Shown: positions 1 to 64,000, numbered from the stretch's first letter. The stretch: DNA of 64,000 bases from an uncultured Candidatus Saccharibacteria bacterium (GCA_964594965.1 CAZQMX010000002.1:44306-108305); one strand, 5' to 3'. The notes: generated by a model from the sequence alone, not told the origin. Made by a program: numbers and translations.

Positions 1-976
1 CTGTTCCGGCCGGCAGAAGCCCCTGTCGGTCAATCATTTTCAGTTCTTTGTTAGCCAATTCCAGAATCTCGCCTAATCTAGCCTCGATTATTCTAACTAC
101 TTCAGCCCGGGAAACAATTCCCTTTTCTTCTGAACCCAACCTGGATAAATCAACCATATCTTTCTTACCAATATCAGAAGATAGGGCTGTTCCATATTCC
201 AGTTTAACTTTTTCTGCCAGGTCAATGCTGCTTCTCAGACCGATAGCAATATCATTGGTAATATGGGAAGAGCCAACCGGCAAAACGCAACTATGGACAA
301 ATTCTCCTTCTTCAAAAACAGTTAGACCAGCTGTTCCGCCGCCTAAATCCAAGGCCAGGACTCCGAGTTCTTTCTGTCTCTTGTTCAAAGATGATCGGCT
401 GGCAGCCAAAGGCGCCAAAACCAATTCTTCTATTTCCAGGCCAACTTCTGAAACACACTTGGTCAGATTCTTAATATACGGAGCAGCTCCTTCAATAATT
501 AAGGTATCGGCTTCCAATCTGACTCCGTTCATGCCAACCGGGTCTTTAATTCTGTCCTGGTTGTCAACAAGAAAACTTTTTGGAATGACATGGATAATTT
601 CCCTGTTTTGAGAAACTGAAACAGCAGAAGCAGCGTTAATCACCCTTTCAACATCTTCTTTTGAAACTTCTGTGTCAGCCCGGGAAACAGCCACAACTCC
701 TTTACTTGACCGGGAAACAATATGGTTACCGCTGATTCCGACTATGACCCGGTCAATTGAAAGACCGCTGTTTCGTTCTGCTTCCTGAACCGACTGGCTA
801 ATATTTTTAACCGTTTCTTCAATATCAACAACAACTCCCCGACGAAGACCATAGGAAGGAACTTGTCCAATACCAATAATCTGGGGTTTGGTCCCGTCCG
901 GTTTCATTTTGGCTATGACAGTCCGAATAAAACAGGTGCCAACATCCAGACCAACAATGATGTTTTCTTTAGCCAC
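1..976 (-). CDS. ftsA: cell division protein FtsA (actin-like ATPase); N-terminal part, gene continues beyond window start
   Basis: Reverse-strand translation from ~976 (GTG; VAKENIIVGLDVGT...) gives an FtsA-like N-terminus and actin-fold motifs (LDLGGGTAGLTVF, LPVGSSHITNDIAIGL). The ORF runs off the window. The listed + ORF 48..611 is its antisense shadow. Confidence 0.8.
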   Translation of the reverse strand, partial: MAKENIIVGLDVGTCFIRTVIAKMKPDGTKPQIIGIGQVPSYGLRRGVVVDIEETVKNISQSVQEAERNSGLSIDRVIVGISGNHIVSRSSKGVVAVSRADTEVSKEDVERVINAASAVSVSQNREIIHVIPKSFLVDNQDRIKDPVGMNGVRLEADTLIIEGAAPYIKNLTKCVSEVGLEIEELVLAPLAASRSSLNKRQKELGVLALDLGGGTAGLTVFEEGEFVHSCVLPVGSSHITNDIAIGLRSSIDLAEKVKLEYGTALSSDIGKKDMVDLSRLGSEEKGIVSRAEVVRIIEARLGEILELANKELKMIDRQGLLPAGT

Positions 977-979
977 AAT

Positions 980-1075
980 AAATAATTTTCAATTACCAAT
1001 TTTCAATTTTCAAACAATTTTCAATGATTTAATTTTCAATTAAATTGATTATTGATTGATTATTGGTTATTGAGA
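980..1075. repeat. AT-rich tract with repeated TTTTCAATT/AATTGAAAA motifs (ftsA-ybeY intergenic)
   Basis: aattttcaattaccaattttcaattttcaaacaattttcaatgatttaattttcaatt...; reverse-complement-related tract at 10385..10516. Confidence 0.5.
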
Positions 1076-1564
1076 GTTGATAATTTTCATCAAAATCTCC
1101 TTCTCCATCTCCTCCATCTCTTTTGCCTCTTTATCTTCTTTTTCGTGTTCGTATCCTAACAAATGAAGTATACCATGGATTAGCAAAACGGTCAGTTCTT
1201 TTTTTAAAGAATGACCAAGGCGCCTGGCCTGTTTTTTTGCCTGAGGGTAACAGATAACAATCTCGCCTAATCTTTTAATCCCATCGGGCGGCTGGATAAA
1301 TTCTGTTTTTTCTCCTTTTTTTAATCGGGGAAAAGATTTGGACAGATAGGGAATAATGGACTTGTTATCAAAAGATAAGACATCAGTTACCCGATTCTTG
1401 CCCCGATAGATTTTATTTAATTTTCTCATTCGGCCATCACCAACAATTGCCAGGCTAATTTCTGTTTTATCCTTCAAATTAATCTTTTTTGAAACAACCC
1501 CAAATATTTTCTGAAAAAACTTTTCATCTATCTCATTTTGAGTAAAATTATGGATTTCCAACAT
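1067..1564 (-). CDS. ybeY: endoribonuclease YbeY (rRNA maturation factor)
   Basis: C-terminal HGILHLLGYEHE zinc-binding histidine motif; ~160 aa; typical UPF0054/YbeY length. Confidence 0.85.
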   Translation of the reverse strand: MLEIHNFTQNEIDEKFFQKIFGVVSKKINLKDKTEISLAIVGDGRMRKLNKIYRGKNRVTDVLSFDNKSIIPYLSKSFPRLKKGEKTEFIQPPDGIKRLGEIVICYPQAKKQARRLGHSLKKELTVLLIHGILHLLGYEHEKEDKEAKEMEEMEKEILMKIINSQ

Positions 1565-2088
1565 TATTCCTTTTTCAATTCCTCCTGAACAATTTTGCTA
1601 ATAACGCCTCCTTCGGCTTTGCCTTTGAGTTCGGACATAACCGCTCCCATAACTTTGCCGGTTTCCTGTGGGCCGCTTGCCCCTAATTCTTCTATCTTTC
1701 CCTTTACTATTTTCCTAATTTCTTCTTCCGGCATTTGTTCCGGCATGTATTCCGTTAAAATGCCGAGTTCTTCTTTTTCCTGTTTGACTAAATCATCTCG
1801 ATTGCCTTTCTGATATTGTTCGATTGAATCCTTTCTTTTTTTAACTTCACTTGAAATTACTTCTAAAATTTCTTCGTCATTTAATTGGCTTAATTCTTCC
1901 AGTTTTTTCCCTCGACTTCGCTCGGGATCCCGACCTTGCGTCGGGACCTCTTTAGCTAATTTAGCCCTTTTGTCTTTTTCTTTGTTCTGAATCGCGGCCA
2001 TGAGCATTTTCAAAACAGAAACCTCAGTGTTTCTTTTAGTCGTCATTGCGCTTTTAATGTCTGTTTTAATCTTCTCTTTGAGAGACAT
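1564..2088 (-). CDS. yqeY: GatB/YqeY domain protein, with in-frame repeat insertion
   Basis: N-terminus MSLKEKIKTDIKSAMTTKRNTEVSVLKMLMAAIQNKE resembles the YqeY family. Stop/start overlaps ybeY. Contains the GC-rich element encoding VPTQGRDPERSRG. Confidence 0.7.
   Translation of the reverse strand: MSLKEKIKTDIKSAMTTKRNTEVSVLKMLMAAIQNKEKDKRAKLAKEVPTQGRDPERSRGKKLEELSQLNDEEILEVISSEVKKRKDSIEQYQKGNRDDLVKQEKEELGILTEYMPEQMPEEEIRKIVKGKIEELGASGPQETGKVMGAVMSELKGKAEGGVISKIVQEELKKE
1909..1948. repeat. GC-rich element family 1 (..CGACTTCGCTCGGGATCCCGACCTTGCGTCGGGAC..), in frame inside yqeY
   Basis: Core hairpin cccgac-cttgc-gtcggg around a GGATCC; encodes VPTQGRDPERSRG on the minus strand. Confidence 0.65.
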
Positions 2089-2162
2089 TCTTTTTTGGAA
2101 TTACGAATCAGGAATTAAGCATAAAATTCATAATTCATAATTCTTTATTCCTTATTCCATTA

Positions 2163-2417
2163 CTATCTTCTTTTCCATCTGGGTTCTTCTTCTAAAAGAC
2201 CCATTTTTCTTAATTTTTCTTTTTCTTTGGAGATCTTATTTCTTCTTAGAGCGCCCTCCCTTCTTTCACGTTTACTCTTTGTTTTTTCCAGAAATCTGGC
2301 TTTGCGGGCACGAATTAAAACACCGCTTTGCTGAATTCTTCGGGTAAAGCGCCTTAACAGACTGCGAGTTGTCTCGCCTTCTTTTTTCTTTACTTCTATG
2401 GTCATAAAAGAAATCAC
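2163..2417 (-). CDS. rpsU: 30S ribosomal protein S21
   Basis: TIEVKKKEGETTRSLLRRFTRRIQQSGVLIRARKARFLEKTKSKRERR is S21-like. The true start is probably the internal Met (MTIEV, ~2405). Confidence 0.85.
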   Translation of the reverse strand: MISFMTIEVKKKEGETTRSLLRRFTRRIQQSGVLIRARKARFLEKTKSKRERREGALRRNKISKEKEKLRKMGLLEEEPRWKRR

Positions 2418-2422
2418 CTCCT

Positions 2423-3163
2423 TTAAAAATTGATGTCATCTCTTGGTTTGGATTTTTTAATTATTTCCAATGCCTCTTCGGCTGAATCGACAATGCGATA
2501 AAAATCCATGTCCTTTTTATCAATAAATTTGTTTTTTCCGTAACTGATTTTCTCAATCCATTCAGTAACCGGTCCCCAGAATTCTTTGCCAACGCAGACA
2601 ATTGGAATATATTGGGGAATCTTTTCTGTCTGAATTAAAGTTAAAATCTCAAAAAACTCATCCAGAGTTCCGTAGCCGCCCGGGAAAAAAACATAGGCCT
2701 GAGCTGAATAAGAAAGCATGACTTTGCGGGTGAAGAAATAGTGGAAGCCCATGGCTTTTTTAATGAATTGATTCATTCGCTGGGCATATTTTAATTGGAT
2801 ATCCAATCCAACCGATTCTCCATCAGCATTATATGCCCCCTTATTAGCTCCTTCCATTATTCCCGGCCCACCGCCGGTAAAAACAGCGAATCCTTCTTTT
2901 GAAAGCATTCCAGCCAGCTTTTCGGCTTCCTTGTAACGGGGATCATCAGGAGAAACCCGGGCAGAACCAAAAAAAGTGACTGATTTGCCAAAATTACTTA
3001 GGAACTCAAATCCATCAACAAATTCGGCCATAATTCGAAATATTCTCCACTGGGCCGATTCCTTAAAATCATTTTTTTCCTTGATTTTTTCTTCCTTGGC
3101 TATCTGGGGTAATTTTGAAGCCGGAACCAATATTTTTTTTCTAATTTTTTCGTCTCCATTCAT
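2423..3163 (-). CDS. LOG family protein (cytokinin riboside 5'-monophosphate phosphoribohydrolase / TIGR00730-like)
   Basis: Motifs VFTGGGPGIMEGANKGA and PGGYGTLDEFFEILTLIQ are diagnostic of the LOG/lysine-decarboxylase-like family. Confidence 0.8.
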   Translation of the reverse strand: MNGDEKIRKKILVPASKLPQIAKEEKIKEKNDFKESAQWRIFRIMAEFVDGFEFLSNFGKSVTFFGSARVSPDDPRYKEAEKLAGMLSKEGFAVFTGGGPGIMEGANKGAYNADGESVGLDIQLKYAQRMNQFIKKAMGFHYFFTRKVMLSYSAQAYVFFPGGYGTLDEFFEILTLIQTEKIPQYIPIVCVGKEFWGPVTEWIEKISYGKNKFIDKKDMDFYRIVDSAEEALEIIKKSKPRDDINF

Positions 3164-3290
3164 ATTTGAATAATTTAATTATCTATCCTATCCTACTATT
3201 TTTTAAATTTTTTGTCAAAAGCGTCTTGTGAAAAGAAAAGCCCTTTTCTAAGGGACATTAAACCAACTATTAATTTATGAGGTAATAGGG

Positions 3291-3821
3291 TTAAATATAT
3301 TTATCGGCGATGTTGGAAGCGGCGTATGATTCAGGCTTGATTTTGGCATTAAAGCCATTACCTCTAACCATACCAACAACCTCTTTAATCATTTCACGAG
3401 TTGGTCCATTTTGACCAACATCAATATGAATCTGAAAATCGTAACTCGGTTGATTGGATTTAACAGCTGATTCTAGTTGTCCTAGAATGTCCTGAGCGGT
3501 TTTAAGAGAAAGAGTAACTTCCTGATAAATTCTATCTCTCAAGGTATGATATGTCTTTCCCCCATTGGTTTTTTTCCAAAAATATCTACCACCACGACCA
3601 ACCCGACAGACAATAATGGCCGTAACGAAATCGGCTTTTTCACAACCATTAGAATCAGTCCCGACGATTAGTCGATACTTGTTTTCTGAATCTTCTTTGA
3701 TGTAATCCGAAATTTCCCGGGCAACTCTAATCAGTTCCATTTTTCCTTTTGTCGGGCTTCGGAATATCTCTTTTTTGCTTTTCATTGTCCTTATTGTAAA
3801 ACTTTTGATAGATTTTGTCAA
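3291..3821 (-). CDS. hypothetical protein (possibly RNase H-like fold, DUF458/YkuK-like); true start likely internal Met (MELIRV, ~3740)
   Basis: ORF with good coding periodicity; IVGTDSN...IHIDVGQNGPTREMIKEVVGMV pattern weakly reminiscent of YkuK-type proteins; no firm motif. Confidence 0.35.
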   Translation of the reverse strand: MTKSIKSFTIRTMKSKKEIFRSPTKGKMELIRVAREISDYIKEDSENKYRLIVGTDSNGCEKADFVTAIIVCRVGRGGRYFWKKTNGGKTYHTLRDRIYQEVTLSLKTAQDILGQLESAVKSNQPSYDFQIHIDVGQNGPTREMIKEVVGMVRGNGFNAKIKPESYAASNIADKYI

Positions 3822-3921
3822 TTTCTTCTTTTTGCTTCTTGATATCTAAAAACTCCCGCCGAATGCGAGACTTTTCAAATCGAATATATTTACGAATGCT
3901 TTTGGGTAATTTTCTTTCCAT
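3727..3921 (-). CDS. small highly basic hypothetical protein (64 aa)
   Basis: ATG lies 2 nt after the stop of the upstream transporter gene (TAG-AC-ATG coupling). Lys/Arg-rich. Overlaps only ~14 nt with the probable real start of the downstream gene. Confidence 0.25.
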   Translation of the reverse strand: MERKLPKSIRKYIRFEKSRIRREFLDIKKQKEEIDKIYQKFYNKDNEKQKRDIPKPDKRKNGTD

Positions 3922-3923
3922 GT

Positions 3924-5063
3924 CTAAGTGGTAAAATAGTAAACCTCGTAAACCGCGCCAAGGATGAAGAAGAGGATTAGGGAATAAATTAAAAGACGGG
4001 GAAGATTAAGAGAATAGGCCGGTTTGATATCTCCTTTTTTCTTGGCTTGCAGATAAATCAGAATCATTAAAGTAATATCAATACCTAAAAATACTCCGCC
4101 GGCCAGGCTAATAATGGTAATGAAATTATTAAATCCGAGGAGGAAGAATATTAGGGGAACAAAGCAGGCCAATGCCCAGGAAAGATTCTTCTTTATCCCA
4201 ATATCATACCAGAGGATTTTTTTAAGAGTTAAGCCAATTGTTAAATACGAGGTAAAAACAGTTAAGAAGCCGAAGATAAGGGCCAGATTAACAATACCAT
4301 CGCCCAATATATTTTTCAGGCCGGTAATGGCATCATTGGTTGTATTCTGACCGGTAATGCCGGTGATAATGACAATGAAGAAAAGATAAGTCAGGGCTGA
4401 AATCAAAATTGACCAAAAGATTACTTTTTTTAAATCTTTAGGATTATCTTTGAGCATTTCTCTGATTTCCGGAATCAAAGAACTACCAAAAAGAGAAAAA
4501 AGAATTGCTCCGTAGGGAAGGAATAGATAGGTTGGATTAAAATTAAATAGGTTTGGTGTTTCAATTAAAGAAAAACCTCTTTGGAAAATAAAGAGCAGGA
4601 CAACAAAAAACAAAATTAAAAGAATTGATTCAACCCGGGCAATGCTTTTAATGCCGAAATAGATTAGGAGGGAACCGATTAAAAACAGAGCTAAAACATA
4701 GAAAAGAAGGCTTTGGCCAAAAAAAGGATTAAAAAGAGAAAAAAGAAATCCTCCGCCAACAACCAGATAAGCCAGGAGGGCGCCGCCCAATCCCAAACTA
4801 TTACTCAAGAAAGAAAGTCCCTTGGCCCATTTGCCCAAATATTTTTCAGCGTAACCGGGTAGACGATGAAGGCCTTTTGTCCTTAAAACAATTTCCCCAT
4901 AAACAAAATTTGTTAAAACGGCAATTGCTCCGATAATGATGAAATAGAGGAGCATTGTCCAGATACCGACTTTTGAAGTAATGTAGGGCAAACTAAAAAG
5001 TCCGACACCAATAATGGTCCCGGTTAAAGTTGCTAAAGCTTTGAAGAAATTTTTGTCTCTCAT
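3924..5063 (-). CDS. amino acid transporter family membrane protein (Trp/Tyr-permease-like), ~11 TM
   Basis: N-terminal GTIIGVGLFSLPY motif and multi-TM hydrophobic profile typical of amino-acid permease families. Confidence 0.5.
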   Translation of the reverse strand: MRDKNFFKALATLTGTIIGVGLFSLPYITSKVGIWTMLLYFIIIGAIAVLTNFVYGEIVLRTKGLHRLPGYAEKYLGKWAKGLSFLSNSLGLGGALLAYLVVGGGFLFSLFNPFFGQSLLFYVLALFLIGSLLIYFGIKSIARVESILLILFFVVLLFIFQRGFSLIETPNLFNFNPTYLFLPYGAILFSLFGSSLIPEIREMLKDNPKDLKKVIFWSILISALTYLFFIVIITGITGQNTTNDAITGLKNILGDGIVNLALIFGFLTVFTSYLTIGLTLKKILWYDIGIKKNLSWALACFVPLIFFLLGFNNFITIISLAGGVFLGIDITLMILIYLQAKKKGDIKPAYSLNLPRLLIYSLILFFILGAVYEVYYFTT

Positions 5064-5227
5064 AAGACCTCTTTCAAGATAATTTTTCGTTACGAAGATT
5101 AAAGATTTTGAGCGAAAATTGTGAAAAGGGAGGAGCTTATACTAGTGTATAGGCGACGAGGTTTGAACAATTTGCAGCCAAAATATTTAATCTGGAGTAG
5201 AAAGGATTGTTTTGGAAGGGGTCTAAT

Positions 5228-5455
5228 CTAGTAGGCAGGGAGATATCCTCGATTACCCAGCCAGCTTATTAAATAGACAGAAATTATTCCCCAGATAATA
5301 GAGAGGGCCAGGATAATCCCGCCCTGTTTTTTTAAATCCTCTTCTGTTAGAAAAGCAACAGCCAAAACTATCCCTGAAATAGGACTGATTAAAGTAATGG
5401 CAATTGCCAGCCAAAACCATTTCTTTTTTGAACTAAGAGTAATTTTTTCTTCCAT
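5228..5455 (-). CDS. small membrane protein (2 TM), hypothetical
   Basis: 75 aa, two hydrophobic helices; start overlaps the stop of the HIT gene. Confidence 0.3.
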   Translation of the reverse strand: MEEKITLSSKKKWFWLAIAITLISPISGIVLAVAFLTEEDLKKQGGIILALSIIWGIISVYLISWLGNRGYLPAY

Positions 5456-5793
5456 TAAAATTCCTTTATTAATCCTCCGCCTAATAAATGAAGGTGGAGA
5501 TGAAAAACTGTCTGACCGCCTCCTTTTTCAACGCAGAAAATTAAGCGATAGCCCTTTTTATCAATATTCTGCTTTCTAGCTAAATCTCTGGCTAAAAAAA
5601 TCATATCATTAATCAAGGGTTTATCTTCTTTTTCTAAATCATTGATTGACCTAATATGTTTTTTCGGGACAATTAAAAGATGAACTGGCGCTTTTGGATT
5701 AATATCCTTAAAGACGATTACCTGGTCGTTTTCAAAAACAATATCGGCTTTTTGCTTATGCTCAGCAATCTGGCAAAAAATACAATCCTTCAT
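5455..5793 (-). CDS. HIT family (histidine triad) nucleotide hydrolase
   Basis: C-terminal HLHLHLLGG histidine-triad motif; N-terminal CIFCQI zinc motif of Hint-like proteins. Confidence 0.85.
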   Translation of the reverse strand: MKDCIFCQIAEHKQKADIVFENDQVIVFKDINPKAPVHLLIVPKKHIRSINDLEKEDKPLINDMIFLARDLARKQNIDKKGYRLIFCVEKGGGQTVFHLHLHLLGGGLIKEF

Positions 5794-7127
5794 TACTTCT
5801 TAACTCTCTTTTTAATTTCTTTAACAACTTTTTCCAAAGGAACGGTTTCCTGGCTGCCGGAAGCCATATCCCGGATAATGATAGTTTCATCCAGGGCTTC
5901 TTTCTGCCCCAGAATCAGGGCAAAACGAGCATTCATCTTGTCGGCAATTTTCAACTGACTATTGATTGTATTTTTACTGAACGAACTTGATGTTTCTATG
6001 CCGGCCTGTCTTAGTTCTTCAAATAGTTTTAAGGATTTCTTCTTGCCTAATTCACCTAATTGAATCAGAAAAACCAGGGATGAATTCCTTAAAGGGACTT
6101 TAACATCCTTCTCCATCATCAGATTAACTATCCTGTCCAATCCCATAGCAAAACCAACTCCGGGCGTATCTTTGCCGCCGAGGAGTCTAACTAATCCGTC
6201 ATAGCGGCCGCCGCCGCCCAAAGCAGACTGCCTGCCCGCCGAATTGGCGGGTCGGCCATCCCCTTCTTCCGGCCAGATCTCAAAAACGGTTTTAGTGTAA
6301 TAATCCAGTCCCCGGACCAGATTAGAATTGAGGATATAGGGAACTTCAACTTCATCAAGATATTCAAGAACATTCTTAAAATGGTTATGACATTCTGGAC
6401 AAAGATTATCAATTGTCTGAGGAGCTTCTCCGGCTATCAAAACACATTTTTCATTCTTGCAATCCAACAATCTTAAAGGATTTTGTGAAAGTCGTTTCTG
6501 ACAATTAGAACAAATTTCTTTTTTTCTCCTCCGGTAGAAATTAACCAGTTTCTTTCGGTAGGCCGGTCGGCATTGGCGACAGCCAATGCTATTAATCTGG
6601 GTAATGACATTTTTAAGACCAACTCCTTTAATAACGGAGAAGAATAATTGGATTAATTGGGCATCCAGAACCGGATCTTTTTCACCAAAGATTTCAAAAT
6701 TAGCCTGTTCATGCTGTCGGTAACGGCCTTTTTGAGATCTTTCATAGCGAAAAACCGGTCCGGTGCTATAGAGTTTAATTGGGTGTGGCAAAGAAGAAAG
6801 ACCGTTTTGAAGATAGGCCCTGATAACGGCCGGGGTAAATTCCGGACGAAGGACTAATTTGTCTCCCCCTTTTGTTCTAAGGGTATACATTTCCTTTTGG
6901 ACAATATCAGTTGTCGCGCCAGTTCCCCTAATAAACAGATCAACATCTTCTATTATTGGAGTATCAATTTGTTCAAAGCCATAAGTCTTGGCTGTCTTAG
7001 AGATTACTTGCCTGGCTTTTTCCCAATAGGCCTGTTCTTGAGGCAGAATATCTCTTGTCCCCTTTGGCGCTTGAAAGGTTCTTTTTCTTTTCGGAGTTGT
7101 TGTTTTTTTCTTGCTTTTTGTTGGCAT
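5793..7127 (-). CDS. hisS: histidyl-tRNA synthetase
   Basis: GTRD motif near the N-terminus; class II motif 3 GGGRYDGL. Carries a GC-rich in-frame palindromic insertion (GRPANSAGRQSALGGGG) and a Cys-rich (4x CxxC) insertion. Confidence 0.9.
   Translation of the reverse strand: MPTKSKKKTTTPKRKRTFQAPKGTRDILPQEQAYWEKARQVISKTAKTYGFEQIDTPIIEDVDLFIRGTGATTDIVQKEMYTLRTKGGDKLVLRPEFTPAVIRAYLQNGLSSLPHPIKLYSTGPVFRYERSQKGRYRQHEQANFEIFGEKDPVLDAQLIQLFFSVIKGVGLKNVITQINSIGCRQCRPAYRKKLVNFYRRRKKEICSNCQKRLSQNPLRLLDCKNEKCVLIAGEAPQTIDNLCPECHNHFKNVLEYLDEVEVPYILNSNLVRGLDYYTKTVFEIWPEEGDGRPANSAGRQSALGGGGRYDGLVRLLGGKDTPGVGFAMGLDRIVNLMMEKDVKVPLRNSSLVFLIQLGELGKKKSLKLFEELRQAGIETSSSFSKNTINSQLKIADKMNARFALILGQKEALDETIIIRDMASGSQETVPLEKVVKEIKKRVKK
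6205..6258. repeat. GC-rich palindromic element family 2 (CCTGCCCGCC..GGCGGGTCGG), in frame inside hisS
   Basis: cctgcccgccgaattggcgggtcgg inverted repeat in an AT-rich gene; translates to GRPANSAGRQSALGG. Confidence 0.6.
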
Positions 7128-7129
7128 GA

Positions 7130-7648
7130 TTAAAAAACCTCTGCTTGATTAAAAGGCCAGGCTCTTATCCAGACCTGACCAACAATATTATCTTCTGGTA
7201 AAGCTCCCCATCGTCTTGAATCAGAACTAGCTTTCCGGTTATCGCCCAAAACAAAATATTCTTGATTGCCTAATTCTATCCTGGTCTCTCCTTGGGTGGT
7301 CATTTCTTCAGAAAGATAACCTGTTTCATCAAGTTGAAGATTATTAACAAAAACCCGACCACCTTTAATCTCTATTATCTCGCCGGGAAGACCGACAATT
7401 CTTTTAATATAATACTGGGAAGGGTCAAGGGGATATTTAAAAACAACAACATCCCCGCGCTGGGGATTATCAAAGCGATAGCCAATTTCATTAATAACCA
7501 GATATTGACCATTATCAAAATTGGGCTCCATTGAAGCCCCACGAACGAAAAACGGCTGAATTAAGTAATAGCGGACCGGGATAATGATAGCCAGGGAAAT
7601 AACGACTATTTTAACTATTTCCCAGATAAAAGTCAGTAATTTTTTCAT
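7130..7648 (-). CDS. lepB: signal peptidase I
   Basis: N-terminal TM, catalytic Ser region GASMEPNF, and the GDNRKASSDSRRWG box typical of SPase I. Confidence 0.85.
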   Translation of the reverse strand: MKKLLTFIWEIVKIVVISLAIIIPVRYYLIQPFFVRGASMEPNFDNGQYLVINEIGYRFDNPQRGDVVVFKYPLDPSQYYIKRIVGLPGEIIEIKGGRVFVNNLQLDETGYLSEEMTTQGETRIELGNQEYFVLGDNRKASSDSRRWGALPEDNIVGQVWIRAWPFNQAEVF

Positions 7649-7656
7649 TGCTTTTT

Positions 7657-7722
7657 TGTCATTCTGAGCGAAGCGAAGAATCTGTTTAACAGATCCTTCG
7701 GGCTTTGCCCTCAGGATGACAA
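7657..7722. repeat. intergenic palindromic element (TTGTCATTCTGAGCGAAGCGAAGAATCTG...CCTCAGGATGACAA) between lepB and the LCP gene
   Basis: Terminal inverted repeats gtcattctgag / ctcaggatgac with a nested inner inverted repeat; related copy at 28473..28533. Confidence 0.6.
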
Positions 7723-7784
7723 CTCTGTTGTCAATTCTAAACTATTTCTTGTTGAAAATCAACCACTCTGATATACTTTGAAGA

Positions 7785-8780
7785 ATGACAGGAAAAAAGA
7801 AAAAAAGAATTGTTTCCTGGGTTGTATTCTTTACATTTTTCTTGTTTCTTTTTTTTCTCTATCAGATAATGCCTTCTTCTTCTTTTGAAGTCCAGTCGGG
7901 TCAGGAATTATCAGAAGAGAGAAAAATTGTTTTCAAATCCCTTCCTATAATTTCAAAAGAGGGGGATCTCAAAAAAAACATTTTAATTCTTGGTCGGCCA
8001 GGTCCGGGCTATTCCGGCAGTAACCTAACCGATACCATTATTCTGGCCCGTATTGACCAAAGCGATTCATCCAAAAAAGCAACTTTGATTTCTTTACCAA
8101 GGGATTTACTTGTTAAAGTTCCTGAAAAAGGAAATCTGACTAAAATCAATTCTCTCTACACTCTTTCCGGCATAGAGGGCCTAAAAGAGAAAATTAAAGA
8201 AATTACTGGTCTTTCAGTTAATAATCATCTCATTATTGACCTGGTTGTTTTCAAGGAAATCATTGATTTAATTGATGGTCTTAATGTCTATGTTGCTCAG
8301 GATATCCATGACCCGTATTTTCCCGGGCCAAATCACACTTACCAGACATTTAACTTAGCCGCCGGCTGGCGCTATCTTGATGGAGAGAATGCCTTGAAAT
8401 ATGCCCGGACCCGCTATACTTCGCCTAACGGCGACTTTGACCGAATGGCTCGTCAGCAACAGATTATCCAGCTTCTAAAACAAAAAGTTCTGGCCCTTAA
8501 TCCCTTATGGGACTTTCCAACCTATTTGAAAATATTTAATTCCCTTAATGAACGAATTGAAACTGACCTCTCTATTTTAGAAATGCGTCTTTTTTATCAG
8601 ATTGCCAAAGAGATTGGGGCTGATAGAATAAGGAGTGTTGTTGTCGATAAAAAGGAAACCGGACTTTTGACCGGCGGCGGAGTCATGTTTGGAGAGCAAA
8701 TGGCCTCGGTTGTCTATCCTGTTATTGGACAAGGGAATTACCGGGAAATACAAGGATATATTAAGGAAAGTATTAAATGA
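7785..8780 (+). CDS. LytR-CpsA-Psr (LCP) family protein
   Basis: N-terminal TM; LILGRPGPGYSGSNLTDTIILARID...ISLPRDL is the LCP-domain signature. Confidence 0.8.
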   Translation: MTGKKKKRIVSWVVFFTFFLFLFFLYQIMPSSSFEVQSGQELSEERKIVFKSLPIISKEGDLKKNILILGRPGPGYSGSNLTDTIILARIDQSDSSKKATLISLPRDLLVKVPEKGNLTKINSLYTLSGIEGLKEKIKEITGLSVNNHLIIDLVVFKEIIDLIDGLNVYVAQDIHDPYFPGPNHTYQTFNLAAGWRYLDGENALKYARTRYTSPNGDFDRMARQQQIIQLLKQKVLALNPLWDFPTYLKIFNSLNERIETDLSILEMRLFYQIAKEIGADRIRSVVVDKKETGLLTGGGVMFGEQMASVVYPVIGQGNYREIQGYIKESIK

Positions 8781-9346
8781 TGAAATTAATTGTTGGCTTG
8801 GGCAATCCTGGAGAGAAATATGAAAAGACCCGTCATAATTTGGGTTGGCGGGTAATTGATTTTTTAGTTGAAGAAATGGGAATTAATCAATTAAAGGAAG
8901 ATAAAAAATTTAAATCCCTGATTGGTAAAAAGAATAATATCATTTTGTCCAAACCACTGACCTTTATGAATAACTCTGGTCAAAGCGTTAAGGCCGTTGC
9001 TGACTATTTTAAAATTCTTAATCAGGATATTTTAATTATCCATGATGATATTGATTTGGATTTAGGCGAGACAAGGATACAGGAAGGCAGAGGCGCTGCC
9101 GGACATAAGGGAGTTGAATCAATTATTGAACACTTAGGAACAAAAGATTTTAAGAGAATTAGAATTGGCGTTAAACCGGCAGAAGAGAATATTGATACCC
9201 CGAAAGGGAATAAATTCCCAACGGGGCAGGCAGAAAAGTTTGTTCTAGAAAACTTTACTAACCAGGAAGAAAAGATTATTGGAGAAATAATTAAAAAGGC
9301 CGCCCAAATAATTAGGACGACTTTTAAACTACCTAGTCTTCACTAG
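8777..9346 (+). CDS. pth: peptidyl-tRNA hydrolase
   Basis: MKLIVGLGNPGEKYEKTRHNLGW start is the canonical Pth N-terminus. Confidence 0.9.
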   Translation: MMKLIVGLGNPGEKYEKTRHNLGWRVIDFLVEEMGINQLKEDKKFKSLIGKKNNIILSKPLTFMNNSGQSVKAVADYFKILNQDILIIHDDIDLDLGETRIQEGRGAAGHKGVESIIEHLGTKDFKRIRIGVKPAEENIDTPKGNKFPTGQAEKFVLENFTNQEEKIIGEIIKKAAQIIRTTFKLPSLH

Positions 9347-9496
9347 CCTACCCAGGAGCGTTAGAAACAAGTTCGCAAAAGCGAGTCATCTCTAATCTTT
9401 CAGCCGCTTGAACTAGGAGGGATTGTTCAAGTAATGGCTACTCCGCGGGCAGGCTGGTAGAGACTAGTTTGCCTATAAGAGGTCATACTATAAAAA

Positions 9497-10381
9497 ATGG
9501 AAGGAATTGTCAATAAAAAATATTTTAATGCCTTTAATTGTATTGATGGAATCGGTCCAATTGCTTTTAAGAAATTATTAGTTCATTTTAAATCTTTGAA
9601 AGATGCCTGGTCTGCTGATCTAATTGAATTCAGCCGAGCAGGCCTAAGCAGGTCAGTTATTGAACAAATTAAAAAACAGAGGCCAAAGATTAACCCTGAT
9701 TTGGAAATGGAAAAACTTTCAAGAGAAAATATTGACCTAATTACAGTTTTTGATAAAAATTATCCTCAATTGCTTAAAGAAATCTATGCTCCGCCGGCAA
9801 TGCTATACATTCGCGGCCAATTCAAACCAAAAGATAAATTCAGTTTAGGTATTGTCGGACCAAGAAAACTTTCTCCCTACGGAAAACAAATTACTCCCTT
9901 AATTACAGCTGAATTATCTCAATCAGGATTAACTATTGTCAGTGGTTTAGCCAAAGGAATTGACACCTTGGCTCATCAGGCAACAATAAAATCCAAAGGA
10001 AGAACAATTGCTGTTTTGGGCTCTGGTCTGGATAAAAGGAGCATCTATCCTTATCAGAACAAGCATCTGGCTGAAGAGGTCAGCCAGAACGGCGCTCTTA
10101 TCAGTGAGTACCCGATTGGTACCCGTCCTCTGGCTCAGAACTTTCCCCAGCGCAACAGAATTATTTCCGGCCTGAGCTTAGGAATTCTGGTTATTGAAGC
10201 TGGAGAAAAAAGCGGGTCTTTAATTACTGCCCGAGATGCTTTAGAACAAAATCGAGAGGTCTTTGCCATCCCTGGTTCGATTTTAAGCCAAAACTCGACA
10301 GGAAGTAATAATTTGATTAAAATGGGAGCAAAGCTGGTAAGCCAGGCTAATGATATTTTGGAAGAACTGAATTTGAGATAA
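9497..10381 (+). CDS. dprA: DNA processing protein DprA (Smf)
   Basis: GIVGPRKLSPYG...GLAKGIDTLAHQ...TIAVLGSGLD Rossmann-like DprA core. Confidence 0.85.
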   Translation: MEGIVNKKYFNAFNCIDGIGPIAFKKLLVHFKSLKDAWSADLIEFSRAGLSRSVIEQIKKQRPKINPDLEMEKLSRENIDLITVFDKNYPQLLKEIYAPPAMLYIRGQFKPKDKFSLGIVGPRKLSPYGKQITPLITAELSQSGLTIVSGLAKGIDTLAHQATIKSKGRTIAVLGSGLDKRSIYPYQNKHLAEEVSQNGALISEYPIGTRPLAQNFPQRNRIISGLSLGILVIEAGEKSGSLITARDALEQNREVFAIPGSILSQNSTGSNNLIKMGAKLVSQANDILEELNLR

Positions 10382-10384
10382 TTA

Positions 10385-10516
10385 TCAACTCTCAATAACC
10401 AATAACCAATCAACGATCAAGTATCAATGATCAATTCTTGAATTAATTAATTTAATTGAAAATTAAGAAATTGATAATTGTTTGATAATTGAAAATTGAT
10501 AATTGAAAATTAGCTT
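10385..10516. repeat. AT-rich tract with repeated AATTGAAAATT/GATAATTG motifs (dprA-topA intergenic)
   Basis: ...aattgaaaattaagaaattgataattgtttgataattgaaaattgataattgaaaatt. Confidence 0.5.
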
Positions 10517-12586
10517 ATGCGTTTAGTCATAGTTGAATCCCCAACTAAATCAAAAACAATCTCTCGGTATCTAGGTAAAGACTATCGGGTGCTTTCTTCC
10601 TATGGGCATATTCGTGACTTGCCAATAAAAGGACTTGGCATTGATGTTAAAAAAGATTTTAAGCCGGAATATGTTGTTCCGGAAAAAGCTGAAAAAGTAG
10701 CCAAGGAACTTAAGGCTGCCGCTAAGAAAGCAAAGTTGGTTATTCTTGCTACGGACGGAGACAGAGAAGGAGAAGCCATTGCCTGGCATATTCTTCATAT
10801 TCTAAAATTATCTGATTCTTCTTATCAACGAATTGTCTTTCACGAAATAACCAAGAAAGCAATTGAAAAAGCACTTAAAAATCCTCATAAAATTAATCTG
10901 AAACTTGTTAACGCCCAGCAGGCTCGACGAATTCTGGACAGGTTAGTTGGATACAAGCTTTCGCCTTTCCTTTGGAAAAAGGTTGTCCGGGGACTCTCAG
11001 CCGGCCGGGTTCAATCAGTCACCGTCCGACTAATTGTTGACCGGGAAAGAGAAATCAAGGCCTTTAAACCGGATGAGTACTGGTCTATTGAGGCCAAGTT
11101 AAAAAAACGGGAAGAAAAGGAAGAATTCATTGCTCATTTAATAAGGGAGAATAAGAAATCAATTTCTAAACTGGGAATAAAGAATAAGAAAGAAGCTGAT
11201 GGGATATTAAAGAATTTAAAAGATGCCCAATACCAGGTTTCCAGGATTGAAAGCAAAGAAGCTCAAAGGCATCCTGGTCCTCCTTTTACAACCAGCACCC
11301 TTCAACAGGAAGCCGCCCGTAAACTAGGATTTTCATCCCAGCAAACAATGCGGATCGCCCAGCAACTTTATGAAGGAGTAGGGCTAAGCAAAGGGTCAAC
11401 TGGATTAATTACTTATCATCGAACTGATTCTCTCAATATTTCCGGCGAAGCATTAAGAAAAGCCCAAGAATTTATTCAGGAAAAATTCGGCTCTAAATAT
11501 TCTCTAACTGCCCCGAGGGTCTTTAAAACTAAATCTAAAGGCGCTCAGGAGGCCCACGAGGCCATCCGACCAACCAGGCCGGGCCGGGAACCGGGAAAGA
11601 TCAAACAACGCCTGGATAAAAGACAACTTAGACTTTATGACCTAATCTGGAAAAGATTTATTGCCTCTCAAATGACACCTGCTATTTTGGATTCAACTTC
11701 AGTTGATATTCAGGCCAAGGGAGCATCGAATAAATCATATACTTTCCGAGCAACCGGTTCTGTCATTAAATTCGACGGATTTTTGAAGGTTTATCCAGGG
11801 AAAATGAAAGAAAACATTCTGCCAAAATTAACCAAGGAAGAAATTATGAAATTAATCAAACTATTCTCCGAACAGCACTTTACCAAACCCCCGGCCCGAT
11901 ATACGGAAGCTTCCTTGATTAAAATTCTGGAAGAATACGGCATTGGCCGTCCTTCAACCTATGCTCCAACTATTAATACTATCCAAAAACGCGGCTATAC
12001 AGAAAAAGATGAACAAAAAAGATTTGTTCCAACAGAAATTGGTTTAATTGTCACAGACATTCTTAAAGAAAATTTCTCTCAAATTGTTGATGTTAAATTT
12101 ACCGCTAAGATAGAAGAAGACCTTGATGAAATTGCTCGAGGAAAACAGGACTGGGTCAAAACCCTGAAAGAATTCTACGAGCCTTTCATTAAAAATCTGG
12201 AGAAGAAATATGATGAAGTCAAAAAGATAAAATTTGAGGAAAAGACCGATAAAAAATGTCCCAAATGCAGTAAGCCAATGGTAATTAAAATGGGACGATT
12301 TGGAAAGTTCTATTCTTGTTCTACCTTCCCGAAATGCAAGCATGCTGAACCAATTATTAATTCAACTGGTGTTAAATGTCCCGAATGCCAAAAAGGTGAA
12401 ATTGTTGAAAGGAAAACAAGAAAAGGAAAAACCTTTTATTCCTGTTCCAAATACCCTAAATGTAAATATGCTCTTTGGGACAAGCCGATTGATGAAAAAT
12501 GCCCGAAATGTAAATCACTTCTGGTAGAAAAGGGTAAAAAGATTAAATGCAGTAATAAGGAATGCGGATATGTAAAGGAAATGTAA
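10517..12586 (+). CDS. topA: DNA topoisomerase I with C-terminal zinc ribbons
   Basis: TOPRIM start MRLVIVESPTKSKTI; catalytic Tyr region GLITYHRTDS; three C-terminal CPKC...C zinc-ribbon repeats. Confidence 0.9.
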   Translation: MRLVIVESPTKSKTISRYLGKDYRVLSSYGHIRDLPIKGLGIDVKKDFKPEYVVPEKAEKVAKELKAAAKKAKLVILATDGDREGEAIAWHILHILKLSDSSYQRIVFHEITKKAIEKALKNPHKINLKLVNAQQARRILDRLVGYKLSPFLWKKVVRGLSAGRVQSVTVRLIVDREREIKAFKPDEYWSIEAKLKKREEKEEFIAHLIRENKKSISKLGIKNKKEADGILKNLKDAQYQVSRIESKEAQRHPGPPFTTSTLQQEAARKLGFSSQQTMRIAQQLYEGVGLSKGSTGLITYHRTDSLNISGEALRKAQEFIQEKFGSKYSLTAPRVFKTKSKGAQEAHEAIRPTRPGREPGKIKQRLDKRQLRLYDLIWKRFIASQMTPAILDSTSVDIQAKGASNKSYTFRATGSVIKFDGFLKVYPGKMKENILPKLTKEEIMKLIKLFSEQHFTKPPARYTEASLIKILEEYGIGRPSTYAPTINTIQKRGYTEKDEQKRFVPTEIGLIVTDILKENFSQIVDVKFTAKIEEDLDEIARGKQDWVKTLKEFYEPFIKNLEKKYDEVKKIKFEEKTDKKCPKCSKPMVIKMGRFGKFYSCSTFPKCKHAEPIINSTGVKCPECQKGEIVERKTRKGKTFYSCSKYPKCKYALWDKPIDEKCPKCKSLLVEKGKKIKCSNKECGYVKEM

Positions 12587-12616
12587 AAGCCGCCTCCAGC
12601 AGGGACGGCTTTTTTA
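12586..12616 (+). terminator. rho-independent terminator after topA (aaagccg-(15 nt)-cggcttt + T-run)
   Basis: 7-bp stem followed by ttttttag directly after the topA stop. Confidence 0.55.
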
Positions 12617-12631
12617 GTAAAAAAACGACTC

Positions 12632-14155
12632 TTGTCAAATGAGAAATCTTATTGTATAATCAGAATTACTATGGTCACTATTGAAAAAATTGTTGACGAG
12701 TTCAAAAAGAATCATCCCTTGGCCAGCGCCAAGGTTATTGAAAGGGCTTGTGAGTTCGCTGAAAAACATCATCGGGGACACAAGAGAGCGTCTGGCGAAC
12801 CATATTTTAATCACTGTCTTAGCACAGCTTTGACTTTAGCAGAGTTAAAGTTGGACGCTAAAACAATTGCCGCTGGCCTACTTCATGATGTTCTAGATGA
12901 TACTAGGGCAACTCCCGGTCAAGTAAAGAAGAATTTCGGGGAGAATATTTTAAATCTTGTTAAGGGCGTCTGTAAAATGGGAAAGATTAAATATCGGGGC
13001 AAAGAGAGAATGGTTGAAAACTTAAGAAGATTGTTTTTAGCCATGGCTAAAGATATCCGGGTAATTCTGATTAAACTGGCTGACCGGCTTCATAATATGA
13101 AAACCCTTGATGCCTTACCAGAAGAAAAGCAAAAGAGAATTGCCTTGGAAACCCTAGAAATCTACGCTCCTTTAGCTGATCGGCTTGGTATTAATGAATT
13201 AAAAGGAGACCTGGAAGACCTGGCTTTTAAATATGTTTATCCTGAAGAATACCAGGAAATAGTTAGCCAGGTTGAAGATAAATACATCCAGGGAAAAAAG
13301 TATCTTCAAAAGATTATTCCGATTATCAAAAAAACTTTGGCCAAAAAAGATGTCCGGGTAATAGAAATCCATGCCCGGACCAAACATCACTATAGATTAT
13401 ACCGGAAACTTCTCCGTCATGATATGGATTGGCATAAGGTTTATGACCTGGTTGCCTTGCGAATTATCGTTCCGGATATTGAAAACTGCTACGCTGCTTT
13501 AGGAATAATTCATAAAAAATGGAAGCCGCTTATTGGCCGAATTAAAGATTACATTGCCATACCCAAACCCAATGGCTATCAATCGCTTCACACAACCGTT
13601 TTTTGCCAAGGAGGAAAGATTACTGAATTCCAGATCAGAACTCCTCAAATGCATCAGGAGTCAGAATATGGTATTGCTGCCCATTGGTATTACAGCGAAG
13701 AAAAAGGCCTTAAATCATATATTAAAAAGAAAATTTTAAGACGGGAACCAAAAAGAGAATTCAAAGAAGAAGAACTAGGCTGGGTCAAACAACTTCAGGA
13801 ATGGCAAAAAGAAAAATTCTCCTCGCCGGAAGAATTTATTGATTCTTTGAAAATTGATTTTCTTAAGGACCGGATTTTTGTCTTTACTCCCAAGGGTGAT
13901 GTTATCGACCTGCCCGAAGGGGCAACTCCAATTGATTTTGCTTATCAGATTCACAGCGATATTGGCCACCAGTGCACCGGCGCAAAGATTGACGGAAAAT
14001 TAAGTTCTTTATCTCGACCGCTCCAAAATGGGGAGATGATTGAAATTATTACCCAAAAAAACAAAAAGCCAAACAGGGATTGGCTTAAGTTTGTTAAAAC
14101 CAGCGAAGCCAGAAAAAGAATTAAAAACTGGTATCGAAAAGAGGAAAATCCTTAA
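12632..14155 (+). CDS. rel: bifunctional (p)ppGpp synthetase/hydrolase, short Rel/SpoT homolog (HD + synthetase + TGS)
   Basis: HD motif HHRGHKRASGEPYFNH...LLHDVLDD; synthetase motifs RTKHHYRLYRKL and YQSLHTTV; TGS region FVFTPKGDVIDLPEGATPIDFAY. No ACT domain. Start probably at MVTIEKIV. Confidence 0.85.
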   Translation: MSNEKSYCIIRITMVTIEKIVDEFKKNHPLASAKVIERACEFAEKHHRGHKRASGEPYFNHCLSTALTLAELKLDAKTIAAGLLHDVLDDTRATPGQVKKNFGENILNLVKGVCKMGKIKYRGKERMVENLRRLFLAMAKDIRVILIKLADRLHNMKTLDALPEEKQKRIALETLEIYAPLADRLGINELKGDLEDLAFKYVYPEEYQEIVSQVEDKYIQGKKYLQKIIPIIKKTLAKKDVRVIEIHARTKHHYRLYRKLLRHDMDWHKVYDLVALRIIVPDIENCYAALGIIHKKWKPLIGRIKDYIAIPKPNGYQSLHTTVFCQGGKITEFQIRTPQMHQESEYGIAAHWYYSEEKGLKSYIKKKILRREPKREFKEEELGWVKQLQEWQKEKFSSPEEFIDSLKIDFLKDRIFVFTPKGDVIDLPEGATPIDFAYQIHSDIGHQCTGAKIDGKLSSLSRPLQNGEMIEIITQKNKKPNRDWLKFVKTSEARKRIKNWYRKEENP

Positions 14156-15081
14156 GCTTTGGAAAGTAAATTAACCAATTGGTCTAATTCTCCCTGGTTG
14201 TTAAATTCAACCCTAACATGACCAAGATCGCCTCTCTGGGTAATACTGACCCGGCGACCAAGGGCTTGTTGAAGCTCGCTTTCTAATTTCTTGAAAAGCG
14301 GGTTTTTTGGTCCAAAAGATTTTGCTTTTTCCGGCGCTGCCATTTTCCTGGCTTTTTCTTCTGCCTGGCGAACACTTAAATTCTTTCTAATAATTTCTCT
14401 GAAAATAGGGAGGCGGACTTCTTGCTTGGCTAACAAAAGGGCGCGGCCGTGTCCCTCGCTAATTTTATTACTCCTGATTGAATTTTGAACTTCCGAAGGT
14501 AGAGTTAAAATCCTCATGGCATTACTCACCGTTGATCGGTCCTTGCCTATTTTCTCGGCAATTTCATGGTGTTTCAAACCAAAATCATCCTGAAGTCTCT
14601 TAAAAGCCAAAGCTGCTTCAATGGCATTAAGGTTTTCTCTCTGAATATTTTCAACTAAAGCAATCTGCAATCTTTCGTTAGCCCGGCTGTCTTTGATAAT
14701 GACCGGGACGCTTGGCAGTCCGGCTAATTTAGCTGCCCGCCATCTTCTTTCTCCGGCAATCAATTCATATTCAACCTGGCGACCCCGTTCGGTCGCTTTT
14801 TCCAGTTTAGAAACAATTAATGGCTGTAAAATCCCATGTTCCCTGATTGAATCAGCCAATTCGGTTAAGCCTCCTCTTGATAAATCTTTTCTGGGTTGTT
14901 CGGAATTCGGCCTGATTTTATCAACTTCAATATTAAAAATACTCTCCTTTTTGGGCAGACTTGAATCAGGTTTTTCTTTTTGTCCCTTAACTAAATCTCT
15001 TAGCTTTGATTCCCTTTTAGGAATAAGCGATTGAAGTCCTCTACCTAATGATGTTGCCATAAAACATAAAACATGGAACAT
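14152..15081 (-). CDS. parB: chromosome partitioning protein ParB (Spo0J)
   Basis: GLPSVPVIIKD...IALVENIQRENLNAIEAALAFKRL ParB box and HTH. Probable true start is MATSLGRGLQSLIP (~15060), matching the ParB N-terminal GLGRGL motif. Confidence 0.85.
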   Translation of the reverse strand: MFHVLCFMATSLGRGLQSLIPKRESKLRDLVKGQKEKPDSSLPKKESIFNIEVDKIRPNSEQPRKDLSRGGLTELADSIREHGILQPLIVSKLEKATERGRQVEYELIAGERRWRAAKLAGLPSVPVIIKDSRANERLQIALVENIQRENLNAIEAALAFKRLQDDFGLKHHEIAEKIGKDRSTVSNAMRILTLPSEVQNSIRSNKISEGHGRALLLAKQEVRLPIFREIIRKNLSVRQAEEKARKMAAPEKAKSFGPKNPLFKKLESELQQALGRRVSITQRGDLGHVRVEFNNQGELDQLVNLLSKA

Positions 15082-15102
15082 GAAGCATGGAACAATTTAT
15101 AT

Positions 15103-15130
15103 GTTTCAAGTTTCAAGTTTCAAGTTTCAA
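15103..15130. repeat. tandem 7-mer (GTTTCAA)x4 in the parA-parB intergenic region
   Basis: gtttcaagtttcaagtttcaagtttcaag directly between the parA stop and the parB start. Confidence 0.6.
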
Positions 15131-15132
15131 GA

Positions 15133-15915
15133 TTATCTGTCTAATTCTATTATCTCCTGGGCCAGTAGGCGATAAGCCTTGGCGCCTTTTGAATGAGGGT
15201 TGTATTGAATAATTGGCTGGCCAAAACTGGGTGCTTCAGCCAATTTAATACAACGAGGAACAATTGATTCAAAAACATAGCCGGAAAAATTCCTTTCCAT
15301 TTCTTTTCTGACCTGACGGGATAATCTATTCCGACGGTCATACATGGTTAAAAGAGCTCCTTTAATTTTTGTTGGACTCTCTAAGTTCTCTTCAATCAGT
15401 TCAACTGTTCTTAAAAGCTGGCCTAATCCTTCCAGGGCGTAATACTCGCACTGAACCGGAATAATGACCTCGTCGGCCGCAACCAGGCCATTAATTGTTA
15501 AAAGACCTAGGCTTGGCGGGCAATCAATTAAGATGTAATCATAGTTGGTCCTGACCTGACGAAGTAGTTCATGGAGTCGGTATTCACGATTAGGCATATT
15601 AACCAATTCAATTGTTGCTCCGGCTAAATCAGAAGATGAAGGAATAATATCATAACCAAAAAGACCGGTTTTTTTAATAATTTCTTCAGGCAAAAGACCG
15701 CCGATTAAAGAATGGTAAAGATTAAGAGGAACTGTTCGGGGATTAATCCCAAGACCTGATGTTGCATTAGCTTGGGGATCAATATCAACCAAAAGAACAT
15801 ACTTGCCTAAAGCAGCTAAATAGGAGCCTAAATTTATTCCAGTCGTTGTTTTGGAAACCCCGCCCTTCTGATTAACCAAACTAATTACCCTTGCCATATT
15901 CCTATTATACTTCAA
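15133..15915 (-). CDS. parA: chromosome partitioning ATPase ParA (Soj)
   Basis: Deviant Walker A ISLVNQKGGVSKTTT; ~260 aa. Confidence 0.9.
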   Translation of the reverse strand: MKYNRNMARVISLVNQKGGVSKTTTGINLGSYLAALGKYVLLVDIDPQANATSGLGINPRTVPLNLYHSLIGGLLPEEIIKKTGLFGYDIIPSSSDLAGATIELVNMPNREYRLHELLRQVRTNYDYILIDCPPSLGLLTINGLVAADEVIIPVQCEYYALEGLGQLLRTVELIEENLESPTKIKGALLTMYDRRNRLSRQVRKEMERNFSGYVFESIVPRCIKLAEAPSFGQPIIQYNPHSKGAKAYRLLAQEIIELDR

Positions 15916-15962
15916 TACTAAAAAATTGACAACAAGGGGTTTTTAAGAGAGAATGAAAATAT

Positions 15963-16046
15963 GGGGATGTGCTGGAACTGGTAGACAGTGCGGTCTCAAA
16001 CACCGCTGGACGCAAGTCCGTGTGGGTTCGACTCCCACCATCCCCA
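15963..16046 (+). tRNA. tRNA-Leu (anticodon CAA), long variable arm, CCA not encoded
   Basis: Acceptor ggggatg/catcccc; anticodon stem gcggt/accgc with loop ctCAAac; long variable arm; T-arm gtggg-ttcgact-cccac. The ORF-track entry 15953..16135 is this RNA, not a CDS. Confidence 0.85.
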
Positions 16047-16123
16047 CTAATAGGGTTCGCCCCGTCATTCGACGGGGCGCCACATCGGATGATGTGGCGA
16101 CTCCCACCCCAGGCACATTAAAA

Positions 16124-16148
16124 TACCCTGCTTGAGCAGGGTATTTTA
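16124..16148. terminator. rho-independent terminator hairpin (accctgct-tgag-cagggt + T-run); likely bidirectional between tRNA-Leu and tsaC
   Basis: Perfect 8-9 bp GC-containing stem, 4-nt loop, followed by atttt. Two further small hairpins (gccccgtc..gacggggc, gccacatc..gatgtggc) precede it. Confidence 0.6.
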
Positions 16149-16793
16149 CTTAAATAGCTTCATTAAATCTTTTTTTGTTATTGGACCGACCCGGGTAATC
16201 CTTGGCTGGGAACGGGTTAAGTCCAAAACACTTGAGGGCGGGCTTTCTGGTAAATCACCGGCGTCAAGAATTAAAGTCGGCCGGGGATAGGCCCTTTCAA
16301 AAGTTTTAATCACCTCTTGGGATGAGATTAAAGGCGGATCGCCGGAAAGATTAGCTGAGGTGCAGGTGACAGGAAAATCAAGATTTTCCATTAAATATCT
16401 TGTGAAAGGATGTTCCGGGATTCTCATGCCAATACTTCTTTTACCGGCGGTTAAAATCTCTGAAAGAGCATCTCTTCTTTCCAGGACTGCTGTTACCTGT
16501 CCTGGCCAGATTGATTTCAATATTTTCTCTCTTTCAGGATTAACATAGGCTAGTTTCTTGGCCATTTCAATATCTTTGACCATAATTGGAACTGGTTTTG
16601 TTTCCGGCCTTTTTTTCATTTTAAAAAGCCGCTTGACACTATGAATATCAAGGGCATTAACTCCTAATCCGTAAACAGTATCTGTTGGAAAAATGATGCT
16701 GTTTCCTTGTTTCAGGGTATCAATTGCTTCCTGAATGACTCTCTCATCAATATCATTCCAATCACCGGTTAAATTGAATTTAATTATTTCCAT
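16146..16793 (-). CDS. tsaC: L-threonylcarbamoyladenylate synthase (Sua5/YrdC/YwlC family)
   Basis: IFPTDTVYGLG motif and ~210 aa YrdC-domain size. Confidence 0.8.
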   Translation of the reverse strand: MEIIKFNLTGDWNDIDERVIQEAIDTLKQGNSIIFPTDTVYGLGVNALDIHSVKRLFKMKKRPETKPVPIMVKDIEMAKKLAYVNPEREKILKSIWPGQVTAVLERRDALSEILTAGKRSIGMRIPEHPFTRYLMENLDFPVTCTSANLSGDPPLISSQEVIKTFERAYPRPTLILDAGDLPESPPSSVLDLTRSQPRITRVGPITKKDLMKLFK

Positions 16794-19196
16794 TTAAATA
16801 ACTAAATTAATCAAACGGTTGGGGATGTAGATGGATTTTTTCAGTTTCTTCTTCCCCATCCATTTTTTTATCTTCTTGCTTTCTAAGGCAACTTCTTTAG
16901 CTTGTTTTTCGCTAATGCCTTTTTCTACTTCAATCTTATCCCTGACTTTTCCATTAATCTGAATAATTAACTGCCAGGTTTCTTCTTGAATTAATTTCTT
17001 ATCATATTCCGGCCATTTTTCTTTGAAGATGGTTTTTTTGTTTCCCAATGTTTGCCAGAGTTCTTCGGCAATATGGGGGGCAAGTGGCGATAAAACCGTC
17101 AAAAGAGTCTGGGCATTTTTTTTGGATAAAACTTTCCCCTCCCCTGCCCAGAAGTTAAAAAATTCCATTAGGGCTGCAACGGCAGTATTAAACTTCATTG
17201 TTTCCAGGTCTTGGCTAACCTTTTTAATCAATTGGTGAAGTTTAGTTAATAGTTCCTTGCTGGTTTCTTTTCCAATTTTTTCCTTATTACCAAACAATTG
17301 CCAGACCCGATTCAAAAATCTAAAACATCCTTGAACTCCTTCCGAACTCCAACTGATGGTCTGGTCAAAAGGTCCCATAAACATTTCGTAGACCCTTAAA
17401 GTGTCTGCCCCGTGTTTTTTAACAACATCGTCAGGCTGGATAACATTACCAAAACTTTTACTCATTTTTCTTCCATCTTCAGCCAGAACAACCCCGTGCG
17501 ATTGCCTTCTTTGATAGGGCTCGGCCGTTGGAACAACCTTAATATCATACAAAAACTTATGCCAGAAACGAGAATAGAGTAGATGGAGAGTAGTATGTTC
17601 CATCCCCCCGTTATAGATATCTACCGGCAGCCAGTATTTTAACTTTTTAAAATCAGCCAGTTCTTTGTCATTCCTTGGGTCAACGTAGCGAAGAAAATAC
17701 CAGGAAGAACCCGCCCAGTTAGGCATAGTATCAGTTTCCCTTCGCGCCTGCCCTTTACATTTCGGACATTTAACATTAACCCATTCTTTTATTGCTGCTA
17801 AAGGCGATTGGCCAGTATCAGTTGGCTGGTACTTCTCTACGTAGGGCAATTTAACTGGTAAATCCTTTTCAGGAACAGGGACTGCACCACATTTCTGACA
17901 ATGGATAATTGGGATTGGTTCGCCCCAATAATGCTGTCTTGAAAAAACCCAATCTCTCAAATTATACTGAACTGTCTTTTTACCCAATTTATTCTTAACC
18001 AACCAGTCGGTGATTTTTTTAATTGCTTCTTTTGAGGACAATCCATCAAATTGACCTGAATTAACCAATTTTCCATAATCAACATAGGATTCCTTGGTAA
18101 TATTACCGCCGGAAATGACTTCTTTGATTTCTAGACCATATTTTTTAGCAAACTGATAATCTCTTTTATCATGGGCCGGAACAATCATAACTGCCCCTCC
18201 GCCGTAATCAGCGATAACATAGTCACTTACCCAAACAGGAATCTTTTCTTTGTTTAGGGGATTAATACAGTAAGAGCCAAGGCGTAGCCCGGTTTTTTCT
18301 TTGTCTAACTGGGTTCTTTCAAATTCGCTTTTCTTTTGAGAATTCTGAACATATTCTTTAACTTTTTCCGTATTTTCTTTAGTTGTCAGTTTCTCCAACA
18401 AAGAATGTTCCGGAGCAACGACCATGGCCGTAACGCCAAAGATAGTATCTGTCCGGGTAGTGAAAACAGTTAATTTATCTGAAGACCCATCTATCTTAAA
18501 ATCAATTTCCGTCCCATAACTTTTGCCAATCCAATTAATCTGTTGGGTCTTTATTTTCCCGACATAATCGACTTTATCCAAATCTTTAATTAGTCGGTCA
18601 GCATATTTGGTGATCTTAAGCATCCATTGCTTTAATTTTTTCTTTTTGGTTTGGGCCCCGCATCTTTCGCATTTACCACCAATAACTTCTTCGTTGGCCA
18701 GGCCAATCTTACAACTTGGACACCAGTTAATTGGCATTTCTGCCTGGTAAGCCAATTCTTTCTTGAATAATTGAAGAAATATCCACTGAGTCCACCGGTA
18801 ATATTTCGGGTCAGTCGTATTAATTTCCCTTGACCAATCAAAAGAAAGGCCCAATGACTTCATTTGTTTTTTAAAGGTTTTAATATTATCAGCCGTCACC
18901 TTTTCTGGATGAATTCCCGTTTTAATGGCGTAATTTTCAGTTGGCAGACCAAAAGCGTCCCAACCCATTGGATAGAGAACATTTTCTCCTTCCATTCTTT
19001 TTTTCCGAGCCAGAGCATCAAGAGAACAATAACTTCTTAGATGCCCCATATGTAAACCATCCCCGGAAGGATAGGGAAACTCAACCATTAAATATTTCTT
19101 TGGTTTTTTATCAAAATCTTTGGCAGAATAGAGGGTATCTTTCTTCCATCTGCTTTGCCACTTTTTTTCAATTTTATTTGGATTGTATTTAGGCAT
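16794..19196 (-). CDS. leuS: leucyl-tRNA synthetase
   Basis: HMGHLRSY (HIGH) and KMSKSFGN (KMSKS); 800 aa; LeuRS-type editing insertion. Confidence 0.9.
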   Translation of the reverse strand: MPKYNPNKIEKKWQSRWKKDTLYSAKDFDKKPKKYLMVEFPYPSGDGLHMGHLRSYCSLDALARKKRMEGENVLYPMGWDAFGLPTENYAIKTGIHPEKVTADNIKTFKKQMKSLGLSFDWSREINTTDPKYYRWTQWIFLQLFKKELAYQAEMPINWCPSCKIGLANEEVIGGKCERCGAQTKKKKLKQWMLKITKYADRLIKDLDKVDYVGKIKTQQINWIGKSYGTEIDFKIDGSSDKLTVFTTRTDTIFGVTAMVVAPEHSLLEKLTTKENTEKVKEYVQNSQKKSEFERTQLDKEKTGLRLGSYCINPLNKEKIPVWVSDYVIADYGGGAVMIVPAHDKRDYQFAKKYGLEIKEVISGGNITKESYVDYGKLVNSGQFDGLSSKEAIKKITDWLVKNKLGKKTVQYNLRDWVFSRQHYWGEPIPIIHCQKCGAVPVPEKDLPVKLPYVEKYQPTDTGQSPLAAIKEWVNVKCPKCKGQARRETDTMPNWAGSSWYFLRYVDPRNDKELADFKKLKYWLPVDIYNGGMEHTTLHLLYSRFWHKFLYDIKVVPTAEPYQRRQSHGVVLAEDGRKMSKSFGNVIQPDDVVKKHGADTLRVYEMFMGPFDQTISWSSEGVQGCFRFLNRVWQLFGNKEKIGKETSKELLTKLHQLIKKVSQDLETMKFNTAVAALMEFFNFWAGEGKVLSKKNAQTLLTVLSPLAPHIAEELWQTLGNKKTIFKEKWPEYDKKLIQEETWQLIIQINGKVRDKIEVEKGISEKQAKEVALESKKIKKWMGKKKLKKSIYIPNRLINLVI

Positions 19197-19198
19197 AA

Positions 19199-20080
19199 TT
19201 AAATATTAAATAATTCCCGGGAGTTTTTGGTTGTTTGTTTAGCAACTTCCTCAAATTTAATTCCTTTAATCTCGGCTATTTTTTCTGCAACATATTTAAC
19301 ATAAGCTGGTTCATTTCTTTTGTTTCGATTTGGTTCCGGAGCTAAATATGGACAATCGGTTTCAATTAATATCTTATCCAAAGGAATCTCCCTTATTACT
19401 TTATCATAATCTCGGGCATAAGTAATCAATCCATTGAAACTAATATGTAATCCCATTTCAATAATTTTCTTTGCCTGGGAAAGACGACCCATAAAACAAT
19501 GGACAACTCCTTTTAATCCGGGTGCGCAGACCATTGGACAAGAAGCACAGCCAAGATTAAACATAGTTAAAATTTCAATTAAATCATCGTAAGCCTTGCG
19601 GCAATGGAAAACAATTGGTTTTCCCATTTGTTGGGCCATTTCCAATTGTCTGACTAAAGCTTCTTTTTGTTTTTCCCTTCGACTCCGCTCAGGATCCCGA
19701 CCTTGCGTCGGGACTTTCTTATCGATATCTCCATAATCCAGACCAATCTCTCCAACTCCAACCACTTTTGGGTCTTCAAGTAATTTAAGATATTTTTTCT
19801 CATCTAATTCCTCGTATTCCCTTTCTTCTATTTCTCCTTTCCAATTTTTTTCCCTTCCGCCTTCAAGAACATGAATTGGATGAAGTCCAACAATGGCATA
19901 AACCCCTTCCTTGTATTTGTTGGCGTATTCAACCGCTCTTTTGCTCGTTGAATACTGAGCGCCAACATTAATCATCCAGACACCATTATCAAGAGCCCGG
20001 CGAACAACTTTATCCCCGTCTTCCTTAAAATCTTTGAAATTAACATGGGCGTGAGTGTCAATTAATATTGGCTTAGGCAT
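19199..20080 (-). CDS. tatD: TatD family metal-dependent DNase, with in-frame repeat insertion
   Basis: IDTHAHVNF start and GEIGLDY box. Internal GC-rich element encodes KKVPTQGRDPERSRRE. Confidence 0.8.
   Translation of the reverse strand: MPKPILIDTHAHVNFKDFKEDGDKVVRRALDNGVWMINVGAQYSTSKRAVEYANKYKEGVYAIVGLHPIHVLEGGREKNWKGEIEEREYEELDEKKYLKLLEDPKVVGVGEIGLDYGDIDKKVPTQGRDPERSRREKQKEALVRQLEMAQQMGKPIVFHCRKAYDDLIEILTMFNLGCASCPMVCAPGLKGVVHCFMGRLSQAKKIIEMGLHISFNGLITYARDYDKVIREIPLDKILIETDCPYLAPEPNRNKRNEPAYVKYVAEKIAEIKGIKFEEVAKQTTKNSRELFNI
19676..19714. repeat. GC-rich element family 1, in frame inside tatD
   Basis: cttcgactccgctcaggatcccgaccttgcgtcgggac; encodes KKVPTQGRDPERSRRE. Confidence 0.65.
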
Positions 20081-20103
20081 AATGGGGAAATTTCCTTTAG
20101 GTT

Positions 20104-21546
20104 TTACAACCGAGGGAATAATGCCTCGGTTTTTTTGTTTTGTTTGATTTGTTCCAGAATTTTTTCCGATGTTTCCGGAATAAATGGTTTTAGTAGATTG
20201 GCAATTTCTTGAAGAGTAATCAAGAGTTCTGAAATAATATTCTTGAATTGTTCTGATTCTTTATCAATTTCCCAGGGTTTGTTTTTCTCAATATATTCAT
20301 CACAAAAACTAACTAATTGCCAAACAGAGTCCAGGGCTTCATTGAATTTAATATCCTCGAAAGCTTTGCGATAATCCTTTTTAATTGGCTCTATCTTTTT
20401 TATTAATTCCTTATTCCTTATTCCTAATTCATGATTCATAATTCCGGTTTTCTCTGATAAAGTCAAAACCCGGCTAACCAAATTACCTAACCCATTAGCC
20501 AAATCCGCATTATATCTTTCCTCTAATCTTTTAATACTAAAATCACCGTCTGCAGTAGAAGAAAATTCACGCGAGAGAAAATAGCGAATTGGGTCAGCCC
20601 CATATTTTTTAACCAATTCAAAAGGATCAATTACATTACCAAGTGACTTAGATATCTTCTGCCCTTCAATGGTTAGATAACCATGAACAAATATTTTTTT
20701 AGGTAAAGGTAAACCGACTGACAAAAGCATTGCTGGCCAATAAATGGCGTGGAAGCGAAGGATCCCTTTGCCGATACAATGGAGATCTGCCGGCCAGTAT
20801 TTATCGTATTTTTCTAAATTATCTGAACCATAACCCAGAGCAGTGATATAGTTTATCAAAGCGTCATACCAAACGTAAATTCTTTGAGAATCATCATCAG
20901 GCACTTCAATTCCCCATCCATCACCTCGCTTGGCCGAACGAGAAATACTAAAATCTTCCAAACCGGACTTAATAAATGATAAGGTTTCGTTTTTCCGACT
21001 ATCGGGAACTATTTCTAATTCACCCGATTCAATAATTTTTTCTAATTGTTTTTGGTAATTTGAAAGTTTGAAAAAATAGTTTTCTTCTTCAATCACTTCT
21101 GGTTCAGTTTTGTGTTCTGGGCAGAGTCCATTTTCTAATTCGCTTTCTTTAAAAAACATCTCGCAACCAACGCAATAAAGTCCTTTGTATTTCTTTTTGT
21201 AAATATCTTTTTCAGAAACCTGCCAAAATTTCTGCGCTCCCTTGATATGCCTTTCCTCCGTTGTCCGAATAAAGTCACTGAAAGACAGGTTCAAAGCCGG
21301 ACCCAAGTCTTCAAAAATCTTTGAATTACGATCAACTAATTCCTGAGCAGTAATTTTTTCTTTTTGAGCAGCTTGAAAATTTTTCAAACTATTCTCGTCT
21401 GTACCAGCCAAAAAGAAAACGTCTTCGCCTTTTTGTCGGTAATAGCGAGCCAAGATATCTGCCTGAACCACTTCTAAGGCAAAGCCGACATGCGGAGCGG
21501 CATTAACATAAGGAACTGCAGTTGTGATATAGAATTTCTTTTTCAT
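20104..21546 (-). CDS. metG: methionyl-tRNA synthetase
   Basis: YITTAVPYVNAAPHVGFA (HIGH-class) and KISKSLGN; zinc knuckle CVGCE...CPEH. Confidence 0.9.
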   Translation of the reverse strand: MKKKFYITTAVPYVNAAPHVGFALEVVQADILARYYRQKGEDVFFLAGTDENSLKNFQAAQKEKITAQELVDRNSKIFEDLGPALNLSFSDFIRTTEERHIKGAQKFWQVSEKDIYKKKYKGLYCVGCEMFFKESELENGLCPEHKTEPEVIEEENYFFKLSNYQKQLEKIIESGELEIVPDSRKNETLSFIKSGLEDFSISRSAKRGDGWGIEVPDDDSQRIYVWYDALINYITALGYGSDNLEKYDKYWPADLHCIGKGILRFHAIYWPAMLLSVGLPLPKKIFVHGYLTIEGQKISKSLGNVIDPFELVKKYGADPIRYFLSREFSSTADGDFSIKRLEERYNADLANGLGNLVSRVLTLSEKTGIMNHELGIRNKELIKKIEPIKKDYRKAFEDIKFNEALDSVWQLVSFCDEYIEKNKPWEIDKESEQFKNIISELLITLQEIANLLKPFIPETSEKILEQIKQNKKTEALFPRL

Positions 21547-22208
21547 TTTCTTATAACAATAACAAACTCGCCTTTAATTCTTCCGCCGGTTGGCGGAGTA
21601 AGTTGGCTAATAATTTCTTTGGGTTTTCCCCGGTAAGTTATTTCAAACTTTTTGGTCAATTCCCGGCAAAGAACGATTTCTCTTTCAGGAAGTTCTTTCA
21701 GGGTTTTAATAATCCGGTGAGGAGATTCGTAAATAACAATTGTTTCTTTTATCTTTTCTATCTTTTCAAAAAATTTCTTTCTTTTGTTTTTAATTGGCGG
21801 AAAGCCAAGGGAAACAAATCTATCAGCTGGAAAACCGGAAACCGATAAAGCTACAATTAGGGCAGAAGGTCCAGGAATCGGAATAATTTTCAATTGAGGT
21901 AATCTCTCTAAAAGATATTCAATTAGTTTCCCGCCCGGATCGTTAATTGACGGTGTTCCGGCATCAGAAACCAAGGCAATATTTCTGCCCTTTTTTAATT
22001 GCTCTGAAATATATTCTAGTTTCTTTAATTTGCTCTGCTGGTGGTAACTGAGAGTCGGTTTTGAAATCTGATAACGATTGAGAAGTTTTTTGGTTACTCG
22101 GGTATCTTCGCAAAGAATTAAATCAACTTGTTTTAGGGTTTCTGTTGCTCTTTGGGAAATATCTTTGAGATTGCCAATCGGGGTTGAAACAATGTATAGA
22201 TTAGCCAT
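21543..22208 (-). CDS. rsmI: 16S rRNA (cytidine1402-2'-O)-methyltransferase RsmI
   Basis: LYIVSTPIGNLKDIS...LILCEDTRVTKKLL tetrapyrrole-methylase-type RsmI N-terminus. Confidence 0.85.
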   Translation of the reverse strand: MANLYIVSTPIGNLKDISQRATETLKQVDLILCEDTRVTKKLLNRYQISKPTLSYHQQSKLKKLEYISEQLKKGRNIALVSDAGTPSINDPGGKLIEYLLERLPQLKIIPIPGPSALIVALSVSGFPADRFVSLGFPPIKNKRKKFFEKIEKIKETIVIYESPHRIIKTLKELPEREIVLCRELTKKFEITYRGKPKEIISQLTPPTGGRIKGEFVIVIRK

Positions 22209-22351
22209 TTCATTATTAACGCAGCGAGCGAGGGAAATGAAAACTCGTTTTCATTTCCGAGCAAGCAAGTTAATATAATATTATATTAAATCAAAAAACG
22301 CCCTTTTTGGCAAGCCCCGTAAAACGGGACAGGGGCGCTTCTGAAATCAGT

Positions 22352-23356
22352 TTAATCCTTGAAATCTTTGAAAAACTCTGAAACCGAGGCTGCCAAGGGG
22401 ACAGACAGAATTATTCCCAAAATACCGGCTAATTTAGCACCGATTAACATAACAATAATGATAATAATCGGGTTAAGCCCGACTGCCTTTTTCATTACCT
22501 GGGGATAGACAACATAGTTCTCTATTTGCTGGATAACGATATAGAGGGCAATGGCTAAAAGAGCCAGAACAGGCGATTGGACAAAAGCCAGAATAACTGC
22601 CGGGATAGCAGCCAGAATCGGCCCAAGATAGGGAATAATTTCTAAAATGCCGGCGATAAGAGCTAGAGTCAAAGCATATTTAACCCCTAAAAGCCGAAGG
22701 CCGATATAGGTCATAACGCCGATAATGACCATTAAAATAAGTTGACCCCTTAACCAACCGCCAATTCTAACTTCAATCCTGTCAATTAAATCAGAAAGAT
22801 AACTCTGATGGCCATTAGGCGTTAATGAAACAAAAAATCTCTTTATCCCTTTTTCCTGGACAGCCAGATAAAAGGAAATGACTAAAATAACTGCCGCTGA
22901 GAATAGTCCGCCAAAAAGGTCAATAATTGTTCCGAAAACACTTGAGGTTGCTTCCCCTATTTTATTCCCGATATTATTCAAAATGGATTGTAAGTTTTCA
23001 TCGGCCTGGTAATCAATCCAGAACTCCTTAAAATTCAAGCCGATTTTCTCCATAAAACCGGGGAAGACCTGGGTTAATTGTTTTACCTGTGTAGCCAGAG
23101 GAGGAAAAATTAAAGCAATAACCAGGGCTAGTAAAAGAAGGAGAAGGAGGTAAATAAAGATAACGCCTAAGACACGAGGGACTTTCCGTCTTTGAAGCCA
23201 ATTAACCGGACTACTGACTGCCGCCGCGATAATAACTGCGACAACGATAATCAAAACAATATCCCGGATTAAATAAAGGAAAACTAGTCCTAAAAGGATT
23301 AGAATAATCCGGAAAATGGTTGAAACCGGGATATCAAATGATTGCGGCTGGTTCAT
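22352..23356 (-). CDS. AI-2E family transporter (PerM/UPF0118)
   Basis: 8-TM profile and size (334 aa) typical of PF01594. Confidence 0.7.
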   Translation of the reverse strand: MNQPQSFDIPVSTIFRIILILLGLVFLYLIRDIVLIIVVAVIIAAAVSSPVNWLQRRKVPRVLGVIFIYLLLLLLLALVIALIFPPLATQVKQLTQVFPGFMEKIGLNFKEFWIDYQADENLQSILNNIGNKIGEATSSVFGTIIDLFGGLFSAAVILVISFYLAVQEKGIKRFFVSLTPNGHQSYLSDLIDRIEVRIGGWLRGQLILMVIIGVMTYIGLRLLGVKYALTLALIAGILEIIPYLGPILAAIPAVILAFVQSPVLALLAIALYIVIQQIENYVVYPQVMKKAVGLNPIIIIIVMLIGAKLAGILGIILSVPLAASVSEFFKDFKD

Positions 23357-24624
23357 ATCTTAAGTAATTTATTAAATTTATCTTTTTCCTTAAACGGTCC
23401 GATAAGAGCGAGGTTTAGTTTTTCAGGCTTGAAAATATCATTGGCCACTCTCTGAATATCATTAACCGTTACTTTATTAATTTTAGCAAGTTTCTCTTCC
23501 AAGGTCAAAATCTCTCCGGTTAAGAGTTCTTGGGAAGCGTAAAATGAGGCCTGTTCATCTGAGGCCTCCATACCAATTAGAGATCTTCCCTTGGTATAGT
23601 CTTTAGCTTTTTGAAGTTCTGATTGAGAAACCTTCTTATTCTTAATCTTCTGATATTCGTCCATAATTGTTTCAATTGCTCTTTCGACTTTAGTATTATC
23701 TACTCCGGCGCTGGTAGTGATAAAGCCGACATCGGTATCTAAATCAGCCCCGGTGCTAACATAATATGCTAACCCCTGTCTTTCTCGAACCGAAATGAAC
23801 ATTCTTGAACTCATGTTTCCTCCTAGGATTGTGGCTAAAAGACCAAGAGCGTATCTGTCAGGGTGAAAAATATTATAAGCCCGAAAACCTAGATGCAAAT
23901 GAGTCTGGTCTGTTTTCTTGTGATAAATTAATGATTGAGGATTACTTTGTTTTTCTTTGGTTCTTAATTTATCTTTTACTTCTTCCTGGTTAATATTTTG
24001 GAAATATTTTTCAACTTTTTTAATTGTTTTTTCTTGATCAATATTACCAGCTAAAGCAATAACAGTATTTTTTGAAGAATAATGATTTTTTAAATAATCA
24101 ATGAAGTTATCTCTTTTTATGTTATTGAGTGATTTTTCTGTTCCGCCAAGATTCCAGCCAGCTGGTTGGTTGCCGTAGAGTAATTCTAACCACAAGTCAG
24201 AAACATGTCTTATCGGCATATCAAGATACATCTTTAATTCCTGTAAAATCGTCCCTCTTTCTTTATTAATTTCTTCCTGCTTTATTAAAGAATTCAAATA
24301 AATATCAGAAACCCAGGATAAGACCAAATCAAGATGACTCGCATCAATTTTAGCCCAATAACCAGTATATTCTTGGCTGGTAAAGGCATTATAAATCCCA
24401 CCAACCTTATCCAAGGGCTCAATTAATTTTAAAGACGAAGGGTATTTTTTAGTCCCCTTAAAAAGCATGTGTTCCAGAAAATGGGAAAGACCATTAATGT
24501 CCTTGGTCTCGTATTTTGAACCAGTTCCAACTAAAACTAAAATTGCCGCCGTTTTGGTTGATTTGGATGGGACGGTAATAATCCTTAATCCATTTTTAAG
24601 AGTTGTTTTCTTATAATCTCCCAT
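23353..24624 (-). CDS. M16 family zinc peptidase (insulinase-like)
   Basis: Inverted zincin motif HFLEHMLFKGT (HxxEH) near the N-terminus. Confidence 0.75.
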   Translation of the reverse strand: MGDYKKTTLKNGLRIITVPSKSTKTAAILVLVGTGSKYETKDINGLSHFLEHMLFKGTKKYPSSLKLIEPLDKVGGIYNAFTSQEYTGYWAKIDASHLDLVLSWVSDIYLNSLIKQEEINKERGTILQELKMYLDMPIRHVSDLWLELLYGNQPAGWNLGGTEKSLNNIKRDNFIDYLKNHYSSKNTVIALAGNIDQEKTIKKVEKYFQNINQEEVKDKLRTKEKQSNPQSLIYHKKTDQTHLHLGFRAYNIFHPDRYALGLLATILGGNMSSRMFISVRERQGLAYYVSTGADLDTDVGFITTSAGVDNTKVERAIETIMDEYQKIKNKKVSQSELQKAKDYTKGRSLIGMEASDEQASFYASQELLTGEILTLEEKLAKINKVTVNDIQRVANDIFKPEKLNLALIGPFKEKDKFNKLLKI

Positions 24625-26050
24625 ATCGCTCTTTAAAATAAGGGTTTAATTCTTTAATTTTAATTCTTTCTTGCTTCATGCTGTCGCGGTCGCGAACAGT
24701 AACATCGTCTTTTTCCAAACTATCAAAATCTATAGTTACACAGTAGGGTGTTCCAATCTCATCCTGCCTGCGATAACGCTTGCCAACATTGCCATTATCA
24801 TCAAATTCACAGGTATAGCCTGTTTTTAATAAGTTGAAAACTTCCTTGGCTTTTTTAACTAACTTCGGCTTATTCCTCAAGAGAGGGAAAACCGCTACCT
24901 GAACCGGAGCCAATCTTTTCGGAAATTTCATTACTATCCTTGTTTCTTTATCAACCTTTTCCTCTGTATATGCCTCGCAAAGCACGGCAAAAACAATTCT
25001 ACCAACACCAACTGATGATTCAATTATATGAGGAATATATTTTTTCTCAGTTTTTGGATCAGTATATGATAAATCCTTGCCGGAGGATTTAGAATGCTGG
25101 GATAGGTCATAGTTTCCTCGGGCATGAACTCCTTCCAGTTCAGTAAAACCAAAAGGGAATTCATAATCTATGTCATAAGCCGCTTTGGCATAAAAAACCA
25201 GGTTCTTATGCTTATTCCATTTCAAATGATTTTCTTTTATTCCTAAATCCAGATAGTATTGCCAGCGATCCTTCCTTAGTTTTTCATATTCTTCCATTTC
25301 TTTATCTGGGTGAACGAAATATTGCATTTCCATTTGATCAAATTCGCGCGTCCTGAAAATGAACTGACGGGCGGTAATCTCATTTCGAAAGGCCTTTCCG
25401 ATTTGAGCAATACCAAAAGGAATTTTAACTCGGGTTGAATCTAAAACATTTTTGTAATTTACATAAATTCCCTGACAGGTTTCTCCCCGTAAATAGACTG
25501 GGTCTTTGTTCCAATCTTCTGTAAAATTACCCAGATTAGATTTAACCAACTGATTAAATTTCCTAATATCAGTAAAATCGCTCTTTTTGCAATTAGGACA
25601 TTTTAACTTTTCCTTATTCTTGTTAAAAACTTGACTAATTTCCTCTTCTGACATTTTTTCGTCTGCCTCTATTCCAACCTCCTCTAATAAATGGTCTGCC
25701 CTTGATCTAACATGGCAGTTTTTACATTCAACCAGAGGGTCAGCAAATCCGGAAACATGCCCGCTGGCCTCCCAAATCTTAGGGTGCATAAAGATAGCAG
25801 AGTCCAGACCAACAATATCTTCCCTTTGTAAAACCATTCTCCGCCACCAAAAATGCTTGATATTGTTTTCCAACTCAACCCCATAAGGACCATAATCATA
25901 AACAGCGGCCAAACCACCGTAAATCTCCGAAGACGGATAAACAAATCCCCGTCTTTTTGCTAGTGATACAATTTTTTCCATTGTTGCCATAAATTTATTC
26001 AATAACCTGGCCGTTACCAACGGTTGGATCATCGGGTAAATTAGTGTCAA
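24611..26050 (-). CDS. glyQS: glycyl-tRNA synthetase (homodimeric class II type)
   Basis: MEKIVSLAKRRGFVYPSSEIYGGLAAVYDYGPYG is the canonical GlyRS N-terminus. Probable start at MATMEK (~25987), which removes the overlap with the downstream ORF. Confidence 0.85.
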   Translation of the reverse strand: MTLIYPMIQPLVTARLLNKFMATMEKIVSLAKRRGFVYPSSEIYGGLAAVYDYGPYGVELENNIKHFWWRRMVLQREDIVGLDSAIFMHPKIWEASGHVSGFADPLVECKNCHVRSRADHLLEEVGIEADEKMSEEEISQVFNKNKEKLKCPNCKKSDFTDIRKFNQLVKSNLGNFTEDWNKDPVYLRGETCQGIYVNYKNVLDSTRVKIPFGIAQIGKAFRNEITARQFIFRTREFDQMEMQYFVHPDKEMEEYEKLRKDRWQYYLDLGIKENHLKWNKHKNLVFYAKAAYDIDYEFPFGFTELEGVHARGNYDLSQHSKSSGKDLSYTDPKTEKKYIPHIIESSVGVGRIVFAVLCEAYTEEKVDKETRIVMKFPKRLAPVQVAVFPLLRNKPKLVKKAKEVFNLLKTGYTCEFDDNGNVGKRYRRQDEIGTPYCVTIDFDSLEKDDVTVRDRDSMKQERIKIKELNPYFKERYGRL

Positions 26051-27908
26051 TTGACCTTGTTGTTTGGGTTAATTCTGCCCCGGTAAAAGTATCCTGACCA
26101 GCTATTTTCGACTGGCCAATCAGTTCCATGGCATCGCCGATATTAGCCGTTCCAGGTGTAATTGAAACCTGAAAAGCAATTTGTTTAACCGGCGATAAAA
26201 CACCGATTCCGGCCGGCAAACTGCCAATATCCCAGGCAATTTGACCGGTTGAGGGACTATAGCTCAAATTAGCATTAGAAGGACTAGTCCGGCCCTCCCA
26301 TTTGACATGAGGTGGCAGATAGGCCTCAACCCGCACACCAGACAAATCATTGTACTTATTAACCACTCTCCATTTAACCGTATAAGTTGTCTTTTGACCA
26401 ACCTTGGGCGGAATCGGTCCACTATTAGAAATTGAATCATCATTGTAAAACACCTGGGTCTGAAAAGTCAAATCACTTGATATTTTAGTGACTGATTTAC
26501 TCTCGCCGGAAATATCAATTCTTTCCAGAGAAAGCGGAACTTTATCTGAATCTATTTCAACAGTATTGGTTACAGCAAAATTCTTATCAGCATAACTATT
26601 AATTGGTAGGGATTTTTTAATATCGATTGAAAATTCAACTTCTCCTTCCTGATGTGGACCAAGATATTCTAAATCTGGCAGGTTGGAAGCGTTCCAGGCA
26701 ATTATCTGATTAACGCCGTCGTACGAGCCATTTCTTGGCTCTAAACTGGCCAAATCCAATGCCTGGCCTTCCAGTTTAGAAGTAATGACAACATCTTCAA
26801 TACCAATATCGGTTGTGTTTTTGTATTTAATCCGGTAATTCAATCTTTGACCGGATTGGGCAATGTATTCAGATGATTGATTAACTTCCTGACTGACTGA
26901 CAGGGGAGAAACAGAAATCTGGGTGGCATCAGCAGTCTGGGCATAAGGAATAAATTGGTCATCTTCAGAAATACCCAGGTTTGCCCGGAACAATTTGTTT
27001 TCTCCTTCTGTTCCGGATAACGTTCCTTTAATAAATATCTTGTTTTGTTCTCCGGCCATTAACTGATTTATTTGCCAAAGGTCATCTTCCCTTAAAGGGC
27101 TTGGCTGGGATGATTCAAAGATAAAGCCAGTTGGATATTCCATTTCAATCTCTAAATCATCGAAAGAAACATCAGATTGATTAGAATAGATCAAGGAAAA
27201 ACTAAACGACTGACCGTCAACTAATCTTTCCGGCAGGTCAAAGTTAAGAATAAAGGGAACAGAAATTATTTCAGTTTCAAATTTAGCCTTGTTGGAAAAA
27301 CGGGAACTAAGATCACCGGGAGTGTAGAAGAGTTCGGCCCAAGCCTCTTTTTTTTCTTCTTTTAACCCAATAATTCTGGCTGGTAATTCAATTTCTTCCT
27401 CCTGGCCAACTGCCAGGCTCTCCAATTCAAGCGTTTTAATCAATCCTTCGTTGTCTGAAGGAATTGAATCTTCTGGAAAGCGAAAGATTAACTGTAGATT
27501 ATTCAAAGGCAGTTTGGTCTCATTTTTGTACCTAACAATATATTTAACTTCATCACCGCTAATAATTCTTTCTGCTCCTTCAATTTCAAATTTAACATCG
27601 TCTGTATCAAAAGAAGTCATTCCCCGCCAAAAGAAAAAGCCGGCTACAATTAAAAAAATAGCCAGCGCCCAAATACCAAAAACTTTTAAAAGTTTCTTTT
27701 GCTTTGGCGATAATTCCTTTTTTTCTGTTTTTTGCCATTTTCCGGTTTCAATCTTTTTTCTTTTCTCTTCTGGCTGAAATTCTTCTGGTCCCTCCAATCT
27801 TTCTTCAAATTCAACTTCACTTCCCGGCTTATATATTTTCTTTTTAAGTTTTTCTAAATCGTTGTCAGGCATTGTTCTTATTTTAAAACATTTACCAAGA
27901 ATGAACAA
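25995..27908 (-). CDS. large membrane-anchored surface protein, hypothetical
   Basis: Lys/Glu-rich cytoplasmic N-terminus, a single TM (FGIWALAIFLIVAGFFFW), then a ~520 aa beta-rich ectodomain with no recognisable catalytic motif. Confidence 0.5.
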   Translation of the reverse strand: MFILGKCFKIRTMPDNDLEKLKKKIYKPGSEVEFEERLEGPEEFQPEEKRKKIETGKWQKTEKKELSPKQKKLLKVFGIWALAIFLIVAGFFFWRGMTSFDTDDVKFEIEGAERIISGDEVKYIVRYKNETKLPLNNLQLIFRFPEDSIPSDNEGLIKTLELESLAVGQEEEIELPARIIGLKEEKKEAWAELFYTPGDLSSRFSNKAKFETEIISVPFILNFDLPERLVDGQSFSFSLIYSNQSDVSFDDLEIEMEYPTGFIFESSQPSPLREDDLWQINQLMAGEQNKIFIKGTLSGTEGENKLFRANLGISEDDQFIPYAQTADATQISVSPLSVSQEVNQSSEYIAQSGQRLNYRIKYKNTTDIGIEDVVITSKLEGQALDLASLEPRNGSYDGVNQIIAWNASNLPDLEYLGPHQEGEVEFSIDIKKSLPINSYADKNFAVTNTVEIDSDKVPLSLERIDISGESKSVTKISSDLTFQTQVFYNDDSISNSGPIPPKVGQKTTYTVKWRVVNKYNDLSGVRVEAYLPPHVKWEGRTSPSNANLSYSPSTGQIAWDIGSLPAGIGVLSPVKQIAFQVSITPGTANIGDAMELIGQSKIAGQDTFTGAELTQTTRSIDTNLPDDPTVGNGQVIE

Positions 27909-28468
27909 CTTTTTATTTCCTCATTAATTAAAGACTGAACAAAATTGAGCGGATTTTTTTGTTGCCCATATCCCAAAAATTCCAATAACCTATTTTCATA
28001 ATTATTAACAACCCCTTTTATATCCTTTTTCTGATTAAGACTCTCAAAACTCCCTAAAAGCAATTGCCAAATATTTTCGTCTTTTTCCGGTCCGGCAATT
28101 AATTTATCAATGATTTCTGCTAAATAGTATCCTCCGGCTAAAGATGATAAATCTTTCCGAAGGGAAGAAAAATTCTCAAGCGTTTCAGCGCCGGTAATAA
28201 TATCAAAGCCTCTGCCCGGCCCGCCTGCAACGCTTGATGCGTAGCGTCTGCGGGCAGGAGCAATCACCAAATGACTCAATAAAAAAAGTTCCAGGTGTCC
28301 TTTTAATTTGGCCTGGTTTTTTCTGACTGACTTGGCTTTGACTAGGATTTTACCGTAATCTTTGGTGTAAATGGTCAAAAGCCGGTCTAGGTCATTAAGA
28401 TTTTGTTTTTTAATAATAATGCCTTCAGTTTTGTAGAGCATATTGTTTGTCACTCTGAATATTAACAT
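27878..28468 (-). CDS. recO: DNA repair protein RecO, with in-frame GC-rich insertion
   Basis: MLYKTEGIIIKKQNLNDLDRLLTIYTKDYGKILVKAKSVRK OB-fold N-terminus. Internal insertion APARRRYASSVAGGPGRG. Confidence 0.8.
   Translation of the reverse strand: MLIFRVTNNMLYKTEGIIIKKQNLNDLDRLLTIYTKDYGKILVKAKSVRKNQAKLKGHLELFLLSHLVIAPARRRYASSVAGGPGRGFDIITGAETLENFSSLRKDLSSLAGGYYLAEIIDKLIAGPEKDENIWQLLLGSFESLNQKKDIKGVVNNYENRLLEFLGYGQQKNPLNFVQSLINEEIKSCSFLVNVLK
28214..28258. repeat. GC-rich palindromic element family 2, in frame inside recO
   Basis: cccgcctgcaacgcttgatgcgtagcgtctgcgggcagg; near-identical to the reverse complement of the argS copy; encodes APARRRYASSVAGGPGRG. Confidence 0.65.
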
Positions 28469-28472
28469 TCAT

Positions 28473-28533
28473 TGTCATTCTGAACGCAGTGAAGAATCTG
28501 TTCGTATAGATCCTTCGACTTCGCTCAGGATAA
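28473..28533. repeat. intergenic element related to 7657..7722 (GTCATTCTGAACGCAGTGAAGAATCTG...CGACTTCGCTCAGGAT) between recO and ileS
   Basis: Shares both the gtcattctga..gaagaatctgtt and the cttcgacttcgctcaggat modules (the latter also present in the in-frame family-1 copies). Confidence 0.6.
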
Positions 28534-28568
28534 CTATTTATAACTAAATCAAAGATTTAGATAAATAG

Positions 28569-31517
28569 TTACTTCTTAATTCCGAGCCAGAGATTATGGC
28601 CGTTTAATTTGATCTCCTTTTCAACCAAAAAGACTTCCCCGATGTTTTTAGAGTCGGGATCCCGACCTTGTGTCGGGACTTTCTTTTTTGGCCCGCCCGC
28701 ATTGCCTTGCGAAGCATGGCGGGCGGGTCCGGCTTCAATTTTTCTGGCTGAAACTTCTTTTTTAATTTCTTCGAGGTTGTTTTTAATTAAATCGCTTAGT
28801 TTTGATTCACCGGCTGAATAGCGGAAATATGCTGGTTGGCCTGGTTTTAATCCGGCGTCTTTTCTCATTCCCTGGATAAAACGGATTAAATCCCGAATCA
28901 TTCCTTCTGATTCTAATTCTGAAGTAATTTTTGTATCTAATTTAATACTTTTGCCAAAATCAACTTCTTTAACATTAACTTCTTCTTTGATTAATTGGGT
29001 TAATTCTTTATCCTGGACAATCTGTTTTTTGGTAATTATTAATTTCTTCAGAGGTTGTCTGACTTTAATTCCTTTTTCTGCTCTTTTAGCCAGAGCCAAA
29101 GCAACAATTTCTCTGACATCATTCATTTTCTTTTCCAGCTTTTCATCAATTAAAGATTTGTCCGGCTTGGGATAACCGCAGAGATGAACGCTTTCTTTGT
29201 CTTTTCCGGTCCGAAGCTGAAGATAAATTTCTTCGGAAATGAAAGGGGTGAAAGGAGCGATTAATTTGGATAAATTAAGTAAGGTTGAATAGAAAATCTG
29301 TGAGGCTTCTTCTTTTTGTTTTCTATTCTCCGGTTTCTGAAACCTCGATCTTGACCGTCTGATATACCAGTTAGACAAATCTTCAACAAATTCCTCAATT
29401 AAACGAGCAGCCGAGACAACATCATATTTCTCTAAATTATCAATGACCAAAGTGTTTAATTGATTAAATTGAGAAACAATCCATTTATCCAGAATGAATC
29501 TTGGCTTTGTTTTCTTTGGTTTAAAGTTTTTGTCTTTGTAAGTATTGAAAAAGACAGCCGAGTTATGAAGCGTTCCAAAAACTCTTCTGTTTTTGTCGGC
29601 AACATCCTTAACATCAAATCTCTTTGGCTCTCCAGCGGAATTGATGGTGTATAAGTACCAACGGAGAGTGTCGGCTCCGAATTGTTCGCACATTTTCCAG
29701 GGATCAACAATATTGCCCTTTGACTTTGACATTTTCTTGCCTTTCTTATCCAAGACATGGCCAAGAGAAATGACATTTTTAAAACAAGCCCCATTCTTAA
29801 TTTCTCCGGCTTCCTCCATTAAAGTCGCGATGGCAAGGAGAGAATAGAACCAGCCTCTGGTCTGATCAACGGCCTCGCAGATATAGTCGGCGGGGTAGTG
29901 GTCTTTTAATTCCTTCTGGCTGTTTTTCTGATGAGGATAGCCCCATTGAGCAAATGGCATTGCTCCTGAATCAAACCAGACATCAATAACTGACTTTTCC
30001 CGAATCATTTGGCCGCCGCACTGGCATTTGAATTTAACCTGGTCGATATGTGGCCGGTGAAGATCTTTAATTTCTTTTCCCAGTTCCTTTATACTGCCAA
30101 TTGCCTTTTCCTTATCGCATTTCTGGCATTTCCAGATTGGCAAAGGGGTCCCCCAGTATCTTTCCCTTGAAAGAGCCCAATCCTTGGCTTCTTTAATAAA
30201 TTCGCCAAACCGGCCATATTTGGTGTGATTCGGCTCCCAATTAATCTTTTCGTTGTTATCTGTCAGCTTTTTTCGAAGAGATGACATTTTAATAAACCAG
30301 GAATCTTCGGCGTAATAGAGAAGAGGGGTGTCGCATCGCCAACAAAAAGGATAATCATGCTCGTATTCTTCTTCCTTGAATAAGAGGTTTTTCTCTTTTA
30401 AGTAATTAATAATTTTCTTTTCGGTTTCTTTATCTTTAACATATTGATTAGCTAAACCATATGGAGCCAAATCATTGGTAAAATATCCTTTTTGATCAAC
30501 AGTATGGATTTCAGGCAAGCCGATTTCTTTACCCAGATTATAGTCATCTTCGCCATACATGACAGCAGTATGAACAATGCCGGTTCCTTCTTCGGTTGTA
30601 ACAAAATCAGCTAAAACAAGGTAATGGGATTTCTTTTTACTTTTTTTAACTGATTCAATTTCAAAGAGAGGCTGGTATTCAAGACCAACCATATCCTTTC
30701 CTTTGAGCTCTTTTTCTACTTTATAGTCGCCTTCAATAATTTCTAATCTCTCCTTGGCTAAGATATATTTCTTGCCCTGGTATCCTATCTTAACGTAATC
30801 AATATTCTTTCCAATGGCTAAAGCGACATTTCCCGGCAGGGTCCAGGGAGTAGTTGTCCAGGCTAAAATATTGTCCCCCTTTTTTACTTTTTCATTTCCT
30901 TTGGTAATTTTAAAATTAAGATAAACTGAATTCTCTTTTACTTTCTCGTATCCCTGAGAAACCTCGTGGGTGGATAGAGCTGTTCCGCAGCGGGTACAAC
31001 GGGGAACAACCTTAAATCCTTTGTAAAGCAGTCCTTTTTCCCAAACTTTTTTTAAAATATGCCAAACGCTTTCAATATATGAATTTTCGTAAGTAATATA
31101 TGGATTATCCATATCTATCCAATAACCAATCCTATCTGTCATTTTTTCCCATTCGTCCTTGTATTTCCAAACACTTTTTTTACATTCCTGATTGAATTTA
31201 TCAATTCCATATTTCTCAATATCGTCTTTTCCTTTGAAATTTAATCTTTTTTCAACTTCAATTTCAACTGGCAGGCCATGCGTGTCCCAACCGGCCTTTC
31301 GATGACAAAAAAATCCGCGCATGGTTTTGTACCGCGGAATGATATCTTTAAAAGCTCTGGCTTCAACATGGTGCATGCCTGGTCGACCATTGGCTGTTGG
31401 CGGACCTTCAAAAAAAACAAAACTTTTTTTGCCTTTGTTTTTTTTCAAACTTTTTTCGAAAATTCCAGACTTTTTCCAGAATTTTAGAATTTTTAATTCA
31501 TTCTTTGAAAAGTTCAT
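28569..31517 (-). CDS. ileS: isoleucyl-tRNA synthetase (type 2-like), with C-terminal repeat insertions
   Basis: KMSKSKGN; WALSRERYWGTPLPIW; CWRCDTP zinc motif; 982 aa. C-terminal region contains two adjacent GC-rich elements (AGPARHASQGNAGGPKKKVPTQGRDPDSK). Confidence 0.9.
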   Translation of the reverse strand: MNFSKNELKILKFWKKSGIFEKSLKKNKGKKSFVFFEGPPTANGRPGMHHVEARAFKDIIPRYKTMRGFFCHRKAGWDTHGLPVEIEVEKRLNFKGKDDIEKYGIDKFNQECKKSVWKYKDEWEKMTDRIGYWIDMDNPYITYENSYIESVWHILKKVWEKGLLYKGFKVVPRCTRCGTALSTHEVSQGYEKVKENSVYLNFKITKGNEKVKKGDNILAWTTTPWTLPGNVALAIGKNIDYVKIGYQGKKYILAKERLEIIEGDYKVEKELKGKDMVGLEYQPLFEIESVKKSKKKSHYLVLADFVTTEEGTGIVHTAVMYGEDDYNLGKEIGLPEIHTVDQKGYFTNDLAPYGLANQYVKDKETEKKIINYLKEKNLLFKEEEYEHDYPFCWRCDTPLLYYAEDSWFIKMSSLRKKLTDNNEKINWEPNHTKYGRFGEFIKEAKDWALSRERYWGTPLPIWKCQKCDKEKAIGSIKELGKEIKDLHRPHIDQVKFKCQCGGQMIREKSVIDVWFDSGAMPFAQWGYPHQKNSQKELKDHYPADYICEAVDQTRGWFYSLLAIATLMEEAGEIKNGACFKNVISLGHVLDKKGKKMSKSKGNIVDPWKMCEQFGADTLRWYLYTINSAGEPKRFDVKDVADKNRRVFGTLHNSAVFFNTYKDKNFKPKKTKPRFILDKWIVSQFNQLNTLVIDNLEKYDVVSAARLIEEFVEDLSNWYIRRSRSRFQKPENRKQKEEASQIFYSTLLNLSKLIAPFTPFISEEIYLQLRTGKDKESVHLCGYPKPDKSLIDEKLEKKMNDVREIVALALAKRAEKGIKVRQPLKKLIITKKQIVQDKELTQLIKEEVNVKEVDFGKSIKLDTKITSELESEGMIRDLIRFIQGMRKDAGLKPGQPAYFRYSAGESKLSDLIKNNLEEIKKEVSARKIEAGPARHASQGNAGGPKKKVPTQGRDPDSKNIGEVFLVEKEIKLNGHNLWLGIKK
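28650..28680. repeat. GC-rich element family 1, in frame inside ileS 3' end (adjacent to a family-2 copy)
   Basis: gagtcgggatcccgaccttgtgtcgggac; encodes KVPTQGRDPDS. Confidence 0.6.
28689..28730. repeat. GC-rich palindromic element family 2, in frame near the 3' end of ileS
   Basis: cccgcccgcattgccttgcgaagcatggcgggcggg; encodes AGPARHASQGNAGGP. Confidence 0.65.
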
Positions 31518-31737
31518 ACCATATTTATCTAAATTTTCAAGCTATCAAGCGAAGAAAATTTAGTGATTAAATTTGAGCACCCCGCCCCCTATACTCTAAC
31601 TTTTGTCAGAATAAACGTAGATAGTAAAATCAATTTTATTCTTTTCTTCAATCTTTGTCAGAACATAGGGGGCGGGGTAAGGTTTTGTGACATAATTTTA
31701 ATTTATCTAAAGATAAATTAAAATTCTGACAAAGCCC

Positions 31738-33294
31738 TTACATCCTCTCTGGAGCGTTAATTCCCATTAAACTTAAACTGTTTTTTAAGACAATCTGAAC
31801 GGCCTTGACTAAAGCCAGGCGGGATTGGCTTTTTTCCTTATCTTTATCAATGACCCGACATTTTTCATAAAACTTATGAAAAGAATTGGCTAATTCAAGG
31901 GAGTAATAGGGGAGTCGCTGAGCTTGATAATCCCCTGCAATATCTTGAACAATTTCAGGGAATTTGATTAGCTGACGAATTAAATCCAATTCTTCTGGTT
32001 TTTTTAAACTAGCTTCTTTATCCGGTTTTAATCCTTCCTTTTCCGCTTTCCTTAAAATACTGGATATTCTGGCATGAGCGTACTGGACATAGAAGACCGG
32101 ATTTTTGTTTGACTGTTCCTTGGCTAAATTAATATCAAAATTCAAATGAGTGTCGTTTGATTTTTGAAGGAAAAAAAATCTGACTGCATCGGGACCAACC
32201 TGGTCTAAAATCTCATCCATTGTCACATAAACCCCGGCTCTTTTAGACATTCTTTTCTTTTCGCCTTTTTCAAGAATTGTGACGAACTGAAGAAGAATAA
32301 TTTCTAATTTGTCCTTATAACCCAAAGCTTCAACCCCGGCCATTAATCCTAAAACATCGCCATGATGGTCTGCTCCCCAAATATTAATAACTTTGTCAAA
32401 TTTCTTATCTTCAAATTTGTATTGATGAAGGGCGATATCCCCCGCCAGGTAGGTCTTTTCGCCGTCGCTTTTGACGACTACCCTATCCCTTTCATCCCCG
32501 AATTTTGAGGATTGAAACCATTGGGCTTTGTCTTTGTCGTCAATTAAACCTTTTTTCTCTAATTTTTTCAAGACCTGATCAACTTTTCCTGAACTATACA
32601 AATCTGATTCAAAAATCCATTCATCATATTTTATTCCAAGTTTGTCTGTTGTTTTTTGGATGTGGTCTTTAATAATATACTTGGCAGCCATTTGTCCGGC
32701 TTTGTATGGGTCTTTCTCTTTTATCTTTTCCGCTAATTGGTCGATATATTCTCCCTTGTATTTAGCTTCTTTATCTTTTAGAACCGAATGGCCTAGGGTT
32801 AGAATCTGCATTCCAGCATCATTGACATAAAAAGCTTTTTCAACTTGATAACCGGCTTTATTTAAAACATTAGCCAAGACATCGCCATAAGGCCCACCCC
32901 GGGCATTACCAACTGTTAAGGGTCCGGTTGGATTGGCAGAAATAAATTCAACCTGAATTTTCTTTTTCTTTCCAATATCTAATTCGCCGTAGTCATTTTC
33001 TTTTTTAAGAATTTCGTTTAATTCATCTAAGAGTGCTTGTCTAGACAAAAAAAAGTTAATAAAAGCAGGCCTGCCCGCATCGCTACGCGAAGCGTTGCGG
33101 GCGGGGCCCGCCATCTCAACTTTGGCAAACAAAGGATTGTCTTTTAGTTTGGAAATAATCTCGTCTGGATTGATTTTCTCCTTTAAGGCGATATTGGTTG
33201 AGAAATCGCCAAATTGAGCATTGGTTGGGTGCTCTAATTCGGCCTCTTTTTTAACAACTTCTTTAATTAATTTCTCAATTTCCTCTCTTAGCAT
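31738..33294 (-). CDS. argS: arginyl-tRNA synthetase, with N-terminal-region GC-rich insertion
   Basis: VEFISANPTGPLTVGNARGG (HIGH-region equivalent) and DALR-type C-terminus. Insertion MAGPARNASRSDAGRPAF. Confidence 0.9.
   Translation of the reverse strand: MLREEIEKLIKEVVKKEAELEHPTNAQFGDFSTNIALKEKINPDEIISKLKDNPLFAKVEMAGPARNASRSDAGRPAFINFFLSRQALLDELNEILKKENDYGELDIGKKKKIQVEFISANPTGPLTVGNARGGPYGDVLANVLNKAGYQVEKAFYVNDAGMQILTLGHSVLKDKEAKYKGEYIDQLAEKIKEKDPYKAGQMAAKYIIKDHIQKTTDKLGIKYDEWIFESDLYSSGKVDQVLKKLEKKGLIDDKDKAQWFQSSKFGDERDRVVVKSDGEKTYLAGDIALHQYKFEDKKFDKVINIWGADHHGDVLGLMAGVEALGYKDKLEIILLQFVTILEKGEKKRMSKRAGVYVTMDEILDQVGPDAVRFFFLQKSNDTHLNFDINLAKEQSNKNPVFYVQYAHARISSILRKAEKEGLKPDKEASLKKPEELDLIRQLIKFPEIVQDIAGDYQAQRLPYYSLELANSFHKFYEKCRVIDKDKEKSQSRLALVKAVQIVLKNSLSLMGINAPERM
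33068..33112. repeat. GC-rich palindromic element family 2, in frame inside argS
   Basis: cctgcccgcatcgctacgcgaagcgttgcgggcgggg; encodes MAGPARNASRSDAGRPAF. Confidence 0.65.
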
Positions 33295-33375
33295 ACCCTG
33301 TAGTGAAATTTCGATTTTAACAATCGAAATCCGTTAATAATTGTCATTTATTCTGATACTGCGACTTTTATCTGT

Positions 33376-33434
33376 ATGCCCCGTTTTTATTAATCCGCCT
33401 TCAGCGGATTTATCGAAATTCTACTACGGGGCAT
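33376..33434 (-). promoter_or_regulatory. structured leader element copy A (argS upstream; minus-strand sense)
   Basis: Outer 10-bp stem tatgccccgt/acggggcata enclosing ctactac...cgaaatt and inner hairpin aatccgc-cttca-gcggatt; same architecture as copies B and C with compensatory changes. Confidence 0.55.
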
Positions 33435-33563
33435 AATATTTTAATCATACTTGATTTTCCCCTACTCGACAAGCATTAGACTATTGACAGAATACACTCT
33501 AAATGTTATAATTATGCCAAGTTTGTTCTCGAAAATTAACCCAAAACCCTAAAGGAGGATCAA

Positions 33564-34199
33564 ATGAGAAAAAGTTTATTTTTGGCAATTACGGCCGTTT
33601 TGGTGGTTTTTTTGTTTCAGGCTCTTGCTGCGGGCGCGACGGAAAAGCGAGCCCTATCGATCAAAGCGGAGGCACGAGTACAGGAAGTGATGAAAGAGAC
33701 CGGCTTTAGTCGGGAAAAAATTCTTAATCTGGTTAACCTCTTCGCCGCAGCAGAAAAAGTTCAAAAATCAGCAAGCAACGAGTCGGACCCGAAAAAGAAA
33801 GAAATTCTGATCCTGGAAGCGGAATATTATGAATCCTTGGCAAAATCATATATGTTCATGGATATCCTTGAGAAAAAAACAAAGGAGCTTATCAAAGAAC
33901 TAGAAAAAGCCAAGGTAACCGACACAGACAATAGAATTTCGAAAAAACTGGCAACTAAGATAAACCTGCTCGGAGCAATGGGAACAAAAGCAGTTTTAGT
34001 TACTACAGATACCGCTGCCAGGTTACTTGAGTTAAAAATCAAAATTTGGCTCGCAAGCGACAGCAGAATGGTGGAAAAAGCCAAAGAGCTCGAGGAAGCA
34101 TATTCCGGTATAGAAACAGCCCTCGACCTTTTTTACAAAGCAATCAAGCCATTCGGTGACCTCGTCCTGTTTGAGGTAATGGAAAATTTCGAGTACTAA
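33564..34199 (+). CDS. secreted alpha-helical hypothetical protein (signal peptide)
   Basis: MRKSLFLAITAVLVVFLFQALAAGA signal-like N-terminus and good SD (aaaggagg); coiled-coil-like K/E-rich body. Noticeably higher GC than its neighbours. Confidence 0.5.
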   Translation: MRKSLFLAITAVLVVFLFQALAAGATEKRALSIKAEARVQEVMKETGFSREKILNLVNLFAAAEKVQKSASNESDPKKKEILILEAEYYESLAKSYMFMDILEKKTKELIKELEKAKVTDTDNRISKKLATKINLLGAMGTKAVLVTTDTAARLLELKIKIWLASDSRMVEKAKELEEAYSGIETALDLFYKAIKPFGDLVLFEVMENFEY

Positions 34200-34225
34200 A
34201 ACCCAAACTAGCCGCTTCCGGCTAC

Positions 34226-34270
34226 AGCCGCATCCAATCAACAGCAGGATGCGGCTGTTTCATTTTCATA
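34226..34270 (+). terminator. rho-independent terminator after the 33564..34199 gene
   Basis: cagccgcatcc-(11 nt)-ggatgcggctg stem followed by tttcattttcat. Confidence 0.65.
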
Positions 34271-34292
34271 ATCCATATAATACAATAAAAGT

Positions 34293-34353
34293 ATGCCCGG
34301 TAGTAGAACTTTGATAGGTCCCGCAGTGCTGCGGGACAAGAATACTGGGCATA
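34293..34353 (+). promoter_or_regulatory. structured leader element copy B (smpB upstream)
   Basis: atgcccggta-gtagaactttgata-[ggtcccgcag-tgc-tgcgggac]-aagaa-tactgggcat; distal complementary segment atcaaagtttcactaccggg at 34414..34433 abuts the smpB ATG. Confidence 0.55.
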
Positions 34354-34433
34354 GAAATAAGTATTAATTTATAGGTAATAATGTAGGAGTTTTGATTAAA
34401 TTACTAAATTAGAATCAAAGTTTCACTACCGGG

Positions 34434-34883
34434 ATGGCAACCTTAGTCAGAAATCCAAGAGCCAGGTTTGATTACCATATCCTTGAAAAATTCGAGGCTG
34501 GTTTAGTTTTGGCCGGTTTTGAAGTTAAGGGAATTAAAAACGGAAGAATGACTTTAAGGGGCTCCTATGTCACAATTAAAAATGAAGAAGTTTTTTTAAT
34601 TAACGCCCAGATTATGCCCTATCAGCCCAAAAACACACCGCAAGATTACGAACCAAGCCGAACCCGAAAACTCCTTTTAAACAAATCTGAGATTAAAAGA
34701 TTGATTGGGAAGACTAAAGAGAAAGGCTTGACTTTGGTCCCTATTCGGGTCTATACTAAACACCGAAAGCTTAAATTGGAATTTGGTCTGGGTCTGGGAA
34801 AGAGAAAAACTGACAAAAGAGAAGTTATTAAAAAAAGAGAAACCCAGCGCAGAATCCGAAGGGCCCTACGAGAGAAAGTATAA
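34434..34883 (+). CDS. smpB: SsrA-binding protein SmpB
   Basis: RNPRARFDYHILEKFEAGLVLAGFEVKGIKNGRMTLRGSYV is the canonical SmpB N-terminus. Confidence 0.9.
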   Translation: MATLVRNPRARFDYHILEKFEAGLVLAGFEVKGIKNGRMTLRGSYVTIKNEEVFLINAQIMPYQPKNTPQDYEPSRTRKLLLNKSEIKRLIGKTKEKGLTLVPIRVYTKHRKLKLEFGLGLGKRKTDKREVIKKRETQRRIRRALREKV

Positions 34884-34948
34884 AAATATTTTTCCAGTTT
34901 AGAAATTAAAAATTAAAAATTAAAAATTCTTTCGCGAAGCGAAAGCTT

Positions 34949-35290
34949 GGGGGTGCCTGGCATCGATGGAAAGGGATTTCAAAATAGGCAGGTTCCCGCA
35001 GGAGTGCGGGATAAAATTCTACTCATCATATAGTTGCAAACAAACAACTTTCACCTGCTTACGCTTAAATCGTAAGTCATCTGCCTTATTGACTCTTGAT
35101 AGATAGGGTAGGTGTCAATTATCAAGATAGACAGGATTGGTGACCGGACAATTCTGTTGAAACTAATCGGTCTAGAGATAATGGAATTTTGTTTCTTTCA
35201 ATCCATTGTTTCGAAAACTTTAAAGGAAATAAGCCTGTAGAATATTTTGGATGAGCTTTTCAGACAAGGGTTCGACTCCCTTCACCTCCA
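34949..35290 (+). ncRNA. ssrA: tmRNA (ssrA), ~340 nt, CCA not encoded
   Basis: Immediately downstream of smpB. 5' GGGGGUG pairs with 3' CACCUCC-A acceptor. T-arm-like ggttcgactccc near the 3' end. Candidate tag reading frame gca aac aaa caa ctt tca cct gct tac gct taa (ANKQLSPAYA*). Confidence 0.75.
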
Positions 35291-35440
35291 CTCGACTCGT
35301 TCCTCGTCTTCGACTACGCTCAGACTCGTCACTCGCTCGTGGCAAGCCACCATAATGTTTGTTATTAAGAAATATTCTCTTATTTAAGAGTCGAGTGTCC
35401 CGAGCGAAGCGAATCCCGAGCTAGTCGAGGGACAAATCAA
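35291..35440. repeat. composite GC-rich repeat region immediately 3' of tmRNA
   Basis: ctcgactcgttcctcgtcttcgactacgctcagactcg ... gtcccgagcgaagcgaatcccgagctagtcgaggg; shares cgcttcgctcggga-type modules with family 1. Confidence 0.45.
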
Positions 35441-35499
35441 TAACTAATAGCAAAAATATATACAAGAAATTCAAGCAACCACAAATTAAAAGAGCAAGG

Positions 35500-35988
35500 T
35501 TGAATATGCAAATCAGAGTCAGCCCAATTCGGCTGATTGATGAGAACGGCGAGAATTTAGGAGTTGTTGAAACGAGCGAAGCTCTCAAAATGGCCCGAGA
35601 AAAAGGGCTTGATTTAATTGAGATAGCGCCAAATATCAGTCCCCCGGTCTGTAAAATCATGGACCACGGCAAGTATCAATACCAGAAATCCAAAGATGAA
35701 AAAAAACAGAAATCCAAACAAAAGAGAGTAGAGATTAAAGGAGTCAGAATTGGAATCCGGACTGGGAAGCATGATTTAGAAACCAAAGCCAAACAGGTAG
35801 AAAAGTTTCTTAATCAGGGCAACAAAGTTAAAATTGATATGATGCTCAGGGGCCGGGAAAAAGGACTTTTTCAATTATCTAAAGAAAGATTAAATGATTT
35901 TATTAAAATGATTCCATTTGAAATTAAGATTGAACAGGAAATCAAAAGACAGCCAAGAGGGCTATCAATGGTAATCGGGAAAGAATAA
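35500..35988 (+). CDS. infC: translation initiation factor IF-3
   Basis: IRVSPIRLIDENGENLGVVETSEALKMAREKGLDLIEIAPN matches the IF3 N-domain; followed directly by rpmI. Confidence 0.85.
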   Translation: MNMQIRVSPIRLIDENGENLGVVETSEALKMAREKGLDLIEIAPNISPPVCKIMDHGKYQYQKSKDEKKQKSKQKRVEIKGVRIGIRTGKHDLETKAKQVEKFLNQGNKVKIDMMLRGREKGLFQLSKERLNDFIKMIPFEIKIEQEIKRQPRGLSMVIGKE

Positions 35989-35989
35989 T

Positions 35990-36190
35990 ATGGGTAAAAT
36001 GAAAACAAAGAAAGCGCTGGCTAAAAGATTGAAAATTACCGGCGGAAAAAAAATATTAAAGAGAAGAACTCATCAAGATCATCTCAATGCCAAAGATTCT
36101 GGCAATCGAACCAGAAGAAAAAGAGAGGTTAATAAATTGTCTTCGTCTAATAGGAAGGTAGTAAAAAGATTACTACCTAATTTAAAATGA
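35990..36190 (+). CDS. rpmI: 50S ribosomal protein L35
   Basis: MGKMKTKKALAKRLKITGGKKILKRR is the L35 signature. Confidence 0.85.
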   Translation: MGKMKTKKALAKRLKITGGKKILKRRTHQDHLNAKDSGNRTRRKREVNKLSSSNRKVVKRLLPNLK

Positions 36191-36247
36191 CCCGGTAGTA
36201 GAACTTTGATACAATTCGCCAAAGGCGAATTAAGAATACCGGGCATA
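36187..36247 (+). promoter_or_regulatory. structured leader element copy C (between rpmI and rplT)
   Basis: atgacccggta-gtagaactttgata-[caattcgcc-aaa-ggcgaattaa]-gaa-taccgggcat, starting on the rpmI TGA stop; distal segment atcaaagtttcactaccggg at 36308..36327 abuts the rplT ATG. Confidence 0.55.
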
Positions 36248-36327
36248 AAATAGAGTAATAACATTTAATACAGGGCTTTGATTTTTTGATAAATTAAGTT
36301 AGTCAAAATCAAAGTTTCACTACCGGG

Positions 36328-36672
36328 ATGACCAGAGTTAAAAGAGGCGTTACTGCCAGCAAAAGAAGAAAAAAAGTTATTAAAATGGCCAAGGGCTATA
36401 AGTGGGGAAGAAAGTCGAAATACAAGGCGGCTAAAGATGCTGTTCGCCACGCCCTGGGTTATGCTTATCGAGACCGCCGAAGAAAAAAGCGGGATTTTAG
36501 GCAATTATGGAATATTAAGATTAATGCCGCTTCAAGAGAAAAAGGAATTACTTATTCTCAATTTATTAATAAATTAAAAAAAGCTAAGATTGAATTAGAC
36601 AGAAAAATCTTAGCTCATTTGGCAGAACACAAACCGGAAGTCTTCTCAAGGATTGTTGAGAAAATCAAATAA
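36328..36672 (+). CDS. rplT: 50S ribosomal protein L20
   Basis: [55 protein letters not shown] is the L20 signature. Confidence 0.9.
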
Positions 36673-37605
36673 TTAAATTTCTACGACTAATAAATCTAGA
36701 GCGGTTTGACTGTTTATTCGACCAACTTTTAGACCAAAATCTATCTCTGATAAGCGCTGATAGATTTTTTTTAATCCTTCCAAACTGAAATTTCTTAATT
36801 GAGATGAACTTTTTTTAACAACATAAGGATGAAGTCCGCTTTTCTTAGCCAAATTGTAATAAGGAGTCCCCTTTTCAATTAAATCCTTTAATTTAAGTAA
36901 AGTTCTGACTTGGTAAACCAGCATGGAGAATAAATAGAATTCATCTTCTCCCTGATTCAAATGCTGATGAATAAGTTTTAAGGCAGTTTTTTTGTCTTTC
37001 TCAGCCAAGGCGTCAAGAGTTTTGAATATATTGGTATCAAAACTGGCTTTGACTAATAAATCAACATCTTCTTCAACAATTTTTTTGTCTTTCCCAAAAC
37101 TGGCTAATTTATTAATCTCTGAAGACATTTGCCATAAATCTTTGCCAACATAGGCGGTTAATTTTTTAATTACTTCCGGATTAACCTGGATATTATTTTT
37201 TTCAAACTCTTTTTTTACCCAGTTGGCTAAATTCACTCCTTCTAAAGAATTAAATGCTTCAAGCATACTCAATTTATTCTTAAAAGGAGAAACTGCTAAT
37301 TTGCCTTCCTGGTGAATGACAATAACAATATCCTGGTTATCTTTTAATTTAATTTTCTTGGCGTAATTAAAAAAATCTTCCTGATTTTTTTTATTTTGAA
37401 AAAGATTTTCTAGAATTATTAATTTCTTTTCATCAAACATTGAAACCGCCTCTATTTTCTCCCTGATTTTATCCAAATTCAAATCTCCGTCCCTGAAAAT
37501 TGCCAAACTCAAGCCACTCTCGTGTTTGGCTTCGTACTTCCCAACTATTTCTTTTAATTTCTGGCGGGAACGATAGGTATCCTCGCCGTATAGGAGAATT
37601 AACAT
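36673..37605 (-). CDS. holA: DNA polymerase III delta subunit
   Basis: MLILLYGEDTYRSRQKLKEI N-terminus and ~310 aa helical clamp-loader-like body. Confidence 0.6.
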   Translation of the reverse strand: MLILLYGEDTYRSRQKLKEIVGKYEAKHESGLSLAIFRDGDLNLDKIREKIEAVSMFDEKKLIILENLFQNKKNQEDFFNYAKKIKLKDNQDIVIVIHQEGKLAVSPFKNKLSMLEAFNSLEGVNLANWVKKEFEKNNIQVNPEVIKKLTAYVGKDLWQMSSEINKLASFGKDKKIVEEDVDLLVKASFDTNIFKTLDALAEKDKKTALKLIHQHLNQGEDEFYLFSMLVYQVRTLLKLKDLIEKGTPYYNLAKKSGLHPYVVKKSSSQLRNFSLEGLKKIYQRLSEIDFGLKVGRINSQTALDLLVVEI

Positions 37606-37680
37606 AACTTTATTCTAGCATTGTTTTTAAAAATATAAAGAGGCTGAGTAAATTGACCCAGCCTCTTCAACAGAATCTAT

Positions 37681-38433
37681 CTATTCCCAAAGAACCGAAA
37701 AATCCTCTCGGAAACCCCCGATTAAACATCGGGCGACTATACCAGTGCTTCCCAAGCTGGCTAATCTCATGTCCGGAGGATCGTAGTAAAATCCATTAAA
37801 AATTCCTTCATCTGAATTCTTTAACCTAGAAACCATTCTTAGGGTTTTTGCCTGTATAATTCCACCATATTCGTCGATTTCCTTCCCAATCATAGAAGGT
37901 TGTCTTTCTCCAAGAGAGATGCCTTTTTCCTGGAAAAAAACAATTATAGCTTGGCGAATAGTATCTTTGACAAAATTAGGACATTGTTTTCTGAATTTTT
38001 TTAGATAGAATTCCTTTTGCTTCCCTATCTCTATCCTTTCAATGATTTTTAGATTGGAAAGAAGTTGTTCCTGAAGATTTCTCGCTCTTTCATTTTCTTC
38101 TACCCAACAGGAATAACATTTATCCCCGAGAATAACCGGTGTTCGATGTCTGAAGCACATCTTTGGTTCAGTTTCTTGATTTATCTGATCCTCTGCATTT
38201 TCTACGAATCGAGGGAAAAACCTAGTCAACTTATATTGCCAGCTATTCCAATACCTCTCTTTTTCTGTATAAACTTTTGCCCCTCTTCCCTCAATAGCCC
38301 TTATTCCCTCTCCTATCATTTTTTCAATTCCTTCTAAGAGAATTTTAAGAATGGTTTTTTCTTTTTCATTTTCTGGCCTGATAAAGATCTCTAAGACATC
38401 TGTAATTTCTTGAGCCATATATTCTCCTTGCAT
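37681..38433 (-). CDS. hypothetical protein with CxxC pair
   Basis: ORF of 250 aa; CFRHRTPVILGDKCYSCW Cys cluster; no recognisable family. Confidence 0.4.
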   Translation of the reverse strand: MQGEYMAQEITDVLEIFIRPENEKEKTILKILLEGIEKMIGEGIRAIEGRGAKVYTEKERYWNSWQYKLTRFFPRFVENAEDQINQETEPKMCFRHRTPVILGDKCYSCWVEENERARNLQEQLLSNLKIIERIEIGKQKEFYLKKFRKQCPNFVKDTIRQAIIVFFQEKGISLGERQPSMIGKEIDEYGGIIQAKTLRMVSRLKNSDEGIFNGFYYDPPDMRLASLGSTGIVARCLIGGFREDFSVLWE

Positions 38434-38465
38434 CAGTCACCCCCTATTCAGTTTTTAATATTCAG

Positions 38466-39494
38466 TTATTGCCAAGTAACTTCCTGATTTGGTTCAACTA
38501 TTTGTATCCAGGTTTGGCCTGGAACAAAAGGAATTTCCTTATTGTTTTCATCTAAAAATTTAAGTTTGCTGGTTGGATTTTTTTCGCTTTTCTGCCAGGT
38601 GCAGTCGATAACAATTCCATTCTGATAAATCTGGCACTCGCCGCTTCCTTCCAAATCCAAATCATTGTAATCCGGTCCCTGGATTTGTTTTGAAAATGAC
38701 CTCATGACAACAATATTCTTAGCTTGAATTTGTTTGTCATTGGCTTTATCCATTTCTTTCAGATTAGTCCGGTAGCGGAAATATGAATTAGAATCTGGCT
38801 CATATTGATAGGAAACATTGTAGGGATAAGAATAATTTATCCTTAAAACTTTTCTTTCTTTTGTCTGGCTTTCGTCTTTTTGACTATGAGAATATCCCTC
38901 AAATTCATTTGTCATCCGATAGCCAAGTTTTTTGGCGGCGTTGATTAAGCGGGTCATTGAAGTAAAGCCGTTATGGGGCTGAGGAATTGAACTTTTCTGG
39001 TAAAAGGAATTATATGGATTTTTCATAGCATCAATATTATCCATTATTCCGGCGTCTAAATCATCAAGGGCAAAATGAGAACCGCCCCAATGGACTAAAA
39101 TAGCGTCGAGACCAATAGTTAAAGGAATAAAATCATGGCGGGCGCTTCTTAAAGAACCCATTTCATTTGGAGAATTACATTGATAGACCGCTATAATCCG
39201 GGTAATGCTTTGGGTTATGACCGGCATTTCTAAAACCAAATCTGCTTCTGATAGGCCGGTTAAAGGACGGGTGACCGGGTCATTGGCAAAAACAACTGCC
39301 ATTGGTCTTCTCTGATAATTATCACAGGAAAGACCGGAAAAAGGACTAATATTCTTTCCTCCAATTGTCTGGACTCCGCTCGCCTGATGTTCTATTCTAA
39401 TTACCCGCCCTATTTTCTGCCAAGCAAAAAAAGCTCCGATAGCGATGAGAATTAAAAACGGATACAAAATATATTTTTTCCTAAATATTTTCAT
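38466..39494 (-). CDS. DUF3048 (YerB-like) domain secreted protein
   Basis: N-terminal TM/signal; RPMAVVFANDPVTRPLTGLSEADLVLEMPV resembles the DUF3048 N-domain consensus (RP-AV-IDN-P-ARPQSGL-AD-VYE). Confidence 0.45.
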   Translation of the reverse strand: MKIFRKKYILYPFLILIAIGAFFAWQKIGRVIRIEHQASGVQTIGGKNISPFSGLSCDNYQRRPMAVVFANDPVTRPLTGLSEADLVLEMPVITQSITRIIAVYQCNSPNEMGSLRSARHDFIPLTIGLDAILVHWGGSHFALDDLDAGIMDNIDAMKNPYNSFYQKSSIPQPHNGFTSMTRLINAAKKLGYRMTNEFEGYSHSQKDESQTKERKVLRINYSYPYNVSYQYEPDSNSYFRYRTNLKEMDKANDKQIQAKNIVVMRSFSKQIQGPDYNDLDLEGSGECQIYQNGIVIDCTWQKSEKNPTSKLKFLDENNKEIPFVPGQTWIQIVEPNQEVTWQ

Positions 39495-40347
39495 TTAAGT
39501 TATTGAATCTTTTAATTAAACTCTTGAATTCCAGTTTTTCTAAAAACTTAATTACTTTTTTCTTATCATAATCTTTCATTTTAGATTTTTTGAGATTAAA
39601 GTCAATTGGAACATCTTTTTTAATTGTTGCTAAATACATGCTCAAAAATGCCTGATCTTTGTATTCTAAAAGTCTGGCTTTTAATTTTGGCTCAACTTGA
39701 TTAATTTTCTGATAAAGATTTTCGAGGTTTTTGAATTCTTTAATCAGTTTCAGGGCAGTTTTTTCGCCAATTCCTGTTACACCCGGGATATTGTCAGAAG
39801 GGTCCCCTCTTAATCCCTTAAAATCATTTAATTGTTCCGGAATTAATCCGTAACGGTCTTTAACCGCTTTTTTGTCGTAGATGGCAATCTGGTTAATTCC
39901 TTTTTTGAGATTATAAACCCAGGTATTTTTGTTGACTAATTGAAGAGTGTCCAAATCACCGGTGATAATAATATTCTCTGTTTTCTCTGATTTTTTTGAA
40001 ATTGTTCCAATAACATCATCGGCTTCAAAGCCTTCTTTTTCATAAATTGGGATATTAAATGATTGAACCAATTCCTTGACCAGAGAAATCTGGTCATAAA
40101 GGTCCTGGGGGGCTTTAACTCTTTTAGCTTTGTATTCCTTGTATTCCAAATCTCTGAAGGTTGGTCCGGGTAAATCGAAAGTTGCAACCAAATAGTCCGG
40201 ATTTAGTTCACGGATAACTTTAAATAAAACACTGGCAAAGCCATAGACGGCATTGACTAATTTTCCTTTTTTATCCTTAAAAGGCGGTAGGGCGTGATAA
40301 GACCGGTGGATTAAAGCATTGCCATCAATAATAATTAGTTTTTTCAT
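39481..40347 (-). CDS. 5'-3' exonuclease (stand-alone Pol I N-terminal domain / FEN-like)
   Basis: LIIIDGNALIHRSYHALPP...YKAKRVKAPQDL and the H3TH region GIPGVTGIGEKTALKLI. Confidence 0.8.
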   Translation of the reverse strand: MKKLIIIDGNALIHRSYHALPPFKDKKGKLVNAVYGFASVLFKVIRELNPDYLVATFDLPGPTFRDLEYKEYKAKRVKAPQDLYDQISLVKELVQSFNIPIYEKEGFEADDVIGTISKKSEKTENIIITGDLDTLQLVNKNTWVYNLKKGINQIAIYDKKAVKDRYGLIPEQLNDFKGLRGDPSDNIPGVTGIGEKTALKLIKEFKNLENLYQKINQVEPKLKARLLEYKDQAFLSMYLATIKKDVPIDFNLKKSKMKDYDKKKVIKFLEKLEFKSLIKRFNNLNENI

Positions 40348-40778
40348 AAACTTATTCTCCTCTTATCTTCATCCAGATACTCAAACTTAATTGATAAAAC
40401 ATCTTTTGGCAAGATGTCTTTAATTTTCTCCGCCCATTCAATAACAACAATATTTTCCTTGTTTTCCAGGATTTCCTTAAAATCTAAATCAATCAAATCC
40501 TTGGAATCATTGATTCGGTAACAATCAACATGATAAAAATCCTTTTTTTCGATAGAATACTTCTTGAAAATGACAAAGGTCGGACTGGTAATTTTGTCTT
40601 TTATTCCCAGTCCTTTTGCCAACCCCTGGATAAAAGTAGTTTTACCGGAACCCAATTCCCCTGATAAACCAATAATCGGACCTTTGTCTCCTTTTAATAC
40701 CTCTTCTCCTAGAATCTTCCCTATATTTTTTGTCTCTCTGCTATTTTTTGACTCTATGTTCCATGTTTTATGATTCAT
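40344..40778 (-). CDS. tsaE: tRNA t6A biosynthesis protein TsaE (YjeE ATPase)
   Basis: P-loop GLSGELGSGKTTFIQGLAKGLGI and ~140 aa size. Confidence 0.8.
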   Translation of the reverse strand: MNHKTWNIESKNSRETKNIGKILGEEVLKGDKGPIIGLSGELGSGKTTFIQGLAKGLGIKDKITSPTFVIFKKYSIEKKDFYHVDCYRINDSKDLIDLDFKEILENKENIVVIEWAEKIKDILPKDVLSIKFEYLDEDKRRISL

Positions 40779-40831
40779 GTTTTATGATTCAAGTATAATA
40801 CAATTGACCCTAAAATCAAAATAAGGTAAGA

Positions 40832-42517
40832 TTGGAATATATGGCCCAAATTAATCACAAAAAAAAGGAACTCGAGGAAAAACTGAATCAGATAAACAAA
40901 AAGGAAGAAGAGAAGAAAACCAAACTATTGGCTGAAAAATATGATTTGCCTTATCTTAACCTAAATATCGTTCCAATTGATCCAGATGATGTTTCCTTTT
41001 TACCCAAGGAAAAGGCCTTGGAAGGAAATTTAGCTGTCCTTGAAAAAAAAGGGAAAACCTTGAGAATAGTCGTTAAAAACCCTGAAGATTCAAAAACTAA
41101 ATCCGTTATCGAAGAATTAAAGAAAAAGGGCTATGATTGTCGGCTTTTTCTTGGTTCTTTGACTGGATTAAAAAGAGCCTGGCAGCGATATGAACTAGTC
41201 ACCCCTGAAGCAGTTTCTTTAAGGGGTGTTTTTAATATTAACCAAAAGGAATTAAAGGGATTTGAAAAATCATTAAAAACTATCCAGGAATTAAAGGAAG
41301 TTATTGGCTCTTTGACAACAACTCAACTCCTAAGTGTTGTTTTTGCCGGGGCAATTAAAATGGGTGCTTCCGATATTCATCTGGAACCGAGAAAAGAAAA
41401 TGTCCGTCTTCGTTACCGGATTGACGGAGTCCTACAGGATATTACCCAACTTTCAAGAGGGAAATACAATTTCATCCTTTCAAGAATCAAAACCTTGTCA
41501 GATATGCTTTTGAATGTGACTGATGTTAGTCAGGACGGCCGTTTTAGTATTAAAATTAAAGATGGGGAGATAGAATCAATTGACATTAGGAGTTCAATCC
41601 TGCCCAGCGCTCATGGAGAGAGTATTGTTCTTCGTCTTTTGGGAATCGCTGTGGCTAAACTTGATTTAGAAAAACTGGGTATGAAACCGTCCATTTTTGA
41701 AATGGTTAAGAAACAAATTAATCAGCCCAATGGCATGATTCTATCAACCGGACCAACCGGTTCAGGAAAAACAACAACTCTCTACGCCTGCCTTAACTAT
41801 GTTAACAAGCCCGGAACGAAAATTATTACCGTTGAAAACCCGATTGAATACCAGTTAGAAGGTATTACCCAGACTCAAATCGATGAAAGAGATGGCCATA
41901 CTTTCGGCCAATCACTTAGAGGGATTGTTCGTCAGGACCCGGATGTTTTAATGGTTGGTGAAATTAGAGACCAAGAAAGTGCAGAAATTGCAATCCAGTT
42001 TTCTTTAACCGGTCATCTGGTCTTCTCAACTCTCCATACCAATGATGCGGTCGGGGCTGTCCCCCGCTTGATTGGCATAAAGGTTGAGCCTTCTTCTTTG
42101 TCTTCTTCTTTGAAAATAGTTATTGCCCAAAGGTTGGTTAGAGTCCTTTGTCCTGATTGTAAAAAACCGGCTAATCCATCAGAGGAAATTAAAAAAGCGG
42201 CCAAGAAACTAATTGCCGCCATTCCAAAAACCTCTGGCATTGTCATTCCTAAAAAATTATCCTTTTACCAGGCTAAGGGATGTGACAAATGTCATGGCCT
42301 GGGCTATCAGGGAAGAATTGGCGTTTTTGAGGTTATGGTTATTAACAACCAAATTGAAAAGCTCATTCTTGATAGAGCGACCAGTTATCAGTTGGACGAA
42401 AAAGCCAGGGAAAACGGCATGACAACCCTGATCCAGGACGCTTTGGTTAAAGCCATTGAAGGAATGACCTCCTTGGAAGAAATTGAAAGAGTAATTGGTT
42501 CAATTACCCTTGACTAA
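40832..42517 (+). CDS. pilB: type IV pilus / type II secretion assembly ATPase (PilB/GspE family)
   Basis: Walker A TGPTGSGKTTTLYA; VGEIRD box; C-terminal tetracysteine CPDC...CDKCHGLGYQGRIGVFE. Confidence 0.85.
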   Translation: MEYMAQINHKKKELEEKLNQINKKEEEKKTKLLAEKYDLPYLNLNIVPIDPDDVSFLPKEKALEGNLAVLEKKGKTLRIVVKNPEDSKTKSVIEELKKKGYDCRLFLGSLTGLKRAWQRYELVTPEAVSLRGVFNINQKELKGFEKSLKTIQELKEVIGSLTTTQLLSVVFAGAIKMGASDIHLEPRKENVRLRYRIDGVLQDITQLSRGKYNFILSRIKTLSDMLLNVTDVSQDGRFSIKIKDGEIESIDIRSSILPSAHGESIVLRLLGIAVAKLDLEKLGMKPSIFEMVKKQINQPNGMILSTGPTGSGKTTTLYACLNYVNKPGTKIITVENPIEYQLEGITQTQIDERDGHTFGQSLRGIVRQDPDVLMVGEIRDQESAEIAIQFSLTGHLVFSTLHTNDAVGAVPRLIGIKVEPSSLSSSLKIVIAQRLVRVLCPDCKKPANPSEEIKKAAKKLIAAIPKTSGIVIPKKLSFYQAKGCDKCHGLGYQGRIGVFEVMVINNQIEKLILDRATSYQLDEKARENGMTTLIQDALVKAIEGMTSLEEIERVIGSITLD

Positions 42518-42675
42518 CCTGCAGGCAAAAGCTCCCTGCCTGAGAACAGAGAGAAAGGTCTTTCCGAGGAATAATCCAGCCGGAGCCAAAATATCCAAAT
42601 ACTAAGAGAAAACCCCAAAGAGTCCAAAAATGAACCCCTTTGCCCGCAGATTAGTAAAGGTTAAAGTAATCTAAA

Positions 42676-42703
42676 ATGGAGATAGGAATCATCTCCATTT
42701 ATT
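42676..42703 (+). terminator. possible rho-independent terminator after pilB
   Basis: atggagat-aggaatc-atctccat hairpin followed by ttattc; the AT-rich stem makes it weak. Confidence 0.4.
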
Positions 42704-42756
42704 CAATGATAGCAGATAATATTTCTTTTGTCAACCCCGCCTAGCGGGATAAACCC

Positions 42757-43767
42757 ATGTTAACCAACTCAAAACAACAAAAAGAAGATAAATATCTTGA
42801 TACGACTTTAAGGCCCCGTTCCTTTAACGAATACGTTGGCCAGGAGAAAATTAAGAATAATTTATCTATTCTAATCGAAGCCGCTAAAAAAAGAAGCGAA
42901 GCTATTGATCATACTCTTCTTTATGGTTCTTCCGGATTGGGCAAAACAACCTTAGCCCATATTATTGCCAGAGAAATGGGCGGGAATATTAAGATTACTT
43001 CTGGACCAGCTATTGAAAAGGTTGGTGATTTGGCTTCTATCCTGACGAATCTTGAGGATGGCGATATCCTTTTTGTTGATGAATGTCATCGAATGAATAA
43101 AACCATAGAAGAAACCCTTTATCCGGCTATGGAAGATTTTGTTCTTGATATTGTCATTGGCAAAGGCCCTTCGGCCAAAACCCTTCAATTAGAACTACCT
43201 AAATTTACTTTAATCGGAGCAACAACCCGGATTGGGCTTTTATCTTCTCCTCTAAGGGGTCGTTTTGGGGCAACCTACCGATTAGATTTTTATAAAGATG
43301 AAGACATTGAAAAGATTGTTGCCCGTTCATCTAAAATCCTGGGGGTTGAAATTAAGGATTCGGAAGCTTCGAAAATGATTGCCCGCTGTTCAAGAAAAAC
43401 ACCCCGGGTGGCTAACCGTCTTTTAAAAAGAGCTCGGGATTACAGCCAGGTCAGAAGTGATGGAATAATTGACAAAAAAACCGCCCAGGAGGCGCTTAAA
43501 ATGTTAGAAATTGATCAATACGGATTAGAGCCGTCCGACCGCCATATTCTGGAAATTATTATTAAAAAATTCAATGGCGGACCGGTTGGATTGAATGCTT
43601 TAACAGCTTCTTCAAATGAGGAATCAGAAACTATCGCTGATGTCCATGAGCCTTATCTTCTGCAAATGGGGTTTTTAGCTCGGACTCCCCGGGGAAGGGT
43701 CGCAACCAAACTCGCCTACAATCATCTCGGGATGAAATATGATAAAGAGCAGGATAAATTACTCTGA
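42757..43767 (+). CDS. ruvB: Holliday junction branch migration helicase RuvB
   Basis: [21 protein letters not shown] Walker A; sensor and winged-helix C-terminus. Confidence 0.9.
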
Positions 43768-44028
43768 TTACTGATAAATCCTGTGGGTACCGACTGAATG
43801 AAAATAAATAACACCGTCCCCAGCAAACTCGAATACTATCCTGTATTTATAGCCGACCGAAAAAGACCAAAAGCCTCTAAATTTCCCAGAAAGTTTGTGG
43901 GTCTTTAATTTTTTATCAAAAGGATTTTGACGAAAAATATTTTCTTTCTCTTCCATTAATTTCTTAGCTTTATCGGGTAGCTTCCTGTATTCCCGATAAA
44001 ATTTAGGAGAATATATTATTTTGTCCAT
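43768..44028 (-). CDS. type II toxin-antitoxin toxin, RelE/ParE (YafQ-like) family
   Basis: 86 aa; HKLSGKFRGFWSFSVGYKYRIVFEF..DGVIYFHSVGTHRIY matches the RelE/ParE C-terminal beta-sheet pattern; immediately downstream of a small RHH-like gene. Confidence 0.65.
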   Translation of the reverse strand: MDKIIYSPKFYREYRKLPDKAKKLMEEKENIFRQNPFDKKLKTHKLSGKFRGFWSFSVGYKYRIVFEFAGDGVIYFHSVGTHRIYQ

Positions 44029-44063
44029 TTATTTTCAGCAAGCCCACTCACAAGCTGTATTAA

Positions 44064-44282
44064 TTATCTTAAATCTTTAAAAGACTTTAAAACTTTGCCT
44101 TTTCCATCTAGTATTTCACGATGACTTTCCTCCAATTCAGCCAAAATCTTACTTTCTTCTTCATATTCACGCAAAAGAGAACGAAAGAATTCGCTGACAC
44201 TGGCATATTTGCCCTTTTTGACTTCTTGTTTGACCATCTTTGCCATTTGAGCAGGCAAAGAAATGTTGATAATGTTTCTCAT
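44064..44282 (-). CDS. TA antitoxin, ribbon-helix-helix (ParD/CopG-like)
   Basis: 72 aa; N-terminal NISLPAQMAKMVKQEVKKGKYASVSEFFRSLLREY is RHH-like; upstream of the toxin in the same orientation. Confidence 0.55.
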   Translation of the reverse strand: MRNIINISLPAQMAKMVKQEVKKGKYASVSEFFRSLLREYEEESKILAELEESHREILDGKGKVLKSFKDLR

Positions 44283-44309
44283 ATTGGTTGTTTCTTAGTT
44301 ATATATTAT

Positions 44310-44330
44310 TTGTAATAATCTGTATTACAA
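44310..44330. promoter_or_regulatory. palindromic candidate operator upstream of the TA operon (ttgtaata-atctg-tattacaa)
   Basis: Perfect 8-bp inverted repeat ~30 nt upstream of the antitoxin start; RHH antitoxins typically autoregulate via such palindromes. Confidence 0.35.
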
Positions 44331-44430
44331 TACTAGCAAACCCAAATATCTCTGTCAAGTCCTTCTATTAGGAATATTTTTCTTACCATCTTTTTGCTCC
44401 GCTTCAGTTCTGATTAATGAAATTGCCTGG

Positions 44431-45762
44431 ATGGGGACGAGTGGGTCAGCTAATGATGAGTGGGTTGAATTGTATAACAGCGCCGGTGAAGAAGTTGATT
44501 TAACCGGCTGGGCTTTGAAAGCGGTTGATGGAATACCGGAAATAGGTTTATCAGGAACAATATCCCCTCAGGGATATTTTTTACTTGAACGAACCGATGA
44601 TACCAGTGCCCCCGATGTTGTGGCTGATTTAATCTATGTTGGCGCTCTGTCCAATACCGGAGAAGAATTAGGGCTCTATGACAGTGGGAATAATTTAATT
44701 GATTCAATTGATGCTTCTTCTGGCTGGGATTTTGGCGATAATTCAACCAAACAAACTATAGAAAAAACTGATTCTGGCTGGCAGACCAGTTTAGAAATTG
44801 GTGGAACGCCCAAAGCAGAAAACAGCAATCAGGAAGAATCAGGAGAATCAACCAGCGACGGAACCCCTTCATTTAAGCCGGCAAGTGATTATCCGCCAAC
44901 TGCCAATGCCGGACCGGATATTACTGCTCTGGTCGGACAGGAAATATTTTTTGACGGCAGTCAGTCATCTGATCCGGACTGGGATAAATTAAATTTTTTC
45001 TGGAATTTTGGCAATGGAGCAACCAGTACCCAGGAAAAAATTACTCACGCCTATGATTATCCCGGTCAATACATTGTTTCTCTTTCTGTTGAAGATGATA
45101 AATTCACCCATATTGATATTGCTCTGATTAATATCTATTCCGAATCGGTTGTGATTAGTGAATTTGACCCTAACAACAACTGGGTTGAATTGTATAATCC
45201 GAAGGAGGAAATTGCTAATTTAACTGGTTGGAAATTAAATGATTTCACTTTTCCGGAAAACACCTTTGTTGCTCCGAATCAATTCCTTGTTTTAAATCAT
45301 CAATCCAATTCCAATTCAATCCAACTTTTTTATCCTGATGGCTCTTTGGCCAGTCAAGTTGATTATTCTGAAAAAAAAGAAGGTTCCTGTATTGCTTTTG
45401 ACGGCAATGACTACTTTTGGACAAAAATTCCGACTCCTTCCGCAACTAATATTATTAGTTCAACCGGTCTGGAAAACGGAAACCAAAAGATTCTGAATAA
45501 TCCGGTCATAAAACAAAGCCGGGAAATTCCTAACCCGGATAATTCAGTTATTAATCTCGCTCAAAGTAGTAATCTTTCTGTTCTCGAGTCGGATGATATG
45601 ATAGAAGATAATCCGTATTCTCAGCAATCAGCTTCTTTATCTCAAACCGCTTCTTCAAGCCAGAAATCCAAATTAATTTTAATCATTTCAATTATCATTT
45701 CCGGTTCTCTTTTAGTCAGTTGGGGCCTGATTTTAATCAAAAACAGGGTCAAAACTCATTGA
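44431..45762 (+). CDS. cell-surface protein: lamin-tail domain - PKD domain - lamin-tail domain - C-terminal TM anchor; N-terminus probably extends upstream
   Basis: LINEIAWMGTSGSANDEWVELYN and SEFDPNNNWVELYNP are LTD signatures. PTANAGPDITALVGQEIFFDGSQSSDPDWDKLNFFWNFGNGAT is PKD-like. C-terminal hydrophobic helix. The in-frame upstream region (from 44299) encodes a hydrophobic signal-like stretch with no ATG. Confidence 0.75.
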   Translation: MGTSGSANDEWVELYNSAGEEVDLTGWALKAVDGIPEIGLSGTISPQGYFLLERTDDTSAPDVVADLIYVGALSNTGEELGLYDSGNNLIDSIDASSGWDFGDNSTKQTIEKTDSGWQTSLEIGGTPKAENSNQEESGESTSDGTPSFKPASDYPPTANAGPDITALVGQEIFFDGSQSSDPDWDKLNFFWNFGNGATSTQEKITHAYDYPGQYIVSLSVEDDKFTHIDIALINIYSESVVISEFDPNNNWVELYNPKEEIANLTGWKLNDFTFPENTFVAPNQFLVLNHQSNSNSIQLFYPDGSLASQVDYSEKKEGSCIAFDGNDYFWTKIPTPSATNIISSTGLENGNQKILNNPVIKQSREIPNPDNSVINLAQSSNLSVLESDDMIEDNPYSQQSASLSQTASSSQKSKLILIISIIISGSLLVSWGLILIKNRVKTH

Positions 45763-45819
45763 CACTGACTCTTTGTCAATAGTATCATTAGTAGAGGAGG
45801 CTTTTTTAATATACATACT

Positions 45820-46362
45820 ATGTCCGGTCATTCAAAATGGTCTTCAATTAAACACAAAAAAGCAATTACCGACGCCAGACGGGGTAAGATTTTTTCTAAA
45901 ATATCCCGTTTGATTAGCGTTGCTGCTAAAGAAAAAGGCGGTGATCCGGAAAGTAATTCTAAATTAAGATCGGCTATTGAACAGGCCCGTCAGGTCAATA
46001 TGCCCAAAAGCAATATTGAGAAAGCGATTAAAAAAGGAACTGGCCAGGTCAAAGGGGCTCAAATGGAAGAAATTATCTATGAGGCCTATGGCCCTTCAGG
46101 CATCGCTTTAATTATTACCGGCATCACTGATAACAAGAACCGGGCAACAGCTGAAATCAGACACATCTTAACCAAATTTGATGGAAAGCTGGCTCAGGTT
46201 GGCAGTGTCCGATATATGTTTAATAAAAAAGAGGAGGACTGGGAACCAAAATATCCTGTTGAAATTGCTGACGAAAAAACAAAAAAAAGACTGGAAAAAC
46301 TTTTTGAATCCCTGGATGAAAATGATGATGTCCAGGAAATCTATTCTAATTTAAAAATGTGA
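45820..46362 (+). CDS. yebC: YebC/PmpR family transcriptional regulator (short form)
   Basis: MSGHSKWSSIKHKKAITDARRGKIFSKISR canonical YebC N-terminus. Confidence 0.8.
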   Translation: MSGHSKWSSIKHKKAITDARRGKIFSKISRLISVAAKEKGGDPESNSKLRSAIEQARQVNMPKSNIEKAIKKGTGQVKGAQMEEIIYEAYGPSGIALIITGITDNKNRATAEIRHILTKFDGKLAQVGSVRYMFNKKEEDWEPKYPVEIADEKTKKRLEKLFESLDENDDVQEIYSNLKM

Positions 46363-47045
46363 CTATCTCTAAGGCAAATAAAATAAATTCGGGAAAGAAG
46401 TATTCCGAGAATTGGAGGAAAAAAGTAAGTAAAGGGTGGTTTAAAAAAGAAGGCATTCCTTGGAATAAAAGCAAAAAGATGCCTATGGAGACAAGGAGAA
46501 AATTAAGTAGAGCCCTTAAGGGACGCAAGGCTTGGAATAAGGGAAAAACAATGCCGGAAGAAGTAAAAAAGAAGTTGAGTGAACTTCTTAAAGGAAAGCG
46601 TCGTTCACCCGAGACAGAATTTAAAAAAGGACAATATAAAGGAGACGGGAACCCAGCCAAAAGAATGGAAATAAGAAGAAAAATAAGTGAAGCCAAAAAA
46701 GGAAAACCACACTTCAATCAAAGAGGAAGAAATCACGGAAACTGGAAAGGCGGGATTACTCCTAAAAACGAAAAAATCAGGAAAACTCTAGAATATAAAT
46801 TATGGAGAGAAGCTGTCTTTGCTAGAGACAATTGGAGTTGTCGAAAATGTAGAAAAAGAGGAAGTAAATTAGCTTCACATCATCTCTATAACTTCGCCGA
46901 TTTCGCCAGATCACGAACCTCGATTGAAAATGGAATTACCCTTTGTGAAAAATGTTATAGAGAATTCCATAAAGTTTATGGCTTAAAGAGGAATACAAAA
47001 GAAAAATTCGAAGAGTTTTTAAGTTTGCCCAATCGTTATAAATAG
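46359..47045 (+). CDS. HNH homing-type endonuclease with NUMOD3 DNA-binding repeats
   Basis: Four to five W/GNKGK...MPEE/TRRK NUMOD3-like repeats, then HNH core CRKCRKRGSKLASHHLYNF...NGITLCEKCYREFH. ATGA overlap with the yebC stop. Confidence 0.75.
   Translation: MTISKANKINSGKKYSENWRKKVSKGWFKKEGIPWNKSKKMPMETRRKLSRALKGRKAWNKGKTMPEEVKKKLSELLKGKRRSPETEFKKGQYKGDGNPAKRMEIRRKISEAKKGKPHFNQRGRNHGNWKGGITPKNEKIRKTLEYKLWREAVFARDNWSCRKCRKRGSKLASHHLYNFADFARSRTSIENGITLCEKCYREFHKVYGLKRNTKEKFEEFLSLPNRYK
46359..47045 (+). mobile_element. free-standing HNH endonuclease gene inserted between yebC and ruvC
   Basis: yebC-ruvC are normally adjacent; an HNH-NUMOD gene sits exactly between them. Confidence 0.5.
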
Positions 47046-47069
47046 ATAATTAAAATATATTTCATAAAC

Positions 47070-47546
47070 ATGACTATCTTAGGCGTAGACCCGGGAGTAG
47101 CCCGTGTAGGGTATGGTTTAGTTAAAAAAACATCAAATAATAATTTAAAACTGATTGACTATAATTGTATTGAAACCGATAAAGAATTACCGATTGCCCA
47201 GCGACTTAGCCAGATAGATAAACAATTGAAAAAGATAATCAAAGAAAACAAACCAGAACAGGTAGCTGTCGAAGATATTTTCTTTTTTAAGAATCTTAAA
47301 ACCGTAATTGCTGTTAGTCAGGCCCGGGGTGTTATTCTGGCCAGAGCGGCTAAAATGAGAATTCCTGTTATTGAATACACTCCCCTTCAGATTAAACAGG
47401 CCGTGACAAGTTACGGCCGGGCGGATAAAACCCAGGTTCAAAAAATGGTTAAATTGCTTTTAAAATTAAAACAAATTCCCAAGCCGGATGACGCTGCCGA
47501 CGCGCTGGCAACAGCCATCTGCTGCGCTCATTCTGTTTGTCAATAA
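47070..47546 (+). CDS. ruvC: Holliday junction resolvase RuvC
   Basis: MTILGVDPGVARVGYGLV start and catalytic acidic residues (VEDIFFFKN, DAADALA). Confidence 0.85.
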   Translation: MTILGVDPGVARVGYGLVKKTSNNNLKLIDYNCIETDKELPIAQRLSQIDKQLKKIIKENKPEQVAVEDIFFFKNLKTVIAVSQARGVILARAAKMRIPVIEYTPLQIKQAVTSYGRADKTQVQKMVKLLLKLKQIPKPDDAADALATAICCAHSVCQ

Positions 47547-47547
47547 A

Positions 47548-48210
47548 ATGTCATTTATCAGTCAATATTTAATCAATCAGGGAATGCCTGAGGAAACATT
47601 AATTCTTCTTTTAATGCTGCCAATTGTGGCAACCATTATTGCCTTTGCCCGCCAGGTCATTGGCATTAAGGGCTTTGGCATTTACACCCCTTTAATCATT
47701 TCTTTTGCTTTTTTAGCGACTGGTTTAAGATATGGCCTGGCTCTTTTTCTGATAATTCTCCTGGTCGGGACGATTATGAGGTTAGTTGTTAAAAAATTCC
47801 GCCTTCTCTATCTTCCCCGAATGGCAATTGTTTTAACAGCGGTTGCCGTTGTTGTTATTGCTCTTTTTCCCCTCGGAGCATATTTTGACCGAAATGGTCT
47901 GATTGGCGCTTCGATTCTAGCTATTCTAATTATGACAACCCTGGTTGAAAAATTTATTGTCGCTCAGATTGAAAGGGGTGCTCGGGGAGCAATCCTTTTA
48001 ACAACCGAAACTCTTTTTCTTTCCGTCATTTCCTTCTTTGTTATCAGCTGGATCTGGCTCCAAGGATTTGTCTTAATTTACCCTGCCTGGATTATTCTGG
48101 CTGCTGTTTTAGCCAATATTCTTTTAGGCAAATGGACCGGTCTTCGTTTAACTGAATACTTCCGTTTTAAGGAAGTTATCAAACATGCTGAAATTTCTGG
48201 AAAAAAGTAA
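47548..48210 (+). CDS. 7-TM integral membrane protein (first gene of the ATP-grasp operon)
   Basis: Start at MSFISQYL (the ORF-track start 47488 overlaps ruvC). Seven hydrophobic helices, no soluble domain. 26-nt overlap with the next gene. Confidence 0.55.
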   Translation: MSFISQYLINQGMPEETLILLLMLPIVATIIAFARQVIGIKGFGIYTPLIISFAFLATGLRYGLALFLIILLVGTIMRLVVKKFRLLYLPRMAIVLTAVAVVVIALFPLGAYFDRNGLIGASILAILIMTTLVEKFIVAQIERGARGAILLTTETLFLSVISFFVISWIWLQGFVLIYPAWIILAAVLANILLGKWTGLRLTEYFRFKEVIKHAEISGKK

Positions 48211-49513
48211 ATACGTTCTGGGATTAAATGCCCGCAATCTGACTTATCTCCGGCCCTCCAATAGTTCGAGGGCTGTTCGGATTGCTGATAACAAGCTTTT
48301 AGCCAAGAGGATTTTGAAAAAAGCTGGCTTGCCGGTTTTGGATACTCACGCCACCATTTCTGACTCAAAAGAATTAAGGGAGTTTGACTGGAATTCCTTG
48401 CCGCCAACCTTTGTTTTGAAACCTAATCGGGGTCTGGGCGGTGAAGGCATTATCATTGTTTACGGCAAAAAAAAGAAAGCTCCTTATCCCTGGGTCAGGG
48501 CAGACCGGAGAACGGTTGAAATTGAAGACCTCGAAGATCACACCCAGAATATTCTGGATGGAACCTATTCTTTAACCGGTTTGCCTGATGTTGCCTTTTT
48601 TGAAGAAAGAGTCAAATTAATTAAACTCTTAAAGCCGTATTCTTTTAGAGGAATTCCTGATATCCGCATTATTGTCTATAACTCTGTTCCGGTTATGGCG
48701 GAAATGCGCTTACCAACCCAGGAATCAGGCGGTAAAGCCAATCTTCATTTAGGCGGCATTGGTGTTGGTATTGATATGGGCAATGGTATTACTACAACTG
48801 CTATTCAAAGAGACCGTTTGATTGAATACGCTCCTGGAACCCGACTTCCCCTTTCAGGAATTCATATTCCTGATTGGAAAGAAGTTCTTCGAATGGCAAT
48901 TTACGCCCAGCAGGCAACCCGAATTGGATTCCTCGGCATTGACATTGCTATTGACCGGGATAAGGGACCAATGATCCTGGAATTAAATGTCAGGCCGGGC
49001 CTATCAATCCAGATTGCTAATTTGACTCCTTTGGGAGATCGCCTCCAAAGGGTTAAAGGCCTTAAAATTAAAACTATTAATAAGGGGGTTAAAATTGCCC
49101 AGGATCTTTTTGGCGGTGAAATCGAGGAAGAACTTGAAGAAATCTCTGGCCGGAAAGTAATTGGCATTAACGAACCAATTGAAATTCTGGACAATGATGA
49201 AAACAAACATCCAACCATGGCTAAAATTGATACCGGCGCCTACCGGACAACAATTTGCCAGACCCTGGCCGATAAATTAAATCTGAATAAGATTATTAGC
49301 CACAAGAAAGTCAGAGGAGCATTAGGGATTGAAGAAAGACCGATTATTAACCTCTCTTTTATTTTAGATAAAAGACTAGTCACAACCGAAGCTTTTGTCG
49401 CTGACCGGAGCGAGATGAAATATGATATTATCGTCGGAAGAAAAGATTTGAAAAGGTTTTTGGTTGATCCGGCTAAGAACGTCTTTATGCGGGGGAAAGG
49501 ACGAGTTAGTTAA
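48185..49513 (+). CDS. fusion protein: RimK-related alpha-L-glutamate-ligase-like ATP-grasp domain (N) + retropepsin-like aspartic protease domain (C; RimB/PF05618-like)
   Basis: N-terminus VLGLNARNLTYLRP...IADNKLLAKRILKKAGLPV matches the alpha-L-glutamate ligase-related family pattern (GMN-RN--YI...ADDKLLTK-LA--AG-PVP). C-terminus has KIDTGAYRTTI (D-T-G-A at 49229..49240) plus a second half with IIVGRKDL, typical of retropepsin-like protease. Confidence 0.7.
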   Translation: MLKFLEKSKYVLGLNARNLTYLRPSNSSRAVRIADNKLLAKRILKKAGLPVLDTHATISDSKELREFDWNSLPPTFVLKPNRGLGGEGIIIVYGKKKKAPYPWVRADRRTVEIEDLEDHTQNILDGTYSLTGLPDVAFFEERVKLIKLLKPYSFRGIPDIRIIVYNSVPVMAEMRLPTQESGGKANLHLGGIGVGIDMGNGITTTAIQRDRLIEYAPGTRLPLSGIHIPDWKEVLRMAIYAQQATRIGFLGIDIAIDRDKGPMILELNVRPGLSIQIANLTPLGDRLQRVKGLKIKTINKGVKIAQDLFGGEIEEELEEISGRKVIGINEPIEILDNDENKHPTMAKIDTGAYRTTICQTLADKLNLNKIISHKKVRGALGIEERPIINLSFILDKRLVTTEAFVADRSEMKYDIIVGRKDLKRFLVDPAKNVFMRGKGRVS

Positions 49514-49515
49514 TT

Positions 49516-51009
49516 ATGCTTATCAAAGACCTAGCCTCTCTAAAAGAATACTTTTCTCAGATTAAAACTCCGATATTTGGCGCCGGGGTCTATGTTTTTA
49601 ACCGGCTTGGCCTGGAAGATATCTATTCCAATTACCGGATTCTGGCCCTGCGCTATAGTTTGGATACCAAACTAATTGAAAAAGGCATTAAGGTTCTGTC
49701 TTTGGAAAAGGGAATGGGAACCAGGCATATCAGAGAGCCAAGAAATGCCACCACCGTTATTAGCCATTCTAAAACAAAAGAATACCTTAAGAAATTCCAA
49801 AATCCGGCTATTCTGGTTTATCAGCCGTCTAAAAAAATGGAAGAGGTTTGTCAGGAAAATGGATGGGAATTACTTAACAATCCGACAAGTTTTGGCAAAG
49901 ATCTATTGGAAAACAAAATCAAATTCAGAAGAATCTTAAAAGAATTAGGTATTGCTGTTCCGCCCGGAAAAATTGCTTCAGCTTCCAAACTTCATTACGG
50001 GCATTTGATTAATAGGTATGGGTTGCCTTTTGTTATCCAGCATCCAACCAAGGGCGGCGGCAAAGGAACTTTTTTCATCAACAACAAAGAAGATTTTGAC
50101 CAGGCCTACAAGAAACTTCATAAGAAATGGGACGAAGATAATGAAAAAGAAGTCACTCCGCCGGATGAAGTTATTGTTGCCCAGTTTATCCAGGGTTCTT
50201 CCCCTTCAATTACCGCCTGCGTTACAAAACATGGCGTTCTTTCAACCAATCTTCAGTATCAGATTCTTGATGCTCCGAAGTTATATAATCCGGAAAAGGG
50301 TTCTGGTCTTTTCTGCGGTCATGACTGGACAAGTTCCAGGTTTTCTGATTCAATCAATTACCAGGCCTACGAAGCTGTTGAAAAAATCGGCCAGTATTTC
50401 AAAGAGCTGGGCTACAAGGGAATTTTCGGCTTAGATTTTGTCCTTGACGAAAAAAAAGAAAAACTCTACATTGTTGAATGTAATCCCCGCTTTCTTGGTT
50501 CTTACCCGGTTATTAACATGGCTCAGTTAATAAACAACGAGCCGCCAATTCTGGCCTTTCATGTTTTGGAGTTTTTAGGAAATGATTACCAGATTGATAA
50601 AAATGAAATTAATTACCAAATGCGAAGAGAAAAAATCGGCGCTCAGATGATTTTGCATAATTTAACAACCAAATGGGCCAGAAATCACAAGCAAATTAAG
50701 GCCGGGGTTTACAAATTAAGGAAAAACAAATTAAAATACATCCGGGAGGGGTATGATTTAAAGCATTTAAGAGAAAAGGAAGAATTTCTTTTAGCTGACG
50801 GGGTTTCATTAAAACATTCCCATTTTAGTCCTAATCGCCGGCTTTGCCGGATCCTGACTCTTAATCAATGCCTTGCTGATGATTACAAGAATCTTAATCC
50901 CTGGGCAAAGCAGGTATCTGAAACAGTCTATTCTGCCTTTGAAATGAAACCAATCAAGTTTATTAAACTCAAAAAATTCTTTTTTCCTAATCTTTTAGCT
51001 AAAGGTTAG
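49516..51009 (+). CDS. ATP-grasp superfamily ligase with N-terminal pre-ATP-grasp domain (uncharacterized subfamily)
   Basis: KIKFRRILKELGIAVPPGKI...GLPFVIQHPTKGGGKGTFFINNKEDFDQAYKKL...VIVAQFIQG...GIFGLDFVLDEKKEKLYIVECNPRF. 2-nt gap from the upstream gene. Confidence 0.6.
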   Translation: MLIKDLASLKEYFSQIKTPIFGAGVYVFNRLGLEDIYSNYRILALRYSLDTKLIEKGIKVLSLEKGMGTRHIREPRNATTVISHSKTKEYLKKFQNPAILVYQPSKKMEEVCQENGWELLNNPTSFGKDLLENKIKFRRILKELGIAVPPGKIASASKLHYGHLINRYGLPFVIQHPTKGGGKGTFFINNKEDFDQAYKKLHKKWDEDNEKEVTPPDEVIVAQFIQGSSPSITACVTKHGVLSTNLQYQILDAPKLYNPEKGSGLFCGHDWTSSRFSDSINYQAYEAVEKIGQYFKELGYKGIFGLDFVLDEKKEKLYIVECNPRFLGSYPVINMAQLINNEPPILAFHVLEFLGNDYQIDKNEINYQMRREKIGAQMILHNLTTKWARNHKQIKAGVYKLRKNKLKYIREGYDLKHLREKEEFLLADGVSLKHSHFSPNRRLCRILTLNQCLADDYKNLNPWAKQVSETVYSAFEMKPIKFIKLKKFFFPNLLAKG

Positions 51010-51014
51010 GCTCC

Positions 51015-52043
51015 ATGATTACATACTTTAATACAAAAAAAGAGATTAATCTCAAAGAATTTATCGGCCGGGGGGGTCGTTTTTTAATTCTGCATTTAAG
51101 GGAACTTAAAAAAAGGAATATTGATTGTCAGGTTCTTGTCCAGAAAAGAAAAGACAGGGATGATGTTCTTTTCTTGAAAATTAGAAAAGAAGGCAAGACC
51201 AGATGGCTTTCTCCTCAAAAAGGATATTTCAATACCAAGCAAAGCTGCGAACTGGCCCTTCACAAAGACCTGACTTACAAGATTCTTGAATCAGTTAATT
51301 TGCCTGTTCCTCAAAACTACAAGATTGAAAAAATCAGCCAATTAAAGAAAATAGATTTGTCTTATCCGGTTGTGGTTAAACCAACTGACCAGGCCAAGGG
51401 CAAAGGTGTCCTAATTGGCATTAAAGACAGGGAAGAATTGAAAAAATCAGTTAAAAGACTGCTTAAAAAATATTCTTCTTTGATTGTTGAAGAATACATT
51501 CCGGGAAATGATTATCGTCTTTTAATTCTGGATAAAAAACTCCTGGGAGCGATAAAAAGAACGCCGCCAAAAATTAAAGCTGATGGAAAAAGAACCATCC
51601 GGGAATTAATCAGAAAGGAAAACAAAAAAAGATATGATAGGCCAATTGCCTTTAAGCCCTACTCCAAAACACTGGAAATTGATTTAGAAGTTAAGAGATG
51701 CTTAAGAGAGCAAGGTTATTCCCTTAATTCAATTCCTAAAAAGGATGAAAAAATTATTGTCAGGAGAAATACTAATTTCTCGAGCGGTGGAGAAACATTA
51801 GATGTGACTAAAAAAGTTCATCCGGAGAATATTAAAATCGCCAAAAAGGCGATTAAATCTCTCGGACTTAAATTCGGCGGAGTTGATTTCGTTGCTGAAA
51901 AAATATCAGAGCCGATTAGCCGGAACAATGGTCGGATTGTTGAAATTAACGGTATTCCTGGAATTTGGATACATCATTTTCCAAATCACGGCCAAAGAAG
52001 AAACATTGCCAAGAAAATTATTGATTACTTGTTTGAAAACTAA
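51015..52043 (+). CDS. stand-alone cyanophycin-synthetase-N-domain-like / RimK-like ATP-grasp ligase
   Basis: YPVVVKPTDQAKGKGVLIGI...DYRLLILDKKLLGAIKRTPPKIKADGKRTIRELI...NFSSGGETLDVTKKVHPENIKIAKKAIKSLGLKFGGVDFV closely parallels the CphA N-terminal ATP-grasp motifs (DYRLLVV..KVVAA..RxPAxVxGDG..TIxELI ... NLSTGGxAxDVTDxVHPxN...GLDIAGIDF). Confidence 0.7.
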   Translation: MITYFNTKKEINLKEFIGRGGRFLILHLRELKKRNIDCQVLVQKRKDRDDVLFLKIRKEGKTRWLSPQKGYFNTKQSCELALHKDLTYKILESVNLPVPQNYKIEKISQLKKIDLSYPVVVKPTDQAKGKGVLIGIKDREELKKSVKRLLKKYSSLIVEEYIPGNDYRLLILDKKLLGAIKRTPPKIKADGKRTIRELIRKENKKRYDRPIAFKPYSKTLEIDLEVKRCLREQGYSLNSIPKKDEKIIVRRNTNFSSGGETLDVTKKVHPENIKIAKKAIKSLGLKFGGVDFVAEKISEPISRNNGRIVEINGIPGIWIHHFPNHGQRRNIAKKIIDYLFEN

Positions 52044-52063
52044 AAGTGTAATGTCTTGCTTTT

Positions 52064-52237
52064 TTAGGCCTTGTGAAAAAGGATCGCCAGTATGAAAGAA
52101 ACCACTGCGGCAAGAGCGTAGATTAATATCCCGGATGAATTGCCGTTAGCTATGACATGTCCGGAAATTGCCCCTACCCAGATGATTCCAAGAGTAAGCC
52201 AAAACATTGTAAAAAACTTACTAGTTTTTTTATTCAT
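52064..52237 (-). CDS. possible small 2-TM membrane protein (57 aa), below ORF-track threshold
   Basis: Reverse-strand ATG at 52237 to TAA at 52064: MNKKTSKFFTMFWLTLGIIWVGAISGHVIANGNSSGILIYALAAVVSFILAILFHKA. Confidence 0.25.
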   Translation of the reverse strand: MNKKTSKFFTMFWLTLGIIWVGAISGHVIANGNSSGILIYALAAVVSFILAILFHKA

Positions 52238-52294
52238 ATTCCTATTATACCACCTTTGGAATAGGAACCAATCAAATTAACTGGGGAAAACTTT

Positions 52295-52328
52295 AACGGC
52301 AGACCTGTTTAAGTCTGCCGTCTTTTTA
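52295..52328. terminator. bidirectional rho-independent terminator (acggcagac-ctgtttaa-gtctgccgt + ttttta)
   Basis: 9-bp GC-rich stem with U-tail on + strand and A-run upstream; sits between the convergent ATP-grasp operon and the 52335..52955 gene. Confidence 0.65.
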
Positions 52329-52334
52329 GATGAG

Positions 52335-52955
52335 TTAGTCAGGAACATTGCAATACGCGTAAGCAGCGCTTACAGCCTCCTGTATTTCTTCGAGACGCTC
52401 CTTTACCACGCGCCTCTTGGCCTCTTTTAACCTGGCGAGGAAAAAATCAGTCCAGAATTCGGGCATAGACGTTAGTTCGTCTTTATGGCGACCTGGCTCC
52501 AAGAGATCGAACGGATTACGGGTCGTGCCACCCCCTCCCCATAAATGGACTACATTGGCTTTGCCATCTTTTGTCACTAACGGCATTCCATTTTCATCGT
52601 ATTCCGGCAGAGTTGTAATCTGGACCCAAATCCGATAAGGAATACTAAAGACTTCTGTTGTATCAAAGACAATCAGAGAAACATTGGCTAATAAGGGTAA
52701 ATCTATGGACTCTAATCCAACAAGGACTGGCCAGATAAAGCTTTCTTCAAATAAAACAGTTCCTTTTTCATCGGTCGTTTTGTACTCTGCCATCTTTTCA
52801 CTATCAAACAGAGCAGTTGGAACCTGAGGATTCTGCCGAAGCGGCAAATGATTATGATCGGTATAAAACGCTATTTTCATGGTGTCTTCCCTCCTTTTCG
52901 GTATTCTGATTTGAAGAACATTAATTTGAGACAAGGATACAATAATGTTTGTCAA
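52335..52955 (-). CDS. hypothetical protein, compositionally atypical (higher GC); probable start MKIAFYTDHNHL (~52880)
   Basis: Clear ORF with markedly higher G+C than surrounding genes; no recognisable motif. Confidence 0.4.
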   Translation of the reverse strand: MTNIIVSLSQINVLQIRIPKRREDTMKIAFYTDHNHLPLRQNPQVPTALFDSEKMAEYKTTDEKGTVLFEESFIWPVLVGLESIDLPLLANVSLIVFDTTEVFSIPYRIWVQITTLPEYDENGMPLVTKDGKANVVHLWGGGGTTRNPFDLLEPGRHKDELTSMPEFWTDFFLARLKEAKRRVVKERLEEIQEAVSAAYAYCNVPD

Positions 52956-53048
52956 AAGTAAACAAAAAAAAAACCGATTAGGGTTGGTTTGTAATCACCA
53001 AAAGAGTTTAAAGTATAATTTTTAGCAGTTCAGGAAATCGTTCTGTCT

Positions 53049-53573
53049 TCATATCTCCATAGGTAAAATGACCCATATTTTTGAACTGATGTATTTCTGC
53101 TTTAGAAAAGGTTTTTTTATTCTGTCTACTGATTCTTTTACTCCTTCTATATCTTCGTCCTCTGATATAAGTATATGGATTTCTTTAGCTCTTTCTTGAA
53201 TACCAGAATCAATAGAAAAATCAAAGAAAGATGATGTTCTTCTTTTGTTTGGATCCAGCCAGGGCGCAACCAGAACAAGTTTGCTTATTTTAACCTTGTT
53301 CTCGGTTAGCCATCGTACCAAAAATCCTCCACCAAAACTATACCCAACCAATATCGTGTCTTCGCCAATATTAAATCGCTCAAATTCCTTTACCCATTTT
53401 TGGTAGTTTGGGTTATAAGCCCTTGGCATTTCGGGCGTCTGCGTAAATACATCTTTTATTAATAATTGTTTTTGTAGCCAAGGAAGCCAATGACTATTAG
53501 AAAGCGATGGGTAAGTATCACTAAAATACTCTTCCCTGTCACAACTACCATGAATAAGTATCGCATTTTTCAT
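53049..53573 (-). CDS. alpha/beta hydrolase, RBBP9/YdeN-like serine hydrolase family
   Basis: AILIHGSCD...ILVGYSFGGGFLVRWL (GxSxG nucleophile elbow) ...LVLVAPWLDP; ~175 aa as in PF06821. Confidence 0.65.
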   Translation of the reverse strand: MKNAILIHGSCDREEYFSDTYPSLSNSHWLPWLQKQLLIKDVFTQTPEMPRAYNPNYQKWVKEFERFNIGEDTILVGYSFGGGFLVRWLTENKVKISKLVLVAPWLDPNKRRTSSFFDFSIDSGIQERAKEIHILISEDEDIEGVKESVDRIKKPFLKQKYISSKIWVILPMEI

Positions 53574-53579
53574 ACTCCA

Positions 53580-53604
53580 ATTATACCCTCCCCAAACAAA
53601 AAAA
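53580..53604 (-). promoter_or_regulatory. repeated promoter cassette (minus-strand sense TTTTTTTGTTTGGGGAGGGTATAAT) upstream of the hydrolase gene
   Basis: TATAAT located ~12 nt before the GGAG SD/ATG of 53049..53573; identical 25-nt cassette recurs at 54391..54415. Confidence 0.4.
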
Positions 53605-53622
53605 CCAATTGGGATTGGTTTT
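53601..53622 (-). terminator. terminator hairpin (aaaaccaat-cccaatt-ggtttt + T-run on minus strand) after membrane-protein gene
   Basis: Same hairpin sequence recurs at 56023..56044 downstream of mpg. Confidence 0.5.
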
Positions 53623-53668
53623 GGGACTTAAAACTAGTAACTGTAATTTACAATTAATTTGTTTCTCT

Positions 53669-54361
53669 TTACTTTCTTATCATCTTATACCTATCTACAT
53701 TTATCCAAAATTCATAAACTACTCCCGAAAACATCCCCCAGGCAAAAAACCATACTATTTCTTCAATTGGAATTTTAGCAAAAGCGACACCAGACAAGCC
53801 ATCTTGCACCCAAAGCCTATTAATCGCATCAGGATATATTTTTAACCAGGCCACATAAACTATCAATATCATAAATACCATTAAGACTGCACTCATTAAA
53901 GAATCTCTTCTTAAATCCTTGTCAATAAATAATAATACGACTGAACTAATAAACAAGGGGGTAATACTTGCCCAGATTGTATTTATTCCTAATCGCTTTA
54001 AGATTAAAAACAATATTATCATACCAGCCACGATTAGGATTGTTTCTAGTGTCCTTTTTCTTCCTACATCATGTTTTCTGGCAAATACAATCTCATAAAA
54101 CACACTGCCGATACCGCCAATAAAAAATCCGAATAAAATCTCCTCTATACCAACATAGGCGCCAAGAATCTTAATTGGCAAAACATACTCTGGGCTCCAA
54201 TAATCTTTAGCGAAAAACAATATTTGACTTATTGGCGCAACAGGAGCGACCAAGATGCTTACAAATAATTGTTGTTTTCTAAGGTCTTTTCTTTTTAAGA
54301 AAAACAAAAACCATACTAATCCAAGAAATAGGGTGGCGAAGAAATAGGCGTAATTATACAT
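53669..54361 (-). CDS. polytopic membrane protein, hypothetical (6-7 TM)
   Basis: 230 aa hydrophobic ORF; preceded by the promoter cassette at 54391..54415. Confidence 0.45.
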   Translation of the reverse strand: MYNYAYFFATLFLGLVWFLFFLKRKDLRKQQLFVSILVAPVAPISQILFFAKDYWSPEYVLPIKILGAYVGIEEILFGFFIGGIGSVFYEIVFARKHDVGRKRTLETILIVAGMIILFLILKRLGINTIWASITPLFISSVVLLFIDKDLRRDSLMSAVLMVFMILIVYVAWLKIYPDAINRLWVQDGLSGVAFAKIPIEEIVWFFAWGMFSGVVYEFWINVDRYKMIRK

Positions 54362-54390
54362 TTTCTAGCTTTTATTTTATTTCCTATATT

Positions 54391-54415
54391 ATTATACCCT
54401 CCCCAAACAAAAAAA
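54391..54415 (-). promoter_or_regulatory. second copy of promoter cassette TTTTTTTGTTTGGGGAGGGTATAAT (minus-strand sense)
   Basis: Identical to the 53580..53604 copy; precedes the 53669..54361 start. Confidence 0.4.
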
Positions 54416-54435
54416 CCAATCAGAAACCAATATAA

Positions 54436-54467
54436 AGAAGGGGGCTCTCAATGGAACTCCCTTCTTC
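54436..54467 (-). terminator. terminator hairpin after pncB (aagaaggg-(13 nt)-cccttctt on minus strand, then T-rich)
   Basis: 8-bp stem immediately downstream of the pncB stop. Confidence 0.45.
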
Positions 54468-54485
54468 GGTGTTTAAATAAAATAA

Positions 54486-55913
54486 CTAATTATATAACGC
54501 TTCTCTCCTTATTTCCTTGAGCAAGCCTGTTACTGTTCTGCTGTATTTAATCCTATTCCACGGATTAAGATTGTCCAGCGTTAACAACTCTGAAGGCAGC
54601 ATTACAAGCTGTTCGTTGATGTAATCCCTGATCTGCGACAAATCAGGCAATTCGTAAGAAACAATTCCGTTTTCGATCATCGGAATAAGGAGCGGTTCGC
54701 CCAGGTCTTCGCCAACGAGACCAACTACATCAGAAGAAAATTTTCCGTCCTGAAAAATTCTGTAAACTTGCTTGATGCCCGGATAGGACTGTTTTTCCGT
54801 AGAGAGCTTGGCACAATACTTAACTCCGTCCTTCCCGTTAATAGCTGCAAGCTTGTAAACAATCTCCAATTTCGGGTCGTCTGTGACTACCCCCACTTCG
54901 GTCACAACAATAAAGCAATCAACCGGCGCTTTTTGCCTGACTATTTTTTGTATCTTCCATTCATCAAGATTGGTAGCTACGATAATCTTTGTTTCTTTGA
55001 GGTCGGCCTGATCAAGTTCAGCCCGGGCATAACGGGACAATGTAACCAAATTACCCGAATCGATAATAACAGCGAATAATTGTTCCCCTCGTTCGGCCAT
55101 TTCCTGACCGACCTGTATTGCATTAGACAGTCCCTGGATCACATCGTAAGTATCTATCATTAGGGCTGCCGATTGGCCGAATCGTTTTGTAATTTCCCGC
55201 ATAGCAGTCAGTTCGTCATCAAACGAAACAATGTAGTTATGACAGGCCAGATTGATAGCCGGCTCCATGCCAAACTGATACTTTTTGGAAAACCCAGGCA
55301 TTGCCGTTCCACCAGCCGTACCGACCAGGTAAGAAGCCCGGCCGCATTTATAGGATGATTCAAATCCATGCGTCCGTTGACTAACCGAACCGACAATATC
55401 TGTCCCTTGGGCAGCAATTCTGCTTCGAATCATCTTTGATGTAAAGACCGTATTGCTGTGCACAGCAGCGATCAAAAATGAACCAATCAGGCTACCTTCA
55501 ATAATCGGAGCTGTAACACGGACAACCGGTTCCTGTGGAAAGAATATTGTTCCTTCAGGCATAGCATAAACATCTCCTGTAAACCGAACATTAGACAGAT
55601 AGTCGGCGAATCCTTCGGTGATAGTGCCGGCTTCGAGAAGATAGGCAATAGAATCATCATCGTATTGCCACTTGCTGAGGGCAGATACTATTTCTTCAAT
55701 ACCGCCCAAAACCAGGAAATTCCTGTTATAGGGTATGTCCCTGACCACCAGATCAAAGGTAGCAATCCGTTCATGTTGATTGAGTTCATACCAAACAGAG
55801 CAATTGGAGAAGATATAGGCCAGCTCAAAGAGCGGCAAATCATCTTGAACAAACAAATGGCTCTTTGGTATTCCAAGCTCTCCTCTAGACCAGTAATTCT
55901 CTGACTTTATCAT
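54486..55913 (-). CDS. pncB: nicotinate phosphoribosyltransferase family protein
   Basis: 475 aa; strong SD aaggaggg. Overall similarity pattern of the NAPRTase family; somewhat higher GC than housekeeping neighbours. Confidence 0.65.
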   Translation of the reverse strand: MIKSENYWSRGELGIPKSHLFVQDDLPLFELAYIFSNCSVWYELNQHERIATFDLVVRDIPYNRNFLVLGGIEEIVSALSKWQYDDDSIAYLLEAGTITEGFADYLSNVRFTGDVYAMPEGTIFFPQEPVVRVTAPIIEGSLIGSFLIAAVHSNTVFTSKMIRSRIAAQGTDIVGSVSQRTHGFESSYKCGRASYLVGTAGGTAMPGFSKKYQFGMEPAINLACHNYIVSFDDELTAMREITKRFGQSAALMIDTYDVIQGLSNAIQVGQEMAERGEQLFAVIIDSGNLVTLSRYARAELDQADLKETKIIVATNLDEWKIQKIVRQKAPVDCFIVVTEVGVVTDDPKLEIVYKLAAINGKDGVKYCAKLSTEKQSYPGIKQVYRIFQDGKFSSDVVGLVGEDLGEPLLIPMIENGIVSYELPDLSQIRDYINEQLVMLPSELLTLDNLNPWNRIKYSRTVTGLLKEIRREALYN

Positions 55914-56022
55914 AATTCCCTCCTTTATTGGATTATAGGTTGTCGGATTATATCAATATGCGGTTGTTAATTTAACTAAAAAACAGAATAACATAATATA
56001 CTATTCTGTCAAAATAAAATAA

Positions 56023-56044
56023 AAAACCAATTGGGATTGGTTTT
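56023..56044 (-). terminator. terminator hairpin after mpg (same aaaaccaat..attggtttt module)
   Basis: Identical hairpin module to 53601..53622. Confidence 0.5.
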
Positions 56045-56072
56045 GGGCAGAGGAATTTGCGAAAACTCTTTT

Positions 56073-56684
56073 TTAGTTGCGATACAGGAATCTTAATTTA
56101 CGCTGACTCCCATCAAGTTTTGGACTGATACCAATTCTTTTGTCAGATAATATTTCCTTGGGGCTTATAACAACGCCTCTGTCTTCAATAAATATGGTAT
56201 TTCCTGTTAAATTTTTGCCGTACAAATTGATATCAATGCCAAACGACTTGCATAGATTTCCCGGTGACTTGGTTAGATCATTAACCCGTCCAACCGGCTT
56301 CCCAAAATTACCCTTCATTATTTCTATGCCTTCCTCAGGAATAACTGCTCTAATAAAGACGACTTCTGGAATATTTTTCTTATTAACAACCAGAGCAAGC
56401 TGATGATAAATCCCGTAAACAAGATAAACGTAGGCATATCCACCATCCTGATACATAACTTCTGTTCGTCTAGTTCTTTTATTCCCGTGTGAGACTTTAT
56501 CAGAAAAAGCTGGATAAGCCTCAACCTCAATTATTTTTCCAGAAACCTTCCCTTTTGGGGAATTAAATACTAAATATTTTCCCAGAAATTCCTTTGCTAT
56601 ATCCCGAGCTGACCGCTGATAAAAAGATTTTTGTAATTTAGGCATCTTTGGGTATGGGTTCATGGGGTTGCTTCTTGGGTACAT
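56073..56684 (-). CDS. mpg: DNA-3-methyladenine glycosylase (Mpg/AAG family); probable start MPKLQKSFYQR (~56645)
   Basis: FYQRSARDIAKEFLGKYLV...GKIIEVEAY...RTRRTEVMYQDGGYAYVYLVYGIYH...FIRAV matches PF02245 conserved blocks. Confidence 0.75.
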   Translation of the reverse strand: MYPRSNPMNPYPKMPKLQKSFYQRSARDIAKEFLGKYLVFNSPKGKVSGKIIEVEAYPAFSDKVSHGNKRTRRTEVMYQDGGYAYVYLVYGIYHQLALVVNKKNIPEVVFIRAVIPEEGIEIMKGNFGKPVGRVNDLTKSPGNLCKSFGIDINLYGKNLTGNTIFIEDRGVVISPKEILSDKRIGISPKLDGSQRKLRFLYRN

Positions 56685-58423
56685 TGATAATCATGATAAT
56701 ATTTATAATCTATACTGCTAATAAAATATCCTGGCTTGTAAGTAGATTTAGCACACCAAGACACTACTTTTTGAGTACAACTACTATCCCAGTAACTATA
56801 ATCACCATCCCAATATCTATCCGAATATATTAAAGAGGGTTCACATATTTTTGCTGTTTGAGTACACCTAGAGTCATAATAATAGAGATCCGAATCATCA
56901 TAAAAATATCCCGGATAATTTGTAGATTTATAGCATCCTGGCACAGCTATTTGAGTACACCCGCTGTTATGATAAAAAGATTGAGTTTGGGGATTAATAT
57001 AAAAATCTTCATAGAAAATACAATTGGCAAGATAATTACACTGACTATCAGAATAAATATTTTCTCCATCTGAATAATATCCAGAATAAGTCAAAGAAGA
57101 GTAGCAGGGCTTTACGTATTGAGGGCCCGAATAACTAACATTACCATCCCATATTCTTGTTATTTTAGCTTTTTCATGTAAGTAATCTTCTGGTAATTGT
57201 CCTATTTTCCAACCCTTCTCCGTAGTTTCGTAATAATAATACCAATCATTCCCTATTGGATAATAATATCCTGATTGAGCATGAACTGTTTTAATCCCTA
57301 CTCCCATATGGTCATGAAATTCGATTAATGAAGCTCCTAGTCCCATAGCTTGAACAAGAGAAGCAAATAAATAAGAAGTATCTTCACAATCACCATTTCT
57401 TTCAACAAATGTTTCTATTGGATATTTTGGGAGGTCAGCAACATTTGTATAAAAATCAGCCACATAGGGTAAGCCTTGGACAAAGCTTACTATAAAGGAA
57501 CTACGATGATAATTTTCTCTATCTGCGATTTCTTTTAACGCTTCTGCTATCTCTTTAATAAATGGGTCGTTTTCTATTACATATTCAAGACCGTGAGAAC
57601 TCCTTGGTTTATTTTTATAATACTCATACCAATCTTCCTGTATTGAATAATTCCTAGTCCAAGATTTTCCATTGTGTTCCCATTGAAAATTCTGAGCAAG
57701 ATATCTTCCCCCGCCAGATGGATTTGCATCTTCATTATCATTAATTCCATCGTCGTCAGAGTCTTTATTTGTATCTAGTGTCCCTTGGTCTAATTCTTGT
57801 CTGTAAGTCAATCCATCCCCGTCACTATCAGCGTTCATTTTTTCTTCTTCTGCTTCTTTTGCTAATACTTCCTGTTCAGCTACTTGCCTAGCTAATTCTT
57901 CTTGTATCCTTTTATCTTCTTCCTCCACCGCCCTCTGCTGAGCTACCTTTTTCGCCGCTTCAGCTCTAGATCTTTTTTCGGTCTCTTGTTGGGTTTTCTG
58001 CTCAGCTTCTTCTTTGGCTATTTTAGATTCTTGAGCTTCCCCCTTAGCCCTTCTCTCTTCTAGGCCACTCATTTCAACTTCTCGCTCCAGTTCTTCTATT
58101 TTAAATTTCTCTTCCCACGATACCTTATAAATTAAGTTCGACACGTTTGCGAAAATCGGTTTGTCAGCTAAGAAATTTGAAATTTCTTTACCAAATCCCT
58201 GGCTATATAACGCTGCACTTATGCCCACTACAATAATCGATATCCAAATTATTAATTTTTTTGATACGGGGACCTTAATAAAACTCTCTTTGGTCTTAAT
58301 CCTGTTTTTTACAAATTCTACGCCTTTATTTTTATAAGATGGAAAAGACACGATCAAATTACGCCACTTATTAAGCGCTTTATCTCTTATAGTTCTTATC
58401 CTGTTTTTGAGATCTTTCCTCAT
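56660..58423 (-). CDS. membrane-anchored surface protein: coiled-coil E/K-rich region, Asp-rich TSP3-like Ca-binding motif, transglutaminase-like cysteine-protease core, C-terminal Tyr/Cys-rich triple repeat
   Basis: N-terminal TM LIIWISIIVVGISAALYS; DSDGDGLTYRQELDQGTLDTNKDSDDDGINDNED; RNGDCEDTSYLFASLVQAMGL...EFHDHMGV (G-x-C-x-x-x-x-(Y/F)-x-A plus downstream His/Asp as in TGase-like cores); 3x Y..D...YYDS.CTQ....C.KSTY.PGYF repeats. Confidence 0.55.
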   Translation of the reverse strand: MRKDLKNRIRTIRDKALNKWRNLIVSFPSYKNKGVEFVKNRIKTKESFIKVPVSKKLIIWISIIVVGISAALYSQGFGKEISNFLADKPIFANVSNLIYKVSWEEKFKIEELEREVEMSGLEERRAKGEAQESKIAKEEAEQKTQQETEKRSRAEAAKKVAQQRAVEEEDKRIQEELARQVAEQEVLAKEAEEEKMNADSDGDGLTYRQELDQGTLDTNKDSDDDGINDNEDANPSGGGRYLAQNFQWEHNGKSWTRNYSIQEDWYEYYKNKPRSSHGLEYVIENDPFIKEIAEALKEIADRENYHRSSFIVSFVQGLPYVADFYTNVADLPKYPIETFVERNGDCEDTSYLFASLVQAMGLGASLIEFHDHMGVGIKTVHAQSGYYYPIGNDWYYYYETTEKGWKIGQLPEDYLHEKAKITRIWDGNVSYSGPQYVKPCYSSLTYSGYYSDGENIYSDSQCNYLANCIFYEDFYINPQTQSFYHNSGCTQIAVPGCYKSTNYPGYFYDDSDLYYYDSRCTQTAKICEPSLIYSDRYWDGDYSYWDSSCTQKVVSWCAKSTYKPGYFISSIDYKYYHDYQCTQEATP

Positions 58424-58491
58424 CTTTCATTAAAGGGGGTCACGAAAGCCTCCGTTTTTAAATATTAATGACTAAAAGCCTTGTATTTGAT

Positions 58492-59130
58492 TTATTCATT
58501 TTTAGGTATGGGTTCATGGGGTTGGGTGGGGTTATTGAGTCTGTCTACATCAGGAGGAAAGATTAATCCTGTTATTATGGTAAATATAGCTACGCCAATC
58601 AGGGTCGCGATTAATAGACGGAGTGACCATCTTCTTAACCAATCCCACTGCTTTTGTTTTTTTGTGATATTTTCTTCGAAGATTTTACGAAAACCTTCTT
58701 TTTCTGTATTGTTTAATTCTTCTATGTCCTTTTCAAATTTACCGATATCATGGTGTGCTCTAGAGATAACTTTTAATACATCTTGTCGGATAAACTTGGG
58801 TATAAATTCTGCTCGTTCGTCGGCAATTGCACGATTTGCCTCTAAAACTTTGTTTTTATATATAATTTCAAAAATAATAGATACTATCGGAAAAACTAGT
58901 ATCAAAACAAAAAGCTGAAAGGGTAAACTATGACCTTCTTCTCTTAAAAACAGGAAAGACATCGCGCCAAAAATACCAACGTCCAGAGAGATAAGAAGAT
59001 TAGAGAATTTGTAAGTTTTTTCCATCGCGAACTCATCCCTCATTTTTAAATTCTCGTCTTTATAAAATTCCAGACGTTTAATAGCGTTATCAAAGTATTT
59101 TTCTTTAAGTTCGTTGATAGGAGAAGTCAC
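58492..59130 (-). CDS. hypothetical membrane protein (3 TM)
   Basis: 212 aa ORF with three hydrophobic helices; no family motif. Confidence 0.4.
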   Translation of the reverse strand: MTSPINELKEKYFDNAIKRLEFYKDENLKMRDEFAMEKTYKFSNLLISLDVGIFGAMSFLFLREEGHSLPFQLFVLILVFPIVSIIFEIIYKNKVLEANRAIADERAEFIPKFIRQDVLKVISRAHHDIGKFEKDIEELNNTEKEGFRKIFEENITKKQKQWDWLRRWSLRLLIATLIGVAIFTIITGLIFPPDVDRLNNPTQPHEPIPKNE

Positions 59131-59144
59131 AAAATCTTATAAAT

Positions 59145-60317
59145 TTAACTAATTTTAACTTTAACAAACTTTCTTTTTCCAACTTGGATAATGGTTTTAT
59201 CCTTTGGTGTGATTTCTTCGTTTGGATCTTTGATGACTTTGTTGTCTATCTTGACTCCTCCCTGTTCTATTAATCTTCTGGCTTCGCTTTTGCTTGGGGC
59301 TAGTTTTGATTCTGTTAGAATATCTGTCAGTTTTGTTTTTTCTGGCTTGGCTTTGAAGATGGGGGTGTCGGTTGGTTTTTCTTTGTCTTTGAAGACCTGG
59401 TTGAATTCTTTTTCTGCTTTTCTGGCTAAATCTTCGTTATGAAAGGTTTTGGTAATTTCTTTGGCTAATTTGGCTTTATCTTCTCTTGGATTTTTAACTT
59501 CTTTGACTTCTAAATCAGTTAATAATTCAAAGCCGGGAAGGATTAGGTCGTCTGGCCAGGACATAATCTGGCCAAACATTTGATTTGGTTCTTCATCTAA
59601 ATTAACAACATTTCCTTCAGTTTTACCCATTTTCTTTCCGCATGAATCAACTAGAAGTTTGGTTGTTAAAACAAACTTTTCTTTGTTTTTCATCTTCTTG
59701 ATTAATGTCCTGCCAGCCAACATATTAAACATCTGATCATTGCCGCCAACTTCTAAATCTACATCCATAGCAACAGAATCATAGGCCTGGGTTAATGGAT
59801 AAAGGAATTCATGCAAATAGATTGATTCATCTTGCTTTATTCTCTCCTGAAACATATCTCTTTGAATCATTTGTCCGTGAGTGAAATTAGAAGCCATTTC
59901 AATTAAATCAATAAAACTTAATTTATCATTCCACTCACTATTATAAAGAACCTTAACTGGATTTTCTCCTTCAAAATTGATGACTTTACTTGCCTGTTCC
60001 TGGTAATTGGTCATGTTCTTTTTAACTTCTTCTCTGGTCATTTTCTTTCTAACGGCGGTTTTATCAGTTGGGTCGCCAATCATACTGGTAAAATCTCCTA
60101 AAAGGAAAATGACTTCGTGGCCGAGGTCCTGGAATTGGGCTAATTTTCTTAAGGTAATCGCATGGCCAATATGAAGAGTTGGCGCCGTAGCGTCATAACC
60201 ACAATAAAGTTTAATCTTTTTGTCAGATTTTAAAACTTTTTCTAATTCTTCTTTAGAAGGATAGATTTTCTCTACGCCTCTGGTTAAAATTTTGTTTATT
60301 AGTTTTTCTTTATCCAT
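59145..60317 (-). CDS. tyrS: tyrosyl-tRNA synthetase with C-terminal S4 domain
   Basis: PTLHIGHAI (HIGH), KMGKTEGN (KMSKS), S4-like ARRLIEQGGVKIDNKVI. Confidence 0.9.
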   Translation of the reverse strand: MDKEKLINKILTRGVEKIYPSKEELEKVLKSDKKIKLYCGYDATAPTLHIGHAITLRKLAQFQDLGHEVIFLLGDFTSMIGDPTDKTAVRKKMTREEVKKNMTNYQEQASKVINFEGENPVKVLYNSEWNDKLSFIDLIEMASNFTHGQMIQRDMFQERIKQDESIYLHEFLYPLTQAYDSVAMDVDLEVGGNDQMFNMLAGRTLIKKMKNKEKFVLTTKLLVDSCGKKMGKTEGNVVNLDEEPNQMFGQIMSWPDDLILPGFELLTDLEVKEVKNPREDKAKLAKEITKTFHNEDLARKAEKEFNQVFKDKEKPTDTPIFKAKPEKTKLTDILTESKLAPSKSEARRLIEQGGVKIDNKVIKDPNEEITPKDKTIIQVGKRKFVKVKIS

Positions 60318-60371
60318 AGTTTTTAATTAAAAAATAGGGTTGGGAGCGGGAGATGGGCTTTTCTCCCGCTC

Positions 60372-60647
60372 TTATTGTAATAGGGGCTCGGTAATAGGTT
60401 TAATGTGTTCATCGTAAACTTCTGTGTAAAACTGTAGTTCTCTGCCAACAAAACTTGTCCAAATCTCTCCAAGCGTGACTCTTTTATGAAAGTTGTCTCC
60501 TAGACTAGGTATGATTTCTCCAAAATAGAAAAGGTACATTTTCTTTTTCTCGGAAAATACCAGAGCAGTAATATCTCCCCTTTTTTCAATAGTTGGTTTC
60601 TCAATCTCATTCTCCATAGCCCTTACCTCCTTTAGCCCAATTTCCAT
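60372..60647 (-). CDS. hypothetical small protein (91 aa)
   Basis: ORF followed by a 10-bp stem hairpin (gagcgggaga...tctcccgctc at 60331..60360) that could terminate it. Confidence 0.35.
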   Translation of the reverse strand: MEIGLKEVRAMENEIEKPTIEKRGDITALVFSEKKKMYLFYFGEIIPSLGDNFHKRVTLGEIWTSFVGRELQFYTEVYDEHIKPITEPLLQ

Positions 60648-60680
60648 TTTTCAATTGTTAAACATATTTTCACTATACCA

Positions 60681-60863
60681 CCCCCTGCCCCGTGGCGCAA
60701 TAATTGTTGCCTTCTACGGGGCCTGCCCCGAGCGAAGTCGAGGGGTTGATTAAACGGGTCAATTCTGGCAGAATAAATTAAGATAGAAAGCTTATAAAGC
60801 GCAGAAAATAAATTTTTGAAGAGTAGGTGTGGGCGCGCTGCCCGAGCAGAGCGAGGGTAGGGC
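60681..60863. repeat. intergenic GC-rich repeat cluster upstream of PBP1A gene
   Basis: ccccgtggcgcaataattgttgccttctacggggcctgccccgagcgaagtcgagggg and ctgcccgagcagagcgagggtagggc; family-1-like modules. Confidence 0.45.
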
Positions 60864-60900
60864 TAAGCGATTCAAAAATTTGATTTTCGGAGCTTAAATA

Positions 60901-63393
60901 ATGTTCAAAAAACTATTGAAACTTGCTGGATTTCTTTTTGCCATGGCCATTCTTTTGGGAATTGGTCTTTTTGCTTTCTTTGCTAAGGATTTACCTGATC
61001 CGACCAAAATGGGTTCCCGACAAATTGTTGAATCAACTAAAATCTATGACCGAACCGGCGAAGTCATTCTTTACGATATCCACGGCGAGGAAAAAAGAAC
61101 CATTATTCCATATGATCAAATCCCCCAATTCATTAAAGACGCCACTATTATCGCAGAAGATGATAATTTCTATCATCACATTGGCATTGACTGGAAAGGA
61201 ATTTTAAGAGCAGCCTGGGCCAATCTGAATAAAAACAAAATTGCCCAGGGCGGTTCAACCATTACCCAGCAATACATCAAGAATGCCTATCTGGGCGGTC
61301 CCAGGTCAGAAAGAACCTATGCCCGTAAAATTAAAGAAGCGATTTTGGCCGTTGAAATGGAAATAAAGTATTCTAAGGATGAAATTCTTGATTTCTATTT
61401 AAACCAGGTTTCCTATGGCTCTAATGCCTATGGGATTGAGGCGGCTGCCCAGACATTTTTTAACAAGAATACTGATGATTTAACTTTGGCCGAAGGCGCT
61501 CTTTTGGCATCCCTGCCCAAAGCCCCAAGCTATTTCTCCCCCTACGGCTCCCATATTGAAGATTTAAAAGCAAGACAGGAATATGTTTTAGAAAGAATGA
61601 TTAAATTCGGCTACATTACCGAAGAAGAGTCATTAGCCGCCAGGGAAGAAGAATTAAAATATGCTTCCCAGGGCGATTTAAAAGCTCATCATTTTATAAC
61701 AATGATTCAGGAATATTTAGAAGAAGAATACGGCCGAATCTATTCTGATATTAATATGGCTGGATTAAAGGTCTATACTACCCTGGATTGGGATATGCAG
61801 AGAATTGCTGAAGAAGTTGTCACCGAAGGGGTTGAAAAGAATGAAAAAACCTATCGGGCAACTAATGGAGCTCTGGTTGCGATTGACCCTAAAACCGGTC
61901 AGGTTTTAGCCCTGGTCGGTTCAAAAAACTATTCTGAAGATCAATTTAATGTTGCGACCAGTCCTTTTCGACAGCCGGGTTCTTCTTTTAAACCTTTTGC
62001 CTACGCCGTTGCTTTTGATGAAGGATATTCTCCGGATAGCATGATTTTTGATTTAGAAACCAGTTTTGGCAAATTTGGTCCAGCCGGAGCAGAAAAAGAA
62101 TACAAACCGAATAACTATGATTTGAAATTTAGAGGACCGGTTACTTTTAGACAGGCCTTGGCCCAGTCAATTAACCTGCCCTCGGTTAAAGTTCTTCATC
62201 TGGCTGGAGTCAATGATACGATTAATTTAGCCCAGGATATGGGAATTACAACCCTAAAAGAAAGGGGTCGGTATAGCTTGTCATTGGTTCTAGGCGGCGG
62301 CGAAGTTAAATTAATTGATGAAACCACAGCTTACGGAGTTTTTGCGACAGAAGGAGTCAAACATCCAACTAATTTAATTTTAAGGATTGAAGATGCTGAC
62401 GGAGACGTTTTAGAAGAATTCAAGGATGAATCTGACCGGGTTTTAGATAGTCAGGTTGCCCGTCAGATTACCAGTATTTTATCAGATGAAGCTGCCCGGG
62501 CACCAATGCTTGGTAATAATTCAAAATTGTATTTACCCGGACGGCCAGCCGCAGCCAAAACCGGAACAACCCAGGATTACGCTGATGGCTGGACAATTGG
62601 TTATACGCCCAGTTTGGTTGTTGGAGTTTGGGCGGGGAATAATGATTTTACCGATAAGATGAGAGTTGGGGCAGCTGGTCTTTATGTTGCCGCTCCAATC
62701 TGGAATGATTTTATGAGAAAAACTTATCAGGAAAAGACCGAAAGACCTGATGATGTTGAAGAAATTAAACCGAATACTTTCTTTTTACCCAAAAGCGCTG
62801 AAAACTTTAATCCACCCGATTCACCAAAAGAAAGTGACAAACCGATGGTTAATGGTCAATTAACTTTTGAAAATATTATTAAAATTGATAAAATCTCAGG
62901 AAAACTGGCGACAGATTTAACTCCACCTAATTTAATTGAAGAAAAAACCTATCGGGAAGTCCATTCAATTCTCTATTATGTTAATAAGAATGATGAACAA
63001 TTTGAAAACTGGGAAAATCCTGTTTTAAACTGGGCTCAAAACCAGCCCTGTGATAATAATATCTGCTATAATCAAGAGCCGCCTCAGGAAGAAGATGATG
63101 CCCATACCAAAGAAAACCAACCGAGTGTTGAGATTATTTCTCCTAGTCAGGGAACCTCAATTAGCCCGACTTATTTAATAATTAAAGCCGACGCTTCAGC
63201 GCCCTTAGGAATTAAACAAGTTGATTTCTTTTTTAATGACCAATTAATTGGAAGTGATACAAATTCACCTTATTCAGTTAATTTTAATATTTCCCATTAC
63301 TCATATGACTCCGGCAGGCAATATATTAAAGTCAGGGCTTATGATCAATCCCTTAATCGGGAAGAGGATGAGATATATATTAAAGTAGATTAA
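60901..63393 (+). CDS. class A penicillin-binding protein (PBP1A: glycosyltransferase + transpeptidase) with C-terminal extension
   Basis: GT51 motifs EDDNFYHHIGIDWKG, QGGSTITQQYIKN; transpeptidase SSFKPF (SxxK), SIN, KTGTT; N-terminal TM. Confidence 0.9.
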   Translation: MFKKLLKLAGFLFAMAILLGIGLFAFFAKDLPDPTKMGSRQIVESTKIYDRTGEVILYDIHGEEKRTIIPYDQIPQFIKDATIIAEDDNFYHHIGIDWKGILRAAWANLNKNKIAQGGSTITQQYIKNAYLGGPRSERTYARKIKEAILAVEMEIKYSKDEILDFYLNQVSYGSNAYGIEAAAQTFFNKNTDDLTLAEGALLASLPKAPSYFSPYGSHIEDLKARQEYVLERMIKFGYITEEESLAAREEELKYASQGDLKAHHFITMIQEYLEEEYGRIYSDINMAGLKVYTTLDWDMQRIAEEVVTEGVEKNEKTYRATNGALVAIDPKTGQVLALVGSKNYSEDQFNVATSPFRQPGSSFKPFAYAVAFDEGYSPDSMIFDLETSFGKFGPAGAEKEYKPNNYDLKFRGPVTFRQALAQSINLPSVKVLHLAGVNDTINLAQDMGITTLKERGRYSLSLVLGGGEVKLIDETTAYGVFATEGVKHPTNLILRIEDADGDVLEEFKDESDRVLDSQVARQITSILSDEAARAPMLGNNSKLYLPGRPAAAKTGTTQDYADGWTIGYTPSLVVGVWAGNNDFTDKMRVGAAGLYVAAPIWNDFMRKTYQEKTERPDDVEEIKPNTFFLPKSAENFNPPDSPKESDKPMVNGQLTFENIIKIDKISGKLATDLTPPNLIEEKTYREVHSILYYVNKNDEQFENWENPVLNWAQNQPCDNNICYNQEPPQEEDDAHTKENQPSVEIISPSQGTSISPTYLIIKADASAPLGIKQVDFFFNDQLIGSDTNSPYSVNFNISHYSYDSGRQYIKVRAYDQSLNREEDEIYIKVD

Positions 63394-63395
63394 AT

Positions 63396-63428
63396 AAAAA
63401 AGCCTTCTGATACTAGGGCTTTTTTTAA
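63396..63428. terminator. bidirectional rho-independent terminator between PBP1A and dnaN (aaagcc-(12 nt)-ggcttt + T7)
   Basis: Hairpin flanked by A-run upstream and T-run downstream. Confidence 0.6.
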
Positions 63429-63434
63429 TTCCAA

Positions 63435-64000
63435 TTAAACCTTAATCGGCATGACAATATATGTATAGGATTCGTCTCCAACTGGTTTAAGAACAACCGG
63501 CTTGGAACTATCATTTAATCCAATAACAACCTTATCAGAGAAAATATTATTTAATCCATCTAAAACATAGCGATAATTAAAGAATACCTCAATATTATTT
63601 CCCTGGATTTCAGCTTTAATCTGAGATTTATTCTCTCCAACATCAGCGCTTTTAGATGAAATTTCTAAATTTGATTTATCTGGATTGATAATAACTTTAA
63701 TATCATTAACTTTTCCGCTAAACAAGCTGGCCATTTTAATACTACTAATTAATTCTCTTTTATCAACTACAACCTGGGTTGTGGTTTTATCTGGGATAAT
63801 TTGTTGATAACTTGGGTACTGACCCTCAATTAACCTGGAGATAAGTTGAGTATAACCTAAATTAAATAGAATTTGGCTACCAGAAAGAACAACTTCAACT
63901 TCCTGCTCTTGATCCGGCTTATTACCATCTCCCTCACCCAGGATTCTAATTAATTCCTGGATAGTTCTCTGAGGAATAATCACTGATTGGTCCTCTACCC
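63435..64000 (-). CDS. dnaN: DNA polymerase III beta subunit (sliding clamp), C-terminal part; gene continues beyond window end
   Basis: GQYPSYQQIIP...VVLKPVGDESYTYIVMPIKV matches DnaN domain II/III. The reading frame stays open upstream of the GTG at 63983 through to the window edge. Confidence 0.85.
   Translation of the reverse strand, partial: VEDQSVIIPQRTIQELIRILGEGDGNKPDQEQEVEVVLSGSQILFNLGYTQLISRLIEGQYPSYQQIIPDKTTTQVVVDKRELISSIKMASLFSGKVNDIKVIINPDKSNLEISSKSADVGENKSQIKAEIQGNNIEVFFNYRYVLDGLNNIFSDKVVIGLNDSSKPVVLKPVGDESYTYIVMPIKV

Follow-up and report, generated by a model that had tools for sequence, protein, structure and literature searches.

A direct repeat brackets the gene of a membrane-anchored transglutaminase-fold surface protein inside a Candidatus Saccharibacteria operon

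Introduction

How did a gene for a surface protein come to lie, inside an operon, between two copies of what looks like one junction of its neighbours, and what might its product do? These questions are raised by a single minus-strand gene coding for 587 aa in a 64-kb stretch of DNA from an uncultured Candidatus Saccharibacteria bacterium, which we analysed over its whole length and refer to as the window. We argue that this locus is best read as the place where a one-gene cassette was inserted, a plausible though unproven view, and on balance we hold it probable that such a DNA insertion and a product acting as a Ca2+-dependent surface cysteine protease or isopeptidase together explain what is seen.

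Results and discussion

The bracketed gene belongs to an apparent transcription unit, with the following parts:
58492-59130, minus strand: orphan gene of a 212-aa membrane protein, its last 10 codons lying in the 35-nt repeat described below
56660-58423, minus strand: 587-aa gene, coding for a membrane-anchored surface protein of transglutaminase fold
56073-56663, minus strand: mpg (Pur_DNA_glyco, E=2.4e-44)
56021-56047, minus strand: terminator-like hairpin with T-run after mpg, closing the apparent tyrS-212aa-587aa-mpg transcription unit

From tyrS to mpg, no terminator was found on the minus strand. The 587-aa gene ends in a TGA (56660-56662) that forms an ATGA overlap with the mpg ATG used by gene callers (56661-56663), and mpg is probably translationally coupled to the 587-aa gene. 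A whole-database search (5.8 billion clusters) with the 212-aa protein returned, besides the protein itself, one distant homologue (43% identical), whose gene lies beside a type I RM system. Within the 212-aa cluster, the second member differs at residue 1 only. It may also be mentioned that other short repeats at gene junctions of the window are shared terminator/promoter modules, that further exact repeats of 30 nt (53580/54391) and 27 nt (53599/56021) are present, and that the only mobile-type gene of the window is a NUMOD3 endonuclease-like ORF (46359-47045).

An exact search of the window found the 20-mer GGTATGGGTTCATGGGGTTG exactly twice, at 56651-56670 and 58505-58524, while the chance expectation for such a pair was 0, with no match in 100 dinucleotide shuffles, and no third copy appeared in the 64 kb even when 3 mismatches were permitted. 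The perfect repeat described in an initial annotation of this DNA is thus real, and its copy 1 overlaps both the 587-aa stop and the mpg start, just as that annotation had it. For copy 2, which had been placed over the stop of the next gene, the picture is different, as that stop (58492-58494) lies outside the 20-mer and is covered only by a longer, 35-nt version of the repeat (31/35 identical):
56651-56670: 20-mer copy 1, reading CAACCCCATGAACCCATACC on the minus strand, with the 587-aa gene's TGA and the mpg ATG that overlaps it
58505-58524: 20-mer copy 2, inside the 3' end of the 212-aa gene, encoding ..QPHEPI.., 11 nt upstream of its stop
56636-56670: 35-nt repeat, downstream copy, including a second in-frame mpg ATG (56643-56645, M14)
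58490-58524: 35-nt repeat, upstream copy, including the 212-aa gene's TAA, with which a TAA of copy 1 is in register

The 15-nt extension beyond the 20-mer has a chance p of about 0.009 by shuffling. All 4 mismatches fall within it and leave the 20-nt part perfect, a clustering with a probability of about 0.03 under evenly spread substitutions. The 20-mer is itself made of AACCCCAT/AACCCAT sub-repeats, and copy 2 lies within a run of similar units. No hairpin or inverted-repeat structure was found in the repeat region (MFE -0.1 to -0.8 kcal/mol, no better than shuffles). At least 8 independent assemblies show exactly this 212aa-587aa-mpg arrangement, which excludes an assembly artefact.

The reading frames at the two junctions are informative. 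Both copies retain a TAA that is in frame with the 212-aa gene upstream, as well as the ATGs of the mpg frame, and the repeat therefore looks like a duplicated overlap of the 212-aa stop with the mpg start. The 212-aa frame reads ..QPHEPIPKNE* in one copy and ..QPHEPIPKDA* in the other, and the mpg frame reads NPMNPYLKMNK and NPMNPYPKMPK, respectively. The closest mpg relative (from locus L011) starts at the position of window M14, within the 35-mer, and the upstream copy holds a short ORF beginning at the homologous ATG, which we interpret as a duplicated mpg 5' end that has decayed:
58458-58499, minus strand: 13-codon ORF (MNKSNTRLLVINI*), starting at the ATG homologous to mpg M14

Because the 587-aa gene sits between copies resembling the duplicated junction of its neighbours, we infer that it was most likely inserted. 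The ancestral order would have been tyrS, 212-aa gene and mpg, the last two overlapping at the 3' end of the one and the start region of the other, and a segment of about 1.85 kb with one gene, comprising the 587-aa protein and its own short leader, would have entered this overlap, about 35 nt of the junction being duplicated on insertion. The upstream copy would still give the C-terminus and stop of the 212-aa gene, followed by a dead mpg stub of 13 codons, and the downstream copy would complete the incoming gene with its last three codons and stop and also provide the mpg start, so that the new gene would be translationally coupled to mpg in one operon. The duplication may have arisen through staggered cuts, through a crossover in an att-like site with an identical core of 20 nt or through microhomology-mediated joining. 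A length of 35 nt is long for a transposase-type target duplication, and, given the other junction repeats in the window, local junction duplication may have causes other than insertion.

Homologues of the 587-aa protein with 42-61% identity were found at eight loci of other genomes in eight different neighbourhoods, six of which adjoin RM/Abi/RadC (restriction-modification or defence) genes, and at none of the eight did we find tyrS, a 212aa-like gene or mpg. The family occurs in Nealsonbacteria, Portnoybacteria and Minisyncoccales-type genomes. DNA similarity to the 3' end of a homologue stops at GCA, exactly where the 20-mer begins, and the protein tail reads E-A-T-P against the family consensus K-A-D-L. 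No relative was present in IMG/VR or among GenBank phages that would indicate a phage or plasmid origin, PADLOC and NCBIfam gave no match pointing to a defence function of the 587-aa protein, and a literature search found nothing relevant on the family in Patescibacteria. At one homologue locus (L008) a 22-nt exact repeat brackets a HIT gene together with the homologue P0006; this candidate was rejected as a target duplication, because its motif, TAAAAGATTTGGAGGGG.., turned out to be a dispersed intergenic repeat of L008 and L099, with no copy in the window.

These contexts bear on a quite different origin of the repeat, in which nothing was inserted and the 35 nt were copied between junctions of a pre-existing 212aa-587aa-mpg operon by slippage, template switching or short gene conversion, promoted by the C-rich AACCC(C)AT sub-repeats. 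The composition of the 20-mer from such units, the run of similar units around copy 2 and the other duplicated junction modules of the window (53580/54391; 53599/56021) are in keeping with it, as is the composition of the 587-aa gene, whose GC content is that of its neighbours and in which no anomaly indicative of foreign DNA was seen. However, local copying leaves unexplained why family similarity ends exactly at the repeat boundary, why both copies carry the frame features of the 212aa/mpg overlap and why mpg or 212aa-like neighbours are absent from homologue loci, and we regard it as quite unlikely.

Whether an empty site survives was addressed from several sides. In GTDB genomes, the genes upstream of mpg relatives (76% and 69% identity) are unrelated and synteny is absent; a search of metagenome contigs with the back-translated 212-aa protein, a gene with no useful relatives, found nothing; and all contigs with the exact 587-aa, mpg or 212-aa proteins (at least 8 assemblies) were in the filled state, with no empty or excised allele. 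The collections searched hold no sufficiently close relative, which sets the scope of this result. Neither the insert nor the about 45 annotated genes of the window include an integrase, transposase or other recombinase. The initial suggestion of a cassette-insertion scar is thus backed by the reading frames, the non-syntenic homologues and the position of the homology break, but it found no counterpart in an empty site or a nearby recombinase.

The same observations weigh on a more specific proposal, that the repeat represents attL/attR-like sites of a minimal one-gene mobile cassette, with strand exchange in the 20-nt core, a cassette arm which mimics the target and restores the 212-aa end, a recombinase encoded elsewhere and excision still possible. 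Like attL/attR elements and transposon target duplications, these direct repeats enclose a gene that elsewhere occurs in unrelated surroundings, often variable or defence regions, and both interrupted neighbours keep intact ends; the perfect 20 nt beside 15 nt holding all 4 differences would also fit a core. On the other hand, this payload is a single gene, the 64 kb contain no recombinase, terminal inverted repeats are lacking, the target duplications of transposons are usually much shorter, and unlike the attC site of an integron cassette the repeat is unstructured, an integrase likewise not being found. Moreover, searches for the 20-mer at the other homologue loci and in viral contigs gave no match, and among metagenome contigs it matched only two, which carry one and the same short, unrelated sequence devoid of long ORFs; by our own estimate this is about chance level for a collection that large. 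With no excised allele in the at least 8 assemblies and with the seeming second example at L008 being a dispersed repeat, we consider such a cassette rather improbable.

The 20-mer might instead be a functional cis element at two operon-internal boundaries, either a regulator or small-RNA site or a translational-coupling signal. Both copies do share one orientation, each lies at the 3' end of the ORF before it and contains an ATGA, and they have stayed identical over 20 nt while the adjacent bases diverged. Yet only these two copies occur in the 64 kb, even at 3 mismatches, the sequence is without secondary structure, the ATGA of copy 2 leads only into the 13-codon stub, and the 20-mer is not conserved upstream of mpg in its two closest relatives, so that a cis element appears highly improbable. 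Insertion of the 587-aa gene remains our preferred reading of the repeat.

The 587-aa protein is laid out as follows:
residues 56-75 (58199-58258, minus strand): single TM helix, predicted N-in, C-out
residues 89-196 (57836-58159, minus strand): E/K/A/Q-rich helical stalk
residues 197-235 (57719-57835, minus strand): two TSP3-like DxDxDG calcium loops
residues 241-425 (57149-57703, minus strand): transglutaminase-fold core, Cys codon at 57386-57388
residues 426-587 (56663-57148, minus strand): C-terminal Cys/Tyr-rich beta-hairpin repeat domain

This agrees with the order of parts first proposed from the DNA (TM anchor, E/K coiled coil, Asp-rich TSP3-like stretch, transglutaminase-like core and Cys/Tyr repeats). 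The 55 residues before the TM helix are K/R-rich (17 K+R), and with one TM helix this predicts the N-in, C-out topology. In an alignment of 43 sequences, whose members are 36-61% identical to the window protein, D199, D201, D203, L205, E210, D221, S222, D223, D225, D229 and D232 of the TSP3-like stretch are invariant, as are G344-D-C346-E-D348, H372 and E399-T400 of the core. The C-terminal domain has 10 conserved Cys and a DNA repeat period of 87-96 nt, and its Tyr-rich repeats, first counted as three, amount to five C-x-Q units of about 30 residues (Cys 462, 489, 520, 549 and 581). Foldseek against the PDB gave no significant structural relative of this domain (best E 0.39); a resemblance to the CROP, choline-binding and glucan-binding hairpin repeats was without significance.

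Pfam searches with the window protein stayed below threshold, both for Transglut_core (PF01841; E=0.011, 16.5 bits against a cut-off of 23) and for the TSP3 model (E=6.8). At the level of the family, 7 of the 43 members match Transglut_core and 6 match DUF553 (PF04473) at E<=0.01, these marginal matches lying over the Cys-His region, and two distant core-only relatives, with 21.4 and 22.7 bits, exceed the DUF553 cut-off of 20.5. The bacterial TSP3 model (PF18884) matches 5/43 members at E<=0.01 (best 0.0012) and a core relative at 1e-7. The best PDB match of the family profile is LapG (4fgo, E=6e-4), aligned on PvE..GDCED, so that the GDCED around C346 lies on that of LapG and the putative catalytic Cys is aligned; 4u65_E follows with E=0.11, the LapG alignments covering only about 42-50 residues and ending at GDCED.

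The AF2 model has a mean pLDDT of at least 85 in most 10-residue blocks from about residue 150, with dips (55-77) at about residues 321-330 and 521-560. The catalytic region 331-420 has means of 85-96, and within the core only the block at about 321-330 is lower (55). A helix (346-359) begins at C346 and a strand (373-379) follows H372, a papain-like alpha+beta arrangement. The top Foldseek matches all have the transglutaminase fold (3isr, PNGase, LapG, Rad4, menin, PeiP), with probabilities of 0.92-1.00 for ranks 1-13 and E-values of only 1e-3 to 1e-2; LapG 4u65_E was matched with a probability of 0.99 over 170 columns, and the structural neighbours in the transglutaminase-like superfamily include 3isr, 3kd4, PNGase and PeiP. 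Together, the LapG profile match, the family-level Pfam matches and the confident AF2 model with its Foldseek matches support a divergent transglutaminase fold for the core. Of the Cys-His-Asp triad suggested earlier, C346 and H372 are invariant, and the sole invariant acidic residue downstream is E399 (ETT motif), which by its conservation is probably the third catalytic residue.

It could be argued that the protein is a non-catalytic adhesin whose transglutaminase-like domain merely binds or scaffolds, as in 7TM-fused inactive domains, Rad4/XPC and menin. Several of the best structural matches (Rad4, menin) are indeed non-enzymatic, the Pfam score is weak and the C-terminal repeats bear the above likeness to ligand-binding hairpins. 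Against this, C346, H372 and E399 are invariant across 43 sequences as little as 36% identical to the window protein (36-61%), and the acidic GDCED motif is common to the active protease LapG; we consider an adhesin of this kind unlikely.

The enzymatic reading which we prefer would have one TM helix anchoring the product N-in and a coiled-coil stalk of about 100 residues spacing it from the membrane. Its core would use C346 as nucleophile, in a LapG-like acidic GDCED motif, with H372 and probably E399, and the protein would also carry two TSP3-type Ca2+ loops. The C-terminal disulfide-stapled, Tyr-rich beta-hairpins most likely bind a polymeric surface ligand, and we infer that the product would be a Ca2+-dependent extracellular cysteine protease or isopeptidase acting on its own or a host envelope.

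LapG is a small soluble periplasmic protein of diderms, controlled by LapD/c-di-GMP, which cleaves LapA-type adhesins. The core of the window protein shares with LapG/BTLCP (4fgo, 4u65) the transglutaminase (papain-like) fold and the nucleophilic Cys in G-D-C-E-D after P-x-E, and both proteins act outside the cytoplasm, the window protein by prediction. In contrast to LapG, the domain here belongs to a membrane-anchored Patescibacterium protein of 587 aa that also has a stalk, TSP3 loops and Cys/Tyr repeats, and the apparent third catalytic residue of this domain is a Glu, 27 residues after the His. Being TM-anchored and without LapD/LapA partners, as no LapD-type receptor or LapA-type adhesin gene was found among the annotated genes of the window or the homologue loci, the 587-aa protein is not a LapG orthologue. 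LapG is known as a Ca-dependent transglutaminase-fold protease with Ca sites beside the active site (PMC4359373); acidic residues flank the Cys in both proteins, and their role in a Ca2+ site is known from LapG (PMC4359373) and suggested here by the alignment.

The core (profile positions about 243-428) forms a large group of its own, with 1026 cluster representatives (50% identity) matching the full-length profile at E<=1e-30; most of the best 150 of these match the core only. No curated Pfam or NCBIfam model captures this group at threshold.

A cluster of 7TM_transglut type is also present in the window, at 47488-52043 (PF14402, three ATP-grasp genes and PF05618), and a functional link to it had been proposed. 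Systems of this type usually have an inactive transglutaminase module, fused to a 7TM protein. The 587-aa protein likewise has a transglutaminase-like domain, but the catalytic residues of its family are invariant. Moreover, the cluster lies on the opposite strand, five unrelated genes away, and 7TM_transglut/ATP-grasp/RimB-like genes are absent from all eight homologue loci, so that the proposed link finds no support. The 7TM_transglut/ATP-grasp/RimB-like protease systems were reportedly described by Iyer, Abhiman, Burroughs and Aravind in 2009 in Mol Biosyst.

Conclusions

Two more far-reaching interpretations may be considered, namely that the C-terminal Cys-pair, Tyr-rich hairpins of about 30 residues are an undescribed, Patescibacteria-specific ligand-binding fold which targets a stalk-mounted Ca-dependent cysteine protease to the host envelope as a tool of episymbiosis, and that the 20-nt core marks a single-gene cassette system that is still active, served by a recombinase in trans, which shuffles surface proteins between Patescibacteria loci. 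Such interpretations we hold to be very doubtful. The case is one of probable gene gain and of an uncharacterised protein family, not of a new kind of system, and current understanding stands.

The ultra-small Patescibacteria are regarded as living attached to other cells, and an activity has been proposed for very few of their surface proteins. The family described here offers a concrete candidate, predicted to be a cysteine protease that is tethered, probably Ca-dependent and equipped with a binding module of its own, and its core domain extends to over a thousand sequence clusters outside every curated model. If read as an insertion, the bracketing repeat is an example of how a reduced genome may gain one gene inside an operon with neither neighbour damaged, and this reading predicts that precise loss of the gene would be possible again.

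Locus and gene order

The window is a core-genome stretch near dnaA/dnaN of a Patescibacteria (CPR) genome with 38% G+C, and housekeeping genes lie all along it (ybeY, hisS, lepB, pth, dprA, parAB, recO, smpB/tmRNA, infC, holA, ruvB, yebC, ruvC, tyrS, class A PBP, and dnaN). The same sequence is present in at least eight independent assemblies (JGI, ENA, NCBI, Logan), which are identical across the region of interest. Samples containing the population are JGI 3300009374, 3300009405, 3300009127, 3300009329, and 3300009311, ENA ERZ23499057, and SRR9166041. The gene for the 587-aa transglutaminase-like surface protein is the third of four minus-strand genes, listed here in order of transcription.

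59145-60317, minus strand, tyrS
58492-59130, minus strand, gene for a 212-aa orphan membrane protein
56660-58423, minus strand, 587-aa gene
56073-56663, minus strand, mpg
56021-56047, minus strand, terminator-like hairpin after mpg

No minus-strand terminator was found between tyrS and mpg, and the four genes look like a single transcription unit.

Several other elements were noticed in the window. The sole mobile-element-type gene seen is a NUMOD3-containing, homing-endonuclease-like ORF at 46359-47045 (+), between yebC (45820-46362), which encodes only 180 aa, and ruvC (47070-47546). Exact inverted repeats of 26 nt (1029-1085) and 18 nt (10380-10466) flank the 9.3-kb ybeY-to-dprA segment, possibly marking an invertible segment or a duplicated regulatory region. 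An element of about 140 nt with 20-nt terminal inverted arms (CCCGGTAGTAGAACTTTGATA ... ATCAAAGTTTCACTACCGGG) occurs at 34296-34436 and 36191-36330, its 3′ arm abutting the smpB ATG in the first copy and the rplT ATG in the second; it has no Rfam match, and a structured leader and a MITE-like insertion are both conceivable. At three distant sites (1922-1947, 19692-19714, and 28654-28670) there is a GC-rich hairpin, (TC)GGGATCCCGACCTTGCGTCGGGAC, perhaps a REP-like element or a terminator.

The direct repeat and the reading frames across it

The initial annotation had described a perfect 20-nt direct repeat bracketing the 587-aa gene, and this was borne out: GGTATGGGTTCATGGGGTTG occurs exactly twice in the window, at 56651-56670 (copy 1) and 58505-58524 (copy 2), with no third copy at up to three mismatches and none in 100 dinucleotide shuffles. 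The similarity extends 15 bases further on one side (56636-56670 versus 58490-58524, 31/35 identical; chance p ~0.009 for the extension), no significant similarity was seen past ~41 nt, and the repeat has no hairpin potential. Copy 1 holds the 587-aa gene's TGA, which the mpg ATG (the gene-caller start) overlaps as ATGA. Copy 2, which had been thought to overlap the stop of the 212-aa gene, lies 11 nt upstream of it instead, and that stop is reached solely by the 35-nt version.

When both copies are translated in register, the 212-aa frame reads ..NNPTQPHEPIPKNE in copy 2 and ..QPHEPIPKDA in copy 1, each ending at a TAA in the same position. In the mpg frame, copy 1 gives NPMNPYPKMPKLQKSFYQ.., the real mpg, and copy 2 gives NPMNPYLKMNKSNTRLLVINI followed by a stop, a stub that has 13 codons if counted from the second ATG. 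In the nearest mpg relative (locus L011, 76% identical) the start falls at the residue matching M14 of the window's Mpg, within the 35-mer. The simplest reading of these frames is that the 35 nt represent two copies of one ancestral junction, at which the 3′ end of the 212-aa gene would have overlapped the mpg start. The C-termini fit this reading, as the 587-aa family ends in ..Y-Q-C-T-Q-K-A-D-L and the window protein in ..Y-Q-C-T-Q-E-A-T-P. Furthermore, DNA similarity to the 3′ end of the homologue at locus L008 of another genome (..TGT ACT CAA GTG GCA GAT TTT TAA) extends to GCA and ends precisely at the start of the 20-mer (CA ACC CCA TGA); judging from this break, the final codons and stop of the 587-aa gene seem to come from the duplicated target.

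Two rival accounts of the repeat were weighed. The 20-nt core is identical in the two copies and the 15-nt arm takes all four differences (P ~0.03 under an even spread), which allows recombination at an att-like core with the repeat as the site pair; we regard this att-type variant of the insertion scar, weighed in addition to the main insertion reading, as unlikely. Local copying of the junction sequence without any insertion stays a rival as well, because other duplicated terminator-promoter modules lie in the window after mpg, the nicotinate phosphoribosyltransferase gene, and the 230-aa gene. These near-identical intergenic modules stand behind three consecutive minus-strand genes (53580-53625, 54391-54420, and 56021-56047; also 52956-53048), so that duplicated units of terminator and promoter are a recurrent feature of the locus. 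The 230-aa Lycopene_cyc-domain gene sits between the two copies of a 30-nt exact repeat (53580/54391), the terminator-like hairpin AAACCAATCCCAATTGGTTTTTT is part of a 27-nt exact repeat (53599/56021), and two module copies are followed by TGTTTGGGGAGGGTATAAT, resembling a -10 box.

Homologous loci and the case for insertion

Homologues of the 587-aa protein form 132 clusters at 90% identity, the named ones being annotated as Nealsonbacteria, Portnoybacteria, Minisyncoccales, or Patescibacteria. Comparison of eight loci in other genomes, whose homologues are 42-61% identical, showed eight differing neighborhoods, none with tyrS, a 212-aa-like gene, or mpg; six of them adjoin restriction-modification, Abi, RadC, or SLFN_AlbA_2 genes, i.e. 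variable regions. Among 5.8 billion clusters the 212-aa gene has a single distant homologue, itself beside a type I restriction-modification system. All this fits acquisition of the 587-aa gene and is not proof of it. No recombinase or transposase was found among the ~45 annotated window genes, no anomalous G+C in the 587-aa gene, and no homologue in viral collections. The insertion scar proposed in the initial annotation is, from the sequence comparisons, the best-supported explanation and somewhat probable, although the decisive empty site, with the 212-aa gene directly before mpg, was not found in the collections searched. If the insertion model is true, the empty-site junction would read ...AATAACCCCACC-CAACCCCATGAACCCATACC-CAAAGATGCCTAAATTAC..., and if the cassette is active its circular junction would read ...TGTACCCAAGAAG-CAACCCCATGAACCCATACC-TAAAAATGAATAAATC....

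A 22-nt exact repeat bracketing the L008 homologue was considered as a second insertion case; it is a dispersed intergenic repeat and was given no weight. This repeat (..GGAATATCTTAAGAATAGGTTTAGGGAGGA..TAAAAGATTTGGAGGGGATTTGGGG..), shared by two Patescibacteria genomes, occurs at 4387, 5444, and 7711 in L008 and at 3800, 4933, 4940, 5084, 11254, 11314, 14795, and 14855 in L099, a locus of a different genome, between genes of restriction-modification/defence islands, with exact copies of up to 95 and 70 nt; it is absent from the window and may be a cassette boundary or leader element. In three of nine loci the 587-aa family gene has a DNA glycosylase gene close downstream (UDG in L099, 9271-9846, and in L105, 9174-9716; Mpg in the window, 56073-56663), which may be coincidence.

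The functional link once suggested between the 587-aa protein and the neighboring 7TM_transglut/ATP-grasp/RimB-like cluster is not supported: the cluster (47488-52043, +) is on the opposite strand, five unrelated genes intervene, and 7TM_transglut/ATP-grasp genes are absent from all eight homologue loci. The cluster itself, a 7TM_transglut gene followed by three ATP-grasp genes, one with a weak RimB-like match, is an intact peptide-modification-type gene set in a reduced genome.

Domain architecture of the 587-aa protein

The initial annotation of the protein was essentially right, its basis being remote homology. The transglutaminase-like core (residues 241-425) has invariant G344-D-C346-E-D348, H372, and E399-T400 in 43 sequences, and the family profile matches LapG (4fgo, E=6e-4; 4u65_E, E=0.11) aligned on PvE..GDCED, so that the candidate catalytic C346 does align. 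LapG, a Ca-dependent cysteine protease of the periplasm, has a transglutaminase-like fold with Ca ions adjoining the active site (PMC4359373); it is nearest to the core by motif, but the two are not orthologues. The AF2 model has high confidence (from about residue 150 onward, mean pLDDT is at least 85 in most 10-residue blocks; low blocks at ~321-330, 55, and ~521-560, 61-77), with a helix beginning at C346 and H372 just before a strand. Its best PDB matches are all of transglutaminase fold (3isr, PNGase, LapG, 3kd4, Rad4, menin, and PeiP), with probability up to 1.00 and E only 1e-3 to 1e-2. An exhaustive search with the full-length profile returned 1026 cluster representatives at E<=1e-30; among the best 150, most align solely to profile positions ~243-428, in many architectures, and only a handful of clusters have the full architecture. 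Ten core-only representatives gave marginal Transglut_core and DUF553 matches, two of them above the DUF553 cut-off. Combined, the profile, fold, and HMM evidence places the predicted core in a divergent branch of the transglutaminase-like superfamily.

Residues 1-55 are rich in K/R (17/55) and residues 56-75 form the sole hydrophobic helix, from which an N-in, C-out topology is predicted. A helix rich in E/K/A/Q follows (residues 89-196), and then two DxDxDG loops of bacterial TSP3 type (residues 197-235), in which all Asp residues are invariant across the 43 sequences; the TSP3 HMM is sub-threshold in the window protein and matches in relatives. Residues 426-587 hold 10 of the 11 cysteines, all ten conserved; the predicted Cys pairs are 462-468, 489-497, 520-527, 549-557, and possibly 440-581. 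The Tyr-rich repeats with conserved Cys recognized earlier are present here, but as five units of ~30 residues (Y-x-D-S-x-C-x-Q-x4-5-C..) and not three; they are predicted as short beta-hairpins (mean pLDDT 89); no PDB structure significantly matches the domain, and its likeness to CROP, choline-binding, and glucan-binding hairpin repeats is non-significant.

The invariant C346, H372, E399, and GDCED argue against a purely structural role. By sequence and model, the product may be a tethered extracellular Ca2+-dependent cysteine protease or isopeptidase, in which the stalk would keep the catalytic core off the membrane and the C-terminal repeats would steer the enzyme to a polymeric surface ligand. 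In sum, the gene encodes a predicted surface protein of transglutaminase fold, whose C-terminal repeat domain is uncharacterised, and was probably gained on its own within an operon.
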